From: Fusobacterium paranimalis | GTDB lineage: Bacteria > Fusobacteriota > Fusobacteriia > Fusobacteriales > Fusobacteriaceae | Assembly (NCBI GenBank): GCA_965278035.1 | Contig: OZ256152.1 | Coordinates: 767,389 to 831,388, forward strand | Length of the DNA stretch: 64,000 bases | Direction: 5' to 3' | Part shown: one piece after another, positions 1-64,000 of the stretch | Layout of the letters: each line of letters starts with the position of its first letter | How positions within the stretch are numbered: position 1 is the first letter of the stretch | Made by a program: the position numbers and the translations under genes | Notes under the pieces: generated by a model | Databases searched by the model: none | Seen by the model: only the letters and a program-made list of their open reading frames with translations | Told to the model about the DNA's origin: nothing

Positions 1-50
1 AGTAAAAGTAGCAATAATATATTCTTTTTCATTTTAAATCCCTTTCCTTT

Positions 51-938
51 TTAAAATTTATACTTAAAACTTGTAGTATAAACACTTTCGTAATTTCTAT
101 TATTTAAACTTTTTCTAACTTCTCCTCCTAAAAATACCTCAAAAGTTTCTTTTTTAGCTGTTACTCCTACTTTTATCCCTAATTTTTCTTTATCTTCTTT
201 TTTACTACTATCTTTAAAAGTATATTTATAGCTAGTTTCTATACTAGGAACTACGCTCATATCATATATTTCATATTCTTTTTGATACTTTAATGAAATT
301 TTGCCATCAGTTTTTCTTACTTTTTCTTTATTTTCTCTTATGGCATTAAATTCTAAATCATAAGAAAATTTACCCTCTAAATCATATAAATAGAAATCTT
401 GCCCATAAGCTGCTGTTAAACCTATATATTCTTTCTTCAAATTTTTTAAACTACTTTTATTCTTTAATGTTTGCTTCATATATATTGGAGATATATACAA
501 TCTCTCATCTTCTTTTTGTATTCCAAAAATTAAATTTATCTGATGTTTATTCCCTGAAAATCTTTCATCTTCTTTAGAATAATTCATCTTATATGAATTA
601 AAATTAATTCCATATACAGTTTCATCATAATTATTTAAAATTGAAACTCCTCCACCAATATTATTTACTTTATCAACTGATAAATAAGACAGATAAGGAG
701 TAATTTCTATATCCTTATCCAAATCTTTTTCTATAAAGAACTTATGTGCAATAGAATTAACATTATCTATTGTTAAATAACTATCTTTATGCAAGATATT
801 CTTTTTCTCCTTTAAATTAACACCAGATAGATTAACATTTGCATTTAAAAATCCTCTTCCATCATTTTCTACTTCCATTTCTGCAAACACAGAAATAGAT
901 AAGATTAAACCTAATATTCCACATTTTTTTATATACAT
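51..938 (-). CDS. Outer-membrane beta-barrel protein (signal peptide, C-terminal ...FKYKF)
   Basis: The N-terminus is hydrophobic and signal-like (GILGLILSISVFA). The sequence shows alternating amphipathic beta-strand character and ends in an aromatic residue (F), as outer-membrane beta-barrels typically do. It is divergent from the ABC importer operon, and motif 1 lies in its 5' leader. Confidence 0.45.
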   Translation of the reverse strand: MYIKKCGILGLILSISVFAEMEVENDGRGFLNANVNLSGVNLKEKKNILHKDSYLTIDNVNSIAHKFFIEKDLDKDIEITPYLSYLSVDKVNNIGGGVSILNNYDETVYGINFNSYKMNYSKEDERFSGNKHQINLIFGIQKEDERLYISPIYMKQTLKNKSSLKNLKKEYIGLTAAYGQDFYLYDLEGKFSYDLEFNAIRENKEKVRKTDGKISLKYQKEYEIYDMSVVPSIETSYKYTFKDSSKKEDKEKLGIKVGVTAKKETFEVFLGGEVRKSLNNRNYESVYTTSFKYKF

Positions 939-952
939 ATTCTCCTCCTTTT

Positions 953-971
953 AGTATGGTTATACCATACA
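953..971. promoter_or_regulatory. Operator-like palindrome, motif 1 (AGTATGG-N5-CCATAC) in the leader of the outer-membrane protein gene
   Basis: The sequence agtatggttataccataca lies immediately upstream (minus sense) of the Shine-Dalgarno sequence of gene 51..938. Confidence 0.4.
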
Positions 972-987
972 AATATAATAAAAAAAA

Positions 988-1227
988 TTATTTATTTTTA
1001 ATTTCTTTTAATAGCTTTTCAAACTCTTTCTTGATTTCAACTTCATTTACTGCTACATTAAATCCTGATTTAAAAAAATAAAACTTAATTTTTTCTAAAT
1101 ACTCAATTTGTATATCAGTTAAATTTTGAAAAATATTACTTTCTATTTCAGCTAATTCTTTCATAATTTCAGAATAAATATTGTAAAAATATATATCATA
1201 TGTAACATCTATTTTATTTTTCTTCAT
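988..1227 (-). CDS. Hypothetical small protein
   Basis: 79-aa ORF with an upstream AAGGAG-like Shine-Dalgarno sequence. No recognisable domain. Confidence 0.3.
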   Translation of the reverse strand: MKKNKIDVTYDIYFYNIYSEIMKELAEIESNIFQNLTDIQIEYLEKIKFYFFKSGFNVAVNEVEIKKEFEKLLKEIKNK

Positions 1228-1579
1228 AAATATCTTCTCCTTTTACTCTATAAATTAAAATTAAATTGACTTCTTAAAAAAGTATATAATTTACTATGTT
1301 TTATGTCAAGAAAATGAACGAATAACTCATCAAATGATACTTTTAGGAAATTTTCTTTTTATTAAGATTATATCATTTATTTTATATATCTAACTACTAA
1401 AAAACATTTTCTTTAATACTTATCTATAAAAATTTATTTATATGCTATACAAAATAAAAAAATAAATATTTTTTTAATATATTATAATATTTTGATAATT
1501 TAATCTTTACAAAATCAAGATTAGTGTATATAATATAAAAGGTAGATTATAATAGAACAAAAAAATTAGGAGGAGTGTT

Positions 1580-2722
1580 ATGAGATTAAAAACAATACTT
1601 AAAAGTATTTTTATAGTTCTATGTTTTTCTTTTTTATTCATTAGTTGTGGAGAAAAAAAGGAAACAGAAGAAGTTGTAAATGATACAGCAGAAAAAATTA
1701 CTTTTATAGATTTAGCAGGAAGAGAGGTTACTTTAGATAAACCAGCTGATCGTATTTTCTTAGGATTTTATGAAGAATCTTACTTAGCTGTCGCTAAAGA
1801 TTTTAGTAAAGTTGTTAGTATTTCAAAAGCAGAATGGGCAGATTTTTTTACAGGACAATATAAGGCTTATGAAGAACAAATGCCTTCTATTAAAGATATG
1901 ATAGATACAGGTTCTATATATAAAGCTTCTTTTAGTATGGAAACTTTATTAAATTCAAGACCTGAAGTTGCTATTTTAGCCCCATTTCAATATGAAACCT
2001 TAGCAGAAAATATCAAAAAGTTAGAAGATTCTGGAATTAAAGTAGTTGTAATAGATTATAATTCACAAACTTTAGAAAAACATATGCAAAGTACAAGAAT
2101 CTTAGGAATGATAACTGGAAATCAAGAAAGAGCAGAAAAATTAGCTTTAAATTATGAAAAAGCAGTAAAAGAAGTAGAAGAAAGAGTTGCAAAAGTTGAT
2201 CCTAAAAAACGTGTTTATATAGAATTAGGAAATTTAGGACCAAAAGAAATCGGTAATAGTTATGGAGATTATTTATGGGGAAGTTTAGCAAAATCAGCAG
2301 GAGGAAATAATATTGCAGAAGGAAAAGTTGAAAGTTATGGACCTTTAGATCCTGAATTTATTTTATCTTCTAATCCTGAAATGATATTATTTGCTGGTTC
2401 ACGTTGGTCTAATGATGCAGGAGATAGAGTTTTAATAGGATTTAATGTAAATCCAGAAGAAACTTGGGCAAGAATAAAACCATATCTTGAAAGAGCTGGT
2501 TGGGATAAACTAGATGCAGTAAAAAATGGACAAGTTTTTGCAGTGGATCATGGTGGATTAAGAAGTATTTATGATTATGTTTATGTTCAATATATTGCTA
2601 AATCTTTATACCCTGATTTATTCCAAGATATAGATCCTGTTAAAAATTTAGAAGAATTTTATGGAGAGTATCTTCCAGTTAAACCTAATGGAACATTTAT
2701 GACACAATATCAAGTAAAATAA
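1580..2722 (+). CDS. ABC transporter substrate-binding lipoprotein, FecB/siderophore-B12 (periplasmic binding protein 2) type
   Basis: It has a lipoprotein signal with a lipobox (LFISCGEK). At about 380 aa it fits the two-lobe architecture of iron-siderophore/cobalamin binding proteins. It is followed by a FecCD permease and an ATPase. A strong Shine-Dalgarno sequence (AGGAGG) precedes the start. Confidence 0.75.
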   Translation: MRLKTILKSIFIVLCFSFLFISCGEKKETEEVVNDTAEKITFIDLAGREVTLDKPADRIFLGFYEESYLAVAKDFSKVVSISKAEWADFFTGQYKAYEEQMPSIKDMIDTGSIYKASFSMETLLNSRPEVAILAPFQYETLAENIKKLEDSGIKVVVIDYNSQTLEKHMQSTRILGMITGNQERAEKLALNYEKAVKEVEERVAKVDPKKRVYIELGNLGPKEIGNSYGDYLWGSLAKSAGGNNIAEGKVESYGPLDPEFILSSNPEMILFAGSRWSNDAGDRVLIGFNVNPEETWARIKPYLERAGWDKLDAVKNGQVFAVDHGGLRSIYDYVYVQYIAKSLYPDLFQDIDPVKNLEEFYGEYLPVKPNGTFMTQYQVK

Positions 2723-2814
2723 AAAGCTAACATTGAAGTAAAATATAAAAGAGAAAGGACTATTACAAATTTATTTAATGTAACAGTCCTTTTTCTCTAA
2801 AAGAGGAGGATAGA

Positions 2815-3852
2815 ATGGAACATAAATTAACAGGAGAAGAAATGTATAGGAAGATAAATCAGAAAAGAAGATTAACTTCTTTATTTACATTAATTGCTAT
2901 TTTAATTGCATTATTATTTGATTTATTTATTGGTTCTTCTGGAATGAGTTTAAAAGATATTATTGTAGTGTTGTGGCAAGGTCCTGGTGTAAAAAGTATA
3001 GAAACTTCTATTATTTGGAATATAAGATTACCTATGACTTTAATCTGTTTAACAGTTGGAGCTTCTTTAGGACTAGCAGGAACACAAATGCAAACAATTT
3101 TAGCAAATCCTTTAGCAAGTCCTTATACATTAGGAGTATCTTCAGCAGCAGGATTCGGGGCAGCTATTGCATTTATTTCAGGTTTTCCTTTTAAAAATAT
3201 GCCTTGGATAAATGCACCTTTTATGGCATTTATGATGACATTGACAGGAACTATGGCAATTTATTTTTTAGGAAAAGTAAAAGGAATGCGTGCTCAATCT
3301 ATGGTACTTTTTGGAATTGTAACACATTTCTTTTTCCAAGCACTGTTATCTTTGGTTCAATTTCGTTCTACACCAGAAGTAGCAGGACAAATTGTCTATT
3401 GGATGTTTGGTAGTTTATTAAAAGCTACTTGGGTAGGAGTATTTGCAAGTGGTTTTATTTTTATTTTATGTGCTTTATTACTTTCACGTTATGCTTGGAA
3501 GTTAACAGCATTGTCTGCAGGAGAAGAAAGAGCAAAAAGCTTAGGAATTGATACAGATAGAGTTAGATTGCATGTATTTTTAATAAGTTCTTTACTTACA
3601 GCAGGAGCAGTCGCTTTTGTTGGAACTATTGGCTTCATAGGCTTAGTAGCACCTCATTTTGCAAGATATTTTGCAGGAGAAGATCAAAGATATTTAGCTC
3701 CAATGGCTTCTTTATTTGGAGTTCTTCTAATTACATTTGCTTCTATTTTGGCAAAACTTATAATTCCAGGAATAATTATTCCAATTGGAATTGTTACATC
3801 TTTAGTAGGAGTTCCATTCTTAGTATTTTTAATTATAAGGAAAGGTGTTTAA
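2815..3852 (+). CDS. FecCD-family ABC transporter permease
   Basis: 345 aa with about 9-10 predicted TM segments. Typical FecCD/BtuC length and hydrophobicity pattern. Sits between the binding protein and the ATPase. Confidence 0.8.
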   Translation: MEHKLTGEEMYRKINQKRRLTSLFTLIAILIALLFDLFIGSSGMSLKDIIVVLWQGPGVKSIETSIIWNIRLPMTLICLTVGASLGLAGTQMQTILANPLASPYTLGVSSAAGFGAAIAFISGFPFKNMPWINAPFMAFMMTLTGTMAIYFLGKVKGMRAQSMVLFGIVTHFFFQALLSLVQFRSTPEVAGQIVYWMFGSLLKATWVGVFASGFIFILCALLLSRYAWKLTALSAGEERAKSLGIDTDRVRLHVFLISSLLTAGAVAFVGTIGFIGLVAPHFARYFAGEDQRYLAPMASLFGVLLITFASILAKLIIPGIIIPIGIVTSLVGVPFLVFLIIRKGV

Positions 3853-3853
3853 T

Positions 3854-4618
3854 ATGTTACAGTTAGAAATTAAAAATATTGCAGTCAATTATGGAAAAAA
3901 AGAAGTAATAAAAGATGTTAGTTGTATTTTTAATGGAGGAGATGTAATATCTCTTATTGGACCTAATGGAACAGGAAAAACAACTATTTTAAAAGCAATT
4001 GCAAAATTAATTAGTCATCATGGTGAAATTAAAATTATACAGGATTCAGAAGTAAAAACGTTTAGAGAAAGTATTACCTATGTTCCTCAAATGTCAGTCA
4101 ATATAGTAAATTTAACTGTTTTTGAAATGGTACTTTTAGGAAGAGTTAAAGATTTAACATGGAAAGTAGAAAAAGTACATTTAGATGCAGTTGCTCAAAT
4201 TTTAGAAGAATTGCATTTAACTCCTTTGAGTTACACTAAGTTTTCTAGTTTAAGTGGAGGACAAAAGCAAATGGTTATTATGGCACAAGCTCTAGTATCT
4301 GCTCCAAAAGTATTGCTTTTAGATGAACCAACAAGTGCTTTAGATTTAAAGCATCAGTTACAAGTAATGGAAATTGCAAGAAATTATACAAAGAAAACAA
4401 ATGCTATTACAATACTTGTATTACATGATATTGCATTAGCAACTAGATATAGTGATCAATTATTGTTACTTCATGAAGGATATTCTATGAAACAAGGAAC
4501 AGTCCAAGAAGTTATTAGACCAGAACTATTAGAAAAAGTATATGAAGTAAAATTGGATGTTAGCCGTAGTGAAAAAGGATATATTACAGTAACACCAATT
4601 TCTACTATTAATGAATAG
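3854..4618 (+). CDS. ABC transporter ATP-binding protein (FecE/FepC-like)
   Basis: Walker A GPNGTGKTT, ABC signature LSGGQ and Walker B LLLDEPTSALD. The track start (3845) is GTG. The ATG at 3854 follows the permease stop and an AGG Shine-Dalgarno sequence. Confidence 0.9.
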   Translation: MLQLEIKNIAVNYGKKEVIKDVSCIFNGGDVISLIGPNGTGKTTILKAIAKLISHHGEIKIIQDSEVKTFRESITYVPQMSVNIVNLTVFEMVLLGRVKDLTWKVEKVHLDAVAQILEELHLTPLSYTKFSSLSGGQKQMVIMAQALVSAPKVLLLDEPTSALDLKHQLQVMEIARNYTKKTNAITILVLHDIALATRYSDQLLLLHEGYSMKQGTVQEVIRPELLEKVYEVKLDVSRSEKGYITVTPISTINE

Positions 4619-4629
4619 AGGTGGAAATT

Positions 4630-6033
4630 ATGATTTCATTAATACAGTTTTTCTCTTCATCTGTTTTATTGAAACAGGAAAAAACAGAACAAGAGATCCC
4701 AGATAAAAAAACAATAAATAAAGAATATTGGAAAGTAGCATTTCCAGCTGCAATAGAGGGAGTTTTACTAAACTTAATGTTACTTGCTGATTTAATTATG
4801 GTAGGAATGTTAGGTATAGAAAAAGCAGCAGCAGTTGGTATTGTAAGCCAACCAAAAATGATTTTACAAATGATTGTTAGTGCAGCAGGTATTGCAATAA
4901 CTGCAATTGTAGCAAGGAGAAAAGGTGAAGGAGATGAAGAAGGATTAAACAGTTGTATTAAGCAATCTCTTTTATTATTAGGACTTTTATATTTTCTTTT
5001 TGTGTGTCTGAGTTTTATTTTTTCTAAAAATATTGTTTCATTTGCAGGAGCTAATGAAGATTATATAGAATATGCAAGTATTTATTTTCAATACATTGCA
5101 CTTTCTGTTTTTTTTAAGGCTCTATGTGTTGTATTAAGCTCTGCACAAATTGGAGTTGGAAATACAAAAATAGTTTTAATATCAGGAATGATTGGAAATG
5201 CTTTAAATGTGCTTTTAAATTATCTTTTAATTTTTGGAAAATATGGATTTCCTGAAATGGGAATACAAGGAGCTGCTATTGCTACTGTTATTGGAAATGC
5301 GGTTATTTTTGTTATACTTCTATATTCTGTTACAAAAGGTGATTATGGAATCAATATTCTAAAAAAAGGAAGTTATCATTTTACTAAAAAAGTATTAGCT
5401 CCACTTCAAGAAATTGGGACAAACTCTTTCTTAGAACATATTTTTGAAAGAATAGGTTTATTTATTTTTGCTAGAATGATAGCAAGTCTTGGGACAGTTG
5501 CAATGGGAACACATCACTATTGTATTCTTTTATGGGATTTATATTATTATTTTGGAGTTGGAATGAGTTCTGCTAGTGCTTCTTTTACAGGAAGAAAATT
5601 AGGAGAAAAAAGGAAAGACTTGGCTATTCTATATATGAGAGCTGCACAATATTCAGGTTTGTGGATTTCTATTTTTGTAGGGATTATTTTTTATCTGTTA
5701 AAAAATTCTATTTTTTCTCTAATGATTTCAGATGAGCGAGTAATATTATTAGGAAGTAGTGTTATGATGATTATTTCTTTTTTAATTATTCCTCAAACAC
5801 AGGCACAGGTAACAGCTGGAGTATTGCGAGGGGCAGGAGATAATCGTTTTATTGCGATTTATTCTTTATTTATTAGTGCAATATTACGTCCTTGTTTAGC
5901 ATATATATTTGCTTTCGTTTGGAAACTTGGATTGGTAGGAATTTGGATAGCTTTTTTCAGTGATGAATTCTTAAAAATGTTATTAGCACAATATAGGATT
6001 CAAAAAGGAATTTGGTTACAGAAAAAAATATAA
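4630..6033 (+). CDS. MATE-family efflux transporter
   Basis: About 468 aa with about 12 TM helices and the two-half internal repeat typical of NorM/MATE proteins. The track start is GTG (4621). The ATG at 4630 is preceded by a GAGGTGG Shine-Dalgarno sequence. Confidence 0.55.
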   Translation: MISLIQFFSSSVLLKQEKTEQEIPDKKTINKEYWKVAFPAAIEGVLLNLMLLADLIMVGMLGIEKAAAVGIVSQPKMILQMIVSAAGIAITAIVARRKGEGDEEGLNSCIKQSLLLLGLLYFLFVCLSFIFSKNIVSFAGANEDYIEYASIYFQYIALSVFFKALCVVLSSAQIGVGNTKIVLISGMIGNALNVLLNYLLIFGKYGFPEMGIQGAAIATVIGNAVIFVILLYSVTKGDYGINILKKGSYHFTKKVLAPLQEIGTNSFLEHIFERIGLFIFARMIASLGTVAMGTHHYCILLWDLYYYFGVGMSSASASFTGRKLGEKRKDLAILYMRAAQYSGLWISIFVGIIFYLLKNSIFSLMISDERVILLGSSVMMIISFLIIPQTQAQVTAGVLRGAGDNRFIAIYSLFISAILRPCLAYIFAFVWKLGLVGIWIAFFSDEFLKMLLAQYRIQKGIWLQKKI

Positions 6034-6078
6034 GTATTTTATAAAAATTTTTAAAGAAAAGAAGGAGGGTATATAAAT

Positions 6079-6870
6079 ATGTCAAAATCATTATTATTTG
6101 ATTTAAAAGTATTAGAATTTAAATTGAAAGAATCTCTTAAATTATATGAAAATACCAAAATAGAGGCGAACTTTGAACTGCTTAAAACTAATATAGATGA
6201 ATTATGCTCTTTTATTATAAAGAAAGAAAATCATTTAGCCTTTTTTCAAACTGCTGAAAATGAAGATATTAGAGCATATGTTATATCTATTAGAGATTTA
6301 TCTACTAAAATACTTGGTATTATTGAAAAAGAAGAAGCTAGAAAAATATTAGAAGATGCTAATAGTTGTTTTCAATACGGTGAAGAACTCAAACTTACTG
6401 TAAAACAAGAAATTCATGATTATAAAATAACTTCACAAGATCATATTTTGTTTGTAGGCTCTGGGTCTATGCCTATCACTGCATTCACTATTGCAAAAGA
6501 AACAGGAGCTGAAATTACTTGTGTAGATATTGACAAGGAAGCTTTAGACTTATCTAAAAAAGTAGCAATAAAATTAGGATTTCCCAATATCATATTTGAA
6601 AATGAATTATTTTCTTTATCCTTAGATAAGTATTCACATATTATTATTGCTTCTTTAGTTCCTTTAAAATGTGAAATTTTAGAAAATATTCGTAAGACTA
6701 TTCCTGTTACAACAAAATTAATTTTACGTTATGGAAATGAATTAAAAGAATTATTTAACTATCCAATATATCAAAAAGAAATAAAAACTTTTATAAAAAC
6801 AGTTATTAGAGATAGAGATTTTATTTACGATACTCTTCTATTAGAAAAGGAGACTAACTATGGAAAATAA
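6079..6870 (+). CDS. Nicotianamine synthase-like protein (CntL-like metallophore synthase)
   Basis: 263 aa. Contains the motif ILFVGSGSMPITAFTIA, which closely resembles the conserved (V/I)AF(V/I)GSGPLPLTS SAM-binding motif of nicotianamine synthases. That motif and the CntL size of about 270 aa are recalled from memory. A strong Shine-Dalgarno sequence is present. The stop overlaps the next gene start. Confidence 0.65.
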   Translation: MSKSLLFDLKVLEFKLKESLKLYENTKIEANFELLKTNIDELCSFIIKKENHLAFFQTAENEDIRAYVISIRDLSTKILGIIEKEEARKILEDANSCFQYGEELKLTVKQEIHDYKITSQDHILFVGSGSMPITAFTIAKETGAEITCVDIDKEALDLSKKVAIKLGFPNIIFENELFSLSLDKYSHIIIASLVPLKCEILENIRKTIPVTTKLILRYGNELKELFNYPIYQKEIKTFIKTVIRDRDFIYDTLLLEKETNYGK

Positions 6871-8164
6871 CAATATCAATAATGTATTAATTTTTGGAAA
6901 TGGTCCAGTTGCTCTTCATTTATACCTAACTTTAAAAAAGCAAGGTTCTAATAAAGTTGGTTTAAAAATTAGAGATAGTTTAAAAGCTCAAAAGTTTTAT
7001 GAAGAATTGAAAAAAGAACAATTTATTTTAGAAGGAAAGGTTAAAACGCAATTACCAGCAATTGCTTATGGGAAAACTGAAGTAAAACCTATTATTCAAA
7101 GTTCAAAAGAAATACTAGACGAATGGGAAACTTTTATTTTAGCAACTCCTTGTGATGCTTATTCTGACTTATTGGAAAATATCCCATTTACCTCACTGAA
7201 AAAATTGAAAACAATTGTTTTAGTTTCACCAGAGTTAAGTTCTGCTTATTTTATTAAAATTATATTAGAAAAAAGAGGTAGAAATGATATTAATATTATT
7301 AGTTTTTCTAATTATTTTGGAGCAACTAATTTAGCAGAAGGAACTTATACTAAAATTATTATTAATGCCTTAAAAGGAAAGATTTACCTTGCTTCTACTA
7401 ATGTAAATGATACAGAAATTTTAAAATGGGTAAAATATTTAAAAAATATGAAAGTAGAAGGAATTATTTGTAAAAATCCACTTATAGCTGAATCTAAAAA
7501 TATAACTATTTTTGTTCATTCACCATTTTTATTTAATGATGTAAGTTTAAAACAGATTTTTCTCAAGGATAGTCAAAAAAGGTATATTTATAAGCTATAT
7601 CCAGAAGGACCTATTACAAAGTATTCTATTCAAGATATGGTTAATTTATATCATGAAATTATGGAACTGTATAAAAAGATGAAAATAGAAACTTTTAATT
7701 TATTAGAATTTTTAAACGATAGCTACCCTGTATTGGAAGAATCATTACATTTAGATGAAATTAAAAGTTTCACAGATAAGCCCAAAAATGAGCAGATATT
7801 TCTTCTTTATGTGAGATACTGTTGTATTCTAATAGATCCTTATTCAGTTCCTGATGAAGAGGGGAAATATTTTGATTTTTCAAAAGTAGAATATTCTAAA
7901 ATATTTTTGGATAAAGATAGAAAATGGTGTATCCCTCGTAGACCTGCTGAAGATTATTCAAAATTAAATTTATTATTTTATTTAAGTAAATATTATAATA
8001 CAACAAATAGTACAATGGAAAAGTGTTTAAAAAAATATGAATTATTTTATAATGAGTTAGTTTTAGAAAAAGGAATAGAAAATATTAATAAAAGTTGCTA
8101 TCTTCATCAAAGAGATAATGAAGCTAAAAACTTATATTCTTATATAAACAATTTTATTCTTTAA
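6860..8164 (+). CDS. Opine (staphylopine/pseudopaline-type) dehydrogenase-like protein (CntM-like)
   Basis: 434 aa. N-terminal dinucleotide-binding motif (LIFGNGPVALHL). The start overlaps the NAS-like gene by 11 nt, indicating translational coupling. Size and position match the cntL-cntM pairing. Confidence 0.5.
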   Translation: MENNNINNVLIFGNGPVALHLYLTLKKQGSNKVGLKIRDSLKAQKFYEELKKEQFILEGKVKTQLPAIAYGKTEVKPIIQSSKEILDEWETFILATPCDAYSDLLENIPFTSLKKLKTIVLVSPELSSAYFIKIILEKRGRNDINIISFSNYFGATNLAEGTYTKIIINALKGKIYLASTNVNDTEILKWVKYLKNMKVEGIICKNPLIAESKNITIFVHSPFLFNDVSLKQIFLKDSQKRYIYKLYPEGPITKYSIQDMVNLYHEIMELYKKMKIETFNLLEFLNDSYPVLEESLHLDEIKSFTDKPKNEQIFLLYVRYCCILIDPYSVPDEEGKYFDFSKVEYSKIFLDKDRKWCIPRRPAEDYSKLNLLFYLSKYYNTTNSTMEKCLKKYELFYNELVLEKGIENINKSCYLHQRDNEAKNLYSYINNFIL

Positions 8165-8232
8165 TTTAGATTATCCCATTTAATATATTCATTATTAGTA
8201 ATCAATAATATTAAAAAAGGAAGTGAAAATAA

Positions 8233-9387
8233 ATGAAAAAATTTAATTACTTTACATCAGAATTTGTTTCACCAGGACATCCAGATAAAATTTCAGATCA
8301 AATATCAGATGCAATTTTAGATGCTTGTTTAAAAGATGATCCTAATTCAAGAGTTGCCTGTGAAGTTTTTTGTACTACTGGATTAGTTGTTGTTGGAGGA
8401 GAAATAACAACCTCAACATACATTGATGTACAAGATATAGTTAGAAAAAAAATTGATGAAATTGGTTATAGACCAGGAATGGGATTTGATTCTAACTGTG
8501 GTACTTTAAGCTGTATCCATGCACAATCACCTGATATAGCTATGGGTGTAGATGTTGGAGGTGCAGGAGATCAAGGAATAATGTTTGGAGGTGCTGTTAG
8601 AGAAACAGAAGAACTTATGCCATTAGCACTTGTATTATCAAGAGAAATATTAGTAAAACTTACTAATATGATGAAAAATAAAGAAATTAAATGGGTAAGA
8701 CCAGATCAAAAATCACAAGTTACACTAGCTTATGATGAAAATGGAAAAGTTGACCATGTTGACTCTATTGTTGTATCAGTACAACATGATGAAGATGTTA
8801 GTCACAATGAAATTGAAAAAACAGTTATAGAAAAAGTTGTTAAACCTGTTTTAGAAAAATATAACTTAAGTTCTGATAATATAAAATACTATATAAATCC
8901 TACTGGAAGATTTGTAATTGGAGGACCTCATGGAGATACAGGTGTTACTGGTAGAAAAATTATAGTTGATACTTATGGTGGATATTTTAGACATGGTGGA
9001 GGAGCTTTCTCTGGTAAAGATCCTTCAAAAGTTGATAGATCAGCTGCTTACGCTGCTAGATGGGTAGCAAAAAATATTGTTGCAGCAGAACTTGCTGACA
9101 AATGTGAAATTCAATTATCTTATGCAATAGGAATTCCTAAACCAGTATCAATTAAAGTTGACACTTTTGGAACTTCAAAAGTTGATGAAGATAAAATTTC
9201 AGAAGTTGTATCAAAAGTATTTGATTTATCTCCTAGAGGAATCGAAAAAGCTCTTGAATTAAGAGAAGGAAAATTCAAATACCAAGATTTAGCAGCCTAT
9301 GGTCATATAGGAAGAACTGATATTGATACCCCTTGGGAAAGATTGAACAAAGTTGAAGAATTGATGAAATACATCAATAAATGTTAA
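8233..9387 (+). CDS. metK: S-adenosylmethionine synthetase
   Basis: Classic MetK N-terminus ([25 protein letters not shown]), the [19 protein letters not shown] motif and a 384-aa length. Confidence 0.95.
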
Positions 9388-9437
9388 TTATTTCCTAAAT
9401 AACTTTTTTAAACCTAACACCTCTTATTTATATAAAA

Positions 9438-9482
9438 AAGCCAATTGTAGATTTTTTTTAATTTTACATTTGGCTTTTTTTG
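9438..9482 (+). terminator. Putative rho-independent terminator after metK
   Basis: Imperfect stem aagccaattgta / tacatttggctt followed by a T7 run. The loop is long, so confidence is moderate. Confidence 0.4.
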
Positions 9483-9781
9483 TAAATAATATCCCTCATA
9501 GGTATATTCTTTTACTATTCCCAAAGAATTAAAACCTTTTTTCTTAGAATAGATCTTCATTTTTAATGAGGTTAATTTTATAATATTCATAAAAAATCAT
9601 AAAGAAGGAGGGGAAATTAAATTATTGAAATGAAAATAAAAAATAAGTGAAAACTACATTCTAAATCTTAGTTTAAAAATTTAGCTAGTAATAAACTATT
9701 TTTTACTTCATTTGTAAGTTTACAACAATCCTTCTGTTATATAATTCTTAACTTTGTAGTTAAGAGTTACTATTATTACTT

Positions 9782-19813: not shown

Positions 19814-21844
19814 TTACACCACCTCTTCCTCATAGTCATCATAGTCTTCTAAATTCTCCATTCTAATCATTTCTTTATATGCTTCCATATCTTGTAATTC
19901 TTCTAATACCTTTCCATCAATAATCTCATCTTCTGGTGGTCTTTCATAAATTCCTGATACTTTAGGTATTCCATAAGTTCTAAAAGTTTTAGTTTTAAAG
20001 TATTCTTCTTCATAAAAACGAATCTTATATGCCATAAGAGGATACATTCCTGCAATAGATATAATATTTCTCTTATCTCCAAGTTTATTTCTTACTTCTT
20101 CTGGTGTTAGAAGTTTTCTTACTTGATTACTTTCAGATAGATTAGCTTGTCCTAAACTATATGCTTTCCAAGACTTATTTCTTACTTTTATAGTAGTATC
20201 TCCTAAAAGTTCTGAGATTTGTCTAGGTGTTTCACTATCAAGTGGTGTAGGAGCATAGAAAACTGTTGTAGCACAGTTATCAAATATACTACTCTTATCT
20301 CCATAATTTTTTCTAATTTGATTTAGAGCTTGAGCTATTATTACTGCTTTCATTCCATATCCTGCAATGTATGCAAGAGCTTTTTCTAAAATTGGGATTG
20401 TTCCAAATGCTGCAAACTCATCTAGCATCAATAGAAGTTTATGTTTATGTACTTCTTCTCCTGATTCAAAATCCATTTCAGGTGCTAAAACTCCTATTAC
20501 TTGAGTAAGTAACATTTTTAAAAGAGGTGCTAATGTAGCCATATCTTGTGATTCTACAACAACATAAAATGATACTGGTGTTTCATAGTCCATTAAGTCT
20601 TTTATTCTAAAATCAACATTAGTTGTATTTTTCCTAATAATAGGATCTTTAAACAATGTTAATTTAGACATAACTGATGATATAACAGAAGCTCTTTCTT
20701 TAGGGTCTTTGTTAAGCATTTCTGCTGCTGTTCTTGCTACCACTGGATGTACTCCATCTGGTATTCCTGACATTTGTTGTTTAGAATATATCTTTTTCCA
20801 ACTCTTTATACATTCCAAATCTAATGTTAAAGGAATAGTCATTAAATCTTGCCAAGCATCATCTAGTGGTCTTGAAGTATCTGTAAGAAAATCTACTATA
20901 TCTCCTATGCTTCCCATTCTTCCTTCATTCTTTGCTTTATATAGAACATATAAGATAAGTCCAACAAGCAATGAACTTGCACTATTAGCCCAGTGATCTC
21001 TTTGTTTGTTTTCTCCTGGATCAGTTAAAATATCTGCAATAACTGTTGCTCCTTTTACTTCTTTTACTGTTTCCAGTTCTACCTCTGCAAGTGGGTTATA
21101 TGATACACTTCCATCAAAGCTATATGGTCTAAATTTAAGTATTTTTTGACCAAGAACTTTCATTCTATATCCAGCTGTAAAAGCATAGTTTTCGCCTTTC
21201 ATATCAAATACAAATATTGAGCCTAACCAGTTTAAAAGTGTAGGTATAATAATCCCCACTCCCTTTCCTGAACGAGTTGGAGCTACCACTGCTATATGTG
21301 TTTTTAGATTATCTATAATAGTTTTTAATTTTGATAGTGATCCCTTTTTATATTCTCCTGTTCTTCCTAAAATAACTCCATCTGCATACTTAGGATAATC
21401 ACTTAAAAGCCCAGCCTTTTTCCATTCATTTAACTTTGCCCATCTTGCCGTTCCGTGTGAATCTTCTTTTACTTTGCTTCTCTTTAATAAAATTACAAGC
21501 ATTAAAATACTAATAATATTTAAGAACAATCCTATTTTTCTCATCACTGATGATATATACAAAATCTTTTTTATATTTGGAATAAATGCAAGTTTTAGAA
21601 TAAGAAATGGACTATATAGATTATGAAATATTGGCTCTCCAAGTATTTCAGGATTATATCTATAATGCATAGCTATTTTTTGTGAGCCCCAAAAGTATGC
21701 CATAATTAGTATTAGAAAAGCAAAAATAACTCCAACAAATCTAACTATACTTAACTTATCTTTTATTTCTTCAAAATTTTCTGATACATAATATACAAGA
21801 GAGAAAATAATTATTAAAATTACTGAAAATATAAGGTAAAACAT
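19814..21844 (-). CDS. VirD4/TraG-family type IV coupling protein
   Basis: N-terminal TM helices, Walker A VVAPTRSGKGVG, and a 676-aa length. Confidence 0.85.
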   Translation of the reverse strand: MFYLIFSVILIIIFSLVYYVSENFEEIKDKLSIVRFVGVIFAFLILIMAYFWGSQKIAMHYRYNPEILGEPIFHNLYSPFLILKLAFIPNIKKILYISSVMRKIGLFLNIISILMLVILLKRSKVKEDSHGTARWAKLNEWKKAGLLSDYPKYADGVILGRTGEYKKGSLSKLKTIIDNLKTHIAVVAPTRSGKGVGIIIPTLLNWLGSIFVFDMKGENYAFTAGYRMKVLGQKILKFRPYSFDGSVSYNPLAEVELETVKEVKGATVIADILTDPGENKQRDHWANSASSLLVGLILYVLYKAKNEGRMGSIGDIVDFLTDTSRPLDDAWQDLMTIPLTLDLECIKSWKKIYSKQQMSGIPDGVHPVVARTAAEMLNKDPKERASVISSVMSKLTLFKDPIIRKNTTNVDFRIKDLMDYETPVSFYVVVESQDMATLAPLLKMLLTQVIGVLAPEMDFESGEEVHKHKLLLMLDEFAAFGTIPILEKALAYIAGYGMKAVIIAQALNQIRKNYGDKSSIFDNCATTVFYAPTPLDSETPRQISELLGDTTIKVRNKSWKAYSLGQANLSESNQVRKLLTPEEVRNKLGDKRNIISIAGMYPLMAYKIRFYEEEYFKTKTFRTYGIPKVSGIYERPPEDEIIDGKVLEELQDMEAYKEMIRMENLEDYDDYEEEVV

Positions 21845-21845
21845 A

Positions 21846-22316
21846 TCAATCTGTTTTTATAGAAAGTCCTGTATCATAGGTTTTTGAAAGCTCTTTATCT
21901 CTTTCTAACTTTCTATTCCAACCCTTATTCTCCTCTAATCTTGTTAAGTCATTTTTTAAATATATTCCCTCTTGTGTTAATCTATTTTGTATTTCTTTTG
22001 CATTTTCTAACTCTCGTGGTGTTAAGATAAGCTCTGTATCTTTTCTTAATAGTAATTGCTCTTTTATCTTTTGAACTGCTTTTAATATAAATAACTCAAA
22101 TTCTAATTTCTCTTTATTCCTATTAAAAATTTCTCTATCTTGCCAAAGTCTTAAATTAGTTAAAAGTAATATAATAATTGAAATCGTAAATTTTAATCTT
22201 CTTATCTCTTCTTCCCGTTTTATTTTCTCTCTAATTAATCTTTTTCTCTCTTCTTCATCAATAACTCTTCTTTTTTCTTTTTCAAGATAGTAATACAGCT
22301 CAAACATAGGTATCAC
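21846..22316 (-). CDS. Hypothetical coiled-coil protein
   Basis: 156 aa, Glu/Arg/Lys-rich and helical, with one central TM segment. Confidence 0.3.
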   Translation of the reverse strand: MIPMFELYYYLEKEKRRVIDEEERKRLIREKIKREEEIRRLKFTISIIILLLTNLRLWQDREIFNRNKEKLEFELFILKAVQKIKEQLLLRKDTELILTPRELENAKEIQNRLTQEGIYLKNDLTRLEENKGWNRKLERDKELSKTYDTGLSIKTD

Positions 22317-23437
22317 TATTCCTTATATGGCTCTAATATTAAATCAGCATTTACAATTATGTTAAATCTTGAACCTGGTTTAATTGTGATTGTGGGTTTT
22401 ATATTTAAAATCCTTTCTGACAAAGAATCTCCTATATCAATTATTCTCTCTCCTGCACCAGAAGCCATAGCATTTTCCCAACTTTGTATTCTTGTATCTT
22501 TACTCCTATTGACTAAGGCTGCTCCTCCTCCCAAAACAGAAGATAATATAACTGATTTTAAAAGTTCTATATTATGATTATTAACTCTACCCTTCATTCC
22601 AGCATAAGCACTTAAATCTACTCCTGGAAAGTTTTCAAGTGATATTGATTTTCCATTAGGAAAAATAAGTCTTTGCCATATTATTAAAATTCTATCTTGA
22701 CCATAAGCAACTCCACTGCTATATTCTCCTATTATTTTTGTTCCTTTGGGAATTAATAAATATTTTCCTCTTATAGAATCATATACATTTTCTCTAACAA
22801 GTCCTACCATTTTTCCTTCAATTTGTGAATCTACTCCACTTACTAAGATACCTGGTATAAAACTTCCTGCTTTTAATTCATAAGGTGATTTCACTTCTTT
22901 TATTGAATATTTATTATATTCAGTATCTTCTGTAATATTTTTACTTTCTTCTGTTGAAGTAGATGTATCAGCCTTTATATTATTATTTTTGCTGATAATA
23001 GAGTAATCTATATCAGAAAGCCTTGACTGCATTTCTTCTTGTAGTAGTTGAGTATAGTATTCTTCCATCTTTATATTTGGACCTAAAATACTATCATCTA
23101 CTTTCTTTTCTTCTATTTCAGTTTTCACAAGCTCTCTATATGTTTTTTCTTTTTCCTCTTCTTCAATTTTCTTTAATTTTGAATAATCACTTTCAAGAAA
23201 ATCAAAATTAGGAGCTGTCTTTTTAACTACTTCTTCATTCTCTTCTTGAGATTTTTGAATATTATTAGCTTTCTTCACTTTAATTGAAGCACTAATAAAA
23301 GCATAGGTTATTACAACAATTACTACTGCTATAAGGGCTAAGACAAAACTTTTCTTTATTTTTACAGAAGGTTTTTTGATAACTTTTTTATTTACATCTT
23401 CTTGTGGAGTTTCTTTCTCTTTATTTTCTTCTGTCAT
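22316..23437 (-). CDS. VirB10/TrbI-like protein
   Basis: N-terminal TM anchor, a charged linker, and a C-terminal TrbI-like beta-barrel region (GSFIPGILVSGVDSQ...GQDRILIIWQRLIFPNG). Confidence 0.7.
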   Translation of the reverse strand: MTEENKEKETPQEDVNKKVIKKPSVKIKKSFVLALIAVVIVVITYAFISASIKVKKANNIQKSQEENEEVVKKTAPNFDFLESDYSKLKKIEEEEKEKTYRELVKTEIEEKKVDDSILGPNIKMEEYYTQLLQEEMQSRLSDIDYSIISKNNNIKADTSTSTEESKNITEDTEYNKYSIKEVKSPYELKAGSFIPGILVSGVDSQIEGKMVGLVRENVYDSIRGKYLLIPKGTKIIGEYSSGVAYGQDRILIIWQRLIFPNGKSISLENFPGVDLSAYAGMKGRVNNHNIELLKSVILSSVLGGGAALVNRSKDTRIQSWENAMASGAGERIIDIGDSLSERILNIKPTITIKPGSRFNIIVNADLILEPYKE

Positions 23438-23450
23438 CTATATCAACTCC

Positions 23451-24263
23451 TCATTTTTTCCTTTTTATTATTACTTTTTTTCTATCCAGTACAAGCTCTG
23501 CCTTATCAAAAAGTCTATCTACAACAAGTTGTTTACCTTGTCCTTTTATTCTGTAATTTACAACATAGCCCTCTTTGCTATCATCTAAAATATATAGAAC
23601 AGGTAATTCTTGTAAATTTTCCTTCAAGATGATTACAGTTTTTTTACCATCATCAAATACTTGTGAGGGAGAAAATCTATATTTATTTGTACTTAATGTA
23701 TAATCATAATTTAAATTATCCATATCTATCTTTTCCTCATTTTCTTCCTTTAGCTTTAAATCATTTTGAATCTTTATCTGTTTTACCATTTCATCATCTG
23801 GATATTGCCATTTTATAAGAGGGTTATACAAATTTTTATCTGATATTAAATTTATTTGATAGGTTCTTTTATCAGTGTTTATAATTAAATTTGTTTTTAA
23901 CCCAATAGAAGTAGGCTTTATATAGATTACTTCTCTTTCTCCATCACTTGAACCTGTTCTAGCTGTTGCTCTTCTCCATCTAGCGGTATCTCCCCCACCA
24001 ACAAAACCAACACTTTCTCCTGGCTGTAATAAAATACTTGTTATATAATTTACTCTTGTGTAAATTGTGTACATAGAATCTTCGCTATATGTAAATACAG
24101 TTTGAACTCCTTCTTTTGCTCCCTTATATCCACTAACTATTTTTGCAGGACCAGGAGTTATTTCTGTAAGGACCTCTTTATTATCTTGAATAGTACTATC
24201 TGAAAAAGCATTAAAACTCATTAAAAATATTCCAATAATAGCCAATATACATTTTTTCTTCAT
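23451..24263 (-). CDS. VirB9/TrbG-like protein
   Basis: Signal peptide, 270 aa, beta-rich. Sits in the canonical B9-B10 order. Confidence 0.5.
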   Translation of the reverse strand: MKKKCILAIIGIFLMSFNAFSDSTIQDNKEVLTEITPGPAKIVSGYKGAKEGVQTVFTYSEDSMYTIYTRVNYITSILLQPGESVGFVGGGDTARWRRATARTGSSDGEREVIYIKPTSIGLKTNLIINTDKRTYQINLISDKNLYNPLIKWQYPDDEMVKQIKIQNDLKLKEENEEKIDMDNLNYDYTLSTNKYRFSPSQVFDDGKKTVIILKENLQELPVLYILDDSKEGYVVNYRIKGQGKQLVVDRLFDKAELVLDRKKVIIKRKK

Positions 24264-24274
24264 TTTTTTCCTCC

Positions 24275-25012
24275 TTAATCTGCAATTCCTAAACTTCCCT
24301 TTGTCTTATTCCAACTATTTTCTTTTACATTTTCCTTTTCATTTGCTAGTTCTACTGCTTTTATAACCTTTGATAGTACCTCTGTATTAGTTATATATAC
24401 AGTTTTTGTTTTTGCTTCTTTTTCAATATCATTTCCTTTTTCATCTTTTGTTATATATTTATATGGCTCTTTTAATGGTATTCCAACTTCAAATACTAAC
24501 TTATTATTTGTAAGTTCTTCCCTAGCTTTTTTTATTTGCTCATTTGAAAGCCCTGTTATACTTTCCATTTCCTTTGTTGTTAAACTAGAAAAGGCAAGGT
24601 TTTTCTTAGATGTTTCTATTAATGAAAATATAGCTATTGCTTCATTTGAAAGATTTTTTATATTATTTATTCTTTCTGCATATTTTAGGAAGTTAGTAGT
24701 TAATTTTTCCATATCAATTTTTTTCATTTCCTTAGAATCATTTTGAAAGATATCTTTATCAATATATAGCCTTTGTTTTAAAGATTGTCTTATCTCTCCT
24801 GTTTCTAAATCAACATTTCCTATATTTTGCTCAACACTGTTATAGAATAGTTTTCCTTCTTTTAAAAGTTCACCTTTTGCTGCTTTAATCTCATCTGTTG
24901 TAAGTCCACTTCCCTTTGCTAAGGCAACAGTAGAAATTGTTGTGTACCCCACATTTATAATTCCTTGTTGATTCTTTATAATCTCATATACCTTTTTTGC
25001 ATTTGCATTCAT
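24275..25012 (-). CDS. Hypothetical protein with C-terminal ...GSLGIAD motif
   Basis: 245 aa with no signal peptide. It shares a C-terminal motif SWNK..G.LGIAD with the next ORF. Confidence 0.35.
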   Translation of the reverse strand: MNANAKKVYEIIKNQQGIINVGYTTISTVALAKGSGLTTDEIKAAKGELLKEGKLFYNSVEQNIGNVDLETGEIRQSLKQRLYIDKDIFQNDSKEMKKIDMEKLTTNFLKYAERINNIKNLSNEAIAIFSLIETSKKNLAFSSLTTKEMESITGLSNEQIKKAREELTNNKLVFEVGIPLKEPYKYITKDEKGNDIEKEAKTKTVYITNTEVLSKVIKAVELANEKENVKENSWNKTKGSLGIAD

Positions 25013-25022
25013 AATATCCTCC

Positions 25023-25415
25023 TTAGTCTGCTATTCCTATTCCTTGACTTCTTTTATCCCAACTATTTACTTTTTCATTAGAAATTTCATATTTATTATT
25101 CTTAATGTTTTCATTTAAATTATCAATTTTCCAATCACTTCCATAATATGAAAATTCAATCTCATTAAAAGATTTAGCTTCCTTAACAGCTTTATAAAAA
25201 TCATCTTCCAATATTGCAAATGAAAACTCATCATACTTATATTCCATAGTTTCAATTGTATCTCTCAAATCTTCAATAAAACTTTTATTGTATACTTCTC
25301 CAAATTTATCTTCAATTTTTTCTAATATAAACTGTGAAGCATAATAAATATTTTTATCATCAAATTCAACTCCTCCAATTTCTCCCTTAAATTCTTGAAT
25401 TATATTACATTCCAT
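25023..25415 (-). CDS. Hypothetical acidic protein with C-terminal ...GIGIAD motif
   Basis: 130 aa. The C-terminus SWDKRSQGIGIAD parallels the preceding ORF. Confidence 0.35.
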   Translation of the reverse strand: MECNIIQEFKGEIGGVEFDDKNIYYASQFILEKIEDKFGEVYNKSFIEDLRDTIETMEYKYDEFSFAILEDDFYKAVKEAKSFNEIEFSYYGSDWKIDNLNENIKNNKYEISNEKVNSWDKRSQGIGIAD

Positions 25416-25417
25416 TT

Positions 25418-26095
25418 TTAACTCCCTTCAGTTGTTATATGAAAATCAACTATATACACTCCTAATGGATTTCTATCTAATTCTTGCAATGTCTTAGGTT
25501 GTTCAATAGAAATAGTAAATATCCCTACTAATGTCTTATTTAAAAGAATATCTCCACTAGAAGAATATAAAATTTCTCTCCACTTAATTTGATAAGTATT
25601 TTTTGTTCCAGCAACTTTTATCGCACTATTTATTTGAACATCTCTTGTATACTTTTCTTGTATAAGGTTTGATAAATTTTCTTCTAAGGAAATTTCTTTT
25701 AATTTCTCTTGCATAGGCTCAGTTAATAAATTCATTGCCTTTGAATAAAGAGAATTCTGTACAACGGGATCTAGCGAAATCCATCTAAAATTTCTAACAA
25801 ATTCTTTTAATGAATAGATTAGAAACTCTTCCTTTGGCTCATAGTTCTTTTGATATGCTGGATTAATAGCCTTAGCATTACCAGCTTCATCTACTTCAAT
25901 AACATAAGGAATTAGTGTACTTCTTGTTGACAGATATATATTTCCAGATAGTGTTAAAAAAGCTATTCCCAAACAAATAAATGCTAATATCTTCCAAGTA
26001 TGAAGTGCTTTTGAAATATTTAAAAGCTGGTTTTCAAATGCTTCTACTGCCTTTTCATAATTTGTAAATTTCTTATTATTTCTCACATTTACCAC
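25418..26095 (-). CDS. VirB8/TrbF-like protein
   Basis: 225 aa with a single N-proximal TM helix followed by a periplasmic domain. Size and position are typical of VirB8. Confidence 0.5.
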   Translation of the reverse strand: MVNVRNNKKFTNYEKAVEAFENQLLNISKALHTWKILAFICLGIAFLTLSGNIYLSTRSTLIPYVIEVDEAGNAKAINPAYQKNYEPKEEFLIYSLKEFVRNFRWISLDPVVQNSLYSKAMNLLTEPMQEKLKEISLEENLSNLIQEKYTRDVQINSAIKVAGTKNTYQIKWREILYSSSGDILLNKTLVGIFTISIEQPKTLQELDRNPLGVYIVDFHITTEGS

Positions 26096-26101
26096 CTTCT
26101 T

Positions 26102-26428
26102 TTAAGAAATTACAGCTCCTCCTGTTAATCCAAACAATCCATAAACAAGTGTTCCTGCTCCTCCTGCAATAGTTAATGCTAAAACTATTCTAATTGCTTT
26201 TCCTGTCATTGAACCTCCATCTGTAATAGCCCATCCAAGTGCCGCTACTACAATAGCTATTGTTCCTATTCCCATTGCAACAGGTCCTGATACAGAAGCA
26301 GAAATATCTTTTGTATTTTTCTCCCATATCATATTTGCATTAGTTGAAGCAAAAGAACTAATAGAAAGAAAGCACATAAACATTGTGAGTTTCACAAGAT
26401 TTTTTACTTTTTTAAAAAATCTCTTCAT
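26102..26428 (-). CDS. VirB2/TrbC-like pilin
   Basis: 108 aa with a signal peptide plus two hydrophobic helices. It is the first gene of the T4SS gene string. Motif 1 lies in its 5' leader. Confidence 0.5.
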   Translation of the reverse strand: MKRFFKKVKNLVKLTMFMCFLSISSFASTNANMIWEKNTKDISASVSGPVAMGIGTIAIVVAALGWAITDGGSMTGKAIRIVLALTIAGGAGTLVYGLFGLTGGAVIS

Positions 26429-26443
26429 AATACCTCTCCTTTC

Positions 26444-26462
26444 AGTATGGATATTCCATACT
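26444..26462. promoter_or_regulatory. Operator-like palindrome, motif 1
   Basis: The sequence agtatggatattccatact lies just upstream of the Shine-Dalgarno sequence of the VirB2-like gene. Confidence 0.45.
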
Positions 26463-26548
26463 AAATTATTAAAAAAATTGCTAGCTGTTTTTTAGCTAAC
26501 AATTTGATAATAAGGGATATTAAATTTTAAATCAAGTAAAAGATAAAA

Positions 26549-26899
26549 TTAAGCCTCTAAAATCTTAATTATATCTTTGATTTTATCAGTAGTTAAGTTC
26601 TTTAAATATATTTCTGGCATAATTAAATTAAAGTAAATTTCTAAGAATTCTACTCTTTCTTTTAAATCTAACTTATATACAGCAAACAGTTTATTTAATA
26701 TTTCTACACTTGGTAGTTTTGCCTTATCTCTATTATGTGTTTCTAAATGTGAAAGATAAGGAAAATTCATATCTGCTTCTGCTCCTACATCTCTTAAAGA
26801 CAGTTTTCTCTTAGTTCTAATTTTTTTTAAAAAATCTCCTAATTTCTTTTCATATTGAATTCGTGTCTTATCCATCTTTTCGTTTTCCCTCATTTCCAA
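26549..26899 (-). CDS. XRE-family helix-turn-helix (HTH) transcriptional regulator
   Basis: HTH segment LSLRDVGAEADMNFPYLSHLE. 116 aa. Confidence 0.7.
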   Translation of the reverse strand: MEMRENEKMDKTRIQYEKKLGDFLKKIRTKRKLSLRDVGAEADMNFPYLSHLETHNRDKAKLPSVEILNKLFAVYKLDLKERVEFLEIYFNLIMPEIYLKNLTTDKIKDIIKILEA

Positions 26900-27138
26900 A
26901 ACCCCCTATACTTTAAATAGTTAATACAAAGTAAAAAACATTAAAAATTTTTTTACCTTTTCCTAAAAACTATTATATCACTTTTGTCTGGATATTCCAA
27001 ACATTTATTTTATAATAGATAAAAGTCAATAAGCTGTTAACCAATTAGCCCAAATCATATTTATCTTTTTAGAATACCAAATTTTGATAATAATGAAATT
27101 TAAAAGTGTAGGAATAGTGTTAATAAAATAATTCTTCT

Positions 27139-28140
27139 CTATTTTTTTATAAGGCAATGTAAATATTCAATTGTTGATGATTTTTTATAGTTTCTATTTT
27201 TATCTTTATCAGATTTAAACCTTTTGTAATTAGTAGCAAAACACCTATATTCTCCATATTTTTCTAAAATTCTTTTTATATCTTCCAACTTCATTAAACC
27301 TTCATCGTTATAGCTTAAAAATATATATTTAAAATCTGCATTTGATATTAATTCTTCAAATACCTGATTGACCTGAGGTTTTGAGCAAAATTTACTTTTT
27401 TGTTTATTACAAGCTCTTAAACCTGTTTTTCCTTTAATAACTGGATTATCATATCTTGATATGGTTTCTAATAAGTGGTAATTCGTTGAATATTGTCTTG
27501 CATTATATGGAGGATCTAAATATAGTATATCTCCCTTTACTTTTTTTATTAAAGAATTAACATCCTCATTATATACTTTTCCTTTCTTATTTCCTTCAAT
27601 AATAGGAAGTAATTCAAGCTTAAAATTTTTTTCTGCTCTTTTTTTTAAAGATTTTAAAAATGCACCATAAATTGAAACTGTATTAGCATATTTATCTATT
27701 GAATTTATTAAACTTGCTAAGAAATAATTATACTGATGTTTATCTATTTCTTTATTCTTATAAAGTTTTTCTAATTCCTGTCTAATAGCATCACATTTTT
27801 TCCCATTAAAATCTGAAAAATAATTTCTTTCACTCCCTGAACCCATACAATAATTATTATAAATGAAGCCTTCTTGTCCTTTAAGTGAATTTAAATGCTC
27901 TAATAATTTTGTATTCATTGGATAATTATTCTCTATATAATGCTTATTTAAAATATAACTATAATGCTGTATATCATTAGATATAACCTTATAACCCATC
28001 TTCTTAAATTCATTTCCTATTACTCCTGTACCTGCAAATAAATCTCCAAATACCTTATCTTCCTTATCTAACCTTGAAACCTCTAAAATCTTTTCTTTTA
28101 TAAATGGTTTCAAAGAAAGTTTTGAACCTATATAATTCAT
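27139..28140 (-). CDS. N6-adenine DNA methyltransferase (Dam-like, alpha class)
   Basis: Motif I DLFAGTG near the N-terminus and motif IV LYLDPPYN towards the C-terminus. Confidence 0.8.
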   Translation of the reverse strand: MNYIGSKLSLKPFIKEKILEVSRLDKEDKVFGDLFAGTGVIGNEFKKMGYKVISNDIQHYSYILNKHYIENNYPMNTKLLEHLNSLKGQEGFIYNNYCMGSGSERNYFSDFNGKKCDAIRQELEKLYKNKEIDKHQYNYFLASLINSIDKYANTVSIYGAFLKSLKKRAEKNFKLELLPIIEGNKKGKVYNEDVNSLIKKVKGDILYLDPPYNARQYSTNYHLLETISRYDNPVIKGKTGLRACNKQKSKFCSKPQVNQVFEELISNADFKYIFLSYNDEGLMKLEDIKRILEKYGEYRCFATNYKRFKSDKDKNRNYKKSSTIEYLHCLIKK

Positions 28141-28290
28141 CTTTATTCTACCTCCCCTCTAATAATATTTTTCTTATTATACTGTATCTTTAAATTTTTT
28201 TATAAAGTTCCTAAAATTTTATATAAAAAACGATACATAAAATATACTAATATTTGAGGTGGTTAGAAAGTATTTATAATTTTAAAATAA

Positions 28291-28327
28291 TAAAAAAGGT
28301 AACCTTTTATAAATTACCTTTTATATT
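28291..28327 (-). terminator. Rho-independent terminator downstream of the YhcG-like gene
   Basis: On the minus strand: AAGGTAA-(11-nt loop)-TTACCTT followed by TTTTTTA. This separates the nuclease gene from the methyltransferase gene. Confidence 0.5.
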
Positions 28328-28328
28328 T

Positions 28329-29396
28329 TTACTTTTCTATATCTTTTATAGATTGTTCTATTTCTTCAATACTTGGTAAACTACTTTTATATTCCTTTTC
28401 TAATAATTTACTAATTTCATATTTACTTATACCTATTGGTTGTGATATATTTGCAAGTGAATATTCAGCAACTACATTATCTTTATCTTTACAAATAAGT
28501 ATACCAATTGTTTGATTATCTTCCTGAGATTTTAAATCACGATTAACAGCAGTTACATAAAAATTTAACTGACCAGCAAAATCAGGTTTAAACTTTTCTG
28601 TTTTTAGTTCTACTACAACATAACAATGTAATTTAACATGATAAAAAAGTAAGTCAATATAGAAATCACTATCTCCAACTTTTAGATGTACCTGTCTACC
28701 TATATAGGAAAACCCTGTTCCTAACTCCAATAAAAATGAAGTAATTTGTTTGACTAATGCATCTTCCAATTCTCTTTCATCATACTTATCTCTTAAAGTT
28801 AAGAAATCAAAATTATATGGGTCTTTAATTGTTTGTTTTGCAAGTTCTGATTGCACTTTAGGCAATCTACTATCAAAATTTGAAATAGCACTACCTAATC
28901 TCTCATATAATTTACTATCTATTTGATGCTCCAAAATAGTTCGGCTCCATCCATTTTCAATTGTTTTCTCAACATAAAATATTGCTTCTCTTACACTTTT
29001 ACATTTATACATAATTCTTTGATTATGTCCCCAAGGTATACTTTTTATTTTGTTTTCAATCTTTTTTAATTGGCTTACAGGCTGTAAGCCAATTAGATAT
29101 TCAGCATAAAAAAGATACCAATACCTTATATTTTTTAAATTTTGTACTGAAAAACCTTTCATATCAGGAAATTCTTTTTTTAAATCATTACTTAAATTTG
29201 AAATAAAGGAATCTCCCCAAGAATATTCCTTTTGTTTTTCAGTGATTTTCTTTCCTAATTCCCAATATAAATTAAGCAATTCATAATTTACTTTTACAGC
29301 TGCTTTTAATTGACTATTTTTTACTTTTTCTTTCAGTTCTACAAGAAATTTTTTATATTCTTTATCATTAGTATGGACTAATAAATTCTCATTCAT
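28329..29396 (-). CDS. YhcG/DUF1016-family PD-(D/E)xK nuclease-domain protein
   Basis: C-terminal PD-(D/E)xK-like core (IDLLFYH...VVVELK). The N-terminal region resembles YhcG-family proteins. 355 aa. Confidence 0.6.
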   Translation of the reverse strand: MNENLLVHTNDKEYKKFLVELKEKVKNSQLKAAVKVNYELLNLYWELGKKITEKQKEYSWGDSFISNLSNDLKKEFPDMKGFSVQNLKNIRYWYLFYAEYLIGLQPVSQLKKIENKIKSIPWGHNQRIMYKCKSVREAIFYVEKTIENGWSRTILEHQIDSKLYERLGSAISNFDSRLPKVQSELAKQTIKDPYNFDFLTLRDKYDERELEDALVKQITSFLLELGTGFSYIGRQVHLKVGDSDFYIDLLFYHVKLHCYVVVELKTEKFKPDFAGQLNFYVTAVNRDLKSQEDNQTIGILICKDKDNVVAEYSLANISQPIGISKYEISKLLEKEYKSSLPSIEEIEQSIKDIEK

Positions 29397-29543
29397 TTTA
29401 CTTTCTCCAATCTTTTAACTTGAATATATTTATTTATATTTTATTATATCAAATTTATCAATAATTTTCTATTTCCTTATATCTAATATAAAATCCAAAT
29501 ATCTTCACATTTTATTTATGAAGTAAAATAAACAAAAATTTAC

Positions 29544-29572
29544 TTGACTTTTATTTAATAAAGATATATTAT
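29544..29572 (+). promoter_or_regulatory. Sigma70-like promoter for parA (TTGACT-N17-TATTAT)
   Basis: Near-consensus -35 and -10 hexamers with 17-nt spacing. The motif 1 palindrome starts 4 nt downstream. Confidence 0.4.
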
Positions 29573-29575
29573 TTA

Positions 29576-29594
29576 TGTATGGTTATTCCATACT
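29576..29594. promoter_or_regulatory. Operator-like palindrome, motif 1
   Basis: The sequence tgtatggttattccatact lies between the parA -10 element and the Shine-Dalgarno sequence. Confidence 0.45.
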
Positions 29595-29611
29595 TAATAT
29601 TGGAGGTATTT

Positions 29612-30301
29612 ATGGGAGAAATTATACAAATTAAAGTTGAAAAAGGTGGTATAGGTAAAACCTTTATTGCTTCTAACTTAGCTCATTTACTTGCTCTTTT
29701 AGAATATAGGGTAATTATTCTTAGTATCGATTCACAGAATAATGTATATAGCATTTTTAATAAAGTAAATCAGAGAATAAAAGGAAGTTTAAAAAAATCT
29801 ATTTTAAGTAATGAGATTTATAAAATAAAACTAAGAGAAAATTTAGATTTTATTCCTATTGAGCTATATTTAAGCTCAAATATTTTAAAAGAAGTACCTG
29901 CTTTTTTAAGAAAACTTAAAAAGAATTATGATTATATAATAATAGACAGTCTTCCAGCATTAAAAGTAGACAATATCTTTTTAGAAAACTCTGATAAGAT
30001 TATTATACCAGCACATGGTGATAAAATGACATTGCAAGGCATAATCAGTATAATAAAAGAGCATAGAGAAAAGATACATTCTATAATATTTAATAAATAT
30101 ATCAACACCAAAATTAATAGAGAATATTATAAGGAAATTAAAGAGATTTGTAAAAATAGTGGTATTTATATATCAAAACCTATAAAGAACAATGCCTTTA
30201 TCGCTGAGCTAATAGAAAAAGGTAAAACAATATGGGAAAGTAGAGCTAAAAAAATAATAGAAACACAAGAAATCTTCAAAGATATAATTAGAAGATTTTA
30301 A
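29612..30301 (+). CDS. ParA/Soj-family partition ATPase
   Basis: Deviant Walker A KGGIGKT. The ATG at 29612 has a GGAGG Shine-Dalgarno sequence. The track start further upstream is probably not used. Confidence 0.85.
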   Translation: MGEIIQIKVEKGGIGKTFIASNLAHLLALLEYRVIILSIDSQNNVYSIFNKVNQRIKGSLKKSILSNEIYKIKLRENLDFIPIELYLSSNILKEVPAFLRKLKKNYDYIIIDSLPALKVDNIFLENSDKIIIPAHGDKMTLQGIISIIKEHREKIHSIIFNKYINTKINREYYKEIKEICKNSGIYISKPIKNNAFIAELIEKGKTIWESRAKKIIETQEIFKDIIRRF

Positions 30302-30313
30302 TTTTAAATAACT

Positions 30314-30332
30314 TGTATGGTTATCCCATACT
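30314..30332. promoter_or_regulatory. Operator-like palindrome, motif 1
   Basis: The sequence tgtatggttatcccatact lies upstream of the Shine-Dalgarno sequence of gene 30348..30995. Confidence 0.45.
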
Positions 30333-30347
30333 ATTGAAAGGAGAATT

Positions 30348-30995
30348 ATGACTGTTAAATTAAATTTAGATGATTTTAAAAAAGAAATTTCCCTAACTAA
30401 GAAAAAAGATGAGAATTTGATAGATTTAAAAGATTTTGAATATATTTCTTATACAAATAATAATGAAGTTGATGATTTCTTAAATGAAAAATCTTTTATG
30501 TTAATTAATTTTATAGGAAAATCTAATATTTTTTTAGGTAACATATTTTTAGAAGTTCAAAATTACTTAAATGATAATTCCATTGAAGAAACTACTTATT
30601 GTGATTGGCTTCAAAGAAATGGTTTTAATAGAATGACAGCATTGCGATACAAAAAAAGAGCTGAGATATACAGTTCTTTATTATCAGAAAATTCTAAAAA
30701 GATTATTGCACTAGCAAATCAAAAAACAATAGATGAGATTTATAAGTTCAATGATAGACAAGGTATATTAACTTATCTTGAAAAAATTAATAATATCTCT
30801 GAAATTGAAAATTACTTAAATAATGCCCTAACTTTAAAAAAAGATGAAGAGGAGGTGGAGATAATTGAAGTAGATAGCTTAGATTTAGAAAATAGAGTGA
30901 GAAAACTATCTACCTCTATTGAAAATCTTGAACCTAAAAAACAAAAACAAGTAGATAGTTTACTTAAAAAGATTGAAAAAATTATGAGCAGTTAA
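30348..30995 (+). CDS. Hypothetical protein downstream of parA (possible partition/accessory protein)
   Basis: 215 aa, hydrophilic with a coiled-coil C-terminus. It has its own motif 1 palindrome plus a Shine-Dalgarno sequence upstream. Confidence 0.3.
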   Translation: MTVKLNLDDFKKEISLTKKKDENLIDLKDFEYISYTNNNEVDDFLNEKSFMLINFIGKSNIFLGNIFLEVQNYLNDNSIEETTYCDWLQRNGFNRMTALRYKKRAEIYSSLLSENSKKIIALANQKTIDEIYKFNDRQGILTYLEKINNISEIENYLNNALTLKKDEEEVEIIEVDSLDLENRVRKLSTSIENLEPKKQKQVDSLLKKIEKIMSS

Positions 30996-31001
30996 TTTAT
31001 T

Positions 31002-31020
31002 ATGTAACAACTTGTTACAC
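31002..31020. promoter_or_regulatory. Operator-like palindrome, motif 2
   Basis: The sequence atgtaacaacttgttacac (8/9 symmetric) lies upstream of the small basic-protein gene. Confidence 0.4.
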
Positions 31021-31038
31021 AAACAGAGGTTAAGACTA

Positions 31039-31197
31039 ATGGAGAGGACTAGAAAATTTAACAGTAAGATGATTAGAAAAAGAATTATTTTAGGAAAAAA
31101 ACTTACAAGAGGAATGTTTGATTATATAAGAAGAAATCCAGATGAATTTAAAGATTTAGTATTTGTTAGAAGAAGATTTAAAAATACACAGAGGTAA
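31039..31197 (+). CDS. Small highly basic protein (52 aa)
   Basis: An ATG with an AGAGG Shine-Dalgarno sequence. The product is Arg/Lys-rich. The motif 2 palindrome lies immediately upstream. The track ORF starts at a TTG inside the palindrome. Confidence 0.3.
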   Translation: MERTRKFNSKMIRKRIILGKKLTRGMFDYIRRNPDEFKDLVFVRRRFKNTQR

Positions 31198-31423
31198 TAG
31201 TATGAAACATTTTTTGAAAGTTAAAGATATTAAAGAGATTATTTTAAAAGAGTATGGAAAATCAATATCCAGCAGCAAAGCATATGAAATTATTAGAATC
31301 TTAAATTTAGAGTTAGAAGAAAAAAATATATTAACTATTAGAGGTGCTGTCAGTGAAAAATACTTTAATGCTAGGAAAAAGATTATAGCACAACTCTTAA
31401 AGGGGGTAAAAAAGAATGAATGA
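31163..31423 (+). CDS. Hypothetical protein
   Basis: 86 aa, hydrophilic and helical. It overlaps its neighbours in other reading frames. Confidence 0.3.
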   Translation: MLEEDLKIHRGNSMKHFLKVKDIKEIILKEYGKSISSSKAYEIIRILNLELEEKNILTIRGAVSEKYFNARKKIIAQLLKGVKKNE

Positions 31424-31574
31424 AAGAATTACTAATATAGATATTAGAAAAATATTTGAATGTTCTAAACCTACTGCATTAAAAATAATGAAAAGAATTT
31501 TAAAAGAAAAAAATTTAACAAAAGGAAAAATAAGCAAAAATGATATAAAGAAAAGATTTTATATTGATATATAA
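31416..31574 (+). CDS. Small hypothetical protein, possible HTH-like (52 aa)
   Basis: An ATG overlapping the upstream stop (ATGAATGA), absent from the track because it is shorter than 60 aa. The sequence MNERITNIDIRKIFECSKPTALKIMKRIL.. resembles a small DNA-binding fold. Confidence 0.2.
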   Translation: MNERITNIDIRKIFECSKPTALKIMKRILKEKNLTKGKISKNDIKKRFYIDI

Positions 31575-31586
31575 GGAGCTGATAAA

Positions 31587-32414
31587 ATGTTTAAAATTAA
31601 TGAAAGAAATTTAATAGGTATTGTTTTTACTGGATTTATAGTTATTTTTGTAATAGGTCTTGTACTTAGTAATTGTTATTCAGTTAATACAGGAGAAGTT
31701 GCTATTATATCAACTTTTGGAAAAATCACTAGAATAGATACAGAAGGTTTAAATTTTAAAATACCTTTTGTCCAATCAAAAGACTATATGGAAACAAGAG
31801 AAAAAACATATATCTTTGGAAAAACTGATGAACAAGATACAACCTTAGTTGTTTCTACAAAAGATATGCAATCAATATTAATTGACTTAACTGTCCAAGC
31901 GAATATTACAGACCCTGAAAAGCTATATAGAGCATTTCATAACAAACACGAATATCGTTTTGTAAGACCTCGTGTAAAAGAAGTTGTACAGGCTACTATC
32001 GCAAGGTATACCATAGAAGAATTTGTTTCTAAAAGAGCTGAAATTAGTAGAATCATAAATGAAGATATAGCAGATGATCTTGCTGAGTATGGAATGAATG
32101 TATCTAATGTTTCTATTGTAAATCATGACTTTTCTGATGAATATGAGAAAGCTATTGAGATGAAAAAAGTTGCTGAACAAGCTGTGGAAAGAGCAAAAGC
32201 AGAACAAGAAAAATTAAAAGTAGAAGCTGAAAATAGAGTAAAACTTGCTGAATATGCTTTAAAAGAAAAAGAATTACAAGCAAAAGCTAATGAAATAGAA
32301 AGTAATTCATTAAGTCCACAGTTACTTAAAAAGATGGCAATAGAAAAATGGAATGGAATCTTACCAAAAGTTCAAAGTCCTAATAACAGTAATTTAATTA
32401 GTATAGACAATTAA
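31587..32414 (+). CDS. SPFH/band-7 (prohibitin-like) domain membrane protein
   Basis: N-terminal TM helix, an SPFH core, and a coiled-coil C-terminal region. Confidence 0.75.
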   Translation: MFKINERNLIGIVFTGFIVIFVIGLVLSNCYSVNTGEVAIISTFGKITRIDTEGLNFKIPFVQSKDYMETREKTYIFGKTDEQDTTLVVSTKDMQSILIDLTVQANITDPEKLYRAFHNKHEYRFVRPRVKEVVQATIARYTIEEFVSKRAEISRIINEDIADDLAEYGMNVSNVSIVNHDFSDEYEKAIEMKKVAEQAVERAKAEQEKLKVEAENRVKLAEYALKEKELQAKANEIESNSLSPQLLKKMAIEKWNGILPKVQSPNNSNLISIDN

Positions 32415-32502
32415 GAGATAGATTATAGATATACAAACTACATAAAAAAACTAATATATGAATTGTCTATAAGCACAAACAGTAAAAATAGGAGAATATA
32501 AT

Positions 32503-32733
32503 ATGTTAGAAAAATATCCTGATATTTTAAAAGTACCTGAAATATCACAAATTTTAAGAATTGGTATACAAAAAGTATATAAGTTATTAAAAAGTGGTGA
32601 AATAAAAAATAAAAAAATTGGTAATCTCTATTTTATTTCTAAAGAAGATTTGATAAAATATATTAGAGGAAATAAGACCAAAAATTCATCTTCTTTATCT
32701 ATAAAGGAGAAAAGAGATGAAAGTAAAATTTAA
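32503..32733 (+). CDS. Excisionase-type HTH DNA-binding protein
   Basis: 76 aa with an HTH (VPEISQILRIGIQKVYKLLKSGEI). It lies directly upstream of the integrase and overlaps it. Confidence 0.55.
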   Translation: MLEKYPDILKVPEISQILRIGIQKVYKLLKSGEIKNKKIGNLYFISKEDLIKYIRGNKTKNSSSLSIKEKRDESKI

Positions 32734-33907
32734 CCACAGATTAAGGGAAAGAAATGGGATATATCATGTAGTTGTTTATTGGATAAATCCCATTACAAAA
32801 GAACAAGAAAGTAAGTCAAAAAGCACAGGACTCAAGCTAAAAGGCAATAAAAAGAAAGCAGAAGAAATAGGAGAAGCTTTTCTTAAAGAAGTAAAAGAAC
32901 AATATAAAGATGCATATCAAGATGATAAAGTAGTAAAAATTGAAGAGCAAAAAATTAAATTTCTTGATTTTCTTGAACAATCTATAACTAATAGCAAAAA
33001 TACAATACAATATCCAACATACAAATCATACAAGGATCAACAAAGAATTATAGAAAAATTTTTTTCTCAAAAAAATCTTGATTTAGAGGCTGTTACTGTA
33101 GCAAATATATTAGATTTCTACAATCATCTATCAATTGTGAGAAAAAATACTAATAATACTATAATACATTATCATGCATTATTGAGAAAAACTTTTACTG
33201 AAGCACATATAAGAAAACTAATTAAAGAAAATATAATGTTAGAAATCCCAAGACCTAAAAAAGAAAAATATATCTCTGAGGTTTTTAATTTAAAAGAGAT
33301 TAATACTTTTTTAAATTATATTAAAGGACATAAATTTGAATTAGAACTGAACTTAGCATTATTTTATGGTTTTCGTAGAAGTGAACTACTAGGATTAAGA
33401 TTTTCAGTAATTGATTTTGATAATAATACTATTTTGGTTAATACTAAAATTACTTCTTCAGAAGAGGAAAAATTAGTTGCTAAACAAAAAATGAAAAATG
33501 ATAGTAGTTATAGAATTATGCCTTTATTAGCTTCAATAAAAGAATTAATAATTCAAAGAATGGAAAGAATAAAAAAAGATAAAAACTTCTTTAAAAGTTC
33601 TTATACAAAGAAATGGGAGGGATTTATATGTGTAGGTGAAGATGGTGAGCTTATTAAACCAGACAGGGTTACAAAAACATTTAGAAGGCTTATAAAGGAA
33701 TGTGGTCTTAAAAAAATTAGGTTACATGATTTAAGGCATTCTTGTGCAACACTTTTATATGAGCAGGATATACAGTTAAAAGATATACAAATGTGGCTTG
33801 GACATAGTGATATACAAACTACTGCAAATATATACTCACATTTTGATTACACTAGAAAAGAAAAAACTGGAGAAATTATTGAAAAATCTTTAAAAAACTT
33901 AAAGTAA
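32717..33907 (+). CDS. Tyrosine-type site-specific integrase
   Basis: C-terminal catalytic signature R...HDLRHSCAT...HSDIQTTANIYSHF (R-H-R-Y). Confidence 0.9.
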   Translation: MKVKFNHRLRERNGIYHVVVYWINPITKEQESKSKSTGLKLKGNKKKAEEIGEAFLKEVKEQYKDAYQDDKVVKIEEQKIKFLDFLEQSITNSKNTIQYPTYKSYKDQQRIIEKFFSQKNLDLEAVTVANILDFYNHLSIVRKNTNNTIIHYHALLRKTFTEAHIRKLIKENIMLEIPRPKKEKYISEVFNLKEINTFLNYIKGHKFELELNLALFYGFRRSELLGLRFSVIDFDNNTILVNTKITSSEEEKLVAKQKMKNDSSYRIMPLLASIKELIIQRMERIKKDKNFFKSSYTKKWEGFICVGEDGELIKPDRVTKTFRRLIKECGLKKIRLHDLRHSCATLLYEQDIQLKDIQMWLGHSDIQTTANIYSHFDYTRKEKTGEIIEKSLKNLK

Positions 33908-33956
33908 AAAGGACTATATAAAATAGTCCAATTAAAAGTATTTAAGATGCCTAATA

Positions 33957-34044
33957 TGGTGCCTGAGATGGGACTCGAACCCATAAGGTAAAAATTACCG
34001 ATAGATTTTGAGTCTATTATGTTTACCAATTTCATCACTCAGGC
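33957..34044 (-). tRNA. tRNA-Leu (anticodon CAA)
   Basis: Manual fold on the minus strand gives a 7-bp acceptor stem, a D arm, an anticodon stem ATAGA/TCTAT with loop CTCAAAA, a long variable arm, a T arm GGTTCGAGTCC and an encoded CCA. Confidence 0.85.
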
Positions 34045-34147
34045 AAAAAACATTTTAAAGAAAATAGTGGACAAAATGAATGGTCAACAAGCAACAAACC
34101 CAAATGGACAACTGTATTAAAGGTCAGTTAGACAAATAATAGAAGAT

Positions 34148-34189
34148 GATTTTGAGTCTGGTGCGTCTACCAATTCCACCACTCAGGCA
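34148..34189 (-). pseudogene. Truncated tRNA-Leu 5' fragment (acceptor 5' strand, D arm, 5' half of anticodon stem-loop only)
   Basis: The minus-strand sequence GCCTGAGTGGTGGAATTGGTAGACGCACCAGACTCAAAATC matches a tRNA-Leu up to the anticodon loop and then diverges. There is no 3' anticodon-stem strand, T arm or acceptor 3' strand. Confidence 0.5.
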
Positions 34190-34196
34190 CTTTATC

Positions 34197-34273
34197 TGGC
34201 GCACCTGGCAGGAGTCGAACCCGCAACCCTCTGATCCGTAGTCAGATGCTCTATCCAATTGAGCCACAGATGC
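34197..34273 (-). tRNA. tRNA-Arg (anticodon ACG)
   Basis: Manual fold: anticodon stem TCTGA/TCAGA with loop CTACGGA, a T arm GGGTTCGACTCC and a 3' GCCA. Confidence 0.85.
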
Positions 34274-34336
34274 ATAACAATACTTAACTAGAGTATCATA
34301 TAATTTTTTTTATGTCAATTAATTTTTAAATAAAAA

Positions 34337-34413
34337 TGGCACACCCAGTAGGACTTGAACCCACAACCCTCTGATCCGAAGTCAGATGCTCTATCCAGTT
34401 AAGCTATGAGTGC
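34337..34413 (-). tRNA. tRNA-Arg (anticodon TCG)
   Basis: Manual fold: anticodon loop CTTCGGA, a T arm GGGTTCAAGTCC and a 3' GCCA. Confidence 0.8.
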
Positions 34414-34741
34414 ACTATAGTTTTAGATTAACATATATTTTTTTATCTGTCAATTATAATTTTATAAAATTCTATTATATTATCATTTTATAATCTTACA
34501 TTATTAACATATAATGTAATTTATCAATAATTTATTGACAATTTAAAATAAAAAATATTGTATTATATAGTAGAATCCATTAAAATTATATAATCCTGAT
34601 AGTAAACAACTATCTATATAGTTCTGGGAATTATATAAGATATGTTTCCATTTCAGAAGAGGAGTATAATAATATTCTAAAAAAAGTAGAAAATAAGAGA
34701 ATATAAATTAAATATTCATAAAGTTAAGGGAGGTGAGCTAA

Positions 34742-35017
34742 ATGTCTAGTATAGAAGTTCACAAACCTGGATTATGTACAACTGGTCAAGATATTGGAAG
34801 AATTGGATATCAACAATTTGGAATACCTTTATCTGATATTATGGATGAATTTACTTTTACAGTGGCTAATTATCTTGTTGGAAGTGATAAAAATGATGTA
34901 GTTTTAGAAATATCTTTTTTAGGACCTACATTGGAATTGGAATTTGATGTCATCATAGCTACAACTGGTGCAGATATTCAGCCAAAAATAAATAATCAAA
35001 ATATCAAAATGTGGTAG
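34742..35017 (+). pseudogene. N-terminal fragment of a 5-oxoprolinase subunit C / allophanate-hydrolase-subunit-2 (KipA/PxpC) family gene
   Basis: The 91-aa ORF (HKPGLCTTGQDIGRIGYQQFGIPLSDIMD) matches the conserved N-terminus of biotin-dependent carboxyltransferase-family PxpC (about 330 aa) and then stops. Confidence 0.45.
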
Positions 35018-35029
35018 TCTATAAATGTT

Positions 35030-35066
35030 AAAAAAAGGTACTCAAAAATTGAATACCTAATTTTGC
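35030..35066. terminator. Possible bidirectional terminator between convergent genes
   Basis: A-run, an imperfect hairpin GGTACTC...GAATACC, then a T-run. Confidence 0.25.
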
Positions 35067-35138
35067 CATATTAAAAAATTAATTGGATAATTCTAAACTT
35101 TTTTATCAACACTATTTGACAAACAAACTTTATTTTAA

Positions 35139-35732
35139 CTAAAATCTTTCAACAGCTGTAAAAGGTTCAAAAGCAAATTTATGTAAATCAACAGAATTTG
35201 CAACTTCTACCTTATGAATATTATTTTTTCTAAAAGCATACATATCTATCTTAGTAACAGATTTTGGAAAACTTACTGTTTCTAAAGCATTTTTATAGAA
35301 AGCTGATGCTCCTATATATTCTAATGATTCAGGTAAATTTAATTCTGGAAGTTCATTCATAGCAAATGAGCTTGGTTCTAATCTTTTTACTTTACTTCCA
35401 AATTCAACCTTAGTCAATTTATTTCTGTAAAAAGCAAATCCTTCAATATTTACTAATGCTTCTGATAATTTAACTTCTTTTAATTTACAAACTCCAAAAG
35501 CATCATAACCAATACTTTCCACTGTATTAGGTATCACTACTGATGTTAATCCTCTTCTATAAAAAGCATTGTCTCCTATCTTTTTTAAAGGTAGTCCATC
35601 AGGAGTTAGTTCAGGAATTACTAAATCAGTTTTACCTTCAAGTTTTACTTTGTCTTTGCCCTTTTGAGTCATTCCTTTTAGTTCATCACCTTTGAAAATG
35701 AAGTCATCATATTCCCAAATATTTTGTTCCAT
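35139..35732 (-). CDS. BspA-type leucine-rich-repeat protein, no signal peptide
   Basis: Repeats of the form ...IP.SV..IG..AF.....L..V... about 22-23 aa long. It starts 10 nt after the hgdB stop. Confidence 0.55.
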   Translation of the reverse strand: MEQNIWEYDDFIFKGDELKGMTQKGKDKVKLEGKTDLVIPELTPDGLPLKKIGDNAFYRRGLTSVVIPNTVESIGYDAFGVCKLKEVKLSEALVNIEGFAFYRNKLTKVEFGSKVKRLEPSSFAMNELPELNLPESLEYIGASAFYKNALETVSFPKSVTKIDMYAFRKNNIHKVEVANSVDLHKFAFEPFTAVERF

Positions 35733-35742
35733 TTTTTTCCTC

Positions 35743-36891
35743 CTAGAATCTACTTAATTGTACTAATTCATTAAATGTTTCAAGTTGAGTCTTAACTTGT
35801 CCAAAGTCTACCATTTGTTGATCATATCCCATTTTAATCAATGGTACTTTTGCTTCATCAAATGCTTGTTTTAATGATGGATATTCCATTTCTTCTGTAT
35901 CGTTGAAGTTCATCATAAATAGTAGGCAACCATCTGCATTATTTTCTTTTACTAAATCTAATACATATTTTGGTCTTTTGATAATATCAGGGTCATAAAG
36001 TAAAGGATCTTCGTCCATACGAGCAAATTGATCAGCAAGAGCTAACATTGGATCAGCTATTGATAAATCTATATCTACTTTTAATGCTCTTGATTCATGA
36101 GCTACATCATCTGCAACTACACATACTTTATAGTTATCAAATACTTCTAAAAGTCCAGGATTGTCAGTGATAATTCCACTTGTAACAACTCTCACTCCAT
36201 CCCATTGTTCTTCTGGTAGAGCTTCTAATTGTTGATTTAATATTCTTAATAAATCTGTATGTTCATCTTTTAACATAAAGTATGAACTCTTTAAAACATT
36301 AGATCTATCAGATGCTTTTATACTTTGAGGGTGTTTAGCAGCAAGTTTTATAAATCTCCTTTTTTCTTCTCTATTTTCATTATAAACCTTAAATGCTTTC
36401 TTTAAGTTTTCATCAGTTATTTTTACATTGCAAATTTTTTCCAATTCTTCTTTTGCATTATTAAAAATTTTAGCATTATATTGTTTACCAAAATCTTCTT
36501 TTCTATGTTGTGCATGATTTAAAAATATCATAGGTATCTTTTTTCCTGCACTTACTTTATAGTTTTGAGATAATGGTCTTAATGTATCGTCAAGAGTAGT
36601 TAGCATAGAAGCAGATAATCCATCTAATGTTCCATCTAATGCCATTTCTAAACATCTCAAAGCCAATGAGTAATAGAAAGTAGGAAAATAATCCTTTGCT
36701 TTTTCAATAGGTCCTTGTCCTCCCCATACACCAAATGGAACCATTCCACCTGCATAAACTATTTCTTCTGGTGCATAATAAGGGAATATTCCTACTGCCT
36801 TCTTACCTTCAGCAAGATATTTGTCTAATTGCTTTCTAGGATTTTCTGCATAGTACTTAAATTGTTCTAACAATTCCTTAATTTCAGCCAT
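35743..36891 (-). CDS. hgdB: (R)-2-hydroxyglutaryl-CoA dehydratase subunit beta
   Basis: 382 aa, the expected HgdB size. It follows hgdA in the canonical hgdCAB order. Confidence 0.75.
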   Translation of the reverse strand: MAEIKELLEQFKYYAENPRKQLDKYLAEGKKAVGIFPYYAPEEIVYAGGMVPFGVWGGQGPIEKAKDYFPTFYYSLALRCLEMALDGTLDGLSASMLTTLDDTLRPLSQNYKVSAGKKIPMIFLNHAQHRKEDFGKQYNAKIFNNAKEELEKICNVKITDENLKKAFKVYNENREEKRRFIKLAAKHPQSIKASDRSNVLKSSYFMLKDEHTDLLRILNQQLEALPEEQWDGVRVVTSGIITDNPGLLEVFDNYKVCVVADDVAHESRALKVDIDLSIADPMLALADQFARMDEDPLLYDPDIIKRPKYVLDLVKENNADGCLLFMMNFNDTEEMEYPSLKQAFDEAKVPLIKMGYDQQMVDFGQVKTQLETFNELVQLSRF

Positions 36892-36908
36892 CTTTCTTCC
36901 TCCTAATT

Positions 36909-38237
36909 TTAGTGTTTCATTGTTTCCTTAGACCAATCTGTTTCTTTCGTATTTTCAAAGTTAGTGTAAACTTCCTCACCTTTTGCTAATCTTTCTTCTT
37001 TTCTTTCTTGCATTATTTCAACAAGTCCTTGTACTCTTGTATTATATTGTTCTGTTGAGAAATTTCTTTCATCAGCTTGGTCTCCATCAAAGTGAACAAC
37101 TGGTATTCCTAAATCTTCTTTCCATCTTCTTTCTATTTCAGGCATTGCACCACTCCAAGGTTTACAACTACGGTTATAGTTTACAAGTGCTCCACTTATA
37201 CCATTTTCCTTAGCCATAGTTTCTCTCCATTCAACACCTGTTTCTATACATACAGAACAAGGTGCTTTACAATATGCTGCTGCCATTTCTCTTATATTAT
37301 TATATCTAAATCCAAATGCTGGTGCATAAACAACAGCTGTAACATTTACCCCATTGTCTTTTAAAGGCTCAAATAGTGGTTTTAATCCTGGCCAACAAGG
37401 AATACCTTCAAATAGTATTCTATGTTCTTCTGGATATTCCCAAGTTGAAGTTCCTTCTTTAATAGATTGTTCAAATTCATCTGCTAATAATTCAAATCCA
37501 ATAGCAGCTTCCTCATCACATCTAGCAGCAACTATATCTGCCATATGGTTAAATAGATCAAATCCGCTAAGTGGTGATGGTTTATACCCCATATATTTAC
37601 AAGCTCTCAACCAAGCAGCAGCAGTTCTATTTGCTCTTGCACAGGCATCTTCAAATTTCTTTTCATCAAATTTCTTTCCTGTTAATTCTTCTAATTGTTT
37701 AATAGCATAATTAAATTGTCCAAGTAGATAATCAACTTTTTCTTCTGGGACATCTACTGTATTTGAAAATGGTATATCTACCATTATTAATGGAATATTA
37801 TGCATTCTTGCGATATTTTCATACCATTTAGTCATCATATTGCAAATGTTGTTACAACATAGTAAGAAGTCTGGTTGAGGCATTCTTCTTGCATCTGTTG
37901 GCTCACCAGCAGCATATGCTAAGTTGATTCTTGCATATCCACAAATATCATTGTCATATCCCATATCTTCTGCTGCTTGACAAAGTCTTAATCCATCTTT
38001 TTTAGCTGCTGCTGATGCAGCATGGTTTTCAGGATATACAACATTTAAGTCAAAAGCTTTTGCAAGCTCAATAGGGAATTTAGATGAACTCCATCCAACT
38101 AATTCTCCTCTCTTTTTTGCTTCCCAAGCATTTGCATAAACTTTATCAACAACACCTCTTAATATAGCCGCAGCAGGTTTATGTCCTTCTATTGGTCTAG
38201 GTTTTTTATTAGGTAATTTTTCCATTTTTCCAGCCAT
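36909..38237 (-). CDS. hgdA: (R)-2-hydroxyglutaryl-CoA dehydratase subunit alpha
   Basis: 442 aa with Cys-containing regions consistent with the [4Fe-4S] dehydratase component D. Confidence 0.8.
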   Translation of the reverse strand: MAGKMEKLPNKKPRPIEGHKPAAAILRGVVDKVYANAWEAKKRGELVGWSSSKFPIELAKAFDLNVVYPENHAASAAAKKDGLRLCQAAEDMGYDNDICGYARINLAYAAGEPTDARRMPQPDFLLCCNNICNMMTKWYENIARMHNIPLIMVDIPFSNTVDVPEEKVDYLLGQFNYAIKQLEELTGKKFDEKKFEDACARANRTAAAWLRACKYMGYKPSPLSGFDLFNHMADIVAARCDEEAAIGFELLADEFEQSIKEGTSTWEYPEEHRILFEGIPCWPGLKPLFEPLKDNGVNVTAVVYAPAFGFRYNNIREMAAAYCKAPCSVCIETGVEWRETMAKENGISGALVNYNRSCKPWSGAMPEIERRWKEDLGIPVVHFDGDQADERNFSTEQYNTRVQGLVEIMQERKEERLAKGEEVYTNFENTKETDWSKETMKH

Positions 38238-38479
38238 TTTGTTTCCTCCTATTCATTTCTAAGTATATTTATTCTATAATCTTTATATAGAAAATAGGTG
38301 AGTTACATTCCAGATTTTAAGATAAAATTTAAATAGAATGAGCCGAACAAATCTCAGCTTGTTTGAAGCTGACTTGTCAGCAAGTTGGCTGAATTTGTAG
38401 TGAATTCTTAATTTTTATCTGTTAAGAAATCTGGCTAGTAACGAACTTTTTTCTATTAAGTTAATTTCAAAATTTTCAA

Positions 38480-39277
38480 TTATTGATGAGTCATCATATA
38501 TTTTTGATAAGCAAATAATGCTGCCCCTATTGCTCCATTTAATTGACAATATTCATTTGTATGTAGTTTAAAACCTAAGTTTCTTTCTAAGGCTCTTACC
38601 ATACCTTTATTAAGTGCAACTCCACCAGTCATAACAACATCATCTTTTATACCAATTCTTTTTGCCAAGCTGCCAACACGGCTAGCTATGGCAGTATGGA
38701 TACCTTTTACTATATCTTCAATCTTTGTACCCTTAGCAAGTTGTGAAATTACTTCTGATTCTGCAAATACGGTACAAGTTGAACTTATTGCCACATCAAC
38801 AGTTGATTTTTCATCTAATTTTTCTAAGTCTTCTAAATTTACTTCCAAAACTTTTGCAATTACATCTAAAAATCTTCCTGTTCCTGCTGCACATTTATCA
38901 TTCATAACAAAATTTTCAAGCATTCCATTGTCTCCAATTTTCAATGCTTTTGAATCTTGACCACCAATATCTATAATTGAGTGAACATTTGGAAATAGAA
39001 AATATGCTCCTTTTGCATGACAAGATAATTCAGACATTTGAGCTGGTACTTCTGCTAATGAGTTTCTTCCATAACCAGTTGCAACTGCTCCTTGAAGCTC
39101 ACTAACAGAACTTAATCCAACCTGCTCCAATGCTTCTTTCATTGCTCTAGCTGGTCCACTAGTCCCTGTCCCTACTGATATAACAGATTTTGCAACAATC
39201 TCTTTACCATCTTTTAATATTATACATTTAGATGCTGTAGATCCAACATCTATCCCCATAGTAAAAACATTACTCAT
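38480..39277 (-). CDS. hgdC: 2-hydroxyglutaryl-CoA dehydratase activator (BadF/BadG/BcrA/BcrD-type ATPase)
   Basis: N-terminal motif MGIDVGSTASKCIIL. 265 aa with an ASKHA-fold pattern. Confidence 0.85.
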   Translation of the reverse strand: MSNVFTMGIDVGSTASKCIILKDGKEIVAKSVISVGTGTSGPARAMKEALEQVGLSSVSELQGAVATGYGRNSLAEVPAQMSELSCHAKGAYFLFPNVHSIIDIGGQDSKALKIGDNGMLENFVMNDKCAAGTGRFLDVIAKVLEVNLEDLEKLDEKSTVDVAISSTCTVFAESEVISQLAKGTKIEDIVKGIHTAIASRVGSLAKRIGIKDDVVMTGGVALNKGMVRALERNLGFKLHTNEYCQLNGAIGAALFAYQKYMMTHQ

Positions 39278-39578
39278 TGTTATACTATCCTTTCCTTAAA
39301 AATAAATTAAATTATCCAATCCATACAGCATGTAAACTCTTAGCTACCTCTAAGAATTTTGTTATTATTACTACATTTATAAGATTACTTATAAACCCTT
39401 CAATTACTGGAACTACAAAGAATGCTAACTTAGAATATCTATATTTTTTACATATATACCAATCTCCATATTTCTCCATTTCTAATTTTTAATATAAATA
39501 TTTAAGTTAGAATTCCATTATTATTTACTAACTATCCATTAATATCAGTATCAATGGATAGTCTAGTAAATTTCATAT

Positions 39579-41333
39579 TTATTTTTTTGTATAAGTTTCA
39601 AATTCTCTTATAACTCTTGGTAAAATCATTTGATGGAATGCACAAATTGATTTTGGATTTTGATATACTGCATTAGCAAACGCTTGTATATATCCTCTTA
39701 AATCATATAAAGGTACTATTTCATCAACCATACCTGTTTTAGCACAGTATGCTGGTCTTGATTTAGCTGTATATTCATTTATCAACTGATTCATTTTATC
39801 TATTGTAGGTTGTAAATCCTTTCCAGCTTTATAATCTTTTGCAAGTCTTCTTGAATACATTGCAGAAGCTGCTGTTTCTCCATTCATTACATATACTTCT
39901 GTTGCTGCTGTTCCTAATGAGAAAGCATTTGTATTATTACCTTGTGGTCCACCTAATACATAGTGAGCTGCAGCTGAACCTTTTCTTAAAGTAATTTCTA
40001 TTTGAGGTACATGTGAATTTTCTATTGAATAGATTAAAGATTGTCCTAATCCCAATAATTCAGCTTCTTCAGCAGGATTTCCTACATCTATACCACTTGT
40101 ATCTTGTAACCAAACTATTGGTAATCTATCTCTTGAGCAAAGAGTTACAAATTCACTCATCTTAATAAGTCCTTGACGATATAGTTTACCACCAATTCCA
40201 ACTGATTTTTCTCTATATTCAGGATAATTCATTAAAAGTCCTTGTGCATTTGCAACAACTCCTACAAGTAGTCCATCAACTTTTGCAATTCCTGTTACAA
40301 CTTCTGGTCCATATCCTTTTTTATATTCAGAGAATTCACTATTATCAAATAGACGTCCAATTACATCATAGATATTATAAATTTTCTTTTGATTCATTGG
40401 AATTATTGAATATAAATCATTTGGGTCAAATAGAGGTTCAGTTGGTTCATCAACTCTAAAAAATTCTAAATCATAAGCTGGTAAATAATCCATGTATTTC
40501 TTTATTCCATCTATAACTCCAATTTCATCATCATAAACTTCTCTAAAGAAACCAGTTTTATCATAGTGAACATGTATAGTTCCTGGAACTTCAATTTTTT
40601 TAGCTGCCATTGTAGCTTCTGCTATTTGGATAGCTCCTTCCATATCTATATACCCTTTTGGATTCATTCCTCCAACAATTCCTGCTCCTCCAACTGCCAT
40701 ATTAGCATCTTTATGAGCTATTAATATTGTAGGACTGATACTATGATATCCTCCTCCTGCTGGGTTAGTTCCATATATTCCAACTATTACTGGAATTCCT
40801 AATTGTTGTAATTCTGCATTACGAAAGAATGGAGTTCCTCCACCTCTTCTATTAGCATAAACTTTTTCTTGTTCATCAAGTTTAACACCACTACAATTTA
40901 GAACATAAACTAATGGAATACCTAAGCATTTAGCTGTATCTGATGCTCTTAATAGGTTATCTGCTTGACCTGGAACCCAAGCTCCAACTATTTTCTTATT
41001 ATCAGAAGCAACAACCACTGCCCATTTTCCACCAATTCTTCCTAATCCTTTTACTATACCAGTTCCAGTTTCAAAATCTTCTGGATTATATAAAGTATTT
41101 AAAGGATACCAAGTTCCTTCATCTACTAATTCTGTTACTCTTTCTAATGCAGTCATTTGACCTTTATCATGAATTTTTTCATCAGGAGTTCCTGAATCTT
41201 GCATTGCTTGGATACTTTGAGCAATAGCATCTTCAATTTCTCTTACTGCATTTTCATTAGTTTCATCAATATTAACTAATGAATTTCCTACTTGTGGCAT
41301 ATTTTGAAAATATTTAGGCATTGAATAATTCAT
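39579..41333 (-). CDS. gcdA: Glutaconyl-CoA decarboxylase alpha subunit (carboxyltransferase)
   Basis: 584 aa, the GcdA size, and a carboxyltransferase family member. It is clustered with gcdB/C/D and gctAB. Confidence 0.8.
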   Translation of the reverse strand: MNYSMPKYFQNMPQVGNSLVNIDETNENAVREIEDAIAQSIQAMQDSGTPDEKIHDKGQMTALERVTELVDEGTWYPLNTLYNPEDFETGTGIVKGLGRIGGKWAVVVASDNKKIVGAWVPGQADNLLRASDTAKCLGIPLVYVLNCSGVKLDEQEKVYANRRGGGTPFFRNAELQQLGIPVIVGIYGTNPAGGGYHSISPTILIAHKDANMAVGGAGIVGGMNPKGYIDMEGAIQIAEATMAAKKIEVPGTIHVHYDKTGFFREVYDDEIGVIDGIKKYMDYLPAYDLEFFRVDEPTEPLFDPNDLYSIIPMNQKKIYNIYDVIGRLFDNSEFSEYKKGYGPEVVTGIAKVDGLLVGVVANAQGLLMNYPEYREKSVGIGGKLYRQGLIKMSEFVTLCSRDRLPIVWLQDTSGIDVGNPAEEAELLGLGQSLIYSIENSHVPQIEITLRKGSAAAHYVLGGPQGNNTNAFSLGTAATEVYVMNGETAASAMYSRRLAKDYKAGKDLQPTIDKMNQLINEYTAKSRPAYCAKTGMVDEIVPLYDLRGYIQAFANAVYQNPKSICAFHQMILPRVIREFETYTKK

Positions 41334-41348
41334 TTATCTTCTCCTCTC

Positions 41349-42152
41349 TTATTCTTCCACTGGAACTTTTATAAATGCTTGTCCTGGATCTATGTCTTCT
41401 CTTATCATTTTTATGATTTCTTCACTTGGAGCTTCCAATTGTACTGCTCTTGAAGTATCAATTTCAAATCCAGTGTTTTCAACTATATCTTCTATTGTAA
41501 CTCCTGGATAATATCCAGCTAAGTACATTCTCTTAGTTACTTCATCAAATCTTAGAATTCCTTTATCTGTAACAACAGCAAGTGGTCCTCTGTTTCCAGG
41601 AAGCCCTAATTTTTCTCTTCCTCCTGGTCCTCCTGCCCAACCAACACTTGTTACATAATCAATTTTATCTATAAATCTTCTTTTTTCATGTTGCATCATT
41701 ATTACAGTATTAGAATAAGTAGCTATACCATTAGCACCTCCACTTCCTGTAAATCTTGTTTTTGGTTTTATATAATCATCACCAATGATAGTTGAATTTA
41801 AATCTCCATAAGGATTAATTTGAGCTCCTCCTATGAAAGCTATCATTCTGTCATTACCATTTAAGTATTCATTAGTTTCAAAACCTATAAATCTTACATT
41901 TGGCCATTGAACAGCACAGTGTCCCATAAGTCTTAAATCTCCAACACTTCTTGGAACTTCTATTGGGCTACAATCCATAAGTCCACTTTCAACTATTAGT
42001 TTACAATTAGGGGCAAATTTATTTTTAGCAACAGTTGCTCCTATTAAAGGCAATCCTGTTCCCACTATAACTATTTGTCCATCTTTTATTTCCTTAGCAA
42101 TGGTAATAGCTTGCATTTCTTTATTTGTGTAGTTTTTATAATTTTTCACCAT
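41349..42152 (-). CDS. gctB: Glutaconate CoA-transferase subunit B
   Basis: 267 aa. CoA-transferase family I beta subunit. It pairs with the upstream 321-aa alpha subunit. Confidence 0.75.
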   Translation of the reverse strand: MVKNYKNYTNKEMQAITIAKEIKDGQIVIVGTGLPLIGATVAKNKFAPNCKLIVESGLMDCSPIEVPRSVGDLRLMGHCAVQWPNVRFIGFETNEYLNGNDRMIAFIGGAQINPYGDLNSTIIGDDYIKPKTRFTGSGGANGIATYSNTVIMMQHEKRRFIDKIDYVTSVGWAGGPGGREKLGLPGNRGPLAVVTDKGILRFDEVTKRMYLAGYYPGVTIEDIVENTGFEIDTSRAVQLEAPSEEIIKMIREDIDPGQAFIKVPVEE

Positions 42153-42154
42153 TA

Positions 42155-43120
42155 TTATTCACCATCCTTAACTAATTTTGCAGCATATTGGAATCCTGGA
42201 ACTACTTTTAATTTACATAGTCTTGGTGCTCCTAATTTATTTAGATATCCTTCATGATCCTTAACATCTATAACCCATTCTTTTATAAATTTTTCAAAGT
42301 CTTCATCTGTTTTAGTTACAGAATCGTACATTTTATAGAAAGTAGGGTCATAATCATAATAGTTATATAATTGAGATGGGTGTGTTCCATAAGGAACATG
42401 AACTACTGCATCTACACAAAATTGTGGTATTGAGTTTTTAGCTGGATCTCTTCTAATTTCTTCTTCTGTTACAATTTCTTCTGCTATAACTATAACTTTT
42501 CTTGCAGCAATAGCTATATCTATATCATGGAATTCATCTCCTTCTATTGAACAAGTTCCATTAATAGATGCTTTTTGAACAGAAATTATAGCTGTATCCA
42601 ATCTTGGAACTGGAACTGCTATTACTTCATCTCCTTCTTTAAATGGATTAGGTATTCTTTCTAATTTCTTATCAGGCAATTTAGGAATTGTCTTTCTGAT
42701 TTCTGCACTTATTCCCCATTTGTATTCTAAGTCACTACCTTCCATTAGTTTTACTGGTAAGTATGGTAAACCTAATGAAGAAGCATGTAACATTAACATA
42801 ATCACATCTTGAGAATAATCTTCTAATAATAAATTATGTTTCTTTTCTACTGCATCTCTAAATCTTCTACAAACATTGGTATATCCTGAGTTAGCTATGT
42901 AACAGTTAATGAATGCTTTAATTCTTCCACATCCTATTAACATATCCCAATCTCCACCTGCTGGACCAGAATATCCTATAAAATCTGTTTGTCCTTGTCT
43001 AATAATTTCATAAACAGCCGCATAAGGCTTTCTATTTGTTGTGAATCCTCCAAAACATAAGCTATCTCCAGATTCAACATACTTCGCTATTGCATCATGT
43101 AAAGACATTACTTTGCTCAC
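42155..43120 (-). CDS. gctA: Glutaconate CoA-transferase subunit A
   Basis: 321 aa. CoA-transferase family I alpha subunit. Confidence 0.75.
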   Translation of the reverse strand: MSKVMSLHDAIAKYVESGDSLCFGGFTTNRKPYAAVYEIIRQGQTDFIGYSGPAGGDWDMLIGCGRIKAFINCYIANSGYTNVCRRFRDAVEKKHNLLLEDYSQDVIMLMLHASSLGLPYLPVKLMEGSDLEYKWGISAEIRKTIPKLPDKKLERIPNPFKEGDEVIAVPVPRLDTAIISVQKASINGTCSIEGDEFHDIDIAIAARKVIVIAEEIVTEEEIRRDPAKNSIPQFCVDAVVHVPYGTHPSQLYNYYDYDPTFYKMYDSVTKTDEDFEKFIKEWVIDVKDHEGYLNKLGAPRLCKLKVVPGFQYAAKLVKDGE

Positions 43121-43217
43121 AAAAATCCCTCCTAAATTTTTTTATAAATAGTATAAGATTGGATCTTAACCCAACCTTATAGCTATTTTTTTATATTATT
43201 TTCTTAATTTTATTTTC

Positions 43218-44345
43218 TTACATTGTTCCTTTAAATACCATCATAAAGAATCCAGCTGCAACTGCTGATCCTATTACTCCTGCAACATTTGGTCCCATTG
43301 CGTGCATTAATAAGAAGTTAGTTGGGTTTTCTTTTGCACCAACTGTTTGGGAAACACGTGCTGCCATAGGAACTGCTGAAACCCCAGCTGAACCTATAAG
43401 AGGATTTATTTTCCCTCCTGTTATAAGATATAGAAGTTTTCCTAAAAGAACTCCTCCTATTGTAGAGAAACAGAAAGCTGCAAGTCCCATCGCTATGATT
43501 TTTAATGTACTTATATCTAAAAATGTTGCTCCTTCTGCCTTAGCTCCAACACTTAACCCTAACATAATTGTTATTATATTAATCAGAGCATTTTGTGCTG
43601 TGTCAGACAATCTTTGAACAACTCCAGATTCTTTAAATAGATTTCCTAACATCAATAATCCAAGTAATGGAGCAACTGATGGTAATAATAGAGATGTAAA
43701 TAGTACAACTGCTATTGGGAAAACTATTTTTTCTGCTTTAGATACTTTTCTTAATTGTCCCATTTTTACTGCTCTTTCTTTTTTAGTAGTTAAAGCTTTC
43801 ATAATAGGTGGTTGAATTAATGGTATCAAAGCCATATATGAATAAGCTGCAACTGCTATTGGAGCCAATAAATGTGGTGCCAAATTATTTGCAATATATA
43901 TAGATGTAGGTCCATCAGCTCCACCAATTATCCCAATTGCTGCTGCTTCAGCTGGTGTAAAACCTATTTGAGTTGCAAATATAAATGCTACATATATACC
44001 TAATTGTGCTGCTGCTCCTAATAATAAACTGATAGGATTAGCTATCAATGGAGAAAAATCTGTCATTGCTCCAACTCCCATAAATACTAAACAAGGGAAT
44101 AGATTACTTTTTACTCCATAAGACATTATACTTATAACTCCACCTTCATCCATCAATCCTGCCAATGGTAAATTTACCAAGAACATACCAAAAGATATGG
44201 GTAGTAATAATAATGGTTCAAATTTTTTAACTATTGCTAGGTAGAATAAAATAAATGATACAAATATCATAGCAATATTCTGCCAAGTAAGAGCTGCAAA
44301 ACCTGACGCCTCTAATAGTTCTGTTAATACACTAAAAAAACTCAT
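43218..44345 (-). CDS. gcdB: Glutaconyl-CoA decarboxylase beta subunit (Na+-translocating)
   Basis: 375 aa, polytopic. Sodium-ion decarboxylase beta-subunit family. Confidence 0.8.
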
Positions 44346-44359
44346 CTAAAATCCTCTCC

Positions 44360-44767
44360 TTATTTCAACACTATTAAAACTGAGTCAGTTTCTACTGCAT
44401 CTCCTTTTTTAACTTTTATTTCAGCAACTTCACCATCAAGTGTTGCTGGAATATCATTTTCCATTTTCATTGCTTCTAATATTGCAAGGGTTTGTCCAAA
44501 TTTTACTTTGTCTCCTACATTTACTTTAACATCTAAAATTGTTCCAGGCATTGGACTTGTTATTGTAGTTCCACCAGTAGTAGTTGCTGTTGGAGCTACT
44601 TCAACAGGTGTTGGGGCTACCTTAGTTTCTACAACTGGTTCTGCTTTAACTGCTTCTCTTCTTTCTGCTCTTTCAACAGGTTGACGAGATAATGATTTTG
44701 CTGCCCCTCCAACTTTTTCAACTTCAACCTCAAATTTTTTACCATTTACTGTTACTACGTATTTCAT
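44360..44767 (-). CDS. gcdC: Glutaconyl-CoA decarboxylase biotin carrier subunit
   Basis: Ala/Pro-rich linker and a biotinyl-lysine motif EAMKMEN. The ATG at 44767 has an AAGGAG Shine-Dalgarno sequence. The track start is at 44785. Confidence 0.8.
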   Translation of the reverse strand: MKYVVTVNGKKFEVEVEKVGGAAKSLSRQPVERAERREAVKAEPVVETKVAPTPVEVAPTATTTGGTTITSPMPGTILDVKVNVGDKVKFGQTLAILEAMKMENDIPATLDGEVAEIKVKKGDAVETDSVLIVLK

Positions 44768-44804
44768 TTTTTCTCCTTTCCTCATTCCTTAAATTTTTTA
44801 ATTT

Positions 44805-45143
44805 TTAAATTTCTGTTATACTAACAATAGTAAATCTTTCAACAGGCTCTCTCATTTCTTCACTAATAGCTGAGATGATAACTGCTAATCTTTCAACTTC
44901 TTCTTGGTTATCTTTTTCTGCAACCACTTTTGAAGTAACCACTGTTGAACCACTTGCATCTGTACTTACTGCATTTGTAACTGGTTTTTGTACTGGTACT
45001 TCATCTTTAACAAAAAGATTTATAACTTTTGATGATATAATTATAAATAGTGCTAATGAAATTAAACAAATAAACACTATTGAGAAACCTATCATAAAAG
45101 TTACTATACTTTCTCCAAAAGTCATAGCATTAGATGTCCACAT
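44805..45143 (-). CDS. gcdD: Glutaconyl-CoA decarboxylase delta (OadG-like membrane anchor) subunit
   Basis: 112 aa with an N-terminal TM helix. It is the first gene of the gcd operon. Confidence 0.55.
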   Translation of the reverse strand: MWTSNAMTFGESIVTFMIGFSIVFICLISLALFIIISSKVINLFVKDEVPVQKPVTNAVSTDASGSTVVTSKVVAEKDNQEEVERLAVIISAISEEMREPVERFTIVSITEI

Positions 45144-45165
45144 AGCTTTTCCCCCTTTTTTAATT

Positions 45166-47184
45166 TTAGATGTTACTTATCAAATAATCATAGATATTCA
45201 ATCTACTATTATTAAAACTAAATTCATTATTTAGGAAAAATAATTTCACAAAATTATAAATAATTCCTCTATATTTTTTTTCGCAATTTGAATTTATCAA
45301 TATAATTGAACTTATTTTTTTACTATTCATGTCTATTTCTCTTTCATTTATTGCAATTAGTGTACTATCTTGACTATTTTTTGTATTTAATTTATGAAAA
45401 ATTATTCCAATTTTAAACCCCAAATAAGAGTAAAAATTATTATTTGATGCTTTATTTATGATATCATTAATATCACTTTTTTGCAAGAAAGATAAATTTA
45501 AAAACTTATTTAAAATTTCTTCAAATGAATTCAAATTTACTTTAAAAATATTTTCTTGTTTTAAAAAATTTCCTAATGAAAATTTATTTTTATCTATATC
45601 ATTATAAATTTTTTCTGAAAATACTTCATCTAAGTTATTTATAAGTTTTTTTACATTTACATTAGATGAATTTTCTAATATTACTTTTAATAGAGCTGTC
45701 ATCTTTATTTTTTTATTTTTTTTAAGTCCTGCATTTTCAAGTTTTTTTATATCCTTTTCTGTTAAAATAGGATTTAATTCTATAATTTTAGTATGTTTAA
45801 TTTCTTTCACAAAATCGTCTTCCACAGAAAAAGTTGTTAAAATATAATCATAATCATCTAAATCTTTTTCTATTTGCTCAAAACTCTTCAAAGTCAAGAT
45901 TTTATCTATATCTATCAAAAATTCTGTTTCTATATCTTCTTTTAAAAAGAGTGCTATATTTTCTTTATATGTAGTAACAAGTATCCCCTTCTTATTTATC
46001 TTGTTGTTATTTTGTAAAGCCTTATGAAAAAAAGGTACTAAATATGCTATTTCCTCATCTGAAACTTTTTTATTAATAACTTCTTCTAAATAATAAAAAT
46101 TTTTTTTTAAAAAATTAAATATAGTTGGGTACAAGTCTTTCACATCTTTTAATATTGAATTTTTCAATTTTATTTTTCTTTTAGTTCTAAAAATCAAAGG
46201 TTTTATATAATAAAATATTTTATCAAGAAATACATCTATATTTTTTAAATCAACTTTACTCTCAATTTCAAATATTCTAACTATTTTAATTATAGCTATA
46301 CTGATATCTAACCAATTTTTAAATTTTACAAAAACATCTTTTTCATCTCTGCTAATTCTAAATAAATAATCTGTGAAAAATAATAAATTAATATTTGTAA
46401 AATCTGGAAAAAAATTTTTCAGTTGCAAATATTCCTGTCTTTTTTCTAAAATTTCAGTATTTTCAATATTTAAGTTAGAATTTTTTTTCTCTCTTTTATG
46501 TGAAACAACCATTAAAATAACTAAAATATTTAAAGTTTCATCCATAAAATCCAGTTCAGCTTTTTTTATCCTTTTAGAAACTGACTCTATCTCTGACATA
46601 TATTCTTCTTTTATTTCTTTATAAATCACTTTTCTAAAATAACTTATGTCATCAAAAAAGATTTTGTCATACTTCTTGTCAAAACTTACATATTTATATA
46701 GATAGATTGCTATAAAATATCTATAATCTTTTTCTGAATAATCAAAATAATATTTTAATTTATCATCTTGTAATAATTTAATATTATATTCTAATAATAT
46801 TTTTTTTAAATTTTTTAAATCATTTCTTATAGTAGATTTACTTGTACCTAATTTTTCAGCTATTTCCTTTAATAAAAATTTATCTTTTTTCATTAAAGTA
46901 TAAAGTATTATAAGTTCTGCTCTTTCCTTTTGGCTATAAATGTAATTTCTACTCTCAATATTTTTAAAAAGTTTATTCATATCATCTTTATCTAAAGAAG
47001 AAAAAAACTCTCTCTTTTTTATTTCAATTTTTTTTGAACCTATTTCTTCATTAATTTCATCTATTTTGTAACGAACACTTCTTTCAGTTAAATTTAAAAG
47101 TTCTGCTATTTTAGATAGTTTTTTTTCATTTTCAATAAGTTTTAATAATTCAAAATGCTGTTTTTTTAGCATTTTTCCCTCCAA
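45166..47184 (-). CDS. Multi-domain HTH regulator, BglG/MtlR/LicR-like (two HTH plus PRD-like regions)
   Basis: 672 aa with two N-terminal HTH segments (LSKIAELLNLTERSVRYKI and LKEIAEKLGTSKSTIRNDL). The overall length is typical of PRD-containing activators. Confidence 0.4.
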   Translation of the reverse strand: MEGKMLKKQHFELLKLIENEKKLSKIAELLNLTERSVRYKIDEINEEIGSKKIEIKKREFFSSLDKDDMNKLFKNIESRNYIYSQKERAELIILYTLMKKDKFLLKEIAEKLGTSKSTIRNDLKNLKKILLEYNIKLLQDDKLKYYFDYSEKDYRYFIAIYLYKYVSFDKKYDKIFFDDISYFRKVIYKEIKEEYMSEIESVSKRIKKAELDFMDETLNILVILMVVSHKREKKNSNLNIENTEILEKRQEYLQLKNFFPDFTNINLLFFTDYLFRISRDEKDVFVKFKNWLDISIAIIKIVRIFEIESKVDLKNIDVFLDKIFYYIKPLIFRTKRKIKLKNSILKDVKDLYPTIFNFLKKNFYYLEEVINKKVSDEEIAYLVPFFHKALQNNNKINKKGILVTTYKENIALFLKEDIETEFLIDIDKILTLKSFEQIEKDLDDYDYILTTFSVEDDFVKEIKHTKIIELNPILTEKDIKKLENAGLKKNKKIKMTALLKVILENSSNVNVKKLINNLDEVFSEKIYNDIDKNKFSLGNFLKQENIFKVNLNSFEEILNKFLNLSFLQKSDINDIINKASNNNFYSYLGFKIGIIFHKLNTKNSQDSTLIAINEREIDMNSKKISSIILINSNCEKKYRGIIYNFVKLFFLNNEFSFNNSRLNIYDYLISNI

Positions 47185-47444
47185 TAGTTTTTTAACATAT
47201 AAGTGTTCTGAAATTTGACAATTTGAAAATTATTTTAAAAGAATTAAAATATATACACATAATTAATAACAATATTTATTTAATTAATAATACAATTTTT
47301 TTATATATTTTACTAGCTTTTTTTTATTTCATAAATTTGTGAAATAAATTGCACAGATATTTTATCATAAATTAAAAAGAAAGAATATGTATATTACAAA
47401 TCATATAGTTAAATTTGTAACATTTATATCCTTCCTTCTTTATT

Positions 47445-48245
47445 TTAAAATATATTTATATTCCAAAGAATAATTGCTTTTATAATATATTCTTTTGATA
47501 TAATTTTTCCATTCTTTTCTTTTCCTTTTAAAAATTCTATTATTTTATTTTTTTCTTCATCTGTACATATAATTTGCTCTATATAATCTGTTACAGTTTT
47601 TTCTGCTTCATAAATATATTTATCATAATAAATTTCTGGAAAGTAACCCAAATTCCATACAATATTCCATACTCCATAAGTATATTCTTTTTGGTTTGAG
47701 TGAAGTTTATTAAGTTTTCTTCCTAACATTTCTTCTATTTCTTCTCTAATTGGATCTTTATCATATACAAATCTTTCCATTAAACAATATTTTTTTGAAA
47801 TCAAGCACATTCTTTTTATATGTTCAATAGTAATAATTGCTGGAGTCATGCTAGCAAATACCAAATCAAACTCTTTTTCTTTTGTAAAATTTTCCATCCA
47901 ATTTCCATGAACAAATTTAGCTTCACTTACATTTTTTAATTTTTCTTTAGCATAATCTAACATCTTAGAAGAAATATCTGTTCCTGTTACATAAGAAGTA
48001 AATTTTGAAAATTCTAAAAGATGTCTTCCTGTACCACAACCAATATCTAAAACTTTTGAATTTTCATTCAATAATTTTTTTTCTTTTACCATTTTAAAAA
48101 TAAGTCTATCTGAAAAATTTTCTTGTTTTTTTTCTGTTCTTTTAAAAAACCATTCACTTTTACTATCCCATATTTTTTCTAAATCTTCTTGCTTTTCCTC
48201 TTTATCTTCTCTTTGCATAATTTTCTCAAATTCTTCTATCTTCAT
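47445..48245 (-). CDS. Class I SAM-dependent methyltransferase
   Basis: SAM-binding motif VLDIGCGTGRHLLEF. Confidence 0.7.
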   Translation of the reverse strand: MKIEEFEKIMQREDKEEKQEDLEKIWDSKSEWFFKRTEKKQENFSDRLIFKMVKEKKLLNENSKVLDIGCGTGRHLLEFSKFTSYVTGTDISSKMLDYAKEKLKNVSEAKFVHGNWMENFTKEKEFDLVFASMTPAIITIEHIKRMCLISKKYCLMERFVYDKDPIREEIEEMLGRKLNKLHSNQKEYTYGVWNIVWNLGYFPEIYYDKYIYEAEKTVTDYIEQIICTDEEKNKIIEFLKGKEKNGKIISKEYIIKAIILWNINIF

Positions 48246-48592
48246 TTTTCTCCTTCTAGTAAATTTTCAAATTTTTTTAAAAAAACTTCAAAATTTCTCT
48301 TTCTAATTACAATATCTTCTTTCCATTCATATAAGGCTTCCCAGCCTTTTTCTGTTAAGCTATATATTTTTTTAGCTGCTCCTTCATCAGGTAAATACCA
48401 ATCTACTGTTACTAACCCTTCTTTTTCTAAACTGCTAAGACAACGATATACTGTTGACATATCTCTGGTAAATCCTGGAAAATTTTCTAAAAGAGATTTT
48501 TTCACTTCTCTTGGACTATAATTTTTTTCTGCTAACAATACCAAAACAAAAGCAGTTAAATGTTTAAATTTAGATCTTTCATTAATATCCAT
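48242..48592 (-). CDS. PadR-family transcriptional regulator
   Basis: 116 aa with a winged-helix pattern (YRCLSSLEKEGLV...Y.LTEKG). Confidence 0.6.
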   Translation of the reverse strand: MDINERSKFKHLTAFVLVLLAEKNYSPREVKKSLLENFPGFTRDMSTVYRCLSSLEKEGLVTVDWYLPDEGAAKKIYSLTEKGWEALYEWKEDIVIRKRNFEVFLKKFENLLEGEK

Positions 48593-50249
48593 CGTTTCCC
48601 CTTTTTTTACAAAAAATTTTTCTTACACTTCCTTCTTCTATTATACACCCAGAGTCCATATAGTAAATATAGTCAGCGACTTTTTTGGCAAGAATTATAT
48701 CATGTGTAACTAAAAGTACAGAAAATCCTATATTATGTTGAAGTTGCTTCAATAATCTCATAATATTTAATTTTCCAGATTCATCTAACATAGAACTAAT
48801 CTCATCTGCTAAAAGTAATTTAGGCTCCATAGATAATGCTCTTGCTATTGCCACTTTTTGTCTTTGCCCGCCAGAAAGCTCATTTGCTTGTTTTTTTAAA
48901 AAATTATAATTTGTTTCCAAACCAACTTTTTTTAAATTTTCTACTACAATTTCTTTACACAAAGCTAAATTTTTTTTATACAAAATAACTGTTGGTTCAG
49001 CTATAATTTCTTCCACTGTAAGAGAGGGATTCATGGAAGAAAAAGGGTCTTGCTCTATAATCTGCAAACATTTTTCTCTGGCTATTAAATTATTTTTTTT
49101 AATTTTTTCCTGAAAAAAATATATTTCTCCCATATCTTTGGATAAAAGTCCTGCTATTATCCTTAAAAGAGTAGTTTTTCCAGAACCTGATTTTCCCAAT
49201 AAAGCAACAATTTCTCCCTGTCTAACACGAAGTGAACAATCTTTTACAGCTTCTACTTTCTGTTCAGAAGTTTTAAATAGCTTTTTTATATTTTTTAACA
49301 CTAAAAGTTTTTCTATTCCATTTTTATAACAAGCAACTCCTTCTTCAATGTCTGATTTTAAATATGGAATATAAGTTAAGCAAGCTTCTACTTTCTGTGT
49401 ACATCTTTTATAGAAAGGACAGGGATATTTCTCATCCTCTTCTTCTCTAATTCCCCATAAATCTTTCCAAGGATTTAAAAAGGTACTGGACTGTAACAAG
49501 GCAAAAGTATAAGGATGTTTTGGCTCTTCTAATATTTTTTCTGTTCTTCCTTTTTCTATAAGATTTCCTCTCAATAAGATTAATACCTTTTCTGTCAAAT
49601 ACTCTATAACTTTAAAATCATGTGAAATAATTAACATTGTAGTATTATATTTTCTTTTTATATCTTTTAAAAGATTTAAAATATTCTTTTTGGATTCTTC
49701 TTCTAAGGCAGTAGTTGGCTCATCAATTAAAAGCAAAGGAGGATTCAGACAAATTCCCATTGCAATAAAAACTCTTTGCCTCATTCCACCAGAAAGCTCA
49801 TGTGGATATTTTTTCTTATTTTTTAATTCTAAACCAACCATTTCAAGAACTTCATCTAACTTTTTTTGTAATTCATTCTTATCTGAAAATTTTTTCCTTA
49901 ATATCTCTAAAATTTGTTTTTCAATTGTTAAAGAGGGATTTAAAGATTCCATTTGATTTTGAAAAATTAATCCTATTTCTTTAAAACAAACTTCTTTCAT
50001 TTCTTTTTTATTTAAGTTTTGTATTTCTTTTCCTCTAAAATAAATTTTTCCTTCTATTTTTGTCTTGTCATATAACAATCCCATAATAGCTAATAATATT
50101 GTACTTTTTCCACTTCCTGATTCTCCAACAATGCCATATATCTCACCTTCATTTAAAGAAAAATTTATATTTTTTACTCCTATTTGAGAAGAGTCAGAAT
50201 GTGAGTAATATGTTATTGTTAAATTTTCAACTCTTAATATTTCTGTCAT
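48582..50249 (-). CDS. ABC transporter ATP-binding protein with two fused nucleotide-binding domains (DppD/DppF-like)
   Basis: Two Walker A motifs (GESGSGKST and GKSGSGKTT) and two LSGG signatures. 555 aa. Confidence 0.85.
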   Translation of the reverse strand: MTEILRVENLTITYYSHSDSSQIGVKNINFSLNEGEIYGIVGESGSGKSTILLAIMGLLYDKTKIEGKIYFRGKEIQNLNKKEMKEVCFKEIGLIFQNQMESLNPSLTIEKQILEILRKKFSDKNELQKKLDEVLEMVGLELKNKKKYPHELSGGMRQRVFIAMGICLNPPLLLIDEPTTALEEESKKNILNLLKDIKRKYNTTMLIISHDFKVIEYLTEKVLILLRGNLIEKGRTEKILEEPKHPYTFALLQSSTFLNPWKDLWGIREEEDEKYPCPFYKRCTQKVEACLTYIPYLKSDIEEGVACYKNGIEKLLVLKNIKKLFKTSEQKVEAVKDCSLRVRQGEIVALLGKSGSGKTTLLRIIAGLLSKDMGEIYFFQEKIKKNNLIAREKCLQIIEQDPFSSMNPSLTVEEIIAEPTVILYKKNLALCKEIVVENLKKVGLETNYNFLKKQANELSGGQRQKVAIARALSMEPKLLLADEISSMLDESGKLNIMRLLKQLQHNIGFSVLLVTHDIILAKKVADYIYYMDSGCIIEEGSVRKIFCKKRGNDGY

Positions 50250-51070
50250 TGTATTCTATATACTCCTCCAATTTTTCTTTCTATTTTTTGACCAATAATA
50301 GCAATGGATAAAACCATAAGGACCATAAATGTTACAGGATATACTAACCACCATTTCCAAAATTCTGTGAGATATATATTAGGAAAATCCATAGCTCTTG
50401 TTATAATCATTCCCCAACTTTTAGATAATGGATCCCCTAATCCTAAATATGACAAGGCAGCTTCTGCTAAAATAGCTCTATTCATAAGTTTTATTACACT
50501 CATCATAATAATAGAAAAAAATGGTTTCCAAAAGTGCCATAAAAAAAGATGAATAAAACCTGCTCCATAAATTTTTGCTATTTTTATATAATTTTCTTGC
50601 TTCATTCTTAAAATTTGGCTTCTTGTGATTTTAGCTGGCATAATCCAAGAAACTAAAACTATGGAAAAAATAATATTTTTTAAACTTGGGCCTAAAAAAG
50701 TTCCTAAGACTACCATAAGAAGTAAATCAGGAACACTGATAAAAAAATCTATTATTCCTAAAAGAATTTCATCAAAAATACCACCAAAATATCCTGCTAC
50801 CATTCCTATAATACTTCCACCAACAGCTGCAAATAAAGCACTTGAACAAGATAAAATAATAGTGCTTTTTGCCCCATAACAAATTTCAGAAAAAATATCT
50901 ATCCCTAAATCATCTGTTCCAAACCAATGTTCCTTAGAGGGAGGTAATAATGCTACTCCACTAGGTACTGTTCCAGATTTCAAAAAAGAAAAATAAGGAA
51001 GAATTGCAAGAATTATTATAAGAAACAAAAAAACATAAGATAATTTTAAATTTATTTCTTTTATCCTCAT
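50246..51070 (-). CDS. ABC transporter permease (DppC/NikC-like)
   Basis: 274 aa with 6 TM helices and an EAA-like loop. Confidence 0.8.
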   Translation of the reverse strand: MRIKEINLKLSYVFLFLIIILAILPYFSFLKSGTVPSGVALLPPSKEHWFGTDDLGIDIFSEICYGAKSTIILSCSSALFAAVGGSIIGMVAGYFGGIFDEILLGIIDFFISVPDLLLMVVLGTFLGPSLKNIIFSIVLVSWIMPAKITRSQILRMKQENYIKIAKIYGAGFIHLFLWHFWKPFFSIIMMSVIKLMNRAILAEAALSYLGLGDPLSKSWGMIITRAMDFPNIYLTEFWKWWLVYPVTFMVLMVLSIAIIGQKIERKIGGVYRIQ

Positions 51071-52023
51071 AATTCTTTCCTCTTTTCTATTGTTTGATAA
51101 AAATTTTCACCTAAAAGGCTTATAGTTAAAATAAAAATTGTGATAACTAAAAAAATTCCTTGTAATAATAAATAATCTCTGTAAAAAACAGCATCTCTTA
51201 TTAATTTGCCAATTCCTGGATATTTAAACACATTTTCTACTATCAATGTTGCATTAAACATTGTCTGTATACTAAGTAAAAATCTAGTCATTATTGGATT
51301 TATTGCATTAGGTAAACAATGCCTCATCAAGATATAAATATCTCCCAATGATTTTGCTTGAGCTGTTTCCACATATTTTTTTTGAATTTGTTGAAGCATA
51401 GCACTTCTGCTGACAAAATAAAAATCTGGAAGTCTTAAAAAAGTTAAGGTTAAACTTGGTAAGACTGTATGTTTTATAACATCTAAAATAAAACTCCAAG
51501 AAAATTCAATTTTTATAAATGGAGTTATTCCTCCAGCTGTTGGTAAAATTCTCCATTTTACGATAAAAAACATCAATATCATATTTGCAGTCAAAAAACT
51601 TGGAATTTCAGAAATGATAACCATTCCTTGATAAAGAATTGTATCCATCTTTCTTTGATAATTCCATGCAGAAAAACTTCCCAAAAATAAGCCAAAAACT
51701 GAACTAATACACAATGAAAAAATTACTATTCCAGCTGTCCATACTAAGCGACTAAATATTAAAGTTGTTACTTTTTCTTTAAAATAAATGCTATATCCCA
51801 AATTTCCTGTAAAAATACCTAAAAGATAATTCAAATACTGCCTCCATAATGGCATATCTAATCCATAATATTGTTTATATTTTAAAATTTCTTCTTCTGT
51901 ATAGCTTGCAACTTCTGTCCCATCTGAAGATAAAAATACAAAAGGATCAGCTTTCATTATACGAGGCAGTATAAAATGTATTGTTAATAATATAAAAAAT
52001 AAAACTATATATTTCTTTTTCAT
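51067..52023 (-). CDS. ABC transporter permease (DppB/NikB-like)
   Basis: 318 aa with 6 TM helices. Confidence 0.8.
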   Translation of the reverse strand: MKKKYIVLFFILLTIHFILPRIMKADPFVFLSSDGTEVASYTEEEILKYKQYYGLDMPLWRQYLNYLLGIFTGNLGYSIYFKEKVTTLIFSRLVWTAGIVIFSLCISSVFGLFLGSFSAWNYQRKMDTILYQGMVIISEIPSFLTANMILMFFIVKWRILPTAGGITPFIKIEFSWSFILDVIKHTVLPSLTLTFLRLPDFYFVSRSAMLQQIQKKYVETAQAKSLGDIYILMRHCLPNAINPIMTRFLLSIQTMFNATLIVENVFKYPGIGKLIRDAVFYRDYLLLQGIFLVITIFILTISLLGENFYQTIEKRKEL

Positions 52024-53567
52024 TTCTTTGGTCTTATTATATATGATAATTTAGGATGATCTAGTTTAGTATGGTCATATCTAGTTGTCCAATAATTATA
52101 TTTTTCTGGTCTGTAAACTGTATTTTCAACTTCTCCATATAATAAAAGCATTGGAATTTCTTCTGCTAAAACTTCTTGAATTTTATATATCAATTCTTTT
52201 CTTTTTTCAGGACTTTTTTCTATTGACTGTTGAGATAACAACTCATCTAAGGCTTCATTATGATAACCTGCTAATTCCATTTCTTTAGATTTGGATGAAT
52301 ATATTTCTCTTAACATATCTGGGTCTGCTCCCATTCCACCAGATTTCATAATTGCCATTTGATAGTCTGTATCCCTCACTCTAGCATCTCTTGCCTTAGT
52401 ATCAATACTTACTACTTTTACTGAAATTCCAATTTCTTCTAATCTTATTTTTATAAGCTCTGCCATTTTTACTTCTTTAGGTTCATTTCCTACCAATAGT
52501 TCCACTTCAAAAGTTTTACCTTTCATAAGCTCTTTTGCTTTTTCTACATTATAAGAATAAGCTGGAAGATTTTTATTATACATTGAATGAGTTGGTGGTA
52601 AATAACCTTGACTTCCCTCTAAACCTGAACCTCTTTCCAATTTATCAATTAATTCTTTTCTGTCAATAGCATAAGCAATTGCTTGTCTTACATCTTTATC
52701 TTGTAAAGCTGGAACTTTATCAAAATTAAAATATAATCTGTAATTATGTAAACCAAAATTTTTAACAATTTTAAATTCTTTGTTATTTTCAAAATTTTTC
52801 AATAAATCAACAGGAATTACTGTAATATCAATTTCTCCATTTTGAAATGCTAAAACTCTATCACTGACCGGTATCCATTCTATTGCTGTTGCAGCTGGTT
52901 CTAATCCCCAAAATTCATTATTCTTTTCCATTTTATATGAACCTTGTTCTGAATTATATGCCACCAATTTATATGGACCTGACCCCACAATATCTCCTTC
53001 TCCTGAAAATTTTTCTGGGTCATCTACTTTTTCCCAAATATGTTTTGGAATTATTCTCATACTACCAATTTTTTCAAGTGCTACTGGTGTATAATCCACT
53101 GTATGAATTATAACTTTATTTCCATCAACAGAAACTGAATCCATTAAGTATTCTCCATTTAACATAAGCCCACCTCTTACTGGTGGATGCTTTTTAAAAT
53201 ATTCCACAGTAAAAGCTACATCTTCTGCTGTTAAATCTTTTCCATCATGCCATTTTGCACCATCTACCAAAGTAAATGTAAAAGTTTTTCCATCTTCGCT
53301 TACTTCCCATTCTTTTGCTAGCCAAGGAATTAATCCATTCTCATCTTTTTCCAATAATGAATCATAAATTAACTCCATTTTGAAAAAACCTGGTCCTCTA
53401 TTTTGATGTCTAAATGGATTTGGATAGCCAAAATCTCCTCCCTCTAATCTAAGAACTACTTCTTTTTCTTCTGGCTTTGCTACTTCTTCTTTTTCCTTAT
53501 TGCAAGCAACTAAAAAAAGTAAACATAAAACAAAAATTCCTATAATACCTAACTTTTTATTTTTCAC
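52020..53567 (-). CDS. ABC transporter substrate-binding lipoprotein, family 5 (peptide/nickel/opine type)
   Basis: Lipobox LFLVACNKE. 515 aa with a DppA/NikA/OppA-like architecture. Confidence 0.85.
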   Translation of the reverse strand: MKNKKLGIIGIFVLCLLFLVACNKEKEEVAKPEEKEVVLRLEGGDFGYPNPFRHQNRGPGFFKMELIYDSLLEKDENGLIPWLAKEWEVSEDGKTFTFTLVDGAKWHDGKDLTAEDVAFTVEYFKKHPPVRGGLMLNGEYLMDSVSVDGNKVIIHTVDYTPVALEKIGSMRIIPKHIWEKVDDPEKFSGEGDIVGSGPYKLVAYNSEQGSYKMEKNNEFWGLEPAATAIEWIPVSDRVLAFQNGEIDITVIPVDLLKNFENNKEFKIVKNFGLHNYRLYFNFDKVPALQDKDVRQAIAYAIDRKELIDKLERGSGLEGSQGYLPPTHSMYNKNLPAYSYNVEKAKELMKGKTFEVELLVGNEPKEVKMAELIKIRLEEIGISVKVVSIDTKARDARVRDTDYQMAIMKSGGMGADPDMLREIYSSKSKEMELAGYHNEALDELLSQQSIEKSPEKRKELIYKIQEVLAEEIPMLLLYGEVENTVYRPEKYNYWTTRYDHTKLDHPKLSYIIRPKK

Positions 53568-53987
53568 TCAAAACCTCCTAATATAAAAAATTTTTATAAT
53601 AAAATATTTAGTTTATTATAATGCATATTGCACTATGATGTCAATTACAAATTTATATATTTTATTTTACCATTTATTAAATTTATTTTTAAAAAATTTA
53701 AAATTAGTTGCTTATTCAGTTCCAAGTATTGATTCAGGAACTGAGCCTAATAGTACAACAGCAGGAATTAATAATGAAGCTGTGATGGTATAGGAAGTTC
53801 TACTAATTCTACTGATGCTGTTACTGATAAACAATTATATAAGGAAAATCAAGAATTAAAAGAAAAAGTTAGAAACTTGAAAGAAAAATTAAATATGTTA
53901 TTAAAAAACAAATAAGAATTTAAATAGGGGCTGTTGTAAATTGATGATTTTTATCATTGATTTGTAACAACTTTTTTCTTTCTCAAT

Positions 53988-54019
53988 AAAAAAAGAGCTA
54001 TTACAATTTGTAACAGCCC
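53988..54019 (-). terminator. Rho-independent terminator of copA
   Basis: On the minus strand: GGGCTGTTACAAATTGTAATAGCTC hairpin followed by TTTTTTT. Confidence 0.5.
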
Positions 54020-54122
54020 TTATCTCTTGAACTTGAAACTAACAATTTTGATATTGTTTAACTCTTATTTTTATTACACTTTTACTATCTCTTAGTATTT
54101 AAAAATATCAAATTTCTTATTT

Positions 54123-56438
54123 TTAGTTAAACCTCTTTAATCTCAATGCATTACTTACAACTGATACAGAACTCAATCCCATAGCAAGTCCTGCTATCAT
54201 AGGATTTAATAAATGTCCTGTAAATAGGTATAGTAAACCTCCTGCTATTGGAATACCGCAACTGTTATAGAAAAATGCCCAAAATAGATTTTCTTTTATA
54301 TTTTTTATAGTTGCTCTACTTAATCTTATAGCAGTTAAAATAACTTCTATATCTTTTCCCATAAGGACAATATCAGCACTTTCTATTGCAATGTCTGTTC
54401 CACTTCCTATTGCCATTCCAACATCTGCTTGTGCTAGTGCAGGTGAATCATTTATTCCATCTCCAACCATTGCAACTTTTTTACCCTGCTCTTGTAATTC
54501 TTTAATTTTTTTATATTTATCCTCAGGAGATACCTCAGCAATAACATCATCTATTCCCAATTTTTCTGCTATAACTTTTGCAGTTCTTTTATTATCACCA
54601 GTAAGCATATAGGTTCTAATATTTTCTTTTTTTAATCTTTTAATAAGTTCAATACTTTCATTTCTCACAACATCTGCTAATGTTATAAAAGCTATTAGCT
54701 TTTCTTCATCAGCTAAAAGTATAGTTGTTTTTCCTTGTAGCTCATATTTATGTATCTCTTCTCCATGTAAATCTTTTATTCTGTTATCAAGAAGCAATTT
54801 CTTATTACCCAATAAATACTTTTTACCTTCAATTTCTCCAATTACACCTCTACCTGAAATAGACAAGAAATTTTTTACATCATATAAGCTAATATTTTTT
54901 TCCTCTGCTTCATCATAGACTGCTTTCCCTAATGGGTGCTCTGAATTTACTTCCATAGAGGCAGATATTTTTAATATCTCATTTTTATCTATATTTGTAT
55001 TATTCAAACTTACTATGTCTATAACTCTTGGTGTTCCTTCTGTTAAAGTACCTGTTTTGTCAAAAACAATGGTATCAATTTGATTTAATTTTTCTAGTGC
55101 TTCTCCAGATTTTATTAAAATCCCTAATTCTGCTCCTTTACCTGTTCCAACCATAATAGCTGTTGGTGTAGCAAGTCCCAATGAACAAGGGCAAGCAATT
55201 ATAAGGACAGATATAAAAATAGTCAATACAAACTCAAATGGATTTTGACTTACTGACACTACATTATATTTTATTAAAAACCACCAAAGCAATGCAGCAA
55301 AGATTGCAATAAAAATAACTGTTGGAACAAATATTAAGGAAACTTTATCTGCAAGTCTTGCTATTGGTGCTTTTGTCATCTGTGCATCTTCAACAAGTTT
55401 TGCTATTTTAGATATTAATGTTTCTCCTTCTGTTGCATTAACAATAACTTTTAATGCTCCATCCTTGTTTATACTTCCACTATATACCTTATCATTTTCT
55501 GCTTTTTCAACTGGAATACTTTCACCTGTAATCATAGCTTCATCAATAGTTGAATGCCCTTCTACTATCACTCCATCAACAGGAATTTTTTCACCAGGTT
55601 TTATAAAAACTGTATCTCCTTTTGATACTTCCCCTATATCTATTTCAATTATTTCACCATTTCTAATGATATTAGCTTTTTTAGATTGAAAATTCACTAA
55701 TTTTTTTATAGCAGCAGAGGCTTTACCTTTACTTAAAGTTTCTAAATATTTTCCCAACATTACAAAAGCTATTATCATTGCAGCTGACTCATAATATAGT
55801 GAGTGCATTAAGTGTATATTATTATCTGCAAATATTTTATAACTTATATATAGACTGTATATAAAAGCAGAACTTGTTCCAACTGCTACTAAGCTATCCA
55901 TATTAGGACTTAACATAAATAGTTGTCTAAAACCAACCTTATAGAATCTTTTTCCAATTATCATTACAGTCACAGCTATAATAAATTGTATTGCCACATA
56001 ATTAACTATATTATCCATAGGATAAATTATATGAGGAACTGGTAATCCAAGCATATAACTCATAGAAATATACATAAGGATAAAAGATAAAACTATAACA
56101 ATTTTTGATTTAGTTAACTCTGATTTTAATTTTTTTTCTGTTTTAATTGCTTCTTCTTTATCTTTTAAATCTTCTCTTCTTTTTGGGGTATATCCTAGCT
56201 TTTCAATTATTTTCATAATTTCACTGGCTTTTATTTCTTTTTCATCATATTCAATATCTGCCATATTATTTGAAATATTAACAAGGGCTTTTTCTACTCC
56301 ATCAGTCCTTGATAATTTTCTTTCTATCTTTGCAACACAGGCTTGACAACTTATACCATCTATTTTTAATTCTAATTTTTGACATTTATTTTCTTGATTA
56401 ATATTAGTTCCTACCCCTAAATTTACATTATTTTCCAT
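54123..56438 (-). CDS. copA: Copper-translocating P1B-type ATPase
   Basis: N-terminal heavy-metal-associated (HMA) domain with CxxC (GISCQACVAKIE), a TM CPC motif (ACPCSLGLATP), and DKTGT and GDGINDSPAL motifs. Confidence 0.9.
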   Translation of the reverse strand: MENNVNLGVGTNINQENKCQKLELKIDGISCQACVAKIERKLSRTDGVEKALVNISNNMADIEYDEKEIKASEIMKIIEKLGYTPKRREDLKDKEEAIKTEKKLKSELTKSKIVIVLSFILMYISMSYMLGLPVPHIIYPMDNIVNYVAIQFIIAVTVMIIGKRFYKVGFRQLFMLSPNMDSLVAVGTSSAFIYSLYISYKIFADNNIHLMHSLYYESAAMIIAFVMLGKYLETLSKGKASAAIKKLVNFQSKKANIIRNGEIIEIDIGEVSKGDTVFIKPGEKIPVDGVIVEGHSTIDEAMITGESIPVEKAENDKVYSGSINKDGALKVIVNATEGETLISKIAKLVEDAQMTKAPIARLADKVSLIFVPTVIFIAIFAALLWWFLIKYNVVSVSQNPFEFVLTIFISVLIIACPCSLGLATPTAIMVGTGKGAELGILIKSGEALEKLNQIDTIVFDKTGTLTEGTPRVIDIVSLNNTNIDKNEILKISASMEVNSEHPLGKAVYDEAEEKNISLYDVKNFLSISGRGVIGEIEGKKYLLGNKKLLLDNRIKDLHGEEIHKYELQGKTTILLADEEKLIAFITLADVVRNESIELIKRLKKENIRTYMLTGDNKRTAKVIAEKLGIDDVIAEVSPEDKYKKIKELQEQGKKVAMVGDGINDSPALAQADVGMAIGSGTDIAIESADIVLMGKDIEVILTAIRLSRATIKNIKENLFWAFFYNSCGIPIAGGLLYLFTGHLLNPMIAGLAMGLSSVSVVSNALRLKRFN

Positions 56439-56443
56439 TGTGA

Positions 56444-56641
56444 TTACCTCACTAAATCATAACCTACATCATCTAGTTTTTCTCTTATTTCATTTAATAC
56501 ACTATCATTTTCAGCTTCTACTTCTGCTGAACCAATTTTTACATCTAAAACTTTTATTCCTTTTATTTCTTCTAGTGCTTCTTTAACAGATTTTACACAA
56601 TGTTCACAGCCCATTCCTTCAATTTTTAAATTTAATTTCAT
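56444..56641 (-). CDS. copZ: Copper chaperone CopZ (HMA domain)
   Basis: Motif GMGCEHC. The ATG (MKLNLK...) has a GGAGTGAG Shine-Dalgarno sequence. The track ORF begins at an upstream TTG. Confidence 0.8.
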   Translation of the reverse strand: MKLNLKIEGMGCEHCVKSVKEALEEIKGIKVLDVKIGSAEVEAENDSVLNEIREKLDDVGYDLVR

Positions 56642-56739
56642 ATATCTCACTCCTTTTATTTCGATTGAATGTCTACTCAACTATTATTATACTCTCATAT
56701 TTTCTTTTGTCAAATATTTTTTACTAAAATACTAAACTT

Positions 56740-58095
56740 TTATTTTCTATATTTCTCTTTTACATATTCTAACATTTCCTCTTTTTCATTTTTTATTTCT
56801 TCTGATAAATATTTATCCAATAATTCTTTTTTTATTTCTCCTATTTCTTTTCCATTGAAACCTAATTCTATTAAATTCCTTCCATTTACTGCTAAGTCAT
56901 TGACTTTTATTTGCATTTGTTTTTCTACTGCTCTTTTTAATCTCTCATGTAAATCATTTTCTGTACTGACAACTTCATTATTTTTTGAACTATTATCTGC
57001 AATAGAATGCTCAATCAATCTCCACAAATTGTCATAACCCATTTCAGACAATAACTTATTAAATTTTTTATCTGTAACATCTTTATATAAAACCATATGT
57101 TTTTTTATTATCTCTACCACAGTATCTATCAATTTTGCTGGTAATTTCATTCTAGTTAATATGTCCCTTGCCATATCAGCCCCAACTATTTCATGAGTTT
57201 TATAGTGTGCTATCCCTTTTTCATCAAAAGTTTGAACAACAGGTTTAGCTATATCATGTAAAAGTGCTGAATATCTTAATTCTAAATCAGCAGGGACTTT
57301 ACTTACAACATTTATAATATGATCGAATAAATCTAAATTATGATGTGGATTACATTGGTTAAAATCATAAGTTACCTTAAATTCAGGGATTATAAGTTCT
57401 AATACTCCTATATTTTTCATTAAAATTAAAGTATTTTTTATATTTTCCCCCAATAATAATTTACTAAATTCCATAGTAATTCTTTCTTCTGGAATATTTT
57501 TAAGTAACTCTTTTTGTTTTTTTATTGCTTCAACAGTATTTTCAGATAAAGAAAATTTAAGTCTTGACATAAATCTAAAAGCTCTCAACACACGAAGTGG
57601 ATCTTCTATTATTCTTTCCTCTGATTTTCCAACAAAGTTTATTATTCTATTTTCTATATCTTTTTGTCCATTGTATAAATCAATAATTCCCGCTTTTTGA
57701 TTATATGCTATAGCATTTATTGTAAAATCTCTTCTTGCTAAGTCATTTCTTATATCATCTACGAAGCTAACTTTTTTTTCTTCTAGAATTATTTTCAATC
57801 CATCTTTTTCCTCATAATTATCTTTTCTGAACTTTGCTATTTCATAATCTATATTATTTATTCTTATTCTTAAAACTCCAAAAGATTTTCCTGTTTCTTT
57901 TGGAGTATATTCGCTGAATAAAGTTTTTAAAGTTTCATAAGATATGTTAGTTGCAAAGTCTACATCTTTTGGTTTTAATCCAAGTAAGATATCTCTTATT
58001 GCTCCTCCTACTATATAACCTTTTCCATATTCATTCAATTTATTCAATATTTTTATTTCTACTTCACTAAAATTATTTATAGAAATTTTGTTCAT
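56740..58095 (-). CDS. cca: CCA tRNA nucleotidyltransferase (PolyA-polymerase head + HD domain)
   Basis: Motif GGAIRDILLG..DVDF and an HD motif (HHNLDLFDH). Confidence 0.75.
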   Translation of the reverse strand: MNKISINNFSEVEIKILNKLNEYGKGYIVGGAIRDILLGLKPKDVDFATNISYETLKTLFSEYTPKETGKSFGVLRIRINNIDYEIAKFRKDNYEEKDGLKIILEEKKVSFVDDIRNDLARRDFTINAIAYNQKAGIIDLYNGQKDIENRIINFVGKSEERIIEDPLRVLRAFRFMSRLKFSLSENTVEAIKKQKELLKNIPEERITMEFSKLLLGENIKNTLILMKNIGVLELIIPEFKVTYDFNQCNPHHNLDLFDHIINVVSKVPADLELRYSALLHDIAKPVVQTFDEKGIAHYKTHEIVGADMARDILTRMKLPAKLIDTVVEIIKKHMVLYKDVTDKKFNKLLSEMGYDNLWRLIEHSIADNSSKNNEVVSTENDLHERLKRAVEKQMQIKVNDLAVNGRNLIELGFNGKEIGEIKKELLDKYLSEEIKNEKEEMLEYVKEKYRK

Positions 58096-58107
58096 ATACT
58101 TTCCTCA

Positions 58108-59466
58108 TTATTCTTCAATAATATTATTAATATCATCAAAGAAACTTTCTGTTGTAATTATTATCACTCTATCTCCCTCTTTTATAACATCAATACCTTT
58201 TGGGAAAATAGCAACATTATTTCTAACTATATATGCTATAATCAAGTTTTTCTTAATTTTCAAATCCTTTAAAGGAATATTATTTATTTTACTATCAGAA
58301 TTTACCAAAATTTCTATTGCTTCAACTGTGTTATTTTCAAGTCTATAAAAATTTTCTATTAAGTTTTTCTTTTTATTTGCAATAGAACGAACAACCCTAA
58401 CTATATTATCTGCTACTATTTTTTTAGGAGTTATTATAGATTGAAAACTATTTTCTCCCAATATATCAACAAAAGATAATTTATTTAACTTAGTGATAAT
58501 CTTTTTTATTCCTATTTTTTTAGCATAAATTGAAATAAACATATTGATTTCATCTATACCTGTTATAGATATACAGGAGTCGTAATTTTGAAAATTTTCT
58601 TCTTTTAAAACTTCTTCATTACTTCCATCTGCATTGATAATTGTTGCTTTTGGTAAATATTCACTAAATTTATTAGCTTTTTTAGGATTCGTTTCAATTA
58701 TTTTTACAGCTATCTTATCTTTTAAAAGTTCTTCTGCTAAATAATGGGTAATTATCCCTGCTCCTATTATAAAAGCTGATTTTATTTTTCTTCTATCTTT
58801 TCCTAATACATCTTGAAATTTCATAATTTCATTGTTACTTCCAGTTATATAGATTCTATCATTTGCTCTTATGTGAGTATTTCCTGATGGAATTATCACC
58901 TTTTCTCCTCTTTTTATTATACATACTAACAGATTAGGGAAATGTTTTTGTTTAAAGTCAAAAAGAGAAATATTATTCAAAGGAGAATCTCTATCTATTC
59001 TAAATTCAACAAGTTTTAATCTTCCATCTAAAAAATTTTCAACATTTAATGCTTCTGGAAAATCTATATTTTGTTTTATATTTTTGGCTGCTTCTAATTC
59101 TGGATTTATAACTAAATCTATTCCCAAAGATTCAGTCATAAAATTAAGTTGTGATGAATAATCTGTACTTCTAACTCTAGCAATAGTGTACTTTGCTCCT
59201 AATTTTTTAGCTATAACTGAGGCTATTATATTTATTTCATCTTTTTCAGTAACAGCTATAAATACATCAGCCTTTGGAACTTCTGCTTCTATTTGTACAT
59301 CATAGCTTACTCCACTCCCAACAAATCCCATAATATCATTATTGGCTAAAATCTTTTCAAGTATTTTTGCATCTTGTTCTATAAGAATTATGTCATTTCC
59401 CTCTAATGATAAATCACGACAAAGAAGTTCTCCAACTTTTCCTGCCCCTACAATTACTATTTTCAT
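58108..59466 (-). CDS. trkA: Trk potassium uptake system NAD-binding protein
   Basis: Two RCK/NAD-binding Rossmann motifs (MKIVIVGAGKVG and AFIIGAGIITHYL). 452 aa. Confidence 0.8.
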   Translation of the reverse strand: MKIVIVGAGKVGELLCRDLSLEGNDIILIEQDAKILEKILANNDIMGFVGSGVSYDVQIEAEVPKADVFIAVTEKDEINIIASVIAKKLGAKYTIARVRSTDYSSQLNFMTESLGIDLVINPELEAAKNIKQNIDFPEALNVENFLDGRLKLVEFRIDRDSPLNNISLFDFKQKHFPNLLVCIIKRGEKVIIPSGNTHIRANDRIYITGSNNEIMKFQDVLGKDRRKIKSAFIIGAGIITHYLAEELLKDKIAVKIIETNPKKANKFSEYLPKATIINADGSNEEVLKEENFQNYDSCISITGIDEINMFISIYAKKIGIKKIITKLNKLSFVDILGENSFQSIITPKKIVADNIVRVVRSIANKKKNLIENFYRLENNTVEAIEILVNSDSKINNIPLKDLKIKKNLIIAYIVRNNVAIFPKGIDVIKEGDRVIIITTESFFDDINNIIEE

Positions 59467-59478
59467 TTTATCCCTACC

Positions 59479-59973
59479 CTATTTTTTATATACATAAGCT
59501 ACAAATTCTTTATAATCTTTTTTATCTACTATTTTATATCCATAATCTTCAATATTTGGAAAATATAGCGGCTCAACTGCTTTTTTAACTTCTACACTAT
59601 CTTTTATTTTCGAAAGAAAAATTTCATCAATTTCAAAATTATCTAAAAAATATTTATATATACTATATCCTCCAGCAATGAAAATAGTCTTGTTTTGTAA
59701 AGTTAAATCTTCAATTAACTTAGGTATATCCATATTTCTATGAAGAACTATAACTTCTCTATTTTTTTTCATAAGCTCAACAGGAACATATTTTGCGGTA
59801 GTTCCTCCAAATAAAACTGTATTCCCAATAGTTTTACTTTTAAAATAAATAAGCTCTTCTTTTATATGCCATAACATACCATTACTATTTTCATCAGGAG
59901 TTCTATCTCCAATTAGATTATTTTTTTCAACACAAACTATTAACTTTAAGTTTTTATAGTATTTTTTTTCCAT
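59479..59973 (-). CDS. folA: Dihydrofolate reductase
   Basis: 164 aa. Motifs LIVCVEKNNLIG and LWHIKEEL...GNTVLFGGTTA. Confidence 0.85.
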   Translation of the reverse strand: MEKKYYKNLKLIVCVEKNNLIGDRTPDENSNGMLWHIKEELIYFKSKTIGNTVLFGGTTAKYVPVELMKKNREVIVLHRNMDIPKLIEDLTLQNKTIFIAGGYSIYKYFLDNFEIDEIFLSKIKDSVEVKKAVEPLYFPNIEDYGYKIVDKKDYKEFVAYVYKK

Positions 59974-60800
59974 TAAATAGCCACCTCATAGCTAACTTTT
60001 TCTCCATACTTATAATCTAATATTTCTATATCATCAGGTTTAAAATCAAATATTGATTTAAAATTATTTATTTTTATTTTTGCAGGCTCAAATGTTTCTC
60101 TATTAACTTGCTCTATTAATTTATCATAATGTCTATCATAAATGTGCATATTATGAATATTCCAAATTATTTCTGCTGGTTCAAGTTCACATTCAAGTGC
60201 TACTAATTTATGTAAAACTGAATATTGAAATACATTAGCAACTAAGCCCAATGCTACATCACAGCTTCTTTGTCTAACTTCTAAATATAATTTATTCCCA
60301 ATTACTGACCATTGTGTTAAATGTACACAAGGTGTCAATGCCATTTCTGAAAGCTCATTAGGTATCCAAATTTCTGTCATAATTCTTCTGCTATTAGGAT
60401 TATTTTTAAGCTCATTTATAACATAATGAAGTTGAGATTTTTGCCCAAAAGTTTCTTGTGCTATTTGATAGCCATAAGCCTTTCCAATAGTACCATCTTT
60501 CTGTTTCCATTCATCCCAAAATTTACAACCTAATTTATCTAAAACATCTACATTATTTGATTGTAGTATCCATATCCAATATAGTTCTCTTATTGGTGCT
60601 TTACTTGGTGCAAATCTTGAAGTTATTAGATGTGCTTCATCATCTGAGTTATTAAGTCTAAATTGATAACCTATATAGCTTTTATAATGTGCAGCTGTAC
60701 CATCTGCATACTTTGTTCTGACATTTCCTTTACTCCAAATTCCTTTTTCTGCTATTGTATCAACTATATCTTTATATATTTTGTCAAATTTAGCTCCCAT
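59973..60800 (-). CDS. thyA: Thymidylate synthase
   Basis: 275 aa. Conserved active-site region (...LTPCVHLTQW...) and RSCD motif. The stop overlaps the folA start. Confidence 0.9.
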   Translation of the reverse strand: MGAKFDKIYKDIVDTIAEKGIWSKGNVRTKYADGTAAHYKSYIGYQFRLNNSDDEAHLITSRFAPSKAPIRELYWIWILQSNNVDVLDKLGCKFWDEWKQKDGTIGKAYGYQIAQETFGQKSQLHYVINELKNNPNSRRIMTEIWIPNELSEMALTPCVHLTQWSVIGNKLYLEVRQRSCDVALGLVANVFQYSVLHKLVALECELEPAEIIWNIHNMHIYDRHYDKLIEQVNRETFEPAKIKINNFKSIFDFKPDDIEILDYKYGEKVSYEVAI

Positions 60801-60849
60801 TTCTCTTCTCCTATTTTTCCAATTTTATATTATTATACCACATAAGTAT

Positions 60850-61203
60850 CTAAAAATAAGGTAATTTTTGGGAAGTTACTTTGATAGCTAAATACATTAC
60901 ATAGAAATCAACAAACAAAAAGATAAAATTAATTATAAAATTTTTTATATCTATTTTCTTTTTATAGAAATCATAAATTAAAATTATAAAATATATTAAA
61001 GATAATAAAATAGTTGGTATTTTTAGAGAAGTCAGCATAATAAAAGCAAAGAGAAACACTGTTATTTCTAAAATTTTTAATAACCTCACATATTTAAAAT
61101 TTTCTATTTTAAAAAATAATCTTAAAATACAGATTTCAAAAAATGTAAATAATCCCCCTATTGTTACCATCAATATAAGAACTGTAAAAAAGAATGCTAT
61201 CAT
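60850..61203 (-). CDS. Small 4-TM membrane protein, paralog 1 of 5 (tandem array)
   Basis: Shares FE(I/V) in TM1, the KY..LLKILE loop motif and IYDF(Y/W)KKK...FID...MYL with four neighbours. A GAGGTG Shine-Dalgarno sequence is present. Confidence 0.5.
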   Translation of the reverse strand: MIAFFFTVLILMVTIGGLFTFFEICILRLFFKIENFKYVRLLKILEITVFLFAFIMLTSLKIPTILLSLIYFIILIYDFYKKKIDIKNFIINFIFLFVDFYVMYLAIKVTSQKLPYF

Positions 61204-61221
61204 TTTATCACCTCATAATAT

Positions 61222-61593
61222 TTAAATACTTGGAAGATTACTCAAAATTAATATCATTACCAAATACATTAATGCTATGTCAATAAGAAAAAATACAAAA
61301 TTTACCATAATTTCTTTCCTATTATTTTTTTTATAAATAAAATCAACAATAAAATAGAAAAAGCATGAAGGTATAAAAAATATTAAAATAACATAAAAGA
61401 ATTTAAATAGTGAAATTTCAAGAAATAAAAAATTAATTATGACTAAGAAATAAATTATTTCAGCTATTTTTAATAGTATTATATATTTAAAATTTTTTGT
61501 TTTAAACATAGCTTTTAAAATAGATATTTCTAAAATTGTAATCAGTATAACTAATATAAATGGTATTAAAGTAAATTCAATTAAAAAATTCAT
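61222..61593 (-). CDS. Small 4-TM membrane protein, paralog 2 of 5
   Basis: Same family. The ATG at 61593 follows a GAGGAG Shine-Dalgarno sequence. The track start is at GTG 61599. Confidence 0.5.
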   Translation of the reverse strand: MNFLIEFTLIPFILVILITILEISILKAMFKTKNFKYIILLKIAEIIYFLVIINFLFLEISLFKFFYVILIFFIPSCFFYFIVDFIYKKNNRKEIMVNFVFFLIDIALMYLVMILILSNLPSI

Positions 61594-61699
61594 GTCCACT
61601 CCTCTCTAATAGAACAATAGTAATTTAATACATTTTCAAAATAAAACATTATTAACAAAGCCAAAATTATCAACAGAATCTCAATAAAGTATATAATTT

Positions 61700-62077
61700 T
61701 TAAACATATGAACCAAAAAATAAAAAAGCTATATTTAAAGATAAATACATCAATACTACATTGATAAAGAAATATAAAAAATAAATTATAAAATCTTTTT
61801 TAGTAATTTTCTTTTTCCAAAAATCATATATTAAAATTCCAAAGTATATCATTATGAAAAGTGAATAAATCAAATAAGAAAAAACTTTTGTCCCTATATG
61901 TAAATAAAAATCTATTGAAATAATTATTAAAATAACATAAAATAACTCTAAAAATTTTAATAATTTTATATATTTAAAAGTACTGGCTTTCATACTATTA
62001 ATAACAATTACTTCAAAAATAGTCAATATAGCCCAAAAAATAAATAATTTTAAAAATAAAAAAACTAAAATATTCAT
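61700..62077 (-). CDS. Small 4-TM membrane protein, paralog 3 of 5
   Basis: Same family. A GGGGG Shine-Dalgarno sequence precedes the ATG. Confidence 0.5.
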   Translation of the reverse strand: MNILVFLFLKLFIFWAILTIFEVIVINSMKASTFKYIKLLKFLELFYVILIIISIDFYLHIGTKVFSYLIYSLFIMIYFGILIYDFWKKKITKKDFIIYFLYFFINVVLMYLSLNIAFLFFGSYV

Positions 62078-62164
62078 TAATCCCCCTTGTTACTAAAATC
62101 CCAAAATTATTTGAGCATTTACTAATATAGATAAAAACATAACTGTTTTTTACCTCATATATAT

Positions 62165-62503
62165 TTAAACACTTGGAAATCCACTAAAAATTAATAATAT
62201 TGTAAAAATTATTAATAATATATCAATAAAATAAAATAATGAATTAATTATAAGTTCTTCTTTACTTATAATTTTTTTCTTAAAATCAGAGATTAAAACT
62301 AAAAAATATATAAAAGTTAAAGCAACAAATAAATTTTTATCAATAAATATCATCAAAAAGAATAAAATCTCTAAAATTTTTAGTAACTTCATATATTTAT
62401 TAGACTTTACATCAAAGAATATTTTTATTAAAGCTACTTCAAAAATTGAAAATATCCCTGATATAACAAGAAATAAAAAAATAAGTCCAAATAATAAATC
62501 CAT
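62165..62503 (-). CDS. Small 4-TM membrane protein, paralog 4 of 5
   Basis: Same family. A GGGAG Shine-Dalgarno sequence is present. Confidence 0.5.
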   Translation of the reverse strand: MDLLFGLIFLFLVISGIFSIFEVALIKIFFDVKSNKYMKLLKILEILFFLMIFIDKNLFVALTFIYFLVLISDFKKKIISKEELIINSLFYFIDILLIIFTILLIFSGFPSV

Positions 62504-62658
62504 ATTTACTCCCTATTACTATAACAATATTAATTTATATAGTTAAAAACATTCCCTCTTATTCTGTTCATAATAATTATTTCAAAAAAGATTAATATAC
62601 TCTAAAAGAAGAATAATATTAATAAAAATCCTAAAATATTCATTTATTCTCTTATCTT

Positions 62659-63024
62659 TTAGATTGGAAAAATCAATAATATGCTTACAATCACTAAGCT
62701 AATATCTATGAAACAAAGCATACAGTTTACTATAAATTCTCTTATATTTATCTTTTTTCTGAAAAACTCAATAATCAAGATTATAATATATAAAAAACAT
62801 AAAAAACAAAACACTGGAAATACTGTTTTGAGTATTTGTCTAGGTCCACTTGCAATAATTAGAGTGACAAAAGGTGTCATAACTTCTAATACTCTTAATA
62901 ATATTACATATTTTGTATTTTTTAATTCTAAGACTTCCTTAATAATAGATATTTCAAAAATAGTAAACCATATAGCTGAAACAAATAAGAACACAAAAAA
63001 TGCTAAGAAAGATAATGGTGACAT
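62659..63024 (-). CDS. Small 4-TM membrane protein, paralog 5 of 5
   Basis: Same family. The internal ATG at 63024 has an AAGGAG Shine-Dalgarno sequence and gives 121 aa like the others. The track start is at 63060. Confidence 0.45.
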   Translation of the reverse strand: MSPLSFLAFFVFLFVSAIWFTIFEISIIKEVLELKNTKYVILLRVLEVMTPFVTLIIASGPRQILKTVFPVFCFLCFLYIIILIIEFFRKKINIREFIVNCMLCFIDISLVIVSILLIFPI

Positions 63025-63357
63025 CTCTTCTCCTTTCAAATTAATTATAAAAGTACTCATAATCTTTAAAGCCTTAAAGTAAATAGAAAACTAAATCTCC
63101 CACAATTAGGTACTTCTTCATTTTAACAAATTAAGGAGCTCTGTCAAGTGTTGTGAGGCTCTAAAATCTTTAAAAATATTCAAAAATTTTCTAAGAAGTT
63201 TGGTGGTTTACACAATTTTCTTTGACATATAGTATATCATATTTTTTTCTATGAAATTATAAGAAAAAATAATTGAATAAAAATAAAAAAGACTAATATA
63301 GAAAAATTAAATTTTCATATATTAATCTTTTCTTTAAAAATTAATTATGCACTAGTC

Positions 63358-64000
63358 TTAGAATATAACTCTAAGTCCTAAACCTCCTCTTAGGTTTTCT
63401 CCCTTAGTATCATACCCTACATTTGCAGTTACCCCAACTCTTGTGTTATCTAATCCAACGTTTAAGTCAAATTTTACATTGCCTTTTCTGTCTTCTTTTT
63501 CTCCTCTTATATTAAAGTAATCTGCTGTTGTATCTACTACTCTTGCTTTATTCTTTCCTTTTGCTACTCTTCCTAGCTCATTTTCATAAGCTACCCCTAA
63601 TGTTGTTCTTAATGCTTTCATTCCAAAGTAGTGTTTGAAACCTAGTTCTGCCCCTATTTCTGGTTTTACTGAGAAATAATGATTTTGTTTTACTTCTAAT
63701 TTTATTTCTCCTGATTTTTCTCTTATCTTACTTACTCTTCCATATTCTAGTTTTAATGCTGCATAAGGTCTTAATGTGAAGCCTTCACTTAATCTGAATT
63801 CTTTTCCTATTTCATTTTTAACCCCTATTCCATAAGTATAGTATCTTGATTTTGCATTAAAGATATCATCTACTACTAAGAATTTTCTATGCATTCTGTT
63901 ACGTCCTACAAAGATATCTCCTGATATTGTCCAATTCAAGCTATTATTATCATCAAATGGCACTGATTTTAATAACCCTACTTTCGCTTGTAACATTTGT
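63358..64000 (-). CDS. C-terminal part of an autotransporter-type outer-membrane beta-barrel protein (N-terminus beyond the window end)
   Basis: Amphipathic beta-strands ending ...RGGLGLRVIF with a terminal aromatic residue. The ORF is open at the window edge. Confidence 0.45.
   Translation of the reverse strand, partial: QMLQAKVGLLKSVPFDDNNSLNWTISGDIFVGRNRMHRKFLVVDDIFNAKSRYYTYGIGVKNEIGKEFRLSEGFTLRPYAALKLEYGRVSKIREKSGEIKLEVKQNHYFSVKPEIGAELGFKHYFGMKALRTTLGVAYENELGRVAKGKNKARVVDTTADYFNIRGEKEDRKGNVKFDLNVGLDNTRVGVTANVGYDTKGENLRGGLGLRVIF

Follow-up and report, generated by a model that had tools for sequence, protein, structure and literature searches.

A probable opine-type metallophore operon with its own metK, carried by an integrative and conjugative element of the Fusobacterium nucleatum group

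Introduction

Opine metallophores are virulence factors under host metal withholding in Staphylococcus aureus and Pseudomonas aeruginosa. Bacteria of the Fusobacterium nucleatum group, F. animalis especially, colonise inflamed and tumour tissue, where host calprotectin withholds zinc and other metals. Metallophore and siderophore loci are known on integrative and conjugative elements (ICEs), for example the yersiniabactin island/ICEKp, and some biosynthetic clusters include their own SAM synthetase; the operon described here would likewise combine horizontal movement with metal acquisition, and the provision of SAM with a pathway that uses it up.

Staphylopine (S. aureus CntKLM-ABCDF-E) and bacillopaline (Paenibacillus mucilaginosus) are made by the two-enzyme chemistry that we propose for the Fusobacterium locus. 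CntL and CntM of this group are the closest solved structures, and bacillopaline likewise uses alpha-ketoglutarate, but these clusters include the racemase gene cntK and rely on Opp/Nik-type import and MFS-type export. The pseudopaline system (P. aeruginosa CntOLMI) resembles our locus in having CntL and CntM without a racemase, an Ala in CntM and a diderm host. However, P. aeruginosa has a TonB-dependent receptor (CntO) and exports through the EamA protein CntI, and its cluster contains no inner-membrane importer, whereas the Fusobacterium locus encodes a FecBCD-type importer, a MatE protein and MetK but no receptor, and the two CntM proteins are roughly 30–35% identical. The yersinopine cluster (Yersinia pestis, Y. 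pseudotuberculosis) also lacks a racemase and includes a FecCD-type ABC importer, but its CntM has Asp (pyruvate), its exporter is of the EamA type, and it is chromosomal and has no metK. FecCD-type import, which the earlier note on this DNA left out of its list of known importers, is thus used by the yersinopine cluster, and it marks one of the two principal types of cnt cluster (PMC7438024).

Fusobacterial opine-like zincophore loci with FecCD import and MatE export were catalogued as 'cluster 8' by Morey & Kehl-Fie 2020 (mSystems, PMC7438024), whose Table S1 lists F. nucleatum subsp. vincentii 4_1_13, subsp. animalis 7_1, F. necrophorum and F. mortiferum. Cluster 8 has the same PF01497/PF01032/PF00005 importer, MatE and NAS/CntL directly before CntM as our locus, in the same order and without a racemase. 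The difference is that the main text of that paper contains no words beginning with 'metK', 'conjugati', 'mobile', 'horizontal' or 'plasmid', and names S-adenosylmethionine solely as the CntL substrate. In NCBI records the very same proteins are already called 'opine metallophore biosynthesis dehydrogenase' and 'nicotianamine synthase family protein'. This kind of locus, the transporters that go with it and its occurrence in these species are therefore already known and recognised by standard annotation, and the proposal that the architecture is distinct and new to the genus does not stand. What appear to be undescribed are its carriage on an ICE and its extra metK without a SAM riboswitch: our literature search found no report of either an own metK or ICE carriage for an opine metallophore cluster, and no experimental study of such a molecule in fusobacteria.

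Results and discussion

The window, that is, the whole 64-kb stretch of DNA that was analysed, contains seven plus-strand ORFs at 1580–9387, all located where the earlier note had placed them. We consider it likely that they form an operon for the synthesis, export and re-uptake of an opine-type (nicotianamine-like) metallophore, and that this operon is cargo of an ICE of the F. nucleatum group. The genes and the signal that follows them are:

1580..2722, plus strand: FecB/FhuD-type (Peripla_BP_2) substrate-binding lipoprotein, 380 aa, signal peptide and Cys lipobox FISC
2815..3852, plus strand: FecCD-family ABC permease, PF01032 E=2e-82, full length
3845..4618, plus strand: ABC importer ATPase, PF00005 ABC_tran E=9e-28
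4621..6033, plus strand: MatE-family exporter, PF01554 E=5e-48; TIGR00797 249 bits (cutoff 147)
6079..6870, plus strand: CntL-like enzyme of the nicotianamine synthase family (NAS PF03059 and NF033601), predicted to transfer aminobutyrate from SAM
6860..8164, plus strand: CntM-type opine dehydrogenase, 434 aa, Staph_opine_DH PF10100 E=5e-116 over residues 7–427
8233..9387, plus strand: element-borne SAM synthetase MetK, 384 aa, starting 68 nt after cntM, without a SAM riboswitch
9439..9481, plus strand: likely operon terminator after metK, hairpin (stem −12.8 kcal/mol) then TTTTTT

Profile searches agree with the identities first proposed for all seven proteins, and with the functional reading of a CntL/CntM opine metallophore locus served by a FecBCD-type importer and a MatE exporter. 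The intergenic gaps are 92, −8, 2, 45, −11 and 68 nt, which includes the 11-nt overlap between the cntL stop and the cntM start already noticed. No terminator-like site was found on the plus strand within 1580–9387, the first candidate being the hairpin and T-run after metK. Other annotations start the ATPase at an ATG three codons downstream (254 aa) and the MatE protein at ATG 4630 (467 aa).

The two biosynthetic enzymes are members of the expected families. The CntL-like ORF, which contains the motif ILFVGSGSMPITAFTIA as previously reported, matches NAS PF03059 with 30.9 bits (cutoff 27.1), the NCBIfam CntL model NF033601 with E=6e-36 and the S. aureus CntL structure 7c7m with E=8e-25, the Gly-rich SAM motif VGSGxxP being aligned. 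Its best match to a generic methyltransferase is far poorer (E=2e-5). The 434-aa ORF could have been an unrelated dehydrogenase, but PF10100 is its one match, and it aligns with the solved staphylopine, pseudopaline and yersinopine dehydrogenases (E=4e-68, 5e-67 and 2e-61). A cntL homologue lies immediately upstream of cntM in all complete related loci (48/48), so the linkage of the two genes extends to relatives. Both proteins remain below the NCBIfam equivalog cutoffs (CntL 124 bits versus 350 for NF033601; CntM 310 bits versus 675 for NF033600), and are therefore family members rather than staphylopine enzymes in the strict sense. In the terms used by Morey & Kehl-Fie 2020 to define clusters, the locus has a CntM homologue, an adjoining NAS/CntL, and import and export genes within six ORFs of cntM.

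Residues G154-A155-T156 of CntM align with G149-D150-T151 of the S. aureus enzyme, which places Ala155 at the position of alpha-keto-acid selectivity, where Asp goes with pyruvate and Ala with alpha-ketoglutarate (PMC7438024). A155 and H220 do not vary within the Fusobacterium/Clostridium clade (17 clade members for A155). Ala155 thus predicts alpha-ketoglutarate as the substrate, as in the pseudopaline/bacillopaline type.

The binding protein (PF01497 Peripla_BP_2, E=3e-24) is predicted to be the receptor for the metal–metallophore complex, and the MatE protein is predicted to ensure metallophore efflux. The importer has orthologues in the cnt loci of Clostridium, Vibrio and Psychromonadaceae (45–63% identity, 45–51% for the binding protein), and MatE is found next to cntL only in fusobacteria among the cnt loci compared. 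Heme and Fe-dicitrate importer ATPases are the top NCBIfam matches of the ATPase. The binding protein comes closest, among NCBIfam models, to a ferrichrome/ferrioxamine binding protein (E=4e-30), and a siderophore/B12-type importer would fit a product other than a histidine-derived zincophore, either because CntL uses another amino acid or because the molecule serves mainly for iron, nickel or cobalt uptake. The same reading is favoured by the low identity of CntL (only ~30–45%) to characterised or other cnt-locus CntLs, by a Fur-like box, TGATATTCATTATCA, upstream of a clostridial relative, and by the broad metal spectrum of staphylopine itself. We nevertheless find it rather doubtful, since histidine is used by all four characterised bacterial opine metallophores and racemase-less cnt clusters normally pair with FecCD-type importers (PMC7438024), and since no further modifying enzyme is present among the operon genes.

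A histidine-derived metallophore therefore remains our preferred reading. In the proposed pathway MetK would make SAM, CntL would move its aminobutyrate moiety onto an amino acid, most likely histidine, and CntM would condense the product reductively with alpha-ketoglutarate, using NAD(P)H, giving a pseudopaline-type molecule from L-His or a bacillopaline-type one from D-His. The MatE protein would export the metallophore, the FecB-type lipoprotein would capture the metal complex and the FecCD/ATPase importer would take it up; the operon encodes no outer-membrane receptor, and its genes do not account for passage through the outer membrane.

The genes beyond the operon show that it is the cargo of an ICE integrated at tRNA-Leu, the excision and transfer of which are predicted from its genes:

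1..1227, minus strand: element backbone genes orf295 (51–938, signal peptide, ends in F) and orf79 (988–1227)
9782..11916, minus strand: variable cargo slot, EamA transporter (PF00892) and flavin N-hydroxylating monooxygenase (PF13434)
12553..26095, minus strand: conjugation machinery by Pfam matches, VirB6/TrbL, primase, VirB4, VirB11, VirD4 coupling protein, VirB10/TrbI, VirB9/CagX, VirB8
32717..34044, strand not assigned: ICE right end, tyrosine integrase beside tRNA-Leu(CAA)
32717–33907, plus strand: tyrosine integrase, PF00589 E=5e-25
33957–34044, minus strand: tRNA-Leu(CAA), from a tRNA search

The element also encodes ParA, and core glutamate-fermentation genes come after the tRNA. The integrase, the coupling protein and the T4SS are all in the window; the relaxase is known from other copies, and neither the left boundary nor an att repeat was seen. 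Leftward of orf295/orf79, other copies encode SLT, an S26 peptidase, TopoIII and a MobA/MobL relaxase. Homologues of orf295/orf79 are confined to copies of the element and are absent from the F. necrophorum and L060 cnt loci. The cargo slot lies outside the cnt operon and holds different cassettes in other copies.

Carriage on an ICE explains why near-identical copies occur in several species and are absent from others. CntM proteins of identical sequence occur under the names F. animalis, F. vincentii and F. nucleatum, both in complete genomes and on metagenome contigs, and cnt-linked MetK and CntL are recorded for F. nucleatum as well. F. necrophorum is the sole match among Fusobacterium GTDB species representatives, and strain ATCC 25586 lacks cntLM (PMC11602996). 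The six-gene order is kept in F. necrophorum and in the L060–63 lineage. Some copies are decayed, with MatE disrupted in CP056001.1 and cntL–cntM reduced to fragments in L084, as would be expected if the module were decaying cargo without current function in most carriers. This is hardly credible, because database records show this very CntM sequence on 887 contigs (1437 index blocks), and because in the remaining sampled copies all operon genes are full length (one metK, in L058, is called 10 residues shorter) and the genes except metK share 97.5–100% DNA identity. Mosaic alleles, up to 10% divergent, occur within the module only in metK.

These observations contradict the view of the locus as a chromosomal trait of the genus. 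Combined with the earlier note, that view gives a reading of a chromosomal, genus-specific and previously unseen architecture that makes an L-amino-acid-derived product. In its favour, MatE is the exporter only in fusobacteria among the cnt loci compared, and no racemase is linked to the locus: a six-frame search of the 64-kb window (E<=10) yielded only two chance fragments instead of a CntK-like racemase, as the note had stated, and Staphylococcus CntK (from L037) gave no significant tblastn match to fusobacterial and clostridial cnt loci. However, besides the ICE location and the description in print since 2020 (PMC7438024), F. nucleatum encodes HisR (PMC11602996), an unlinked histidine racemase that needs no cofactor. 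The absence of a linked racemase is thus no proof of an L-amino acid, the step from one to the other is unsafe, and the reading as a whole is very unlikely.

The last gene of the operon encodes a complete SAM synthetase (TIGR01034 531 bits, cutoff 309; all three domains, PF00438, PF02772 and PF02773). It is 94% identical to the 382-aa housekeeping MetK, a distinct protein (382–383 aa) encoded in a core context behind a SAM-I riboswitch, RF00162, detected at 62–67 bits before the housekeeping metK in L073, L074 and L077. An Rfam search found no RF00162 upstream of the metK of the window, even at E<=1, nor upstream of the cnt-linked metK in L060 and L062. All sampled MetK variants of 97–100% identity are cnt-linked in this ICE. 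The cnt-linked MetK of each lineage groups with the housekeeping MetK of its own clade (94–95% identity for the window, 86% for L060), while those of the two lineages are only 81% identical to each other. This points to two independent recruitments, and the second fusobacterial lineage (L060) seems to have acquired its own metK independently. The operon metK is an additional copy, apparently co-transcribed with cntM; housekeeping and cnt-linked metK were not found together within one assembly. metK was found within 10 kb of cntM in none of 49 species-representative loci (48 of them non-fusobacterial), and no linked metK is present at the cnt locus in F. necrophorum and the L064 lineage, which indicates that it is dispensable for the pathway as such.

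This distribution also suits another explanation, in which metK is a passenger co-captured with cnt, or serves the element by feeding DNA methyltransferases or countering SAM-depleting defences. The element indeed carries a Dam-type methyltransferase (27139–28140), and other copies an N6/N4 methyltransferase beside the relaxase; the divergent mosaic alleles, found in metK alone, point in the same direction. This explanation is nonetheless unlikely, as the adjacency of cntM and metK recurs in the L060 lineage outside this ICE, with a 21-nt gap, no riboswitch and a metK of different origin. In addition, the cntM–metK junction of the window has no terminator and only weak promoter-like matches, and SAM consumption by CntL is stoichiometric (established biochemistry). 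The linkage in a second lineage and the missing riboswitch strengthen the functional tie suggested earlier, in which metK supplies the pathway with SAM. Lacking the riboswitch and apparently co-transcribed with cntM, metK would let the SAM supply increase along with metallophore production rather than be switched off by SAM itself.

A more far-reaching model, which we hold to be somewhat less likely than not, is that the ICE spreads a self-sufficient metallophore module, with a riboswitch-free and twice-recruited metK, between species of the F. nucleatum group, the cancer-associated F. animalis among them; SAM supply would escape feedback when the operon is on, and the core HisR would feed D-histidine to CntL, leading to a bacillopaline-like product. 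Because it travels on a conjugative element and is widespread in assemblies, the module would be a strain-variable fitness trait and might account in part for how strains differ. The orphan racemase HisR would also be placed in a physiological context, and the riboswitch-free metK would be a small, clean case of a pathway that brings along its own deregulated supply of precursor.

Two further features bear on expression of the operon:

1486..1534, plus strand: promoter block, −35 TTTACA (1506–1511), 17-nt spacer, −10 TATAAT (1529–1534), conserved AATATTTTG upstream
2750..2796, plus strand: strong stem-loop in the gap from the binding-protein gene to the permease gene, with a U-rich tract after it

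The promoter-like site at 1506–1534 scores 11/12, the best of the region, and its block is the sole stretch conserved among the window, F. necrophorum and the L060 lineage, the rest of the upstream DNA being unalignable. No canonical Fur/Zur box was recognised upstream of the operon. Two weak candidate operators are a dyad in the promoter block, ATTTTG-N15-CAAAAT, and, in the ICE version only, TAATCTT-N9-AAGATTA, which overlaps the −35. A weak Rfam match to 'mir-142' at the stem-loop (E=0.61) is due to chance. The region 2723–2814 folds at −18.9 kcal/mol (RNAfold), and the stem-loop is possibly a partial terminator or an mRNA stabiliser, which would give an excess of binding protein.

Identity of the operon enzymes and novelty of the locus

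The seven plus-strand genes read at 1580-9387 in the earlier note were reproduced in our ORF list, with junction gaps of 92, -8, 2, 45, -11 and 68 nt, and their products fall, from 5' to 3', into the Pfam and NCBIfam families Peripla_BP_2, FecCD, ABC_tran, MatE, NAS/CntL, Staph_opine_DH and MetK. The 434-aa ORF matches Staph_opine_DH over its full length (Pfam, E=5e-116), and the metK product scores 531 bits against the NCBIfam MetK model. The weakest Pfam call is that of the synthase-like ORF (NAS, 30.9 bits for a cutoff of 27.1; Methyltransf_31, 27.1 bits); in NCBIfam this ORF is clearly separated from methyltransferases (E=6e-36 for CntL vs 2e-5 for the top methyltransferase model). It also matches the solved S. 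aureus CntL over residues 29-232 (E=8e-25), in an alignment that brings the SAM-binding VGSGxxP motifs together. For the 434-aa product, the solved enzymes matched are the staphylopine (E=4e-68), pseudopaline (5e-67) and yersinopine (2e-61) dehydrogenases. At the level of sequence, we consider these matches to solved CntL and CntM enzymes decisive for enzyme identity. Both proteins score under the NCBIfam equivalog cutoffs, so they are best classed as family members and not as strict staphylopine enzymes.

Scanning genomes with an alignment of CntM sequences gave 49 loci from species representatives, 48 of them non-fusobacterial, and a cntL homologue lies immediately 5' of cntM in every complete locus (48/48). 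The proposed CntL and CntM are neither a generic methyltransferase nor an unrelated dehydrogenase, their orthologs are linked, and the functional interpretation of the region as an opine-metallophore locus is right. The binding protein and permease are orthologous (45-63% identity) to proteins encoded by cnt loci from Clostridium, Vibrio and one Psychromonadaceae genome, and among the scanned loci a MatE gene adjoining the cnt genes is restricted to Fusobacterium. The sole Fusobacterium match among GTDB species representatives, F. necrophorum, carries in strain ATCC 25286 the same six genes in identical order, with 77-94% protein identity.

The claim that the "unconventional transport" architecture is new in the genus does not survive, being pre-empted by a 2020 survey and by routine annotation. 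Morey & Kehl-Fie built a CntM similarity network in which clusters 3, 6, 8, 9 and 10 have permeases of the FecCD type. Of the two main kinds of cluster that they describe, one lacks a racemase and imports through a FecCD-type system; such a permease is also present in the yersinopine cluster, and cluster 8 in Table S1 includes F. nucleatum subsp. vincentii 4_1_13, F. nucleatum subsp. animalis 7_1, F. necrophorum and F. mortiferum (PMC7438024). NCBI has a protein of exactly this CntM sequence, seen on 887 contigs and assigned to F. animalis and F. vincentii, under the name "opine metallophore biosynthesis dehydrogenase"; the exact CntL is recorded there as "nicotianamine synthase family protein [Fusobacterium]". 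The locus type is therefore already known; experimental work on the product of the fusobacterial locus was not found in the literature. As far as we searched, three points seem new: carriage by an integrative conjugative element (ICE), a riboswitch-free extra metK of apparently convergent origin, and a possible link to the orphan histidine racemase HisR. Together they make a good experimental target, yet are incremental for the field.

The cnt locus as cargo of a conjugative element

A conjugative element carries the cnt locus as cargo, and the element's genes in the window are the following.

3' of the operon, minus strand: conjugation genes for VirB6/TrbL, primase, VirB4, VirB11, VirD4-type coupling protein, VirB10, VirB9 and VirB8
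Also in the element: Dam methylase, YhcG nuclease, ParA
32717-33907: tyrosine integrase, 50 nt from tRNA-Leu(CAA)

Beyond tRNA-Leu(CAA) lie core glutamate-fermentation genes. In other contigs with an identical CntM, the region corresponding to the left of the window start encodes SLT, S26 peptidase, topoisomerase III, a MobA/MobL relaxase, a DNA methyltransferase and a 2036-aa helicase. When element copies are compared, DNA identity is 95.4-100% for the genes between orf295 and TrbL inclusive, metK excepted (one partial TrbL match of about 90% aside). ICE carriage explains both the patchy distribution of the locus and why different species have identical proteins. In PMC7438024, no word of the main text begins with conjugati-, mobile, horizontal or plasmid, and we found no paper tying a Fusobacterium ICE to this cluster.

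Near the intact tRNA-Leu(CAA) gene (33957-34044), the 5' half of a second tRNA-Leu, through the CAA anticodon loop, is present on the minus strand at 34133-34188, and matches the gene beside the integrase at 37/44 nt. This half looks like an integration footprint, and the intact tRNA-Leu may be supplied by the element.

Between metK and TrbL is a slot (9388-12552) whose contents vary among element copies. The loci compared (L050-L059, L065-L072 and L084-L086) carry interchangeable small-molecule cassettes there, including the following.

9782-11916, minus strand, in the window: EamA transporter and flavin-dependent N-hydroxylating monooxygenase
Another copy: IS element, LysE, stand-alone NRPS-like A-T protein (587 aa), thioesterase and PPTase
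Another copy: two radical-SAM proteins (one with SPASM) and EamA
Another copy: acetyltransferase, a LAM-like and a B12-binding radical-SAM protein, and Lys_export

The monooxygenase matches PF13434 (E=9e-87), and its nearest NCBIfam model is 'putative histamine N-monooxygenase' (E=6e-61). The EamA protein and this enzyme might be taken for a second exporter and a modifying enzyme of the metallophore pathway; they are rejected as operon members, being on the other strand and past a terminator, and unrelated cassettes take their place in other element copies. The two-gene cassette stands alone, and encodes an O2-requiring enzyme in an anaerobe.

Complete genomes that carry the locus include CP056001.1, CP084070.1, CP077171.1, CP159325.1 and CP077175.1. 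Some copies of the module are decayed. In the complete genome CP056001.1 (L050, 7761-9220) no intact MatE gene is called, the alignment beginning at residue 125, and on a metagenome contig (L084, 3851-4860) cntL-cntM is cut down to fragments of 175 and 161 aa.

A probable extra metK in the operon

The metK gene starts 68 nt past the cntM stop, with a ribosome-binding site in the gap; no terminator-like site was found ahead of it on the plus strand, and a hairpin with a T-run lies 3' of it. Rfam gave nothing upstream of the window metK, even at E<=1. A first MetK homologue search was saturated by variants at least 97% identical, and the sampled variants 97-100% identical to that of the window are all cnt-linked in the element. 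A second search, with the MetK of L062 (from the separate fusobacterial lineage L060-63) as query, showed another type of 382-383 aa, in sequences named F. nucleatum or F. hwasookii, 94-95% identical to the window MetK. The genes of this type have a conserved core context and a SAM-I riboswitch in front (62-67 bits for a gathering score of 44.4). We therefore take the element metK for an additional copy, from which the S-box has been lost. The sampled cnt-linked and housekeeping copies share no assembly accession; that one genome would have both we infer from the essential nature of MetK and the core context of the housekeeping gene.

The L060-63 lineage has its own cnt locus, outside this element, with a CntM 76% identical to that of the window and 90% to that of F. 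necrophorum. There, a 385-aa metK lies 21 nt after cntM, likewise without a riboswitch, and its product groups with the F. necrophorum housekeeping MetK (86%), being 81% identical to the element's copy. The simplest reading of these sequences is that a host metK was recruited into the operon twice, independently, which argues for function and against accident. No metK lies within 10 kb of cntM in any of the 49 species-representative loci (48 non-fusobacterial). In F. necrophorum ATCC 25286 (L001), the place of metK is occupied by three plus-strand ORFs (10869-13451), read by eye as an ABC-type ATPase (Walker A GLNGAGKT) between two membrane proteins.

Within the module, metK alone is polymorphic, with 90-99.9% DNA identity vs 97.5-100% for its neighbours (window 8233-9387 compared with L050-L086). 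The differences map to well-defined tracts of recombination (nt 12-253, 12-424 or 697-1152), and the mosaic alleles diverge by up to 10%, from a donor that is not among the sampled sequences. Gene conversion from the resident housekeeping metK is not supported as their source: the divergent allele still has the length and C-terminus of the ICE type, and its identity to the sampled housekeeping variants does not exceed 92%.

Predicted product

At the CntM position numbered 150 in S. aureus, Asp selects for pyruvate and Ala for alpha-ketoglutarate (PMC7438024). In the window CntM the residue there is Ala155 (its G-A-T pairs with G-D-T of S. aureus), invariant across 17 Fusobacterium and Clostridium CntM sequences, and by the published rule alpha-ketoglutarate is the predicted keto acid. 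By analogy with four characterised systems, we infer that histidine would be the amino-acid substrate. The earlier note had deduced an L-amino acid from the absence of a CntK-like racemase. The absence holds, in the window and within 10 kb of cntM in fusobacterial and clostridial loci, but the deduction is unsafe, because an orphan histidine racemase, HisR (FN1732), which needs no cofactor and is not linked to cnt genes, exists in F. nucleatum; its discoverers noted that strain ATCC 25586 is devoid of cntL and cntM (PMC11602996). The product could thus be pseudopaline-like (L-His) or bacillopaline-like (D-His); no residue-level rule for D- or L-histidine preference in CntL was found in the accessible literature.

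The operon itself encodes no outer-membrane route. The element gene orf295 (51-938; signal peptide, C-terminal Phe) was considered as a metallophore channel and rejected: it travels with the element and not with cnt, is missing from the F. necrophorum and L060 loci, and has no Pfam match.

Regulation and neighbouring features

The top promoter-like site (TTTACA-17-TATAAT, 1506-1534) lies inside a block that is the only one shared by three lineages. Upstream of 1580, where this block is accompanied by AT-rich dyads, weak features in such AT-rich DNA, we recognised no canonical box for Fur or Zur, of the kind that the earlier note proposed to look for; metal-responsive control of the operon is assumed by analogy. 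In Clostridium sp. UBA1056 (L006, about 6040-6115), 5' of the cnt binding-protein gene, a Fur-type 7-1-7 box close to consensus, TGATATTCATTATCA, is present along with another half-site, TGATAATGA; these suggest Fur-family control in this clostridial relative; fusobacterial promoters have no comparable box. In F. necrophorum ATCC 25286 a 276-aa ORF 5' of the binding-protein gene (L001, 3134-3964) resembles a transcription regulator, judged by eye from its translation.

Between the binding-protein and permease genes, a stable plus-strand hairpin with a U-rich tail (2750-2796, -18.9 kcal/mol) may set a high binding protein:permease ratio. The Rfam 'mir-142' match at 2731-2816 is a chance hit (E=0.61) that overlaps this real hairpin.

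In a further related fusobacterial lineage (L064, 2560-14264; CntM 66% identical), MatE-CntL-CntM is accompanied by a divergently transcribed Opp/Nik-type importer (SBP_bac_5, two BPD_transp_1 and two ATPases), a pairing of exporter and importer outside the two main types of the 2020 survey (PMC7438024); ExbB-ExbD-TonB genes lie about 1 kb 3' of cntM.

Right of the element, 35139-47184 encodes core Fusobacterium metabolism, with a 2-hydroxyglutaryl-CoA dehydratase D-component (35743-36891), a BadF/BcrA-type activator ATPase, glutaconate CoA-transferase and a Na+-decarboxylase beta subunit. A BspA-type leucine-rich-repeat protein is also encoded on this side, and an autotransporter beta-domain lies at the window end (63358-63996).

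Follow-up and report, generated by a model that had tools for sequence, protein, structure and literature searches.

The locus studied here raises the question of why five small, strongly divergent genes should stand in a row directly upstream of thyA, and what their products might do. They lie near the end of the window, i.e., the whole 64,000-nucleotide stretch of DNA that was analyzed. An earlier note had described them as tandem genes for small four-helix membrane proteins with the pattern of an immunity island, conceivably paired with the passenger of an adjoining autotransporter.

All five minus-strand genes are found where that note had placed them, each with its own Shine-Dalgarno sequence that can be read directly in the DNA, and the lengths it gave, 112 to 125 aa, hold after correction of the starts (Table 1). 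GTG 61599, previously taken as the start of copy 4, gives way to ATG 61593, and public gene calls also yield a protein of 123 aa. For copy 1, the most likely start is ATG 63024 rather than ATG 63060, which would give 133 aa, because the former is preceded by a GGAG Shine-Dalgarno sequence and the latter has none. This GGAG is kept in three related loci (L004, L016, and L020), and the 121-aa form is on record as CAN2326011.1, labeled "Integral membrane protein." The reported spacing of 18 to 300 nt is right at its lower end (18 nt between copies 4 and 5), whereas the other spacers measure 106, 87, and 155 nt and the distance of ~300 nt is the gap to the autotransporter gene.

Table 1. Features of the array and its surroundings in the window
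Feature	Position	Strand	Basis
thyA, downstream anchor, not a family member	59973..60800	minus	PF00303 in public gene calls
Extended -10 element TGGTATAAT of the thyA promoter	60832..60840	minus	In the 49-nt spacer after copy 5
Copy 5, subtype A, 117 aa	60850..61203	minus	ORF list; family HMM, 1e-33
Copy 4, subtype E, 123 aa	61222..61593	minus	ORF list, start-codon reading, family HMM
Copy 3, subtype B, 125 aa	61700..62077	minus	ORF list, alignment, family HMM
Copy 2, subtype C, 112 aa	62165..62503	minus	ORF list, alignment, family HMM
Remnant of a sixth copy, decayed 5' fragment	62533..62643	minus	DNA repeats and sequence reading
Copy 1, subtype D, 121 aa	62659..63024	minus	ORF list, Shine-Dalgarno reading, family HMM
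Candidate sigma-70 promoter of the array	63120..63147	minus	TTGACA, 16 nt, TAAAAT, with TG in front
Autotransporter beta-domain gene, lineage-specific neighbor	63358..64000, cut at the window end	minus	PF03797, 3.5e-26

Copy 5 is the thyA-proximal member and represents the near-universal and most conserved subtype; its product is an exact match to CAN2326007.1 ("hypothetical protein NCTC15132_03830"). The slot of copy 4 is taken by subtype B in other strains. In copy 3, the loop that joins helices 2 and 3 is longer; its source-record label, NADH dehydrogenase, finds no support, as no Nuo/ND model in Pfam or NCBIfam matches it. In the remnant of a sixth copy, a start codon is followed by a stop at codon 14 and a frameshift, after which LIFFEIIIMN can be read, the counterpart of helix 1 including the family Glu. 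DNA repeats D4 and D5 within the remnant are in register with the 5' ends of copies 1 and 3, and the family HMM aligns its positions 17 to 38 with an E value of 1.1, which alone is not significant. The candidate array promoter, the best promoter-like site in the region, is proposed on consensus match alone (11 of 12 positions); the extended -10 element of thyA is kept as TG(G/A)TATAAT in all related loci aligned. No terminator-like sites were found in positions 59900 to 63500, and an Rfam scan of positions 59400 to 64000 detected no family.

The five proteins can be aligned over their full lengths with 31 to 37% identity, in agreement with the paralogy and high pairwise divergence claimed for them. 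Residues E23, K37, Y38, L41, L42, E46, I76, F79, and K82 are invariant in this alignment, and the motifs previously listed are present, namely IFEI/IFEV/ILEI, K.KNFKY..LLKILE, and IYDF.KKKI..K.FI.N..F.FID. The family HMM retrieves each copy with E values of 1e-29 to 1e-38 and matches nothing else in the window. Hydropathy and an AlphaFold2 model (pLDDT, 83; pTM, 0.70) both give four transmembrane helices, as had been proposed, and the model places the helices at residues 2 to 31, 37 to 56, 61 to 80, and 86 to 112. The helix bundle has a conserved half, which combines the lysine-rich loops 1 and 3 with the invariant Glu23 of helix 1 and the conserved Glu46, Asp78, and Asp99; these four acidic residues lie in the membrane or close beside it. 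The opposite half, in which the indels occur, is hypervariable. By the positive-inside rule, the conserved lysine-rich half is predicted to face the cytoplasm, with both termini and loop 2 in the periplasm.

Homology searches with the family return 1991 matches, and all those with a named source are hypothetical proteins of Fusobacterium. Among 1.84 billion representative proteins, the family accounts for only 39 clusters at 50% identity. As far as these searches reach, it is an undescribed family restricted to the Fusobacterium nucleatum group. Single-protein searches of Pfam, NCBIfam, PADLOC, and PHROGs give no family match, and a profile search of PDB sequences reveals no relative, which agrees with the earlier statement that no named domain could be assigned. 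Pfam searches with 23 members at E values up to 10 produce only subthreshold compositional matches (e.g., TssN, with an E value of 0.0056 in 2 of the 23). No described immunity family in Pfam, NCBIfam, or PADLOC is matched above noise. Fold searches show generic four-helix bundles only and no known immunity protein fold, which counts against an immunity function. An origin from mobile elements was rejected, since phage genomes and viral contigs contain no match; predicted viral structures likewise show no significant match, and the one match among plasmid records is to a misfiled F. vincentii chromosome of 2.1 Mb. The absence of the family from the phage and viral collections was also counted against the immunity reading.

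The locus is found in all F. nucleatum complex members sampled. Among ~100 related loci, every one with enough downstream sequence has the array immediately before thyA-folA and in the same orientation, with trkA following in a constant downstream neighborhood. A tblastn search of a complete 2.1-Mb F. vincentii chromosome with one paralog (E value below 0.01) finds only three places, which are the three array copies. Three long-read metagenome loci (L075, L076, and L079), in which even thyA is riddled with frameshifts, were left out. Complete arrays contain 1 to 7 full copies among 32 distinct ones, with 8 in a further locus (L049), and the 259 distinct copies fall into ~26 subtypes at 70% identity. 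The order of the subtypes is largely conserved, their content varies between strains, so that repertoires differ even within a species, and pseudogene remnants, fragments, and frameshifts are seen in the arrays. In two F. animalis genomes (L009 and L010), the flanks are 98 to 100% identical and one slot is 47 to 80% identical, a mosaic that clearly points to cassette replacement between near-identical genomes. It is clearer evidence for recombination than the shuffling of N- and C-terminal halves among subtypes, for which the evidence is modest. The strain survey thus gives 1 to 8 copies of no known family, with ~26 subtypes, remnants, and cassette replacement, rather than a housekeeping family of fixed copy number, and bears out the diversifying array described in the earlier note. 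The locus, which is among the most variable stretches beside strongly conserved housekeeping genes, has the makeup of a birth-and-death tandem array at one chromosomal site upstream of thyA; the array varies as copies are duplicated, deleted, or left to decay and as cassettes are replaced by recombination.

The dN/dS ratios of the array genes range from 0.25 to 0.76, compared with 0.06 to 0.10 for thyA, folA, and trkA at similar dS, and indicate that the array genes are under purifying but relaxed selection. For copy 5 (subtype A) against its orthologs, the ratio is 0.25 to 0.37. Within subtypes, it is 0.29 in the conserved half and 0.51 in the variable half; being below 1 in both halves, it demonstrates no pervasive positive selection, which counts against an immunity role. 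Because of this purifying selection (dN/dS below 1) and because they are intact across species, the array genes are real and not an artifact of AT-rich sequence. The near-universal and fairly conserved subtype A would also fit a core function, an observation that likewise weighs against immunity.

On its upstream side, the array adjoins a plasticity zone in which IS605 TnpB, Y1 transposase, and PDDEXK_9/AAA-ATPase-like genes occur; other neighbors found there are orf49, lipoproteins, HXXEE, a DUF1963 fragment, and sulfite-reductase-like genes. Among the upstream neighbors examined in ~100 loci, none was recognized as a toxin, bacteriocin precursor, C39/ABC exporter, TpsA/CdiA, or other gene for delivery, so the expected association with toxin or secretion genes was not found. 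In the window, the upstream neighbor is indeed an autotransporter beta-barrel gene that extends past the window (Table 1), with its end ~300 to 330 nt from the array and on the same strand. The model of the earlier note, in which the array would encode immunity proteins against a toxic passenger of this autotransporter, is nevertheless extremely unlikely. The adjacency is confined to one lineage (the window, L007, and L025 to L028), and in L025 it is interrupted by PDDEXK_9 remnants, whereas thyA is the constant neighbor. F. animalis, F. polymorphum, F. vincentii, oral taxon 370, and most metagenome loci have a different gene upstream, and the same subtypes occur in those four taxa with no autotransporter nearby. 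The array has a separate promoter-like site, and the beta-domain resembles the C terminus of the adhesin RadD (NF049908, 89.5 bits versus a cutoff of 3500). The passenger is absent from the window, the public homologs retrieved are all partial (at most 371 aa), and metagenome contigs break at this gene. We infer that the adjoining autotransporter is not the partner of the array. Another potential partner is orf49, a 49-aa ORF that most loci of sufficient upstream length carry in the same orientation, 100 to 450 nt before the array; any mobile genes have been inserted in the interval that separates the two. It has a conserved length of 48 to 51 aa, a dN/dS of 0.2 to 0.5, a signal-like N terminus, and, past the hydrophobic segment, a tail with a net charge of +2 to +4. 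It might therefore be a small Sec-type or membrane-anchored cationic peptide (a toxin, signal, or partner subunit), and the pair would then be comparable to a Sec-dependent bacteriocin and the cognate immunity genes. Such a pairing is very unlikely, as arrays persist without orf49 in the window, L039, and L055, its N terminus is like a truncated copy of the neighboring lipoprotein genes, its hydrophobic moment is modest (0.26 to 0.30), and a hairpin and then a separate promoter lie between it and the array. In addition, orf49 has no family match, and among the neighbors examined no exporter was recognized for this bacterium with its outer membrane.

The best reading, to which we would give a probability of about 35%, is that the array constitutes a protective, immunity-type repertoire. 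As no linked toxin gene was found and no known immunity family is matched, the idea is drawn solely from the evolutionary pattern. Each paralog would be a protective, immunity-type membrane protein directed against a single form of an antagonist that inserts into the membrane (for example, a pore-forming bacteriocin, a toxin delivered by contact, or, possibly, a phage component), with recognition located in the variable, periplasm-proximal half. A common scaffold or partner site would be provided by the conserved acidic/lysine core near the cytoplasm, and the set of subtypes in a strain would define its range of protection. A more specific version, possible but doubtful, is a toxin-unlinked "immunity library," each subtype neutralizing one membrane-inserting toxin variant that circulates in the F. 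nucleatum complex; T5SS-delivered toxins and small peptides such as orf49 would be candidates for these toxins. Literature searches yielded nothing on this locus; that they also yielded no expression or phenotype data counts against the immunity reading.

Many of the same observations could be accommodated by redundant, lineage-specific envelope proteins, such as small channels or carriers for cations or solutes or a factor in membrane stress, which would have no role in conflict and whose copy number and sequence would drift through neutral duplication and loss while constraint is relaxed. The conserved acidic residues in or near the membrane would then be used in function, and the fixed chromosomal site beside housekeeping genes, the absence of toxin linkage, the dN/dS below 1 throughout, and the near universality of subtype A would all be expected. 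We consider this explanation rather unlikely, because the range of copy numbers and subtypes and the replacement of slots are unusual for housekeeping genes, no similarity to a transporter family was detected, and the clustering of variable positions on a single protein face is suggestive of ligand-specific diversification. Inner-membrane proteins for phage exclusion or abortive infection, with each variant blocking genome entry by a different Fusobacterium phage or triggering membrane collapse in response to it, would fit the plasticity zone upstream, the predicted periplasmic location of the variable face, and the strain-specific repertoires. This possibility is distinctly unlikely in view of the lack of matches in PADLOC, PHROGs, phage genomes, viral contigs, and predicted viral structures. 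Moreover, known phage-exclusion proteins are usually encoded by single prophage genes, not by chromosomal arrays like this one.

Species of the F. nucleatum complex are prominent oral and tumor-associated bacteria, and no literature was found on strain competition or exclusion in this complex through such a locus. If the array is protective, it would be a compact, easily typed marker of strain compatibility and an entry point to the matching toxins or phages; if the immunity library is true, it would offer a first genetic means of approaching antagonism between strains and kin discrimination in a cancer-associated oral pathobiont. If it is not protective, the array would still be a clear case of birth-and-death evolution in a lineage-specific membrane protein family and, owing to the thyA anchor, a useful high-resolution locus for strain typing in metagenomes. 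The proteins of this locus form a family for which no relative has been described.

Comparison with known systems starts with the SMR family, typified by EmrE, with which the array proteins share a size of about 110 to 125 aa, four transmembrane helices, and a conserved Glu in helix 1. This is a resemblance only: none of 23 members matches PF00893 at E values up to 10, and hhalign gives a probability of 0.14% against EmrE. Unlike in SMR proteins, Glu23 is placed toward the lysine-rich end of helix 1, one charge bias is common to all paralogs, and the long conserved K.KNFKY..LLKILE loop has no SMR counterpart. In a class II bacteriocin locus, a precursor peptide with a double-glycine or Sec leader and a dedicated exporter adjoin the immunity gene; here, no exporter was recognized among the neighbors examined, and orf49, which has a signal-like N terminus and is present before the array in most other strains though not in the window, resembles a truncated lipoprotein gene. 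Immunity proteins against pore-forming colicins have 3 to 4 transmembrane helices and about 100 to 180 aa, and their genes are single, located on plasmids, and adjacent to colicin and lysis genes. The array proteins are similar to them in size class, inner-membrane location, and possession of several transmembrane helices and, presumably, in recognizing toxin helices inside the membrane, but the array is chromosomal and has neither a colicin-like gene nor a Pfam match.

Polyimmunity loci with transmembrane immunity proteins have been described by Zhang et al. in 2012, and Fusobacteria are among the hosts of T5SS-type polymorphic toxins and of Imm17 (PMC3482391). Such loci illustrate that arrays of immunity genes are possible without a toxin, as proposed here. 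Imm-CdiI and Imm17 are, similarly, small proteins that span the membrane and, by that account, probably act there; they differ from the array proteins in having two transmembrane helices and other motifs, and no immunity model in Pfam matches the array proteins. Many polyimmunity loci are heterogeneous mixtures of families, whereas the array is homogeneous.

Fusobacterium is Gram-negative and is not known to have a T7SS. A precedent for the array is provided by tandem strings of nonidentical immunity paralogs that evolve by recombination, one of them a membrane-protein immunity to a depolarizing toxin (PMC9484751). The T7SS immunity strings of Gram-positive bacteria include EsaG, TipC, and the polytopic TsaI, which neutralizes the depolarizing TspA (PMC9484751; bioRxiv 10.1101/443630). 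In contrast to the array, with which they share no sequence similarity, these strings lie beside the gene of their toxin and are tied to a known secretion system. Like the array, they consist of tandem, nonidentical paralogs of small proteins with strain-variable copy number, and TsaI is, in addition, a membrane protein that counters a membrane-acting toxin. In both cases, conserved blocks permit the recombination by which copies are expanded, deleted, and swapped.

The five genes in the window securely represent a birth-and-death array, confined to a single locus anchored by thyA, of a new family of four-helix membrane proteins; equally secure is that array repertoires are strain-specific, with recombinational cassette exchange. 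The earlier note described five related minus-strand genes, each with a Shine-Dalgarno motif, encoding highly divergent proteins. This is borne out by the ORFs, by the sequence preceding each gene, and by an end-to-end alignment with 31-37% identity and nine invariant residues. Copy 1, the first gene, is best read from the ATG at 63024 (121 aa, with GGAG just before it), a start context kept in other strains, and copy 4, the second-last gene, starts at the ATG at 61593 (123 aa). The intergenic spacers are 155, 87, 106, and 18 nt long, and the family HMM finds no copies in the 64-kb window beyond the array. Downstream, on the same strand, lie thyA, folA, trkA, cca, copZ, and copA.

In the longest spacer lies what remains of a sixth copy, a decayed 5' portion that is interrupted by a stop at codon 14, shifts frame, and ends after helix 1. 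Its DNA repeats D4 and D5 match, in register, two intact copies at their 5' ends, and the family HMM aligns the frame-shifted LIFFEIIIMN with helix 1 at an E value of 1.1, which alone is not significant. In other lineages, the subtypes of copies 1 and 2 are separated by only ~15-30 nt.

Coordinates of features in the window and in related loci (L numbers)
Feature	Position	Strand	Remark
Array of five ORFs	60850-63060	minus	ORF reading
Decayed 5' fragment of sixth copy	62533-62643	minus	155-nt spacer between copies 1 and 2
Copy 3	61700-62077	minus	CAN2326009.1
133-aa ORF antisense to copy 1	62681-63082; L006 322-723; L007 1046-1447; L028 416-817	plus (window)	Mirrors copy 1
Array promoter-like site	63147-63120	minus	Strong promoter-like match; candidate
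Autotransporter C-terminal beta-domain gene	63358-64000, cut by window end	minus	PF03797, 3.5e-26; upstream of array
thyA extended -10 element	60832-60840	minus	Short spacer after copy 5
orf49 examples, outside window	L017 7275-7424; L016 8543-8692; L021 1249-1398
PDDEXK_9/AAA-ATPase-like fragments	L025 852-1395		Two fragments
Tandem lipoprotein genes	L016 6445-7900		Also upstream in L054, L056, L058, L081

Some public gene calls annotate the antisense ORF in place of copy 1; the family HMM supports only the minus-strand reading. The NCTC15132 record labels exact protein matches as "hypothetical protein," "NADH dehydrogenase," and "Integral membrane protein." The second label, given to copy 3, is unsupported by any Pfam or NCBIfam model and looks like a spurious automatic annotation. 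The G+C content is 17-18% at 61000-62500, within the array, versus 25-31% in the flanking genes. This is largely explained by membrane proteins rich in Phe, Ile, Leu, Lys, Asn, and Tyr and would also fit foreign or fast-evolving DNA.

Each protein has four hydrophobic segments by hydropathy, and an AlphaFold2 model built from 23 family members places helices at residues 2-31, 37-56, 61-80, and 86-112 (pLDDT 83, pTM 0.70), in agreement with the small four-helix membrane proteins proposed earlier. Because nearly all Lys and Arg residues are located in loops 1 and 3, these loops should be cytoplasmic by the positive-inside rule, and both termini, like loop 2, should be periplasmic. A weighted profile over 230 distinct members shows that conservation concentrates on the lysine-rich half, in the blocks T20-x-F22-E23 (Glu23 is invariant), K37-Y38-x-K-L41-L42-K43-x-L-E46, Y71-F72-x-I-L75-I76-x-D78-F79-x-K-K82-K83-I84, and F97-x-D99. 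Sequence varies strongly in the first half of helix 1, at the end of helix 4, and between the end of helix 2 and the start of helix 3, a stretch that holds all indels.

The array proteins have no match in Pfam, NCBIfam, PADLOC, or PHROGs, nor among PDB sequences, so they indeed cannot be assigned to a named domain; fold searches return only generic helical bundles. A resemblance to SMR/EmrE is superficial (profile comparison probability, 0.14%). A word-indexed search finds 1991 relatives, in which all source-named matches are Fusobacterium hypothetical proteins, and HMMER, run exhaustively over 1.84 billion representatives at 50% identity, yields only 39 clusters. The named sources are F. animalis, F. 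polymorphum, F. vincentii, F. canifelinum, oral taxon 370, and oral taxon C10. Judging from these searches, this is an undescribed family confined to the F. nucleatum complex.

The family HMM was run over about 100 related loci drawn from genomes and metagenomes, with thyA, folA, and the autotransporter beta-domain serving as markers. The 32 distinct complete arrays contain 1 (1 array), 2 (3), 3 (6), 4 (6), 5 (9), 6 (4), or 7 (3) full-length copies; an incomplete contig carries 8. Fragments are common, as are copies with frameshifts. Clustering at 70% identity gives 26 subtypes, whose order is largely kept, (H/G/D)-C-F-(B/E)-A-thyA, while content differs between arrays. The F. animalis chromosomes CP084118 and CP084150 are 98-100% identical in the flanks and outer copies, and in one slot identity falls to 47-80%, with subtype E in place of subtype B and breakpoints inside family genes. 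This variation upholds the proposal of a diversifying array with strain-to-strain differences in copy number. In a complete 2.1-Mb F. vincentii chromosome, tblastn with one paralogue (E < 0.01) hits three places, which are the three array copies only. The 2.1-Mb F. vincentii SB055 chromosome (NZ_CP084075.1; locus L024, 577275-595568) is filed in a plasmid collection as "plasmid pSB055A"; a frameshift splits its thyA-proximal copy (9356-9475 and 9460-9690).

Orthologue comparisons give dN/dS values of 0.25-0.76 for array genes and, at similar dS, 0.06-0.10 for thyA, folA, and trkA (up to 0.17 for the truncated folA of locus L004). By these values, the array genes are functional and constrained, though four to eight times less than their neighbours. 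Pooled within subtypes, dN/dS is 0.29 in the conserved half and 0.51 in the variable half, the weaker constraint falling on the presumed periplasmic half. Average dN/dS values, all below 1, do not demonstrate positive selection.

Wherever a locus reaches far enough downstream, thyA-folA comes immediately after the array, on the same strand, and the extended -10 element of thyA is kept as TG(G/A)TATAAT across all related loci aligned. In L004 and L020, subtype A is internally deleted, yet its last codons still adjoin the thyA promoter, which suggests that this promoter region constrains the end of the array.

The upstream side is a plasticity zone. The commonest layout is a DDAH-like gene (minus strand), then orf49, a conserved ORF of 49 aa, and then the array. 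In most strains, orf49 is a 48- to 51-aa ORF on the array strand, 100-450 nt upstream, with the pattern MLK[KR], ~16 hydrophobic residues, and ETLKIS..N.VS[KR][QE]..S.S[VI]E[KR]. It occurs as two allele types (dN/dS, 0.2-0.5), resembles the N terminus of neighbouring lipoproteins without the lipobox Cys, and may encode a small peptide, membrane-bound or secreted, or be a stable gene remnant. Insertions upstream of the array include PDDEXK_9/AAA-ATPase-like genes, IS605 tnpB, a Y1 transposase, an HXXEE membrane protein, lipoprotein genes, and a DUF1963 fragment; PDDEXK_9 or HXXEE, when present, sits between orf49 and the array. Further loci have sulfite-reductase-like or unrelated genes upstream. 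Tandem paralogous lipoproteins of 226 and 244 aa, which carry a lipobox and a C-terminal transmembrane helix and match no family, are encoded in the interval from the DDAH-like gene to the array. Public homologues of the autotransporter beta-domain (P0226-P0345) are almost all partial, with recurring lengths of 178, 212, 316, and 357 aa and internal Met starts, which suggests assembly breaks or truncated remnants at a repeated gene family.

Homogeneous tandem paralogues, within-species presence/absence polymorphism, and one hypervariable face match immunity strings and, by analogy, may indicate a protective, immunity-type role, a tentative reading with a probability of roughly 35%. The strings in question are those of T7SS immunity paralogues (PMC9484751; bioRxiv 10.1101/443630), among them one membrane protein that confers immunity to a depolarising toxin (PMC9484751). 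The pattern likewise fits what Zhang et al. (PMC3482391) describe for polyimmunity loci and transmembrane immunity proteins; they list fusobacteria among hosts of T5SS-type polymorphic toxins. Against this role count the lack of a recognised toxin or exporter gene among the upstream neighbours examined in ~100 loci, the lack of detected homology to any immunity family, and the near universality of subtype A. A redundant envelope or transport role is a somewhat doubtful alternative, phage exclusion is improbable, and a functional pairing with orf49 is more improbable still.

Immunity to the adjacent autotransporter, which the earlier note thought conceivable, is very improbable. That neighbour is confined to the lineage of the window (the window, L007, and L025-L028), PDDEXK_9 remnants intervene in L025, and the array has its own promoter-like site. 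The adjacency is thus very probably a lineage-specific rearrangement rather than a functional pairing; compared with its close relative L025, the window has lost ~490 nt between the autotransporter gene and the array.

Neither literature on the family or locus nor family models were found, and both family and locus appear undescribed. For a medically relevant bacterial group, the array offers a solid lead that can be tested. Small membrane-protein paralogues in a variable tandem array are an organisation already known from immunity loci; this array differs in having no recognised toxin linked to it and in being fixed beside a housekeeping gene.
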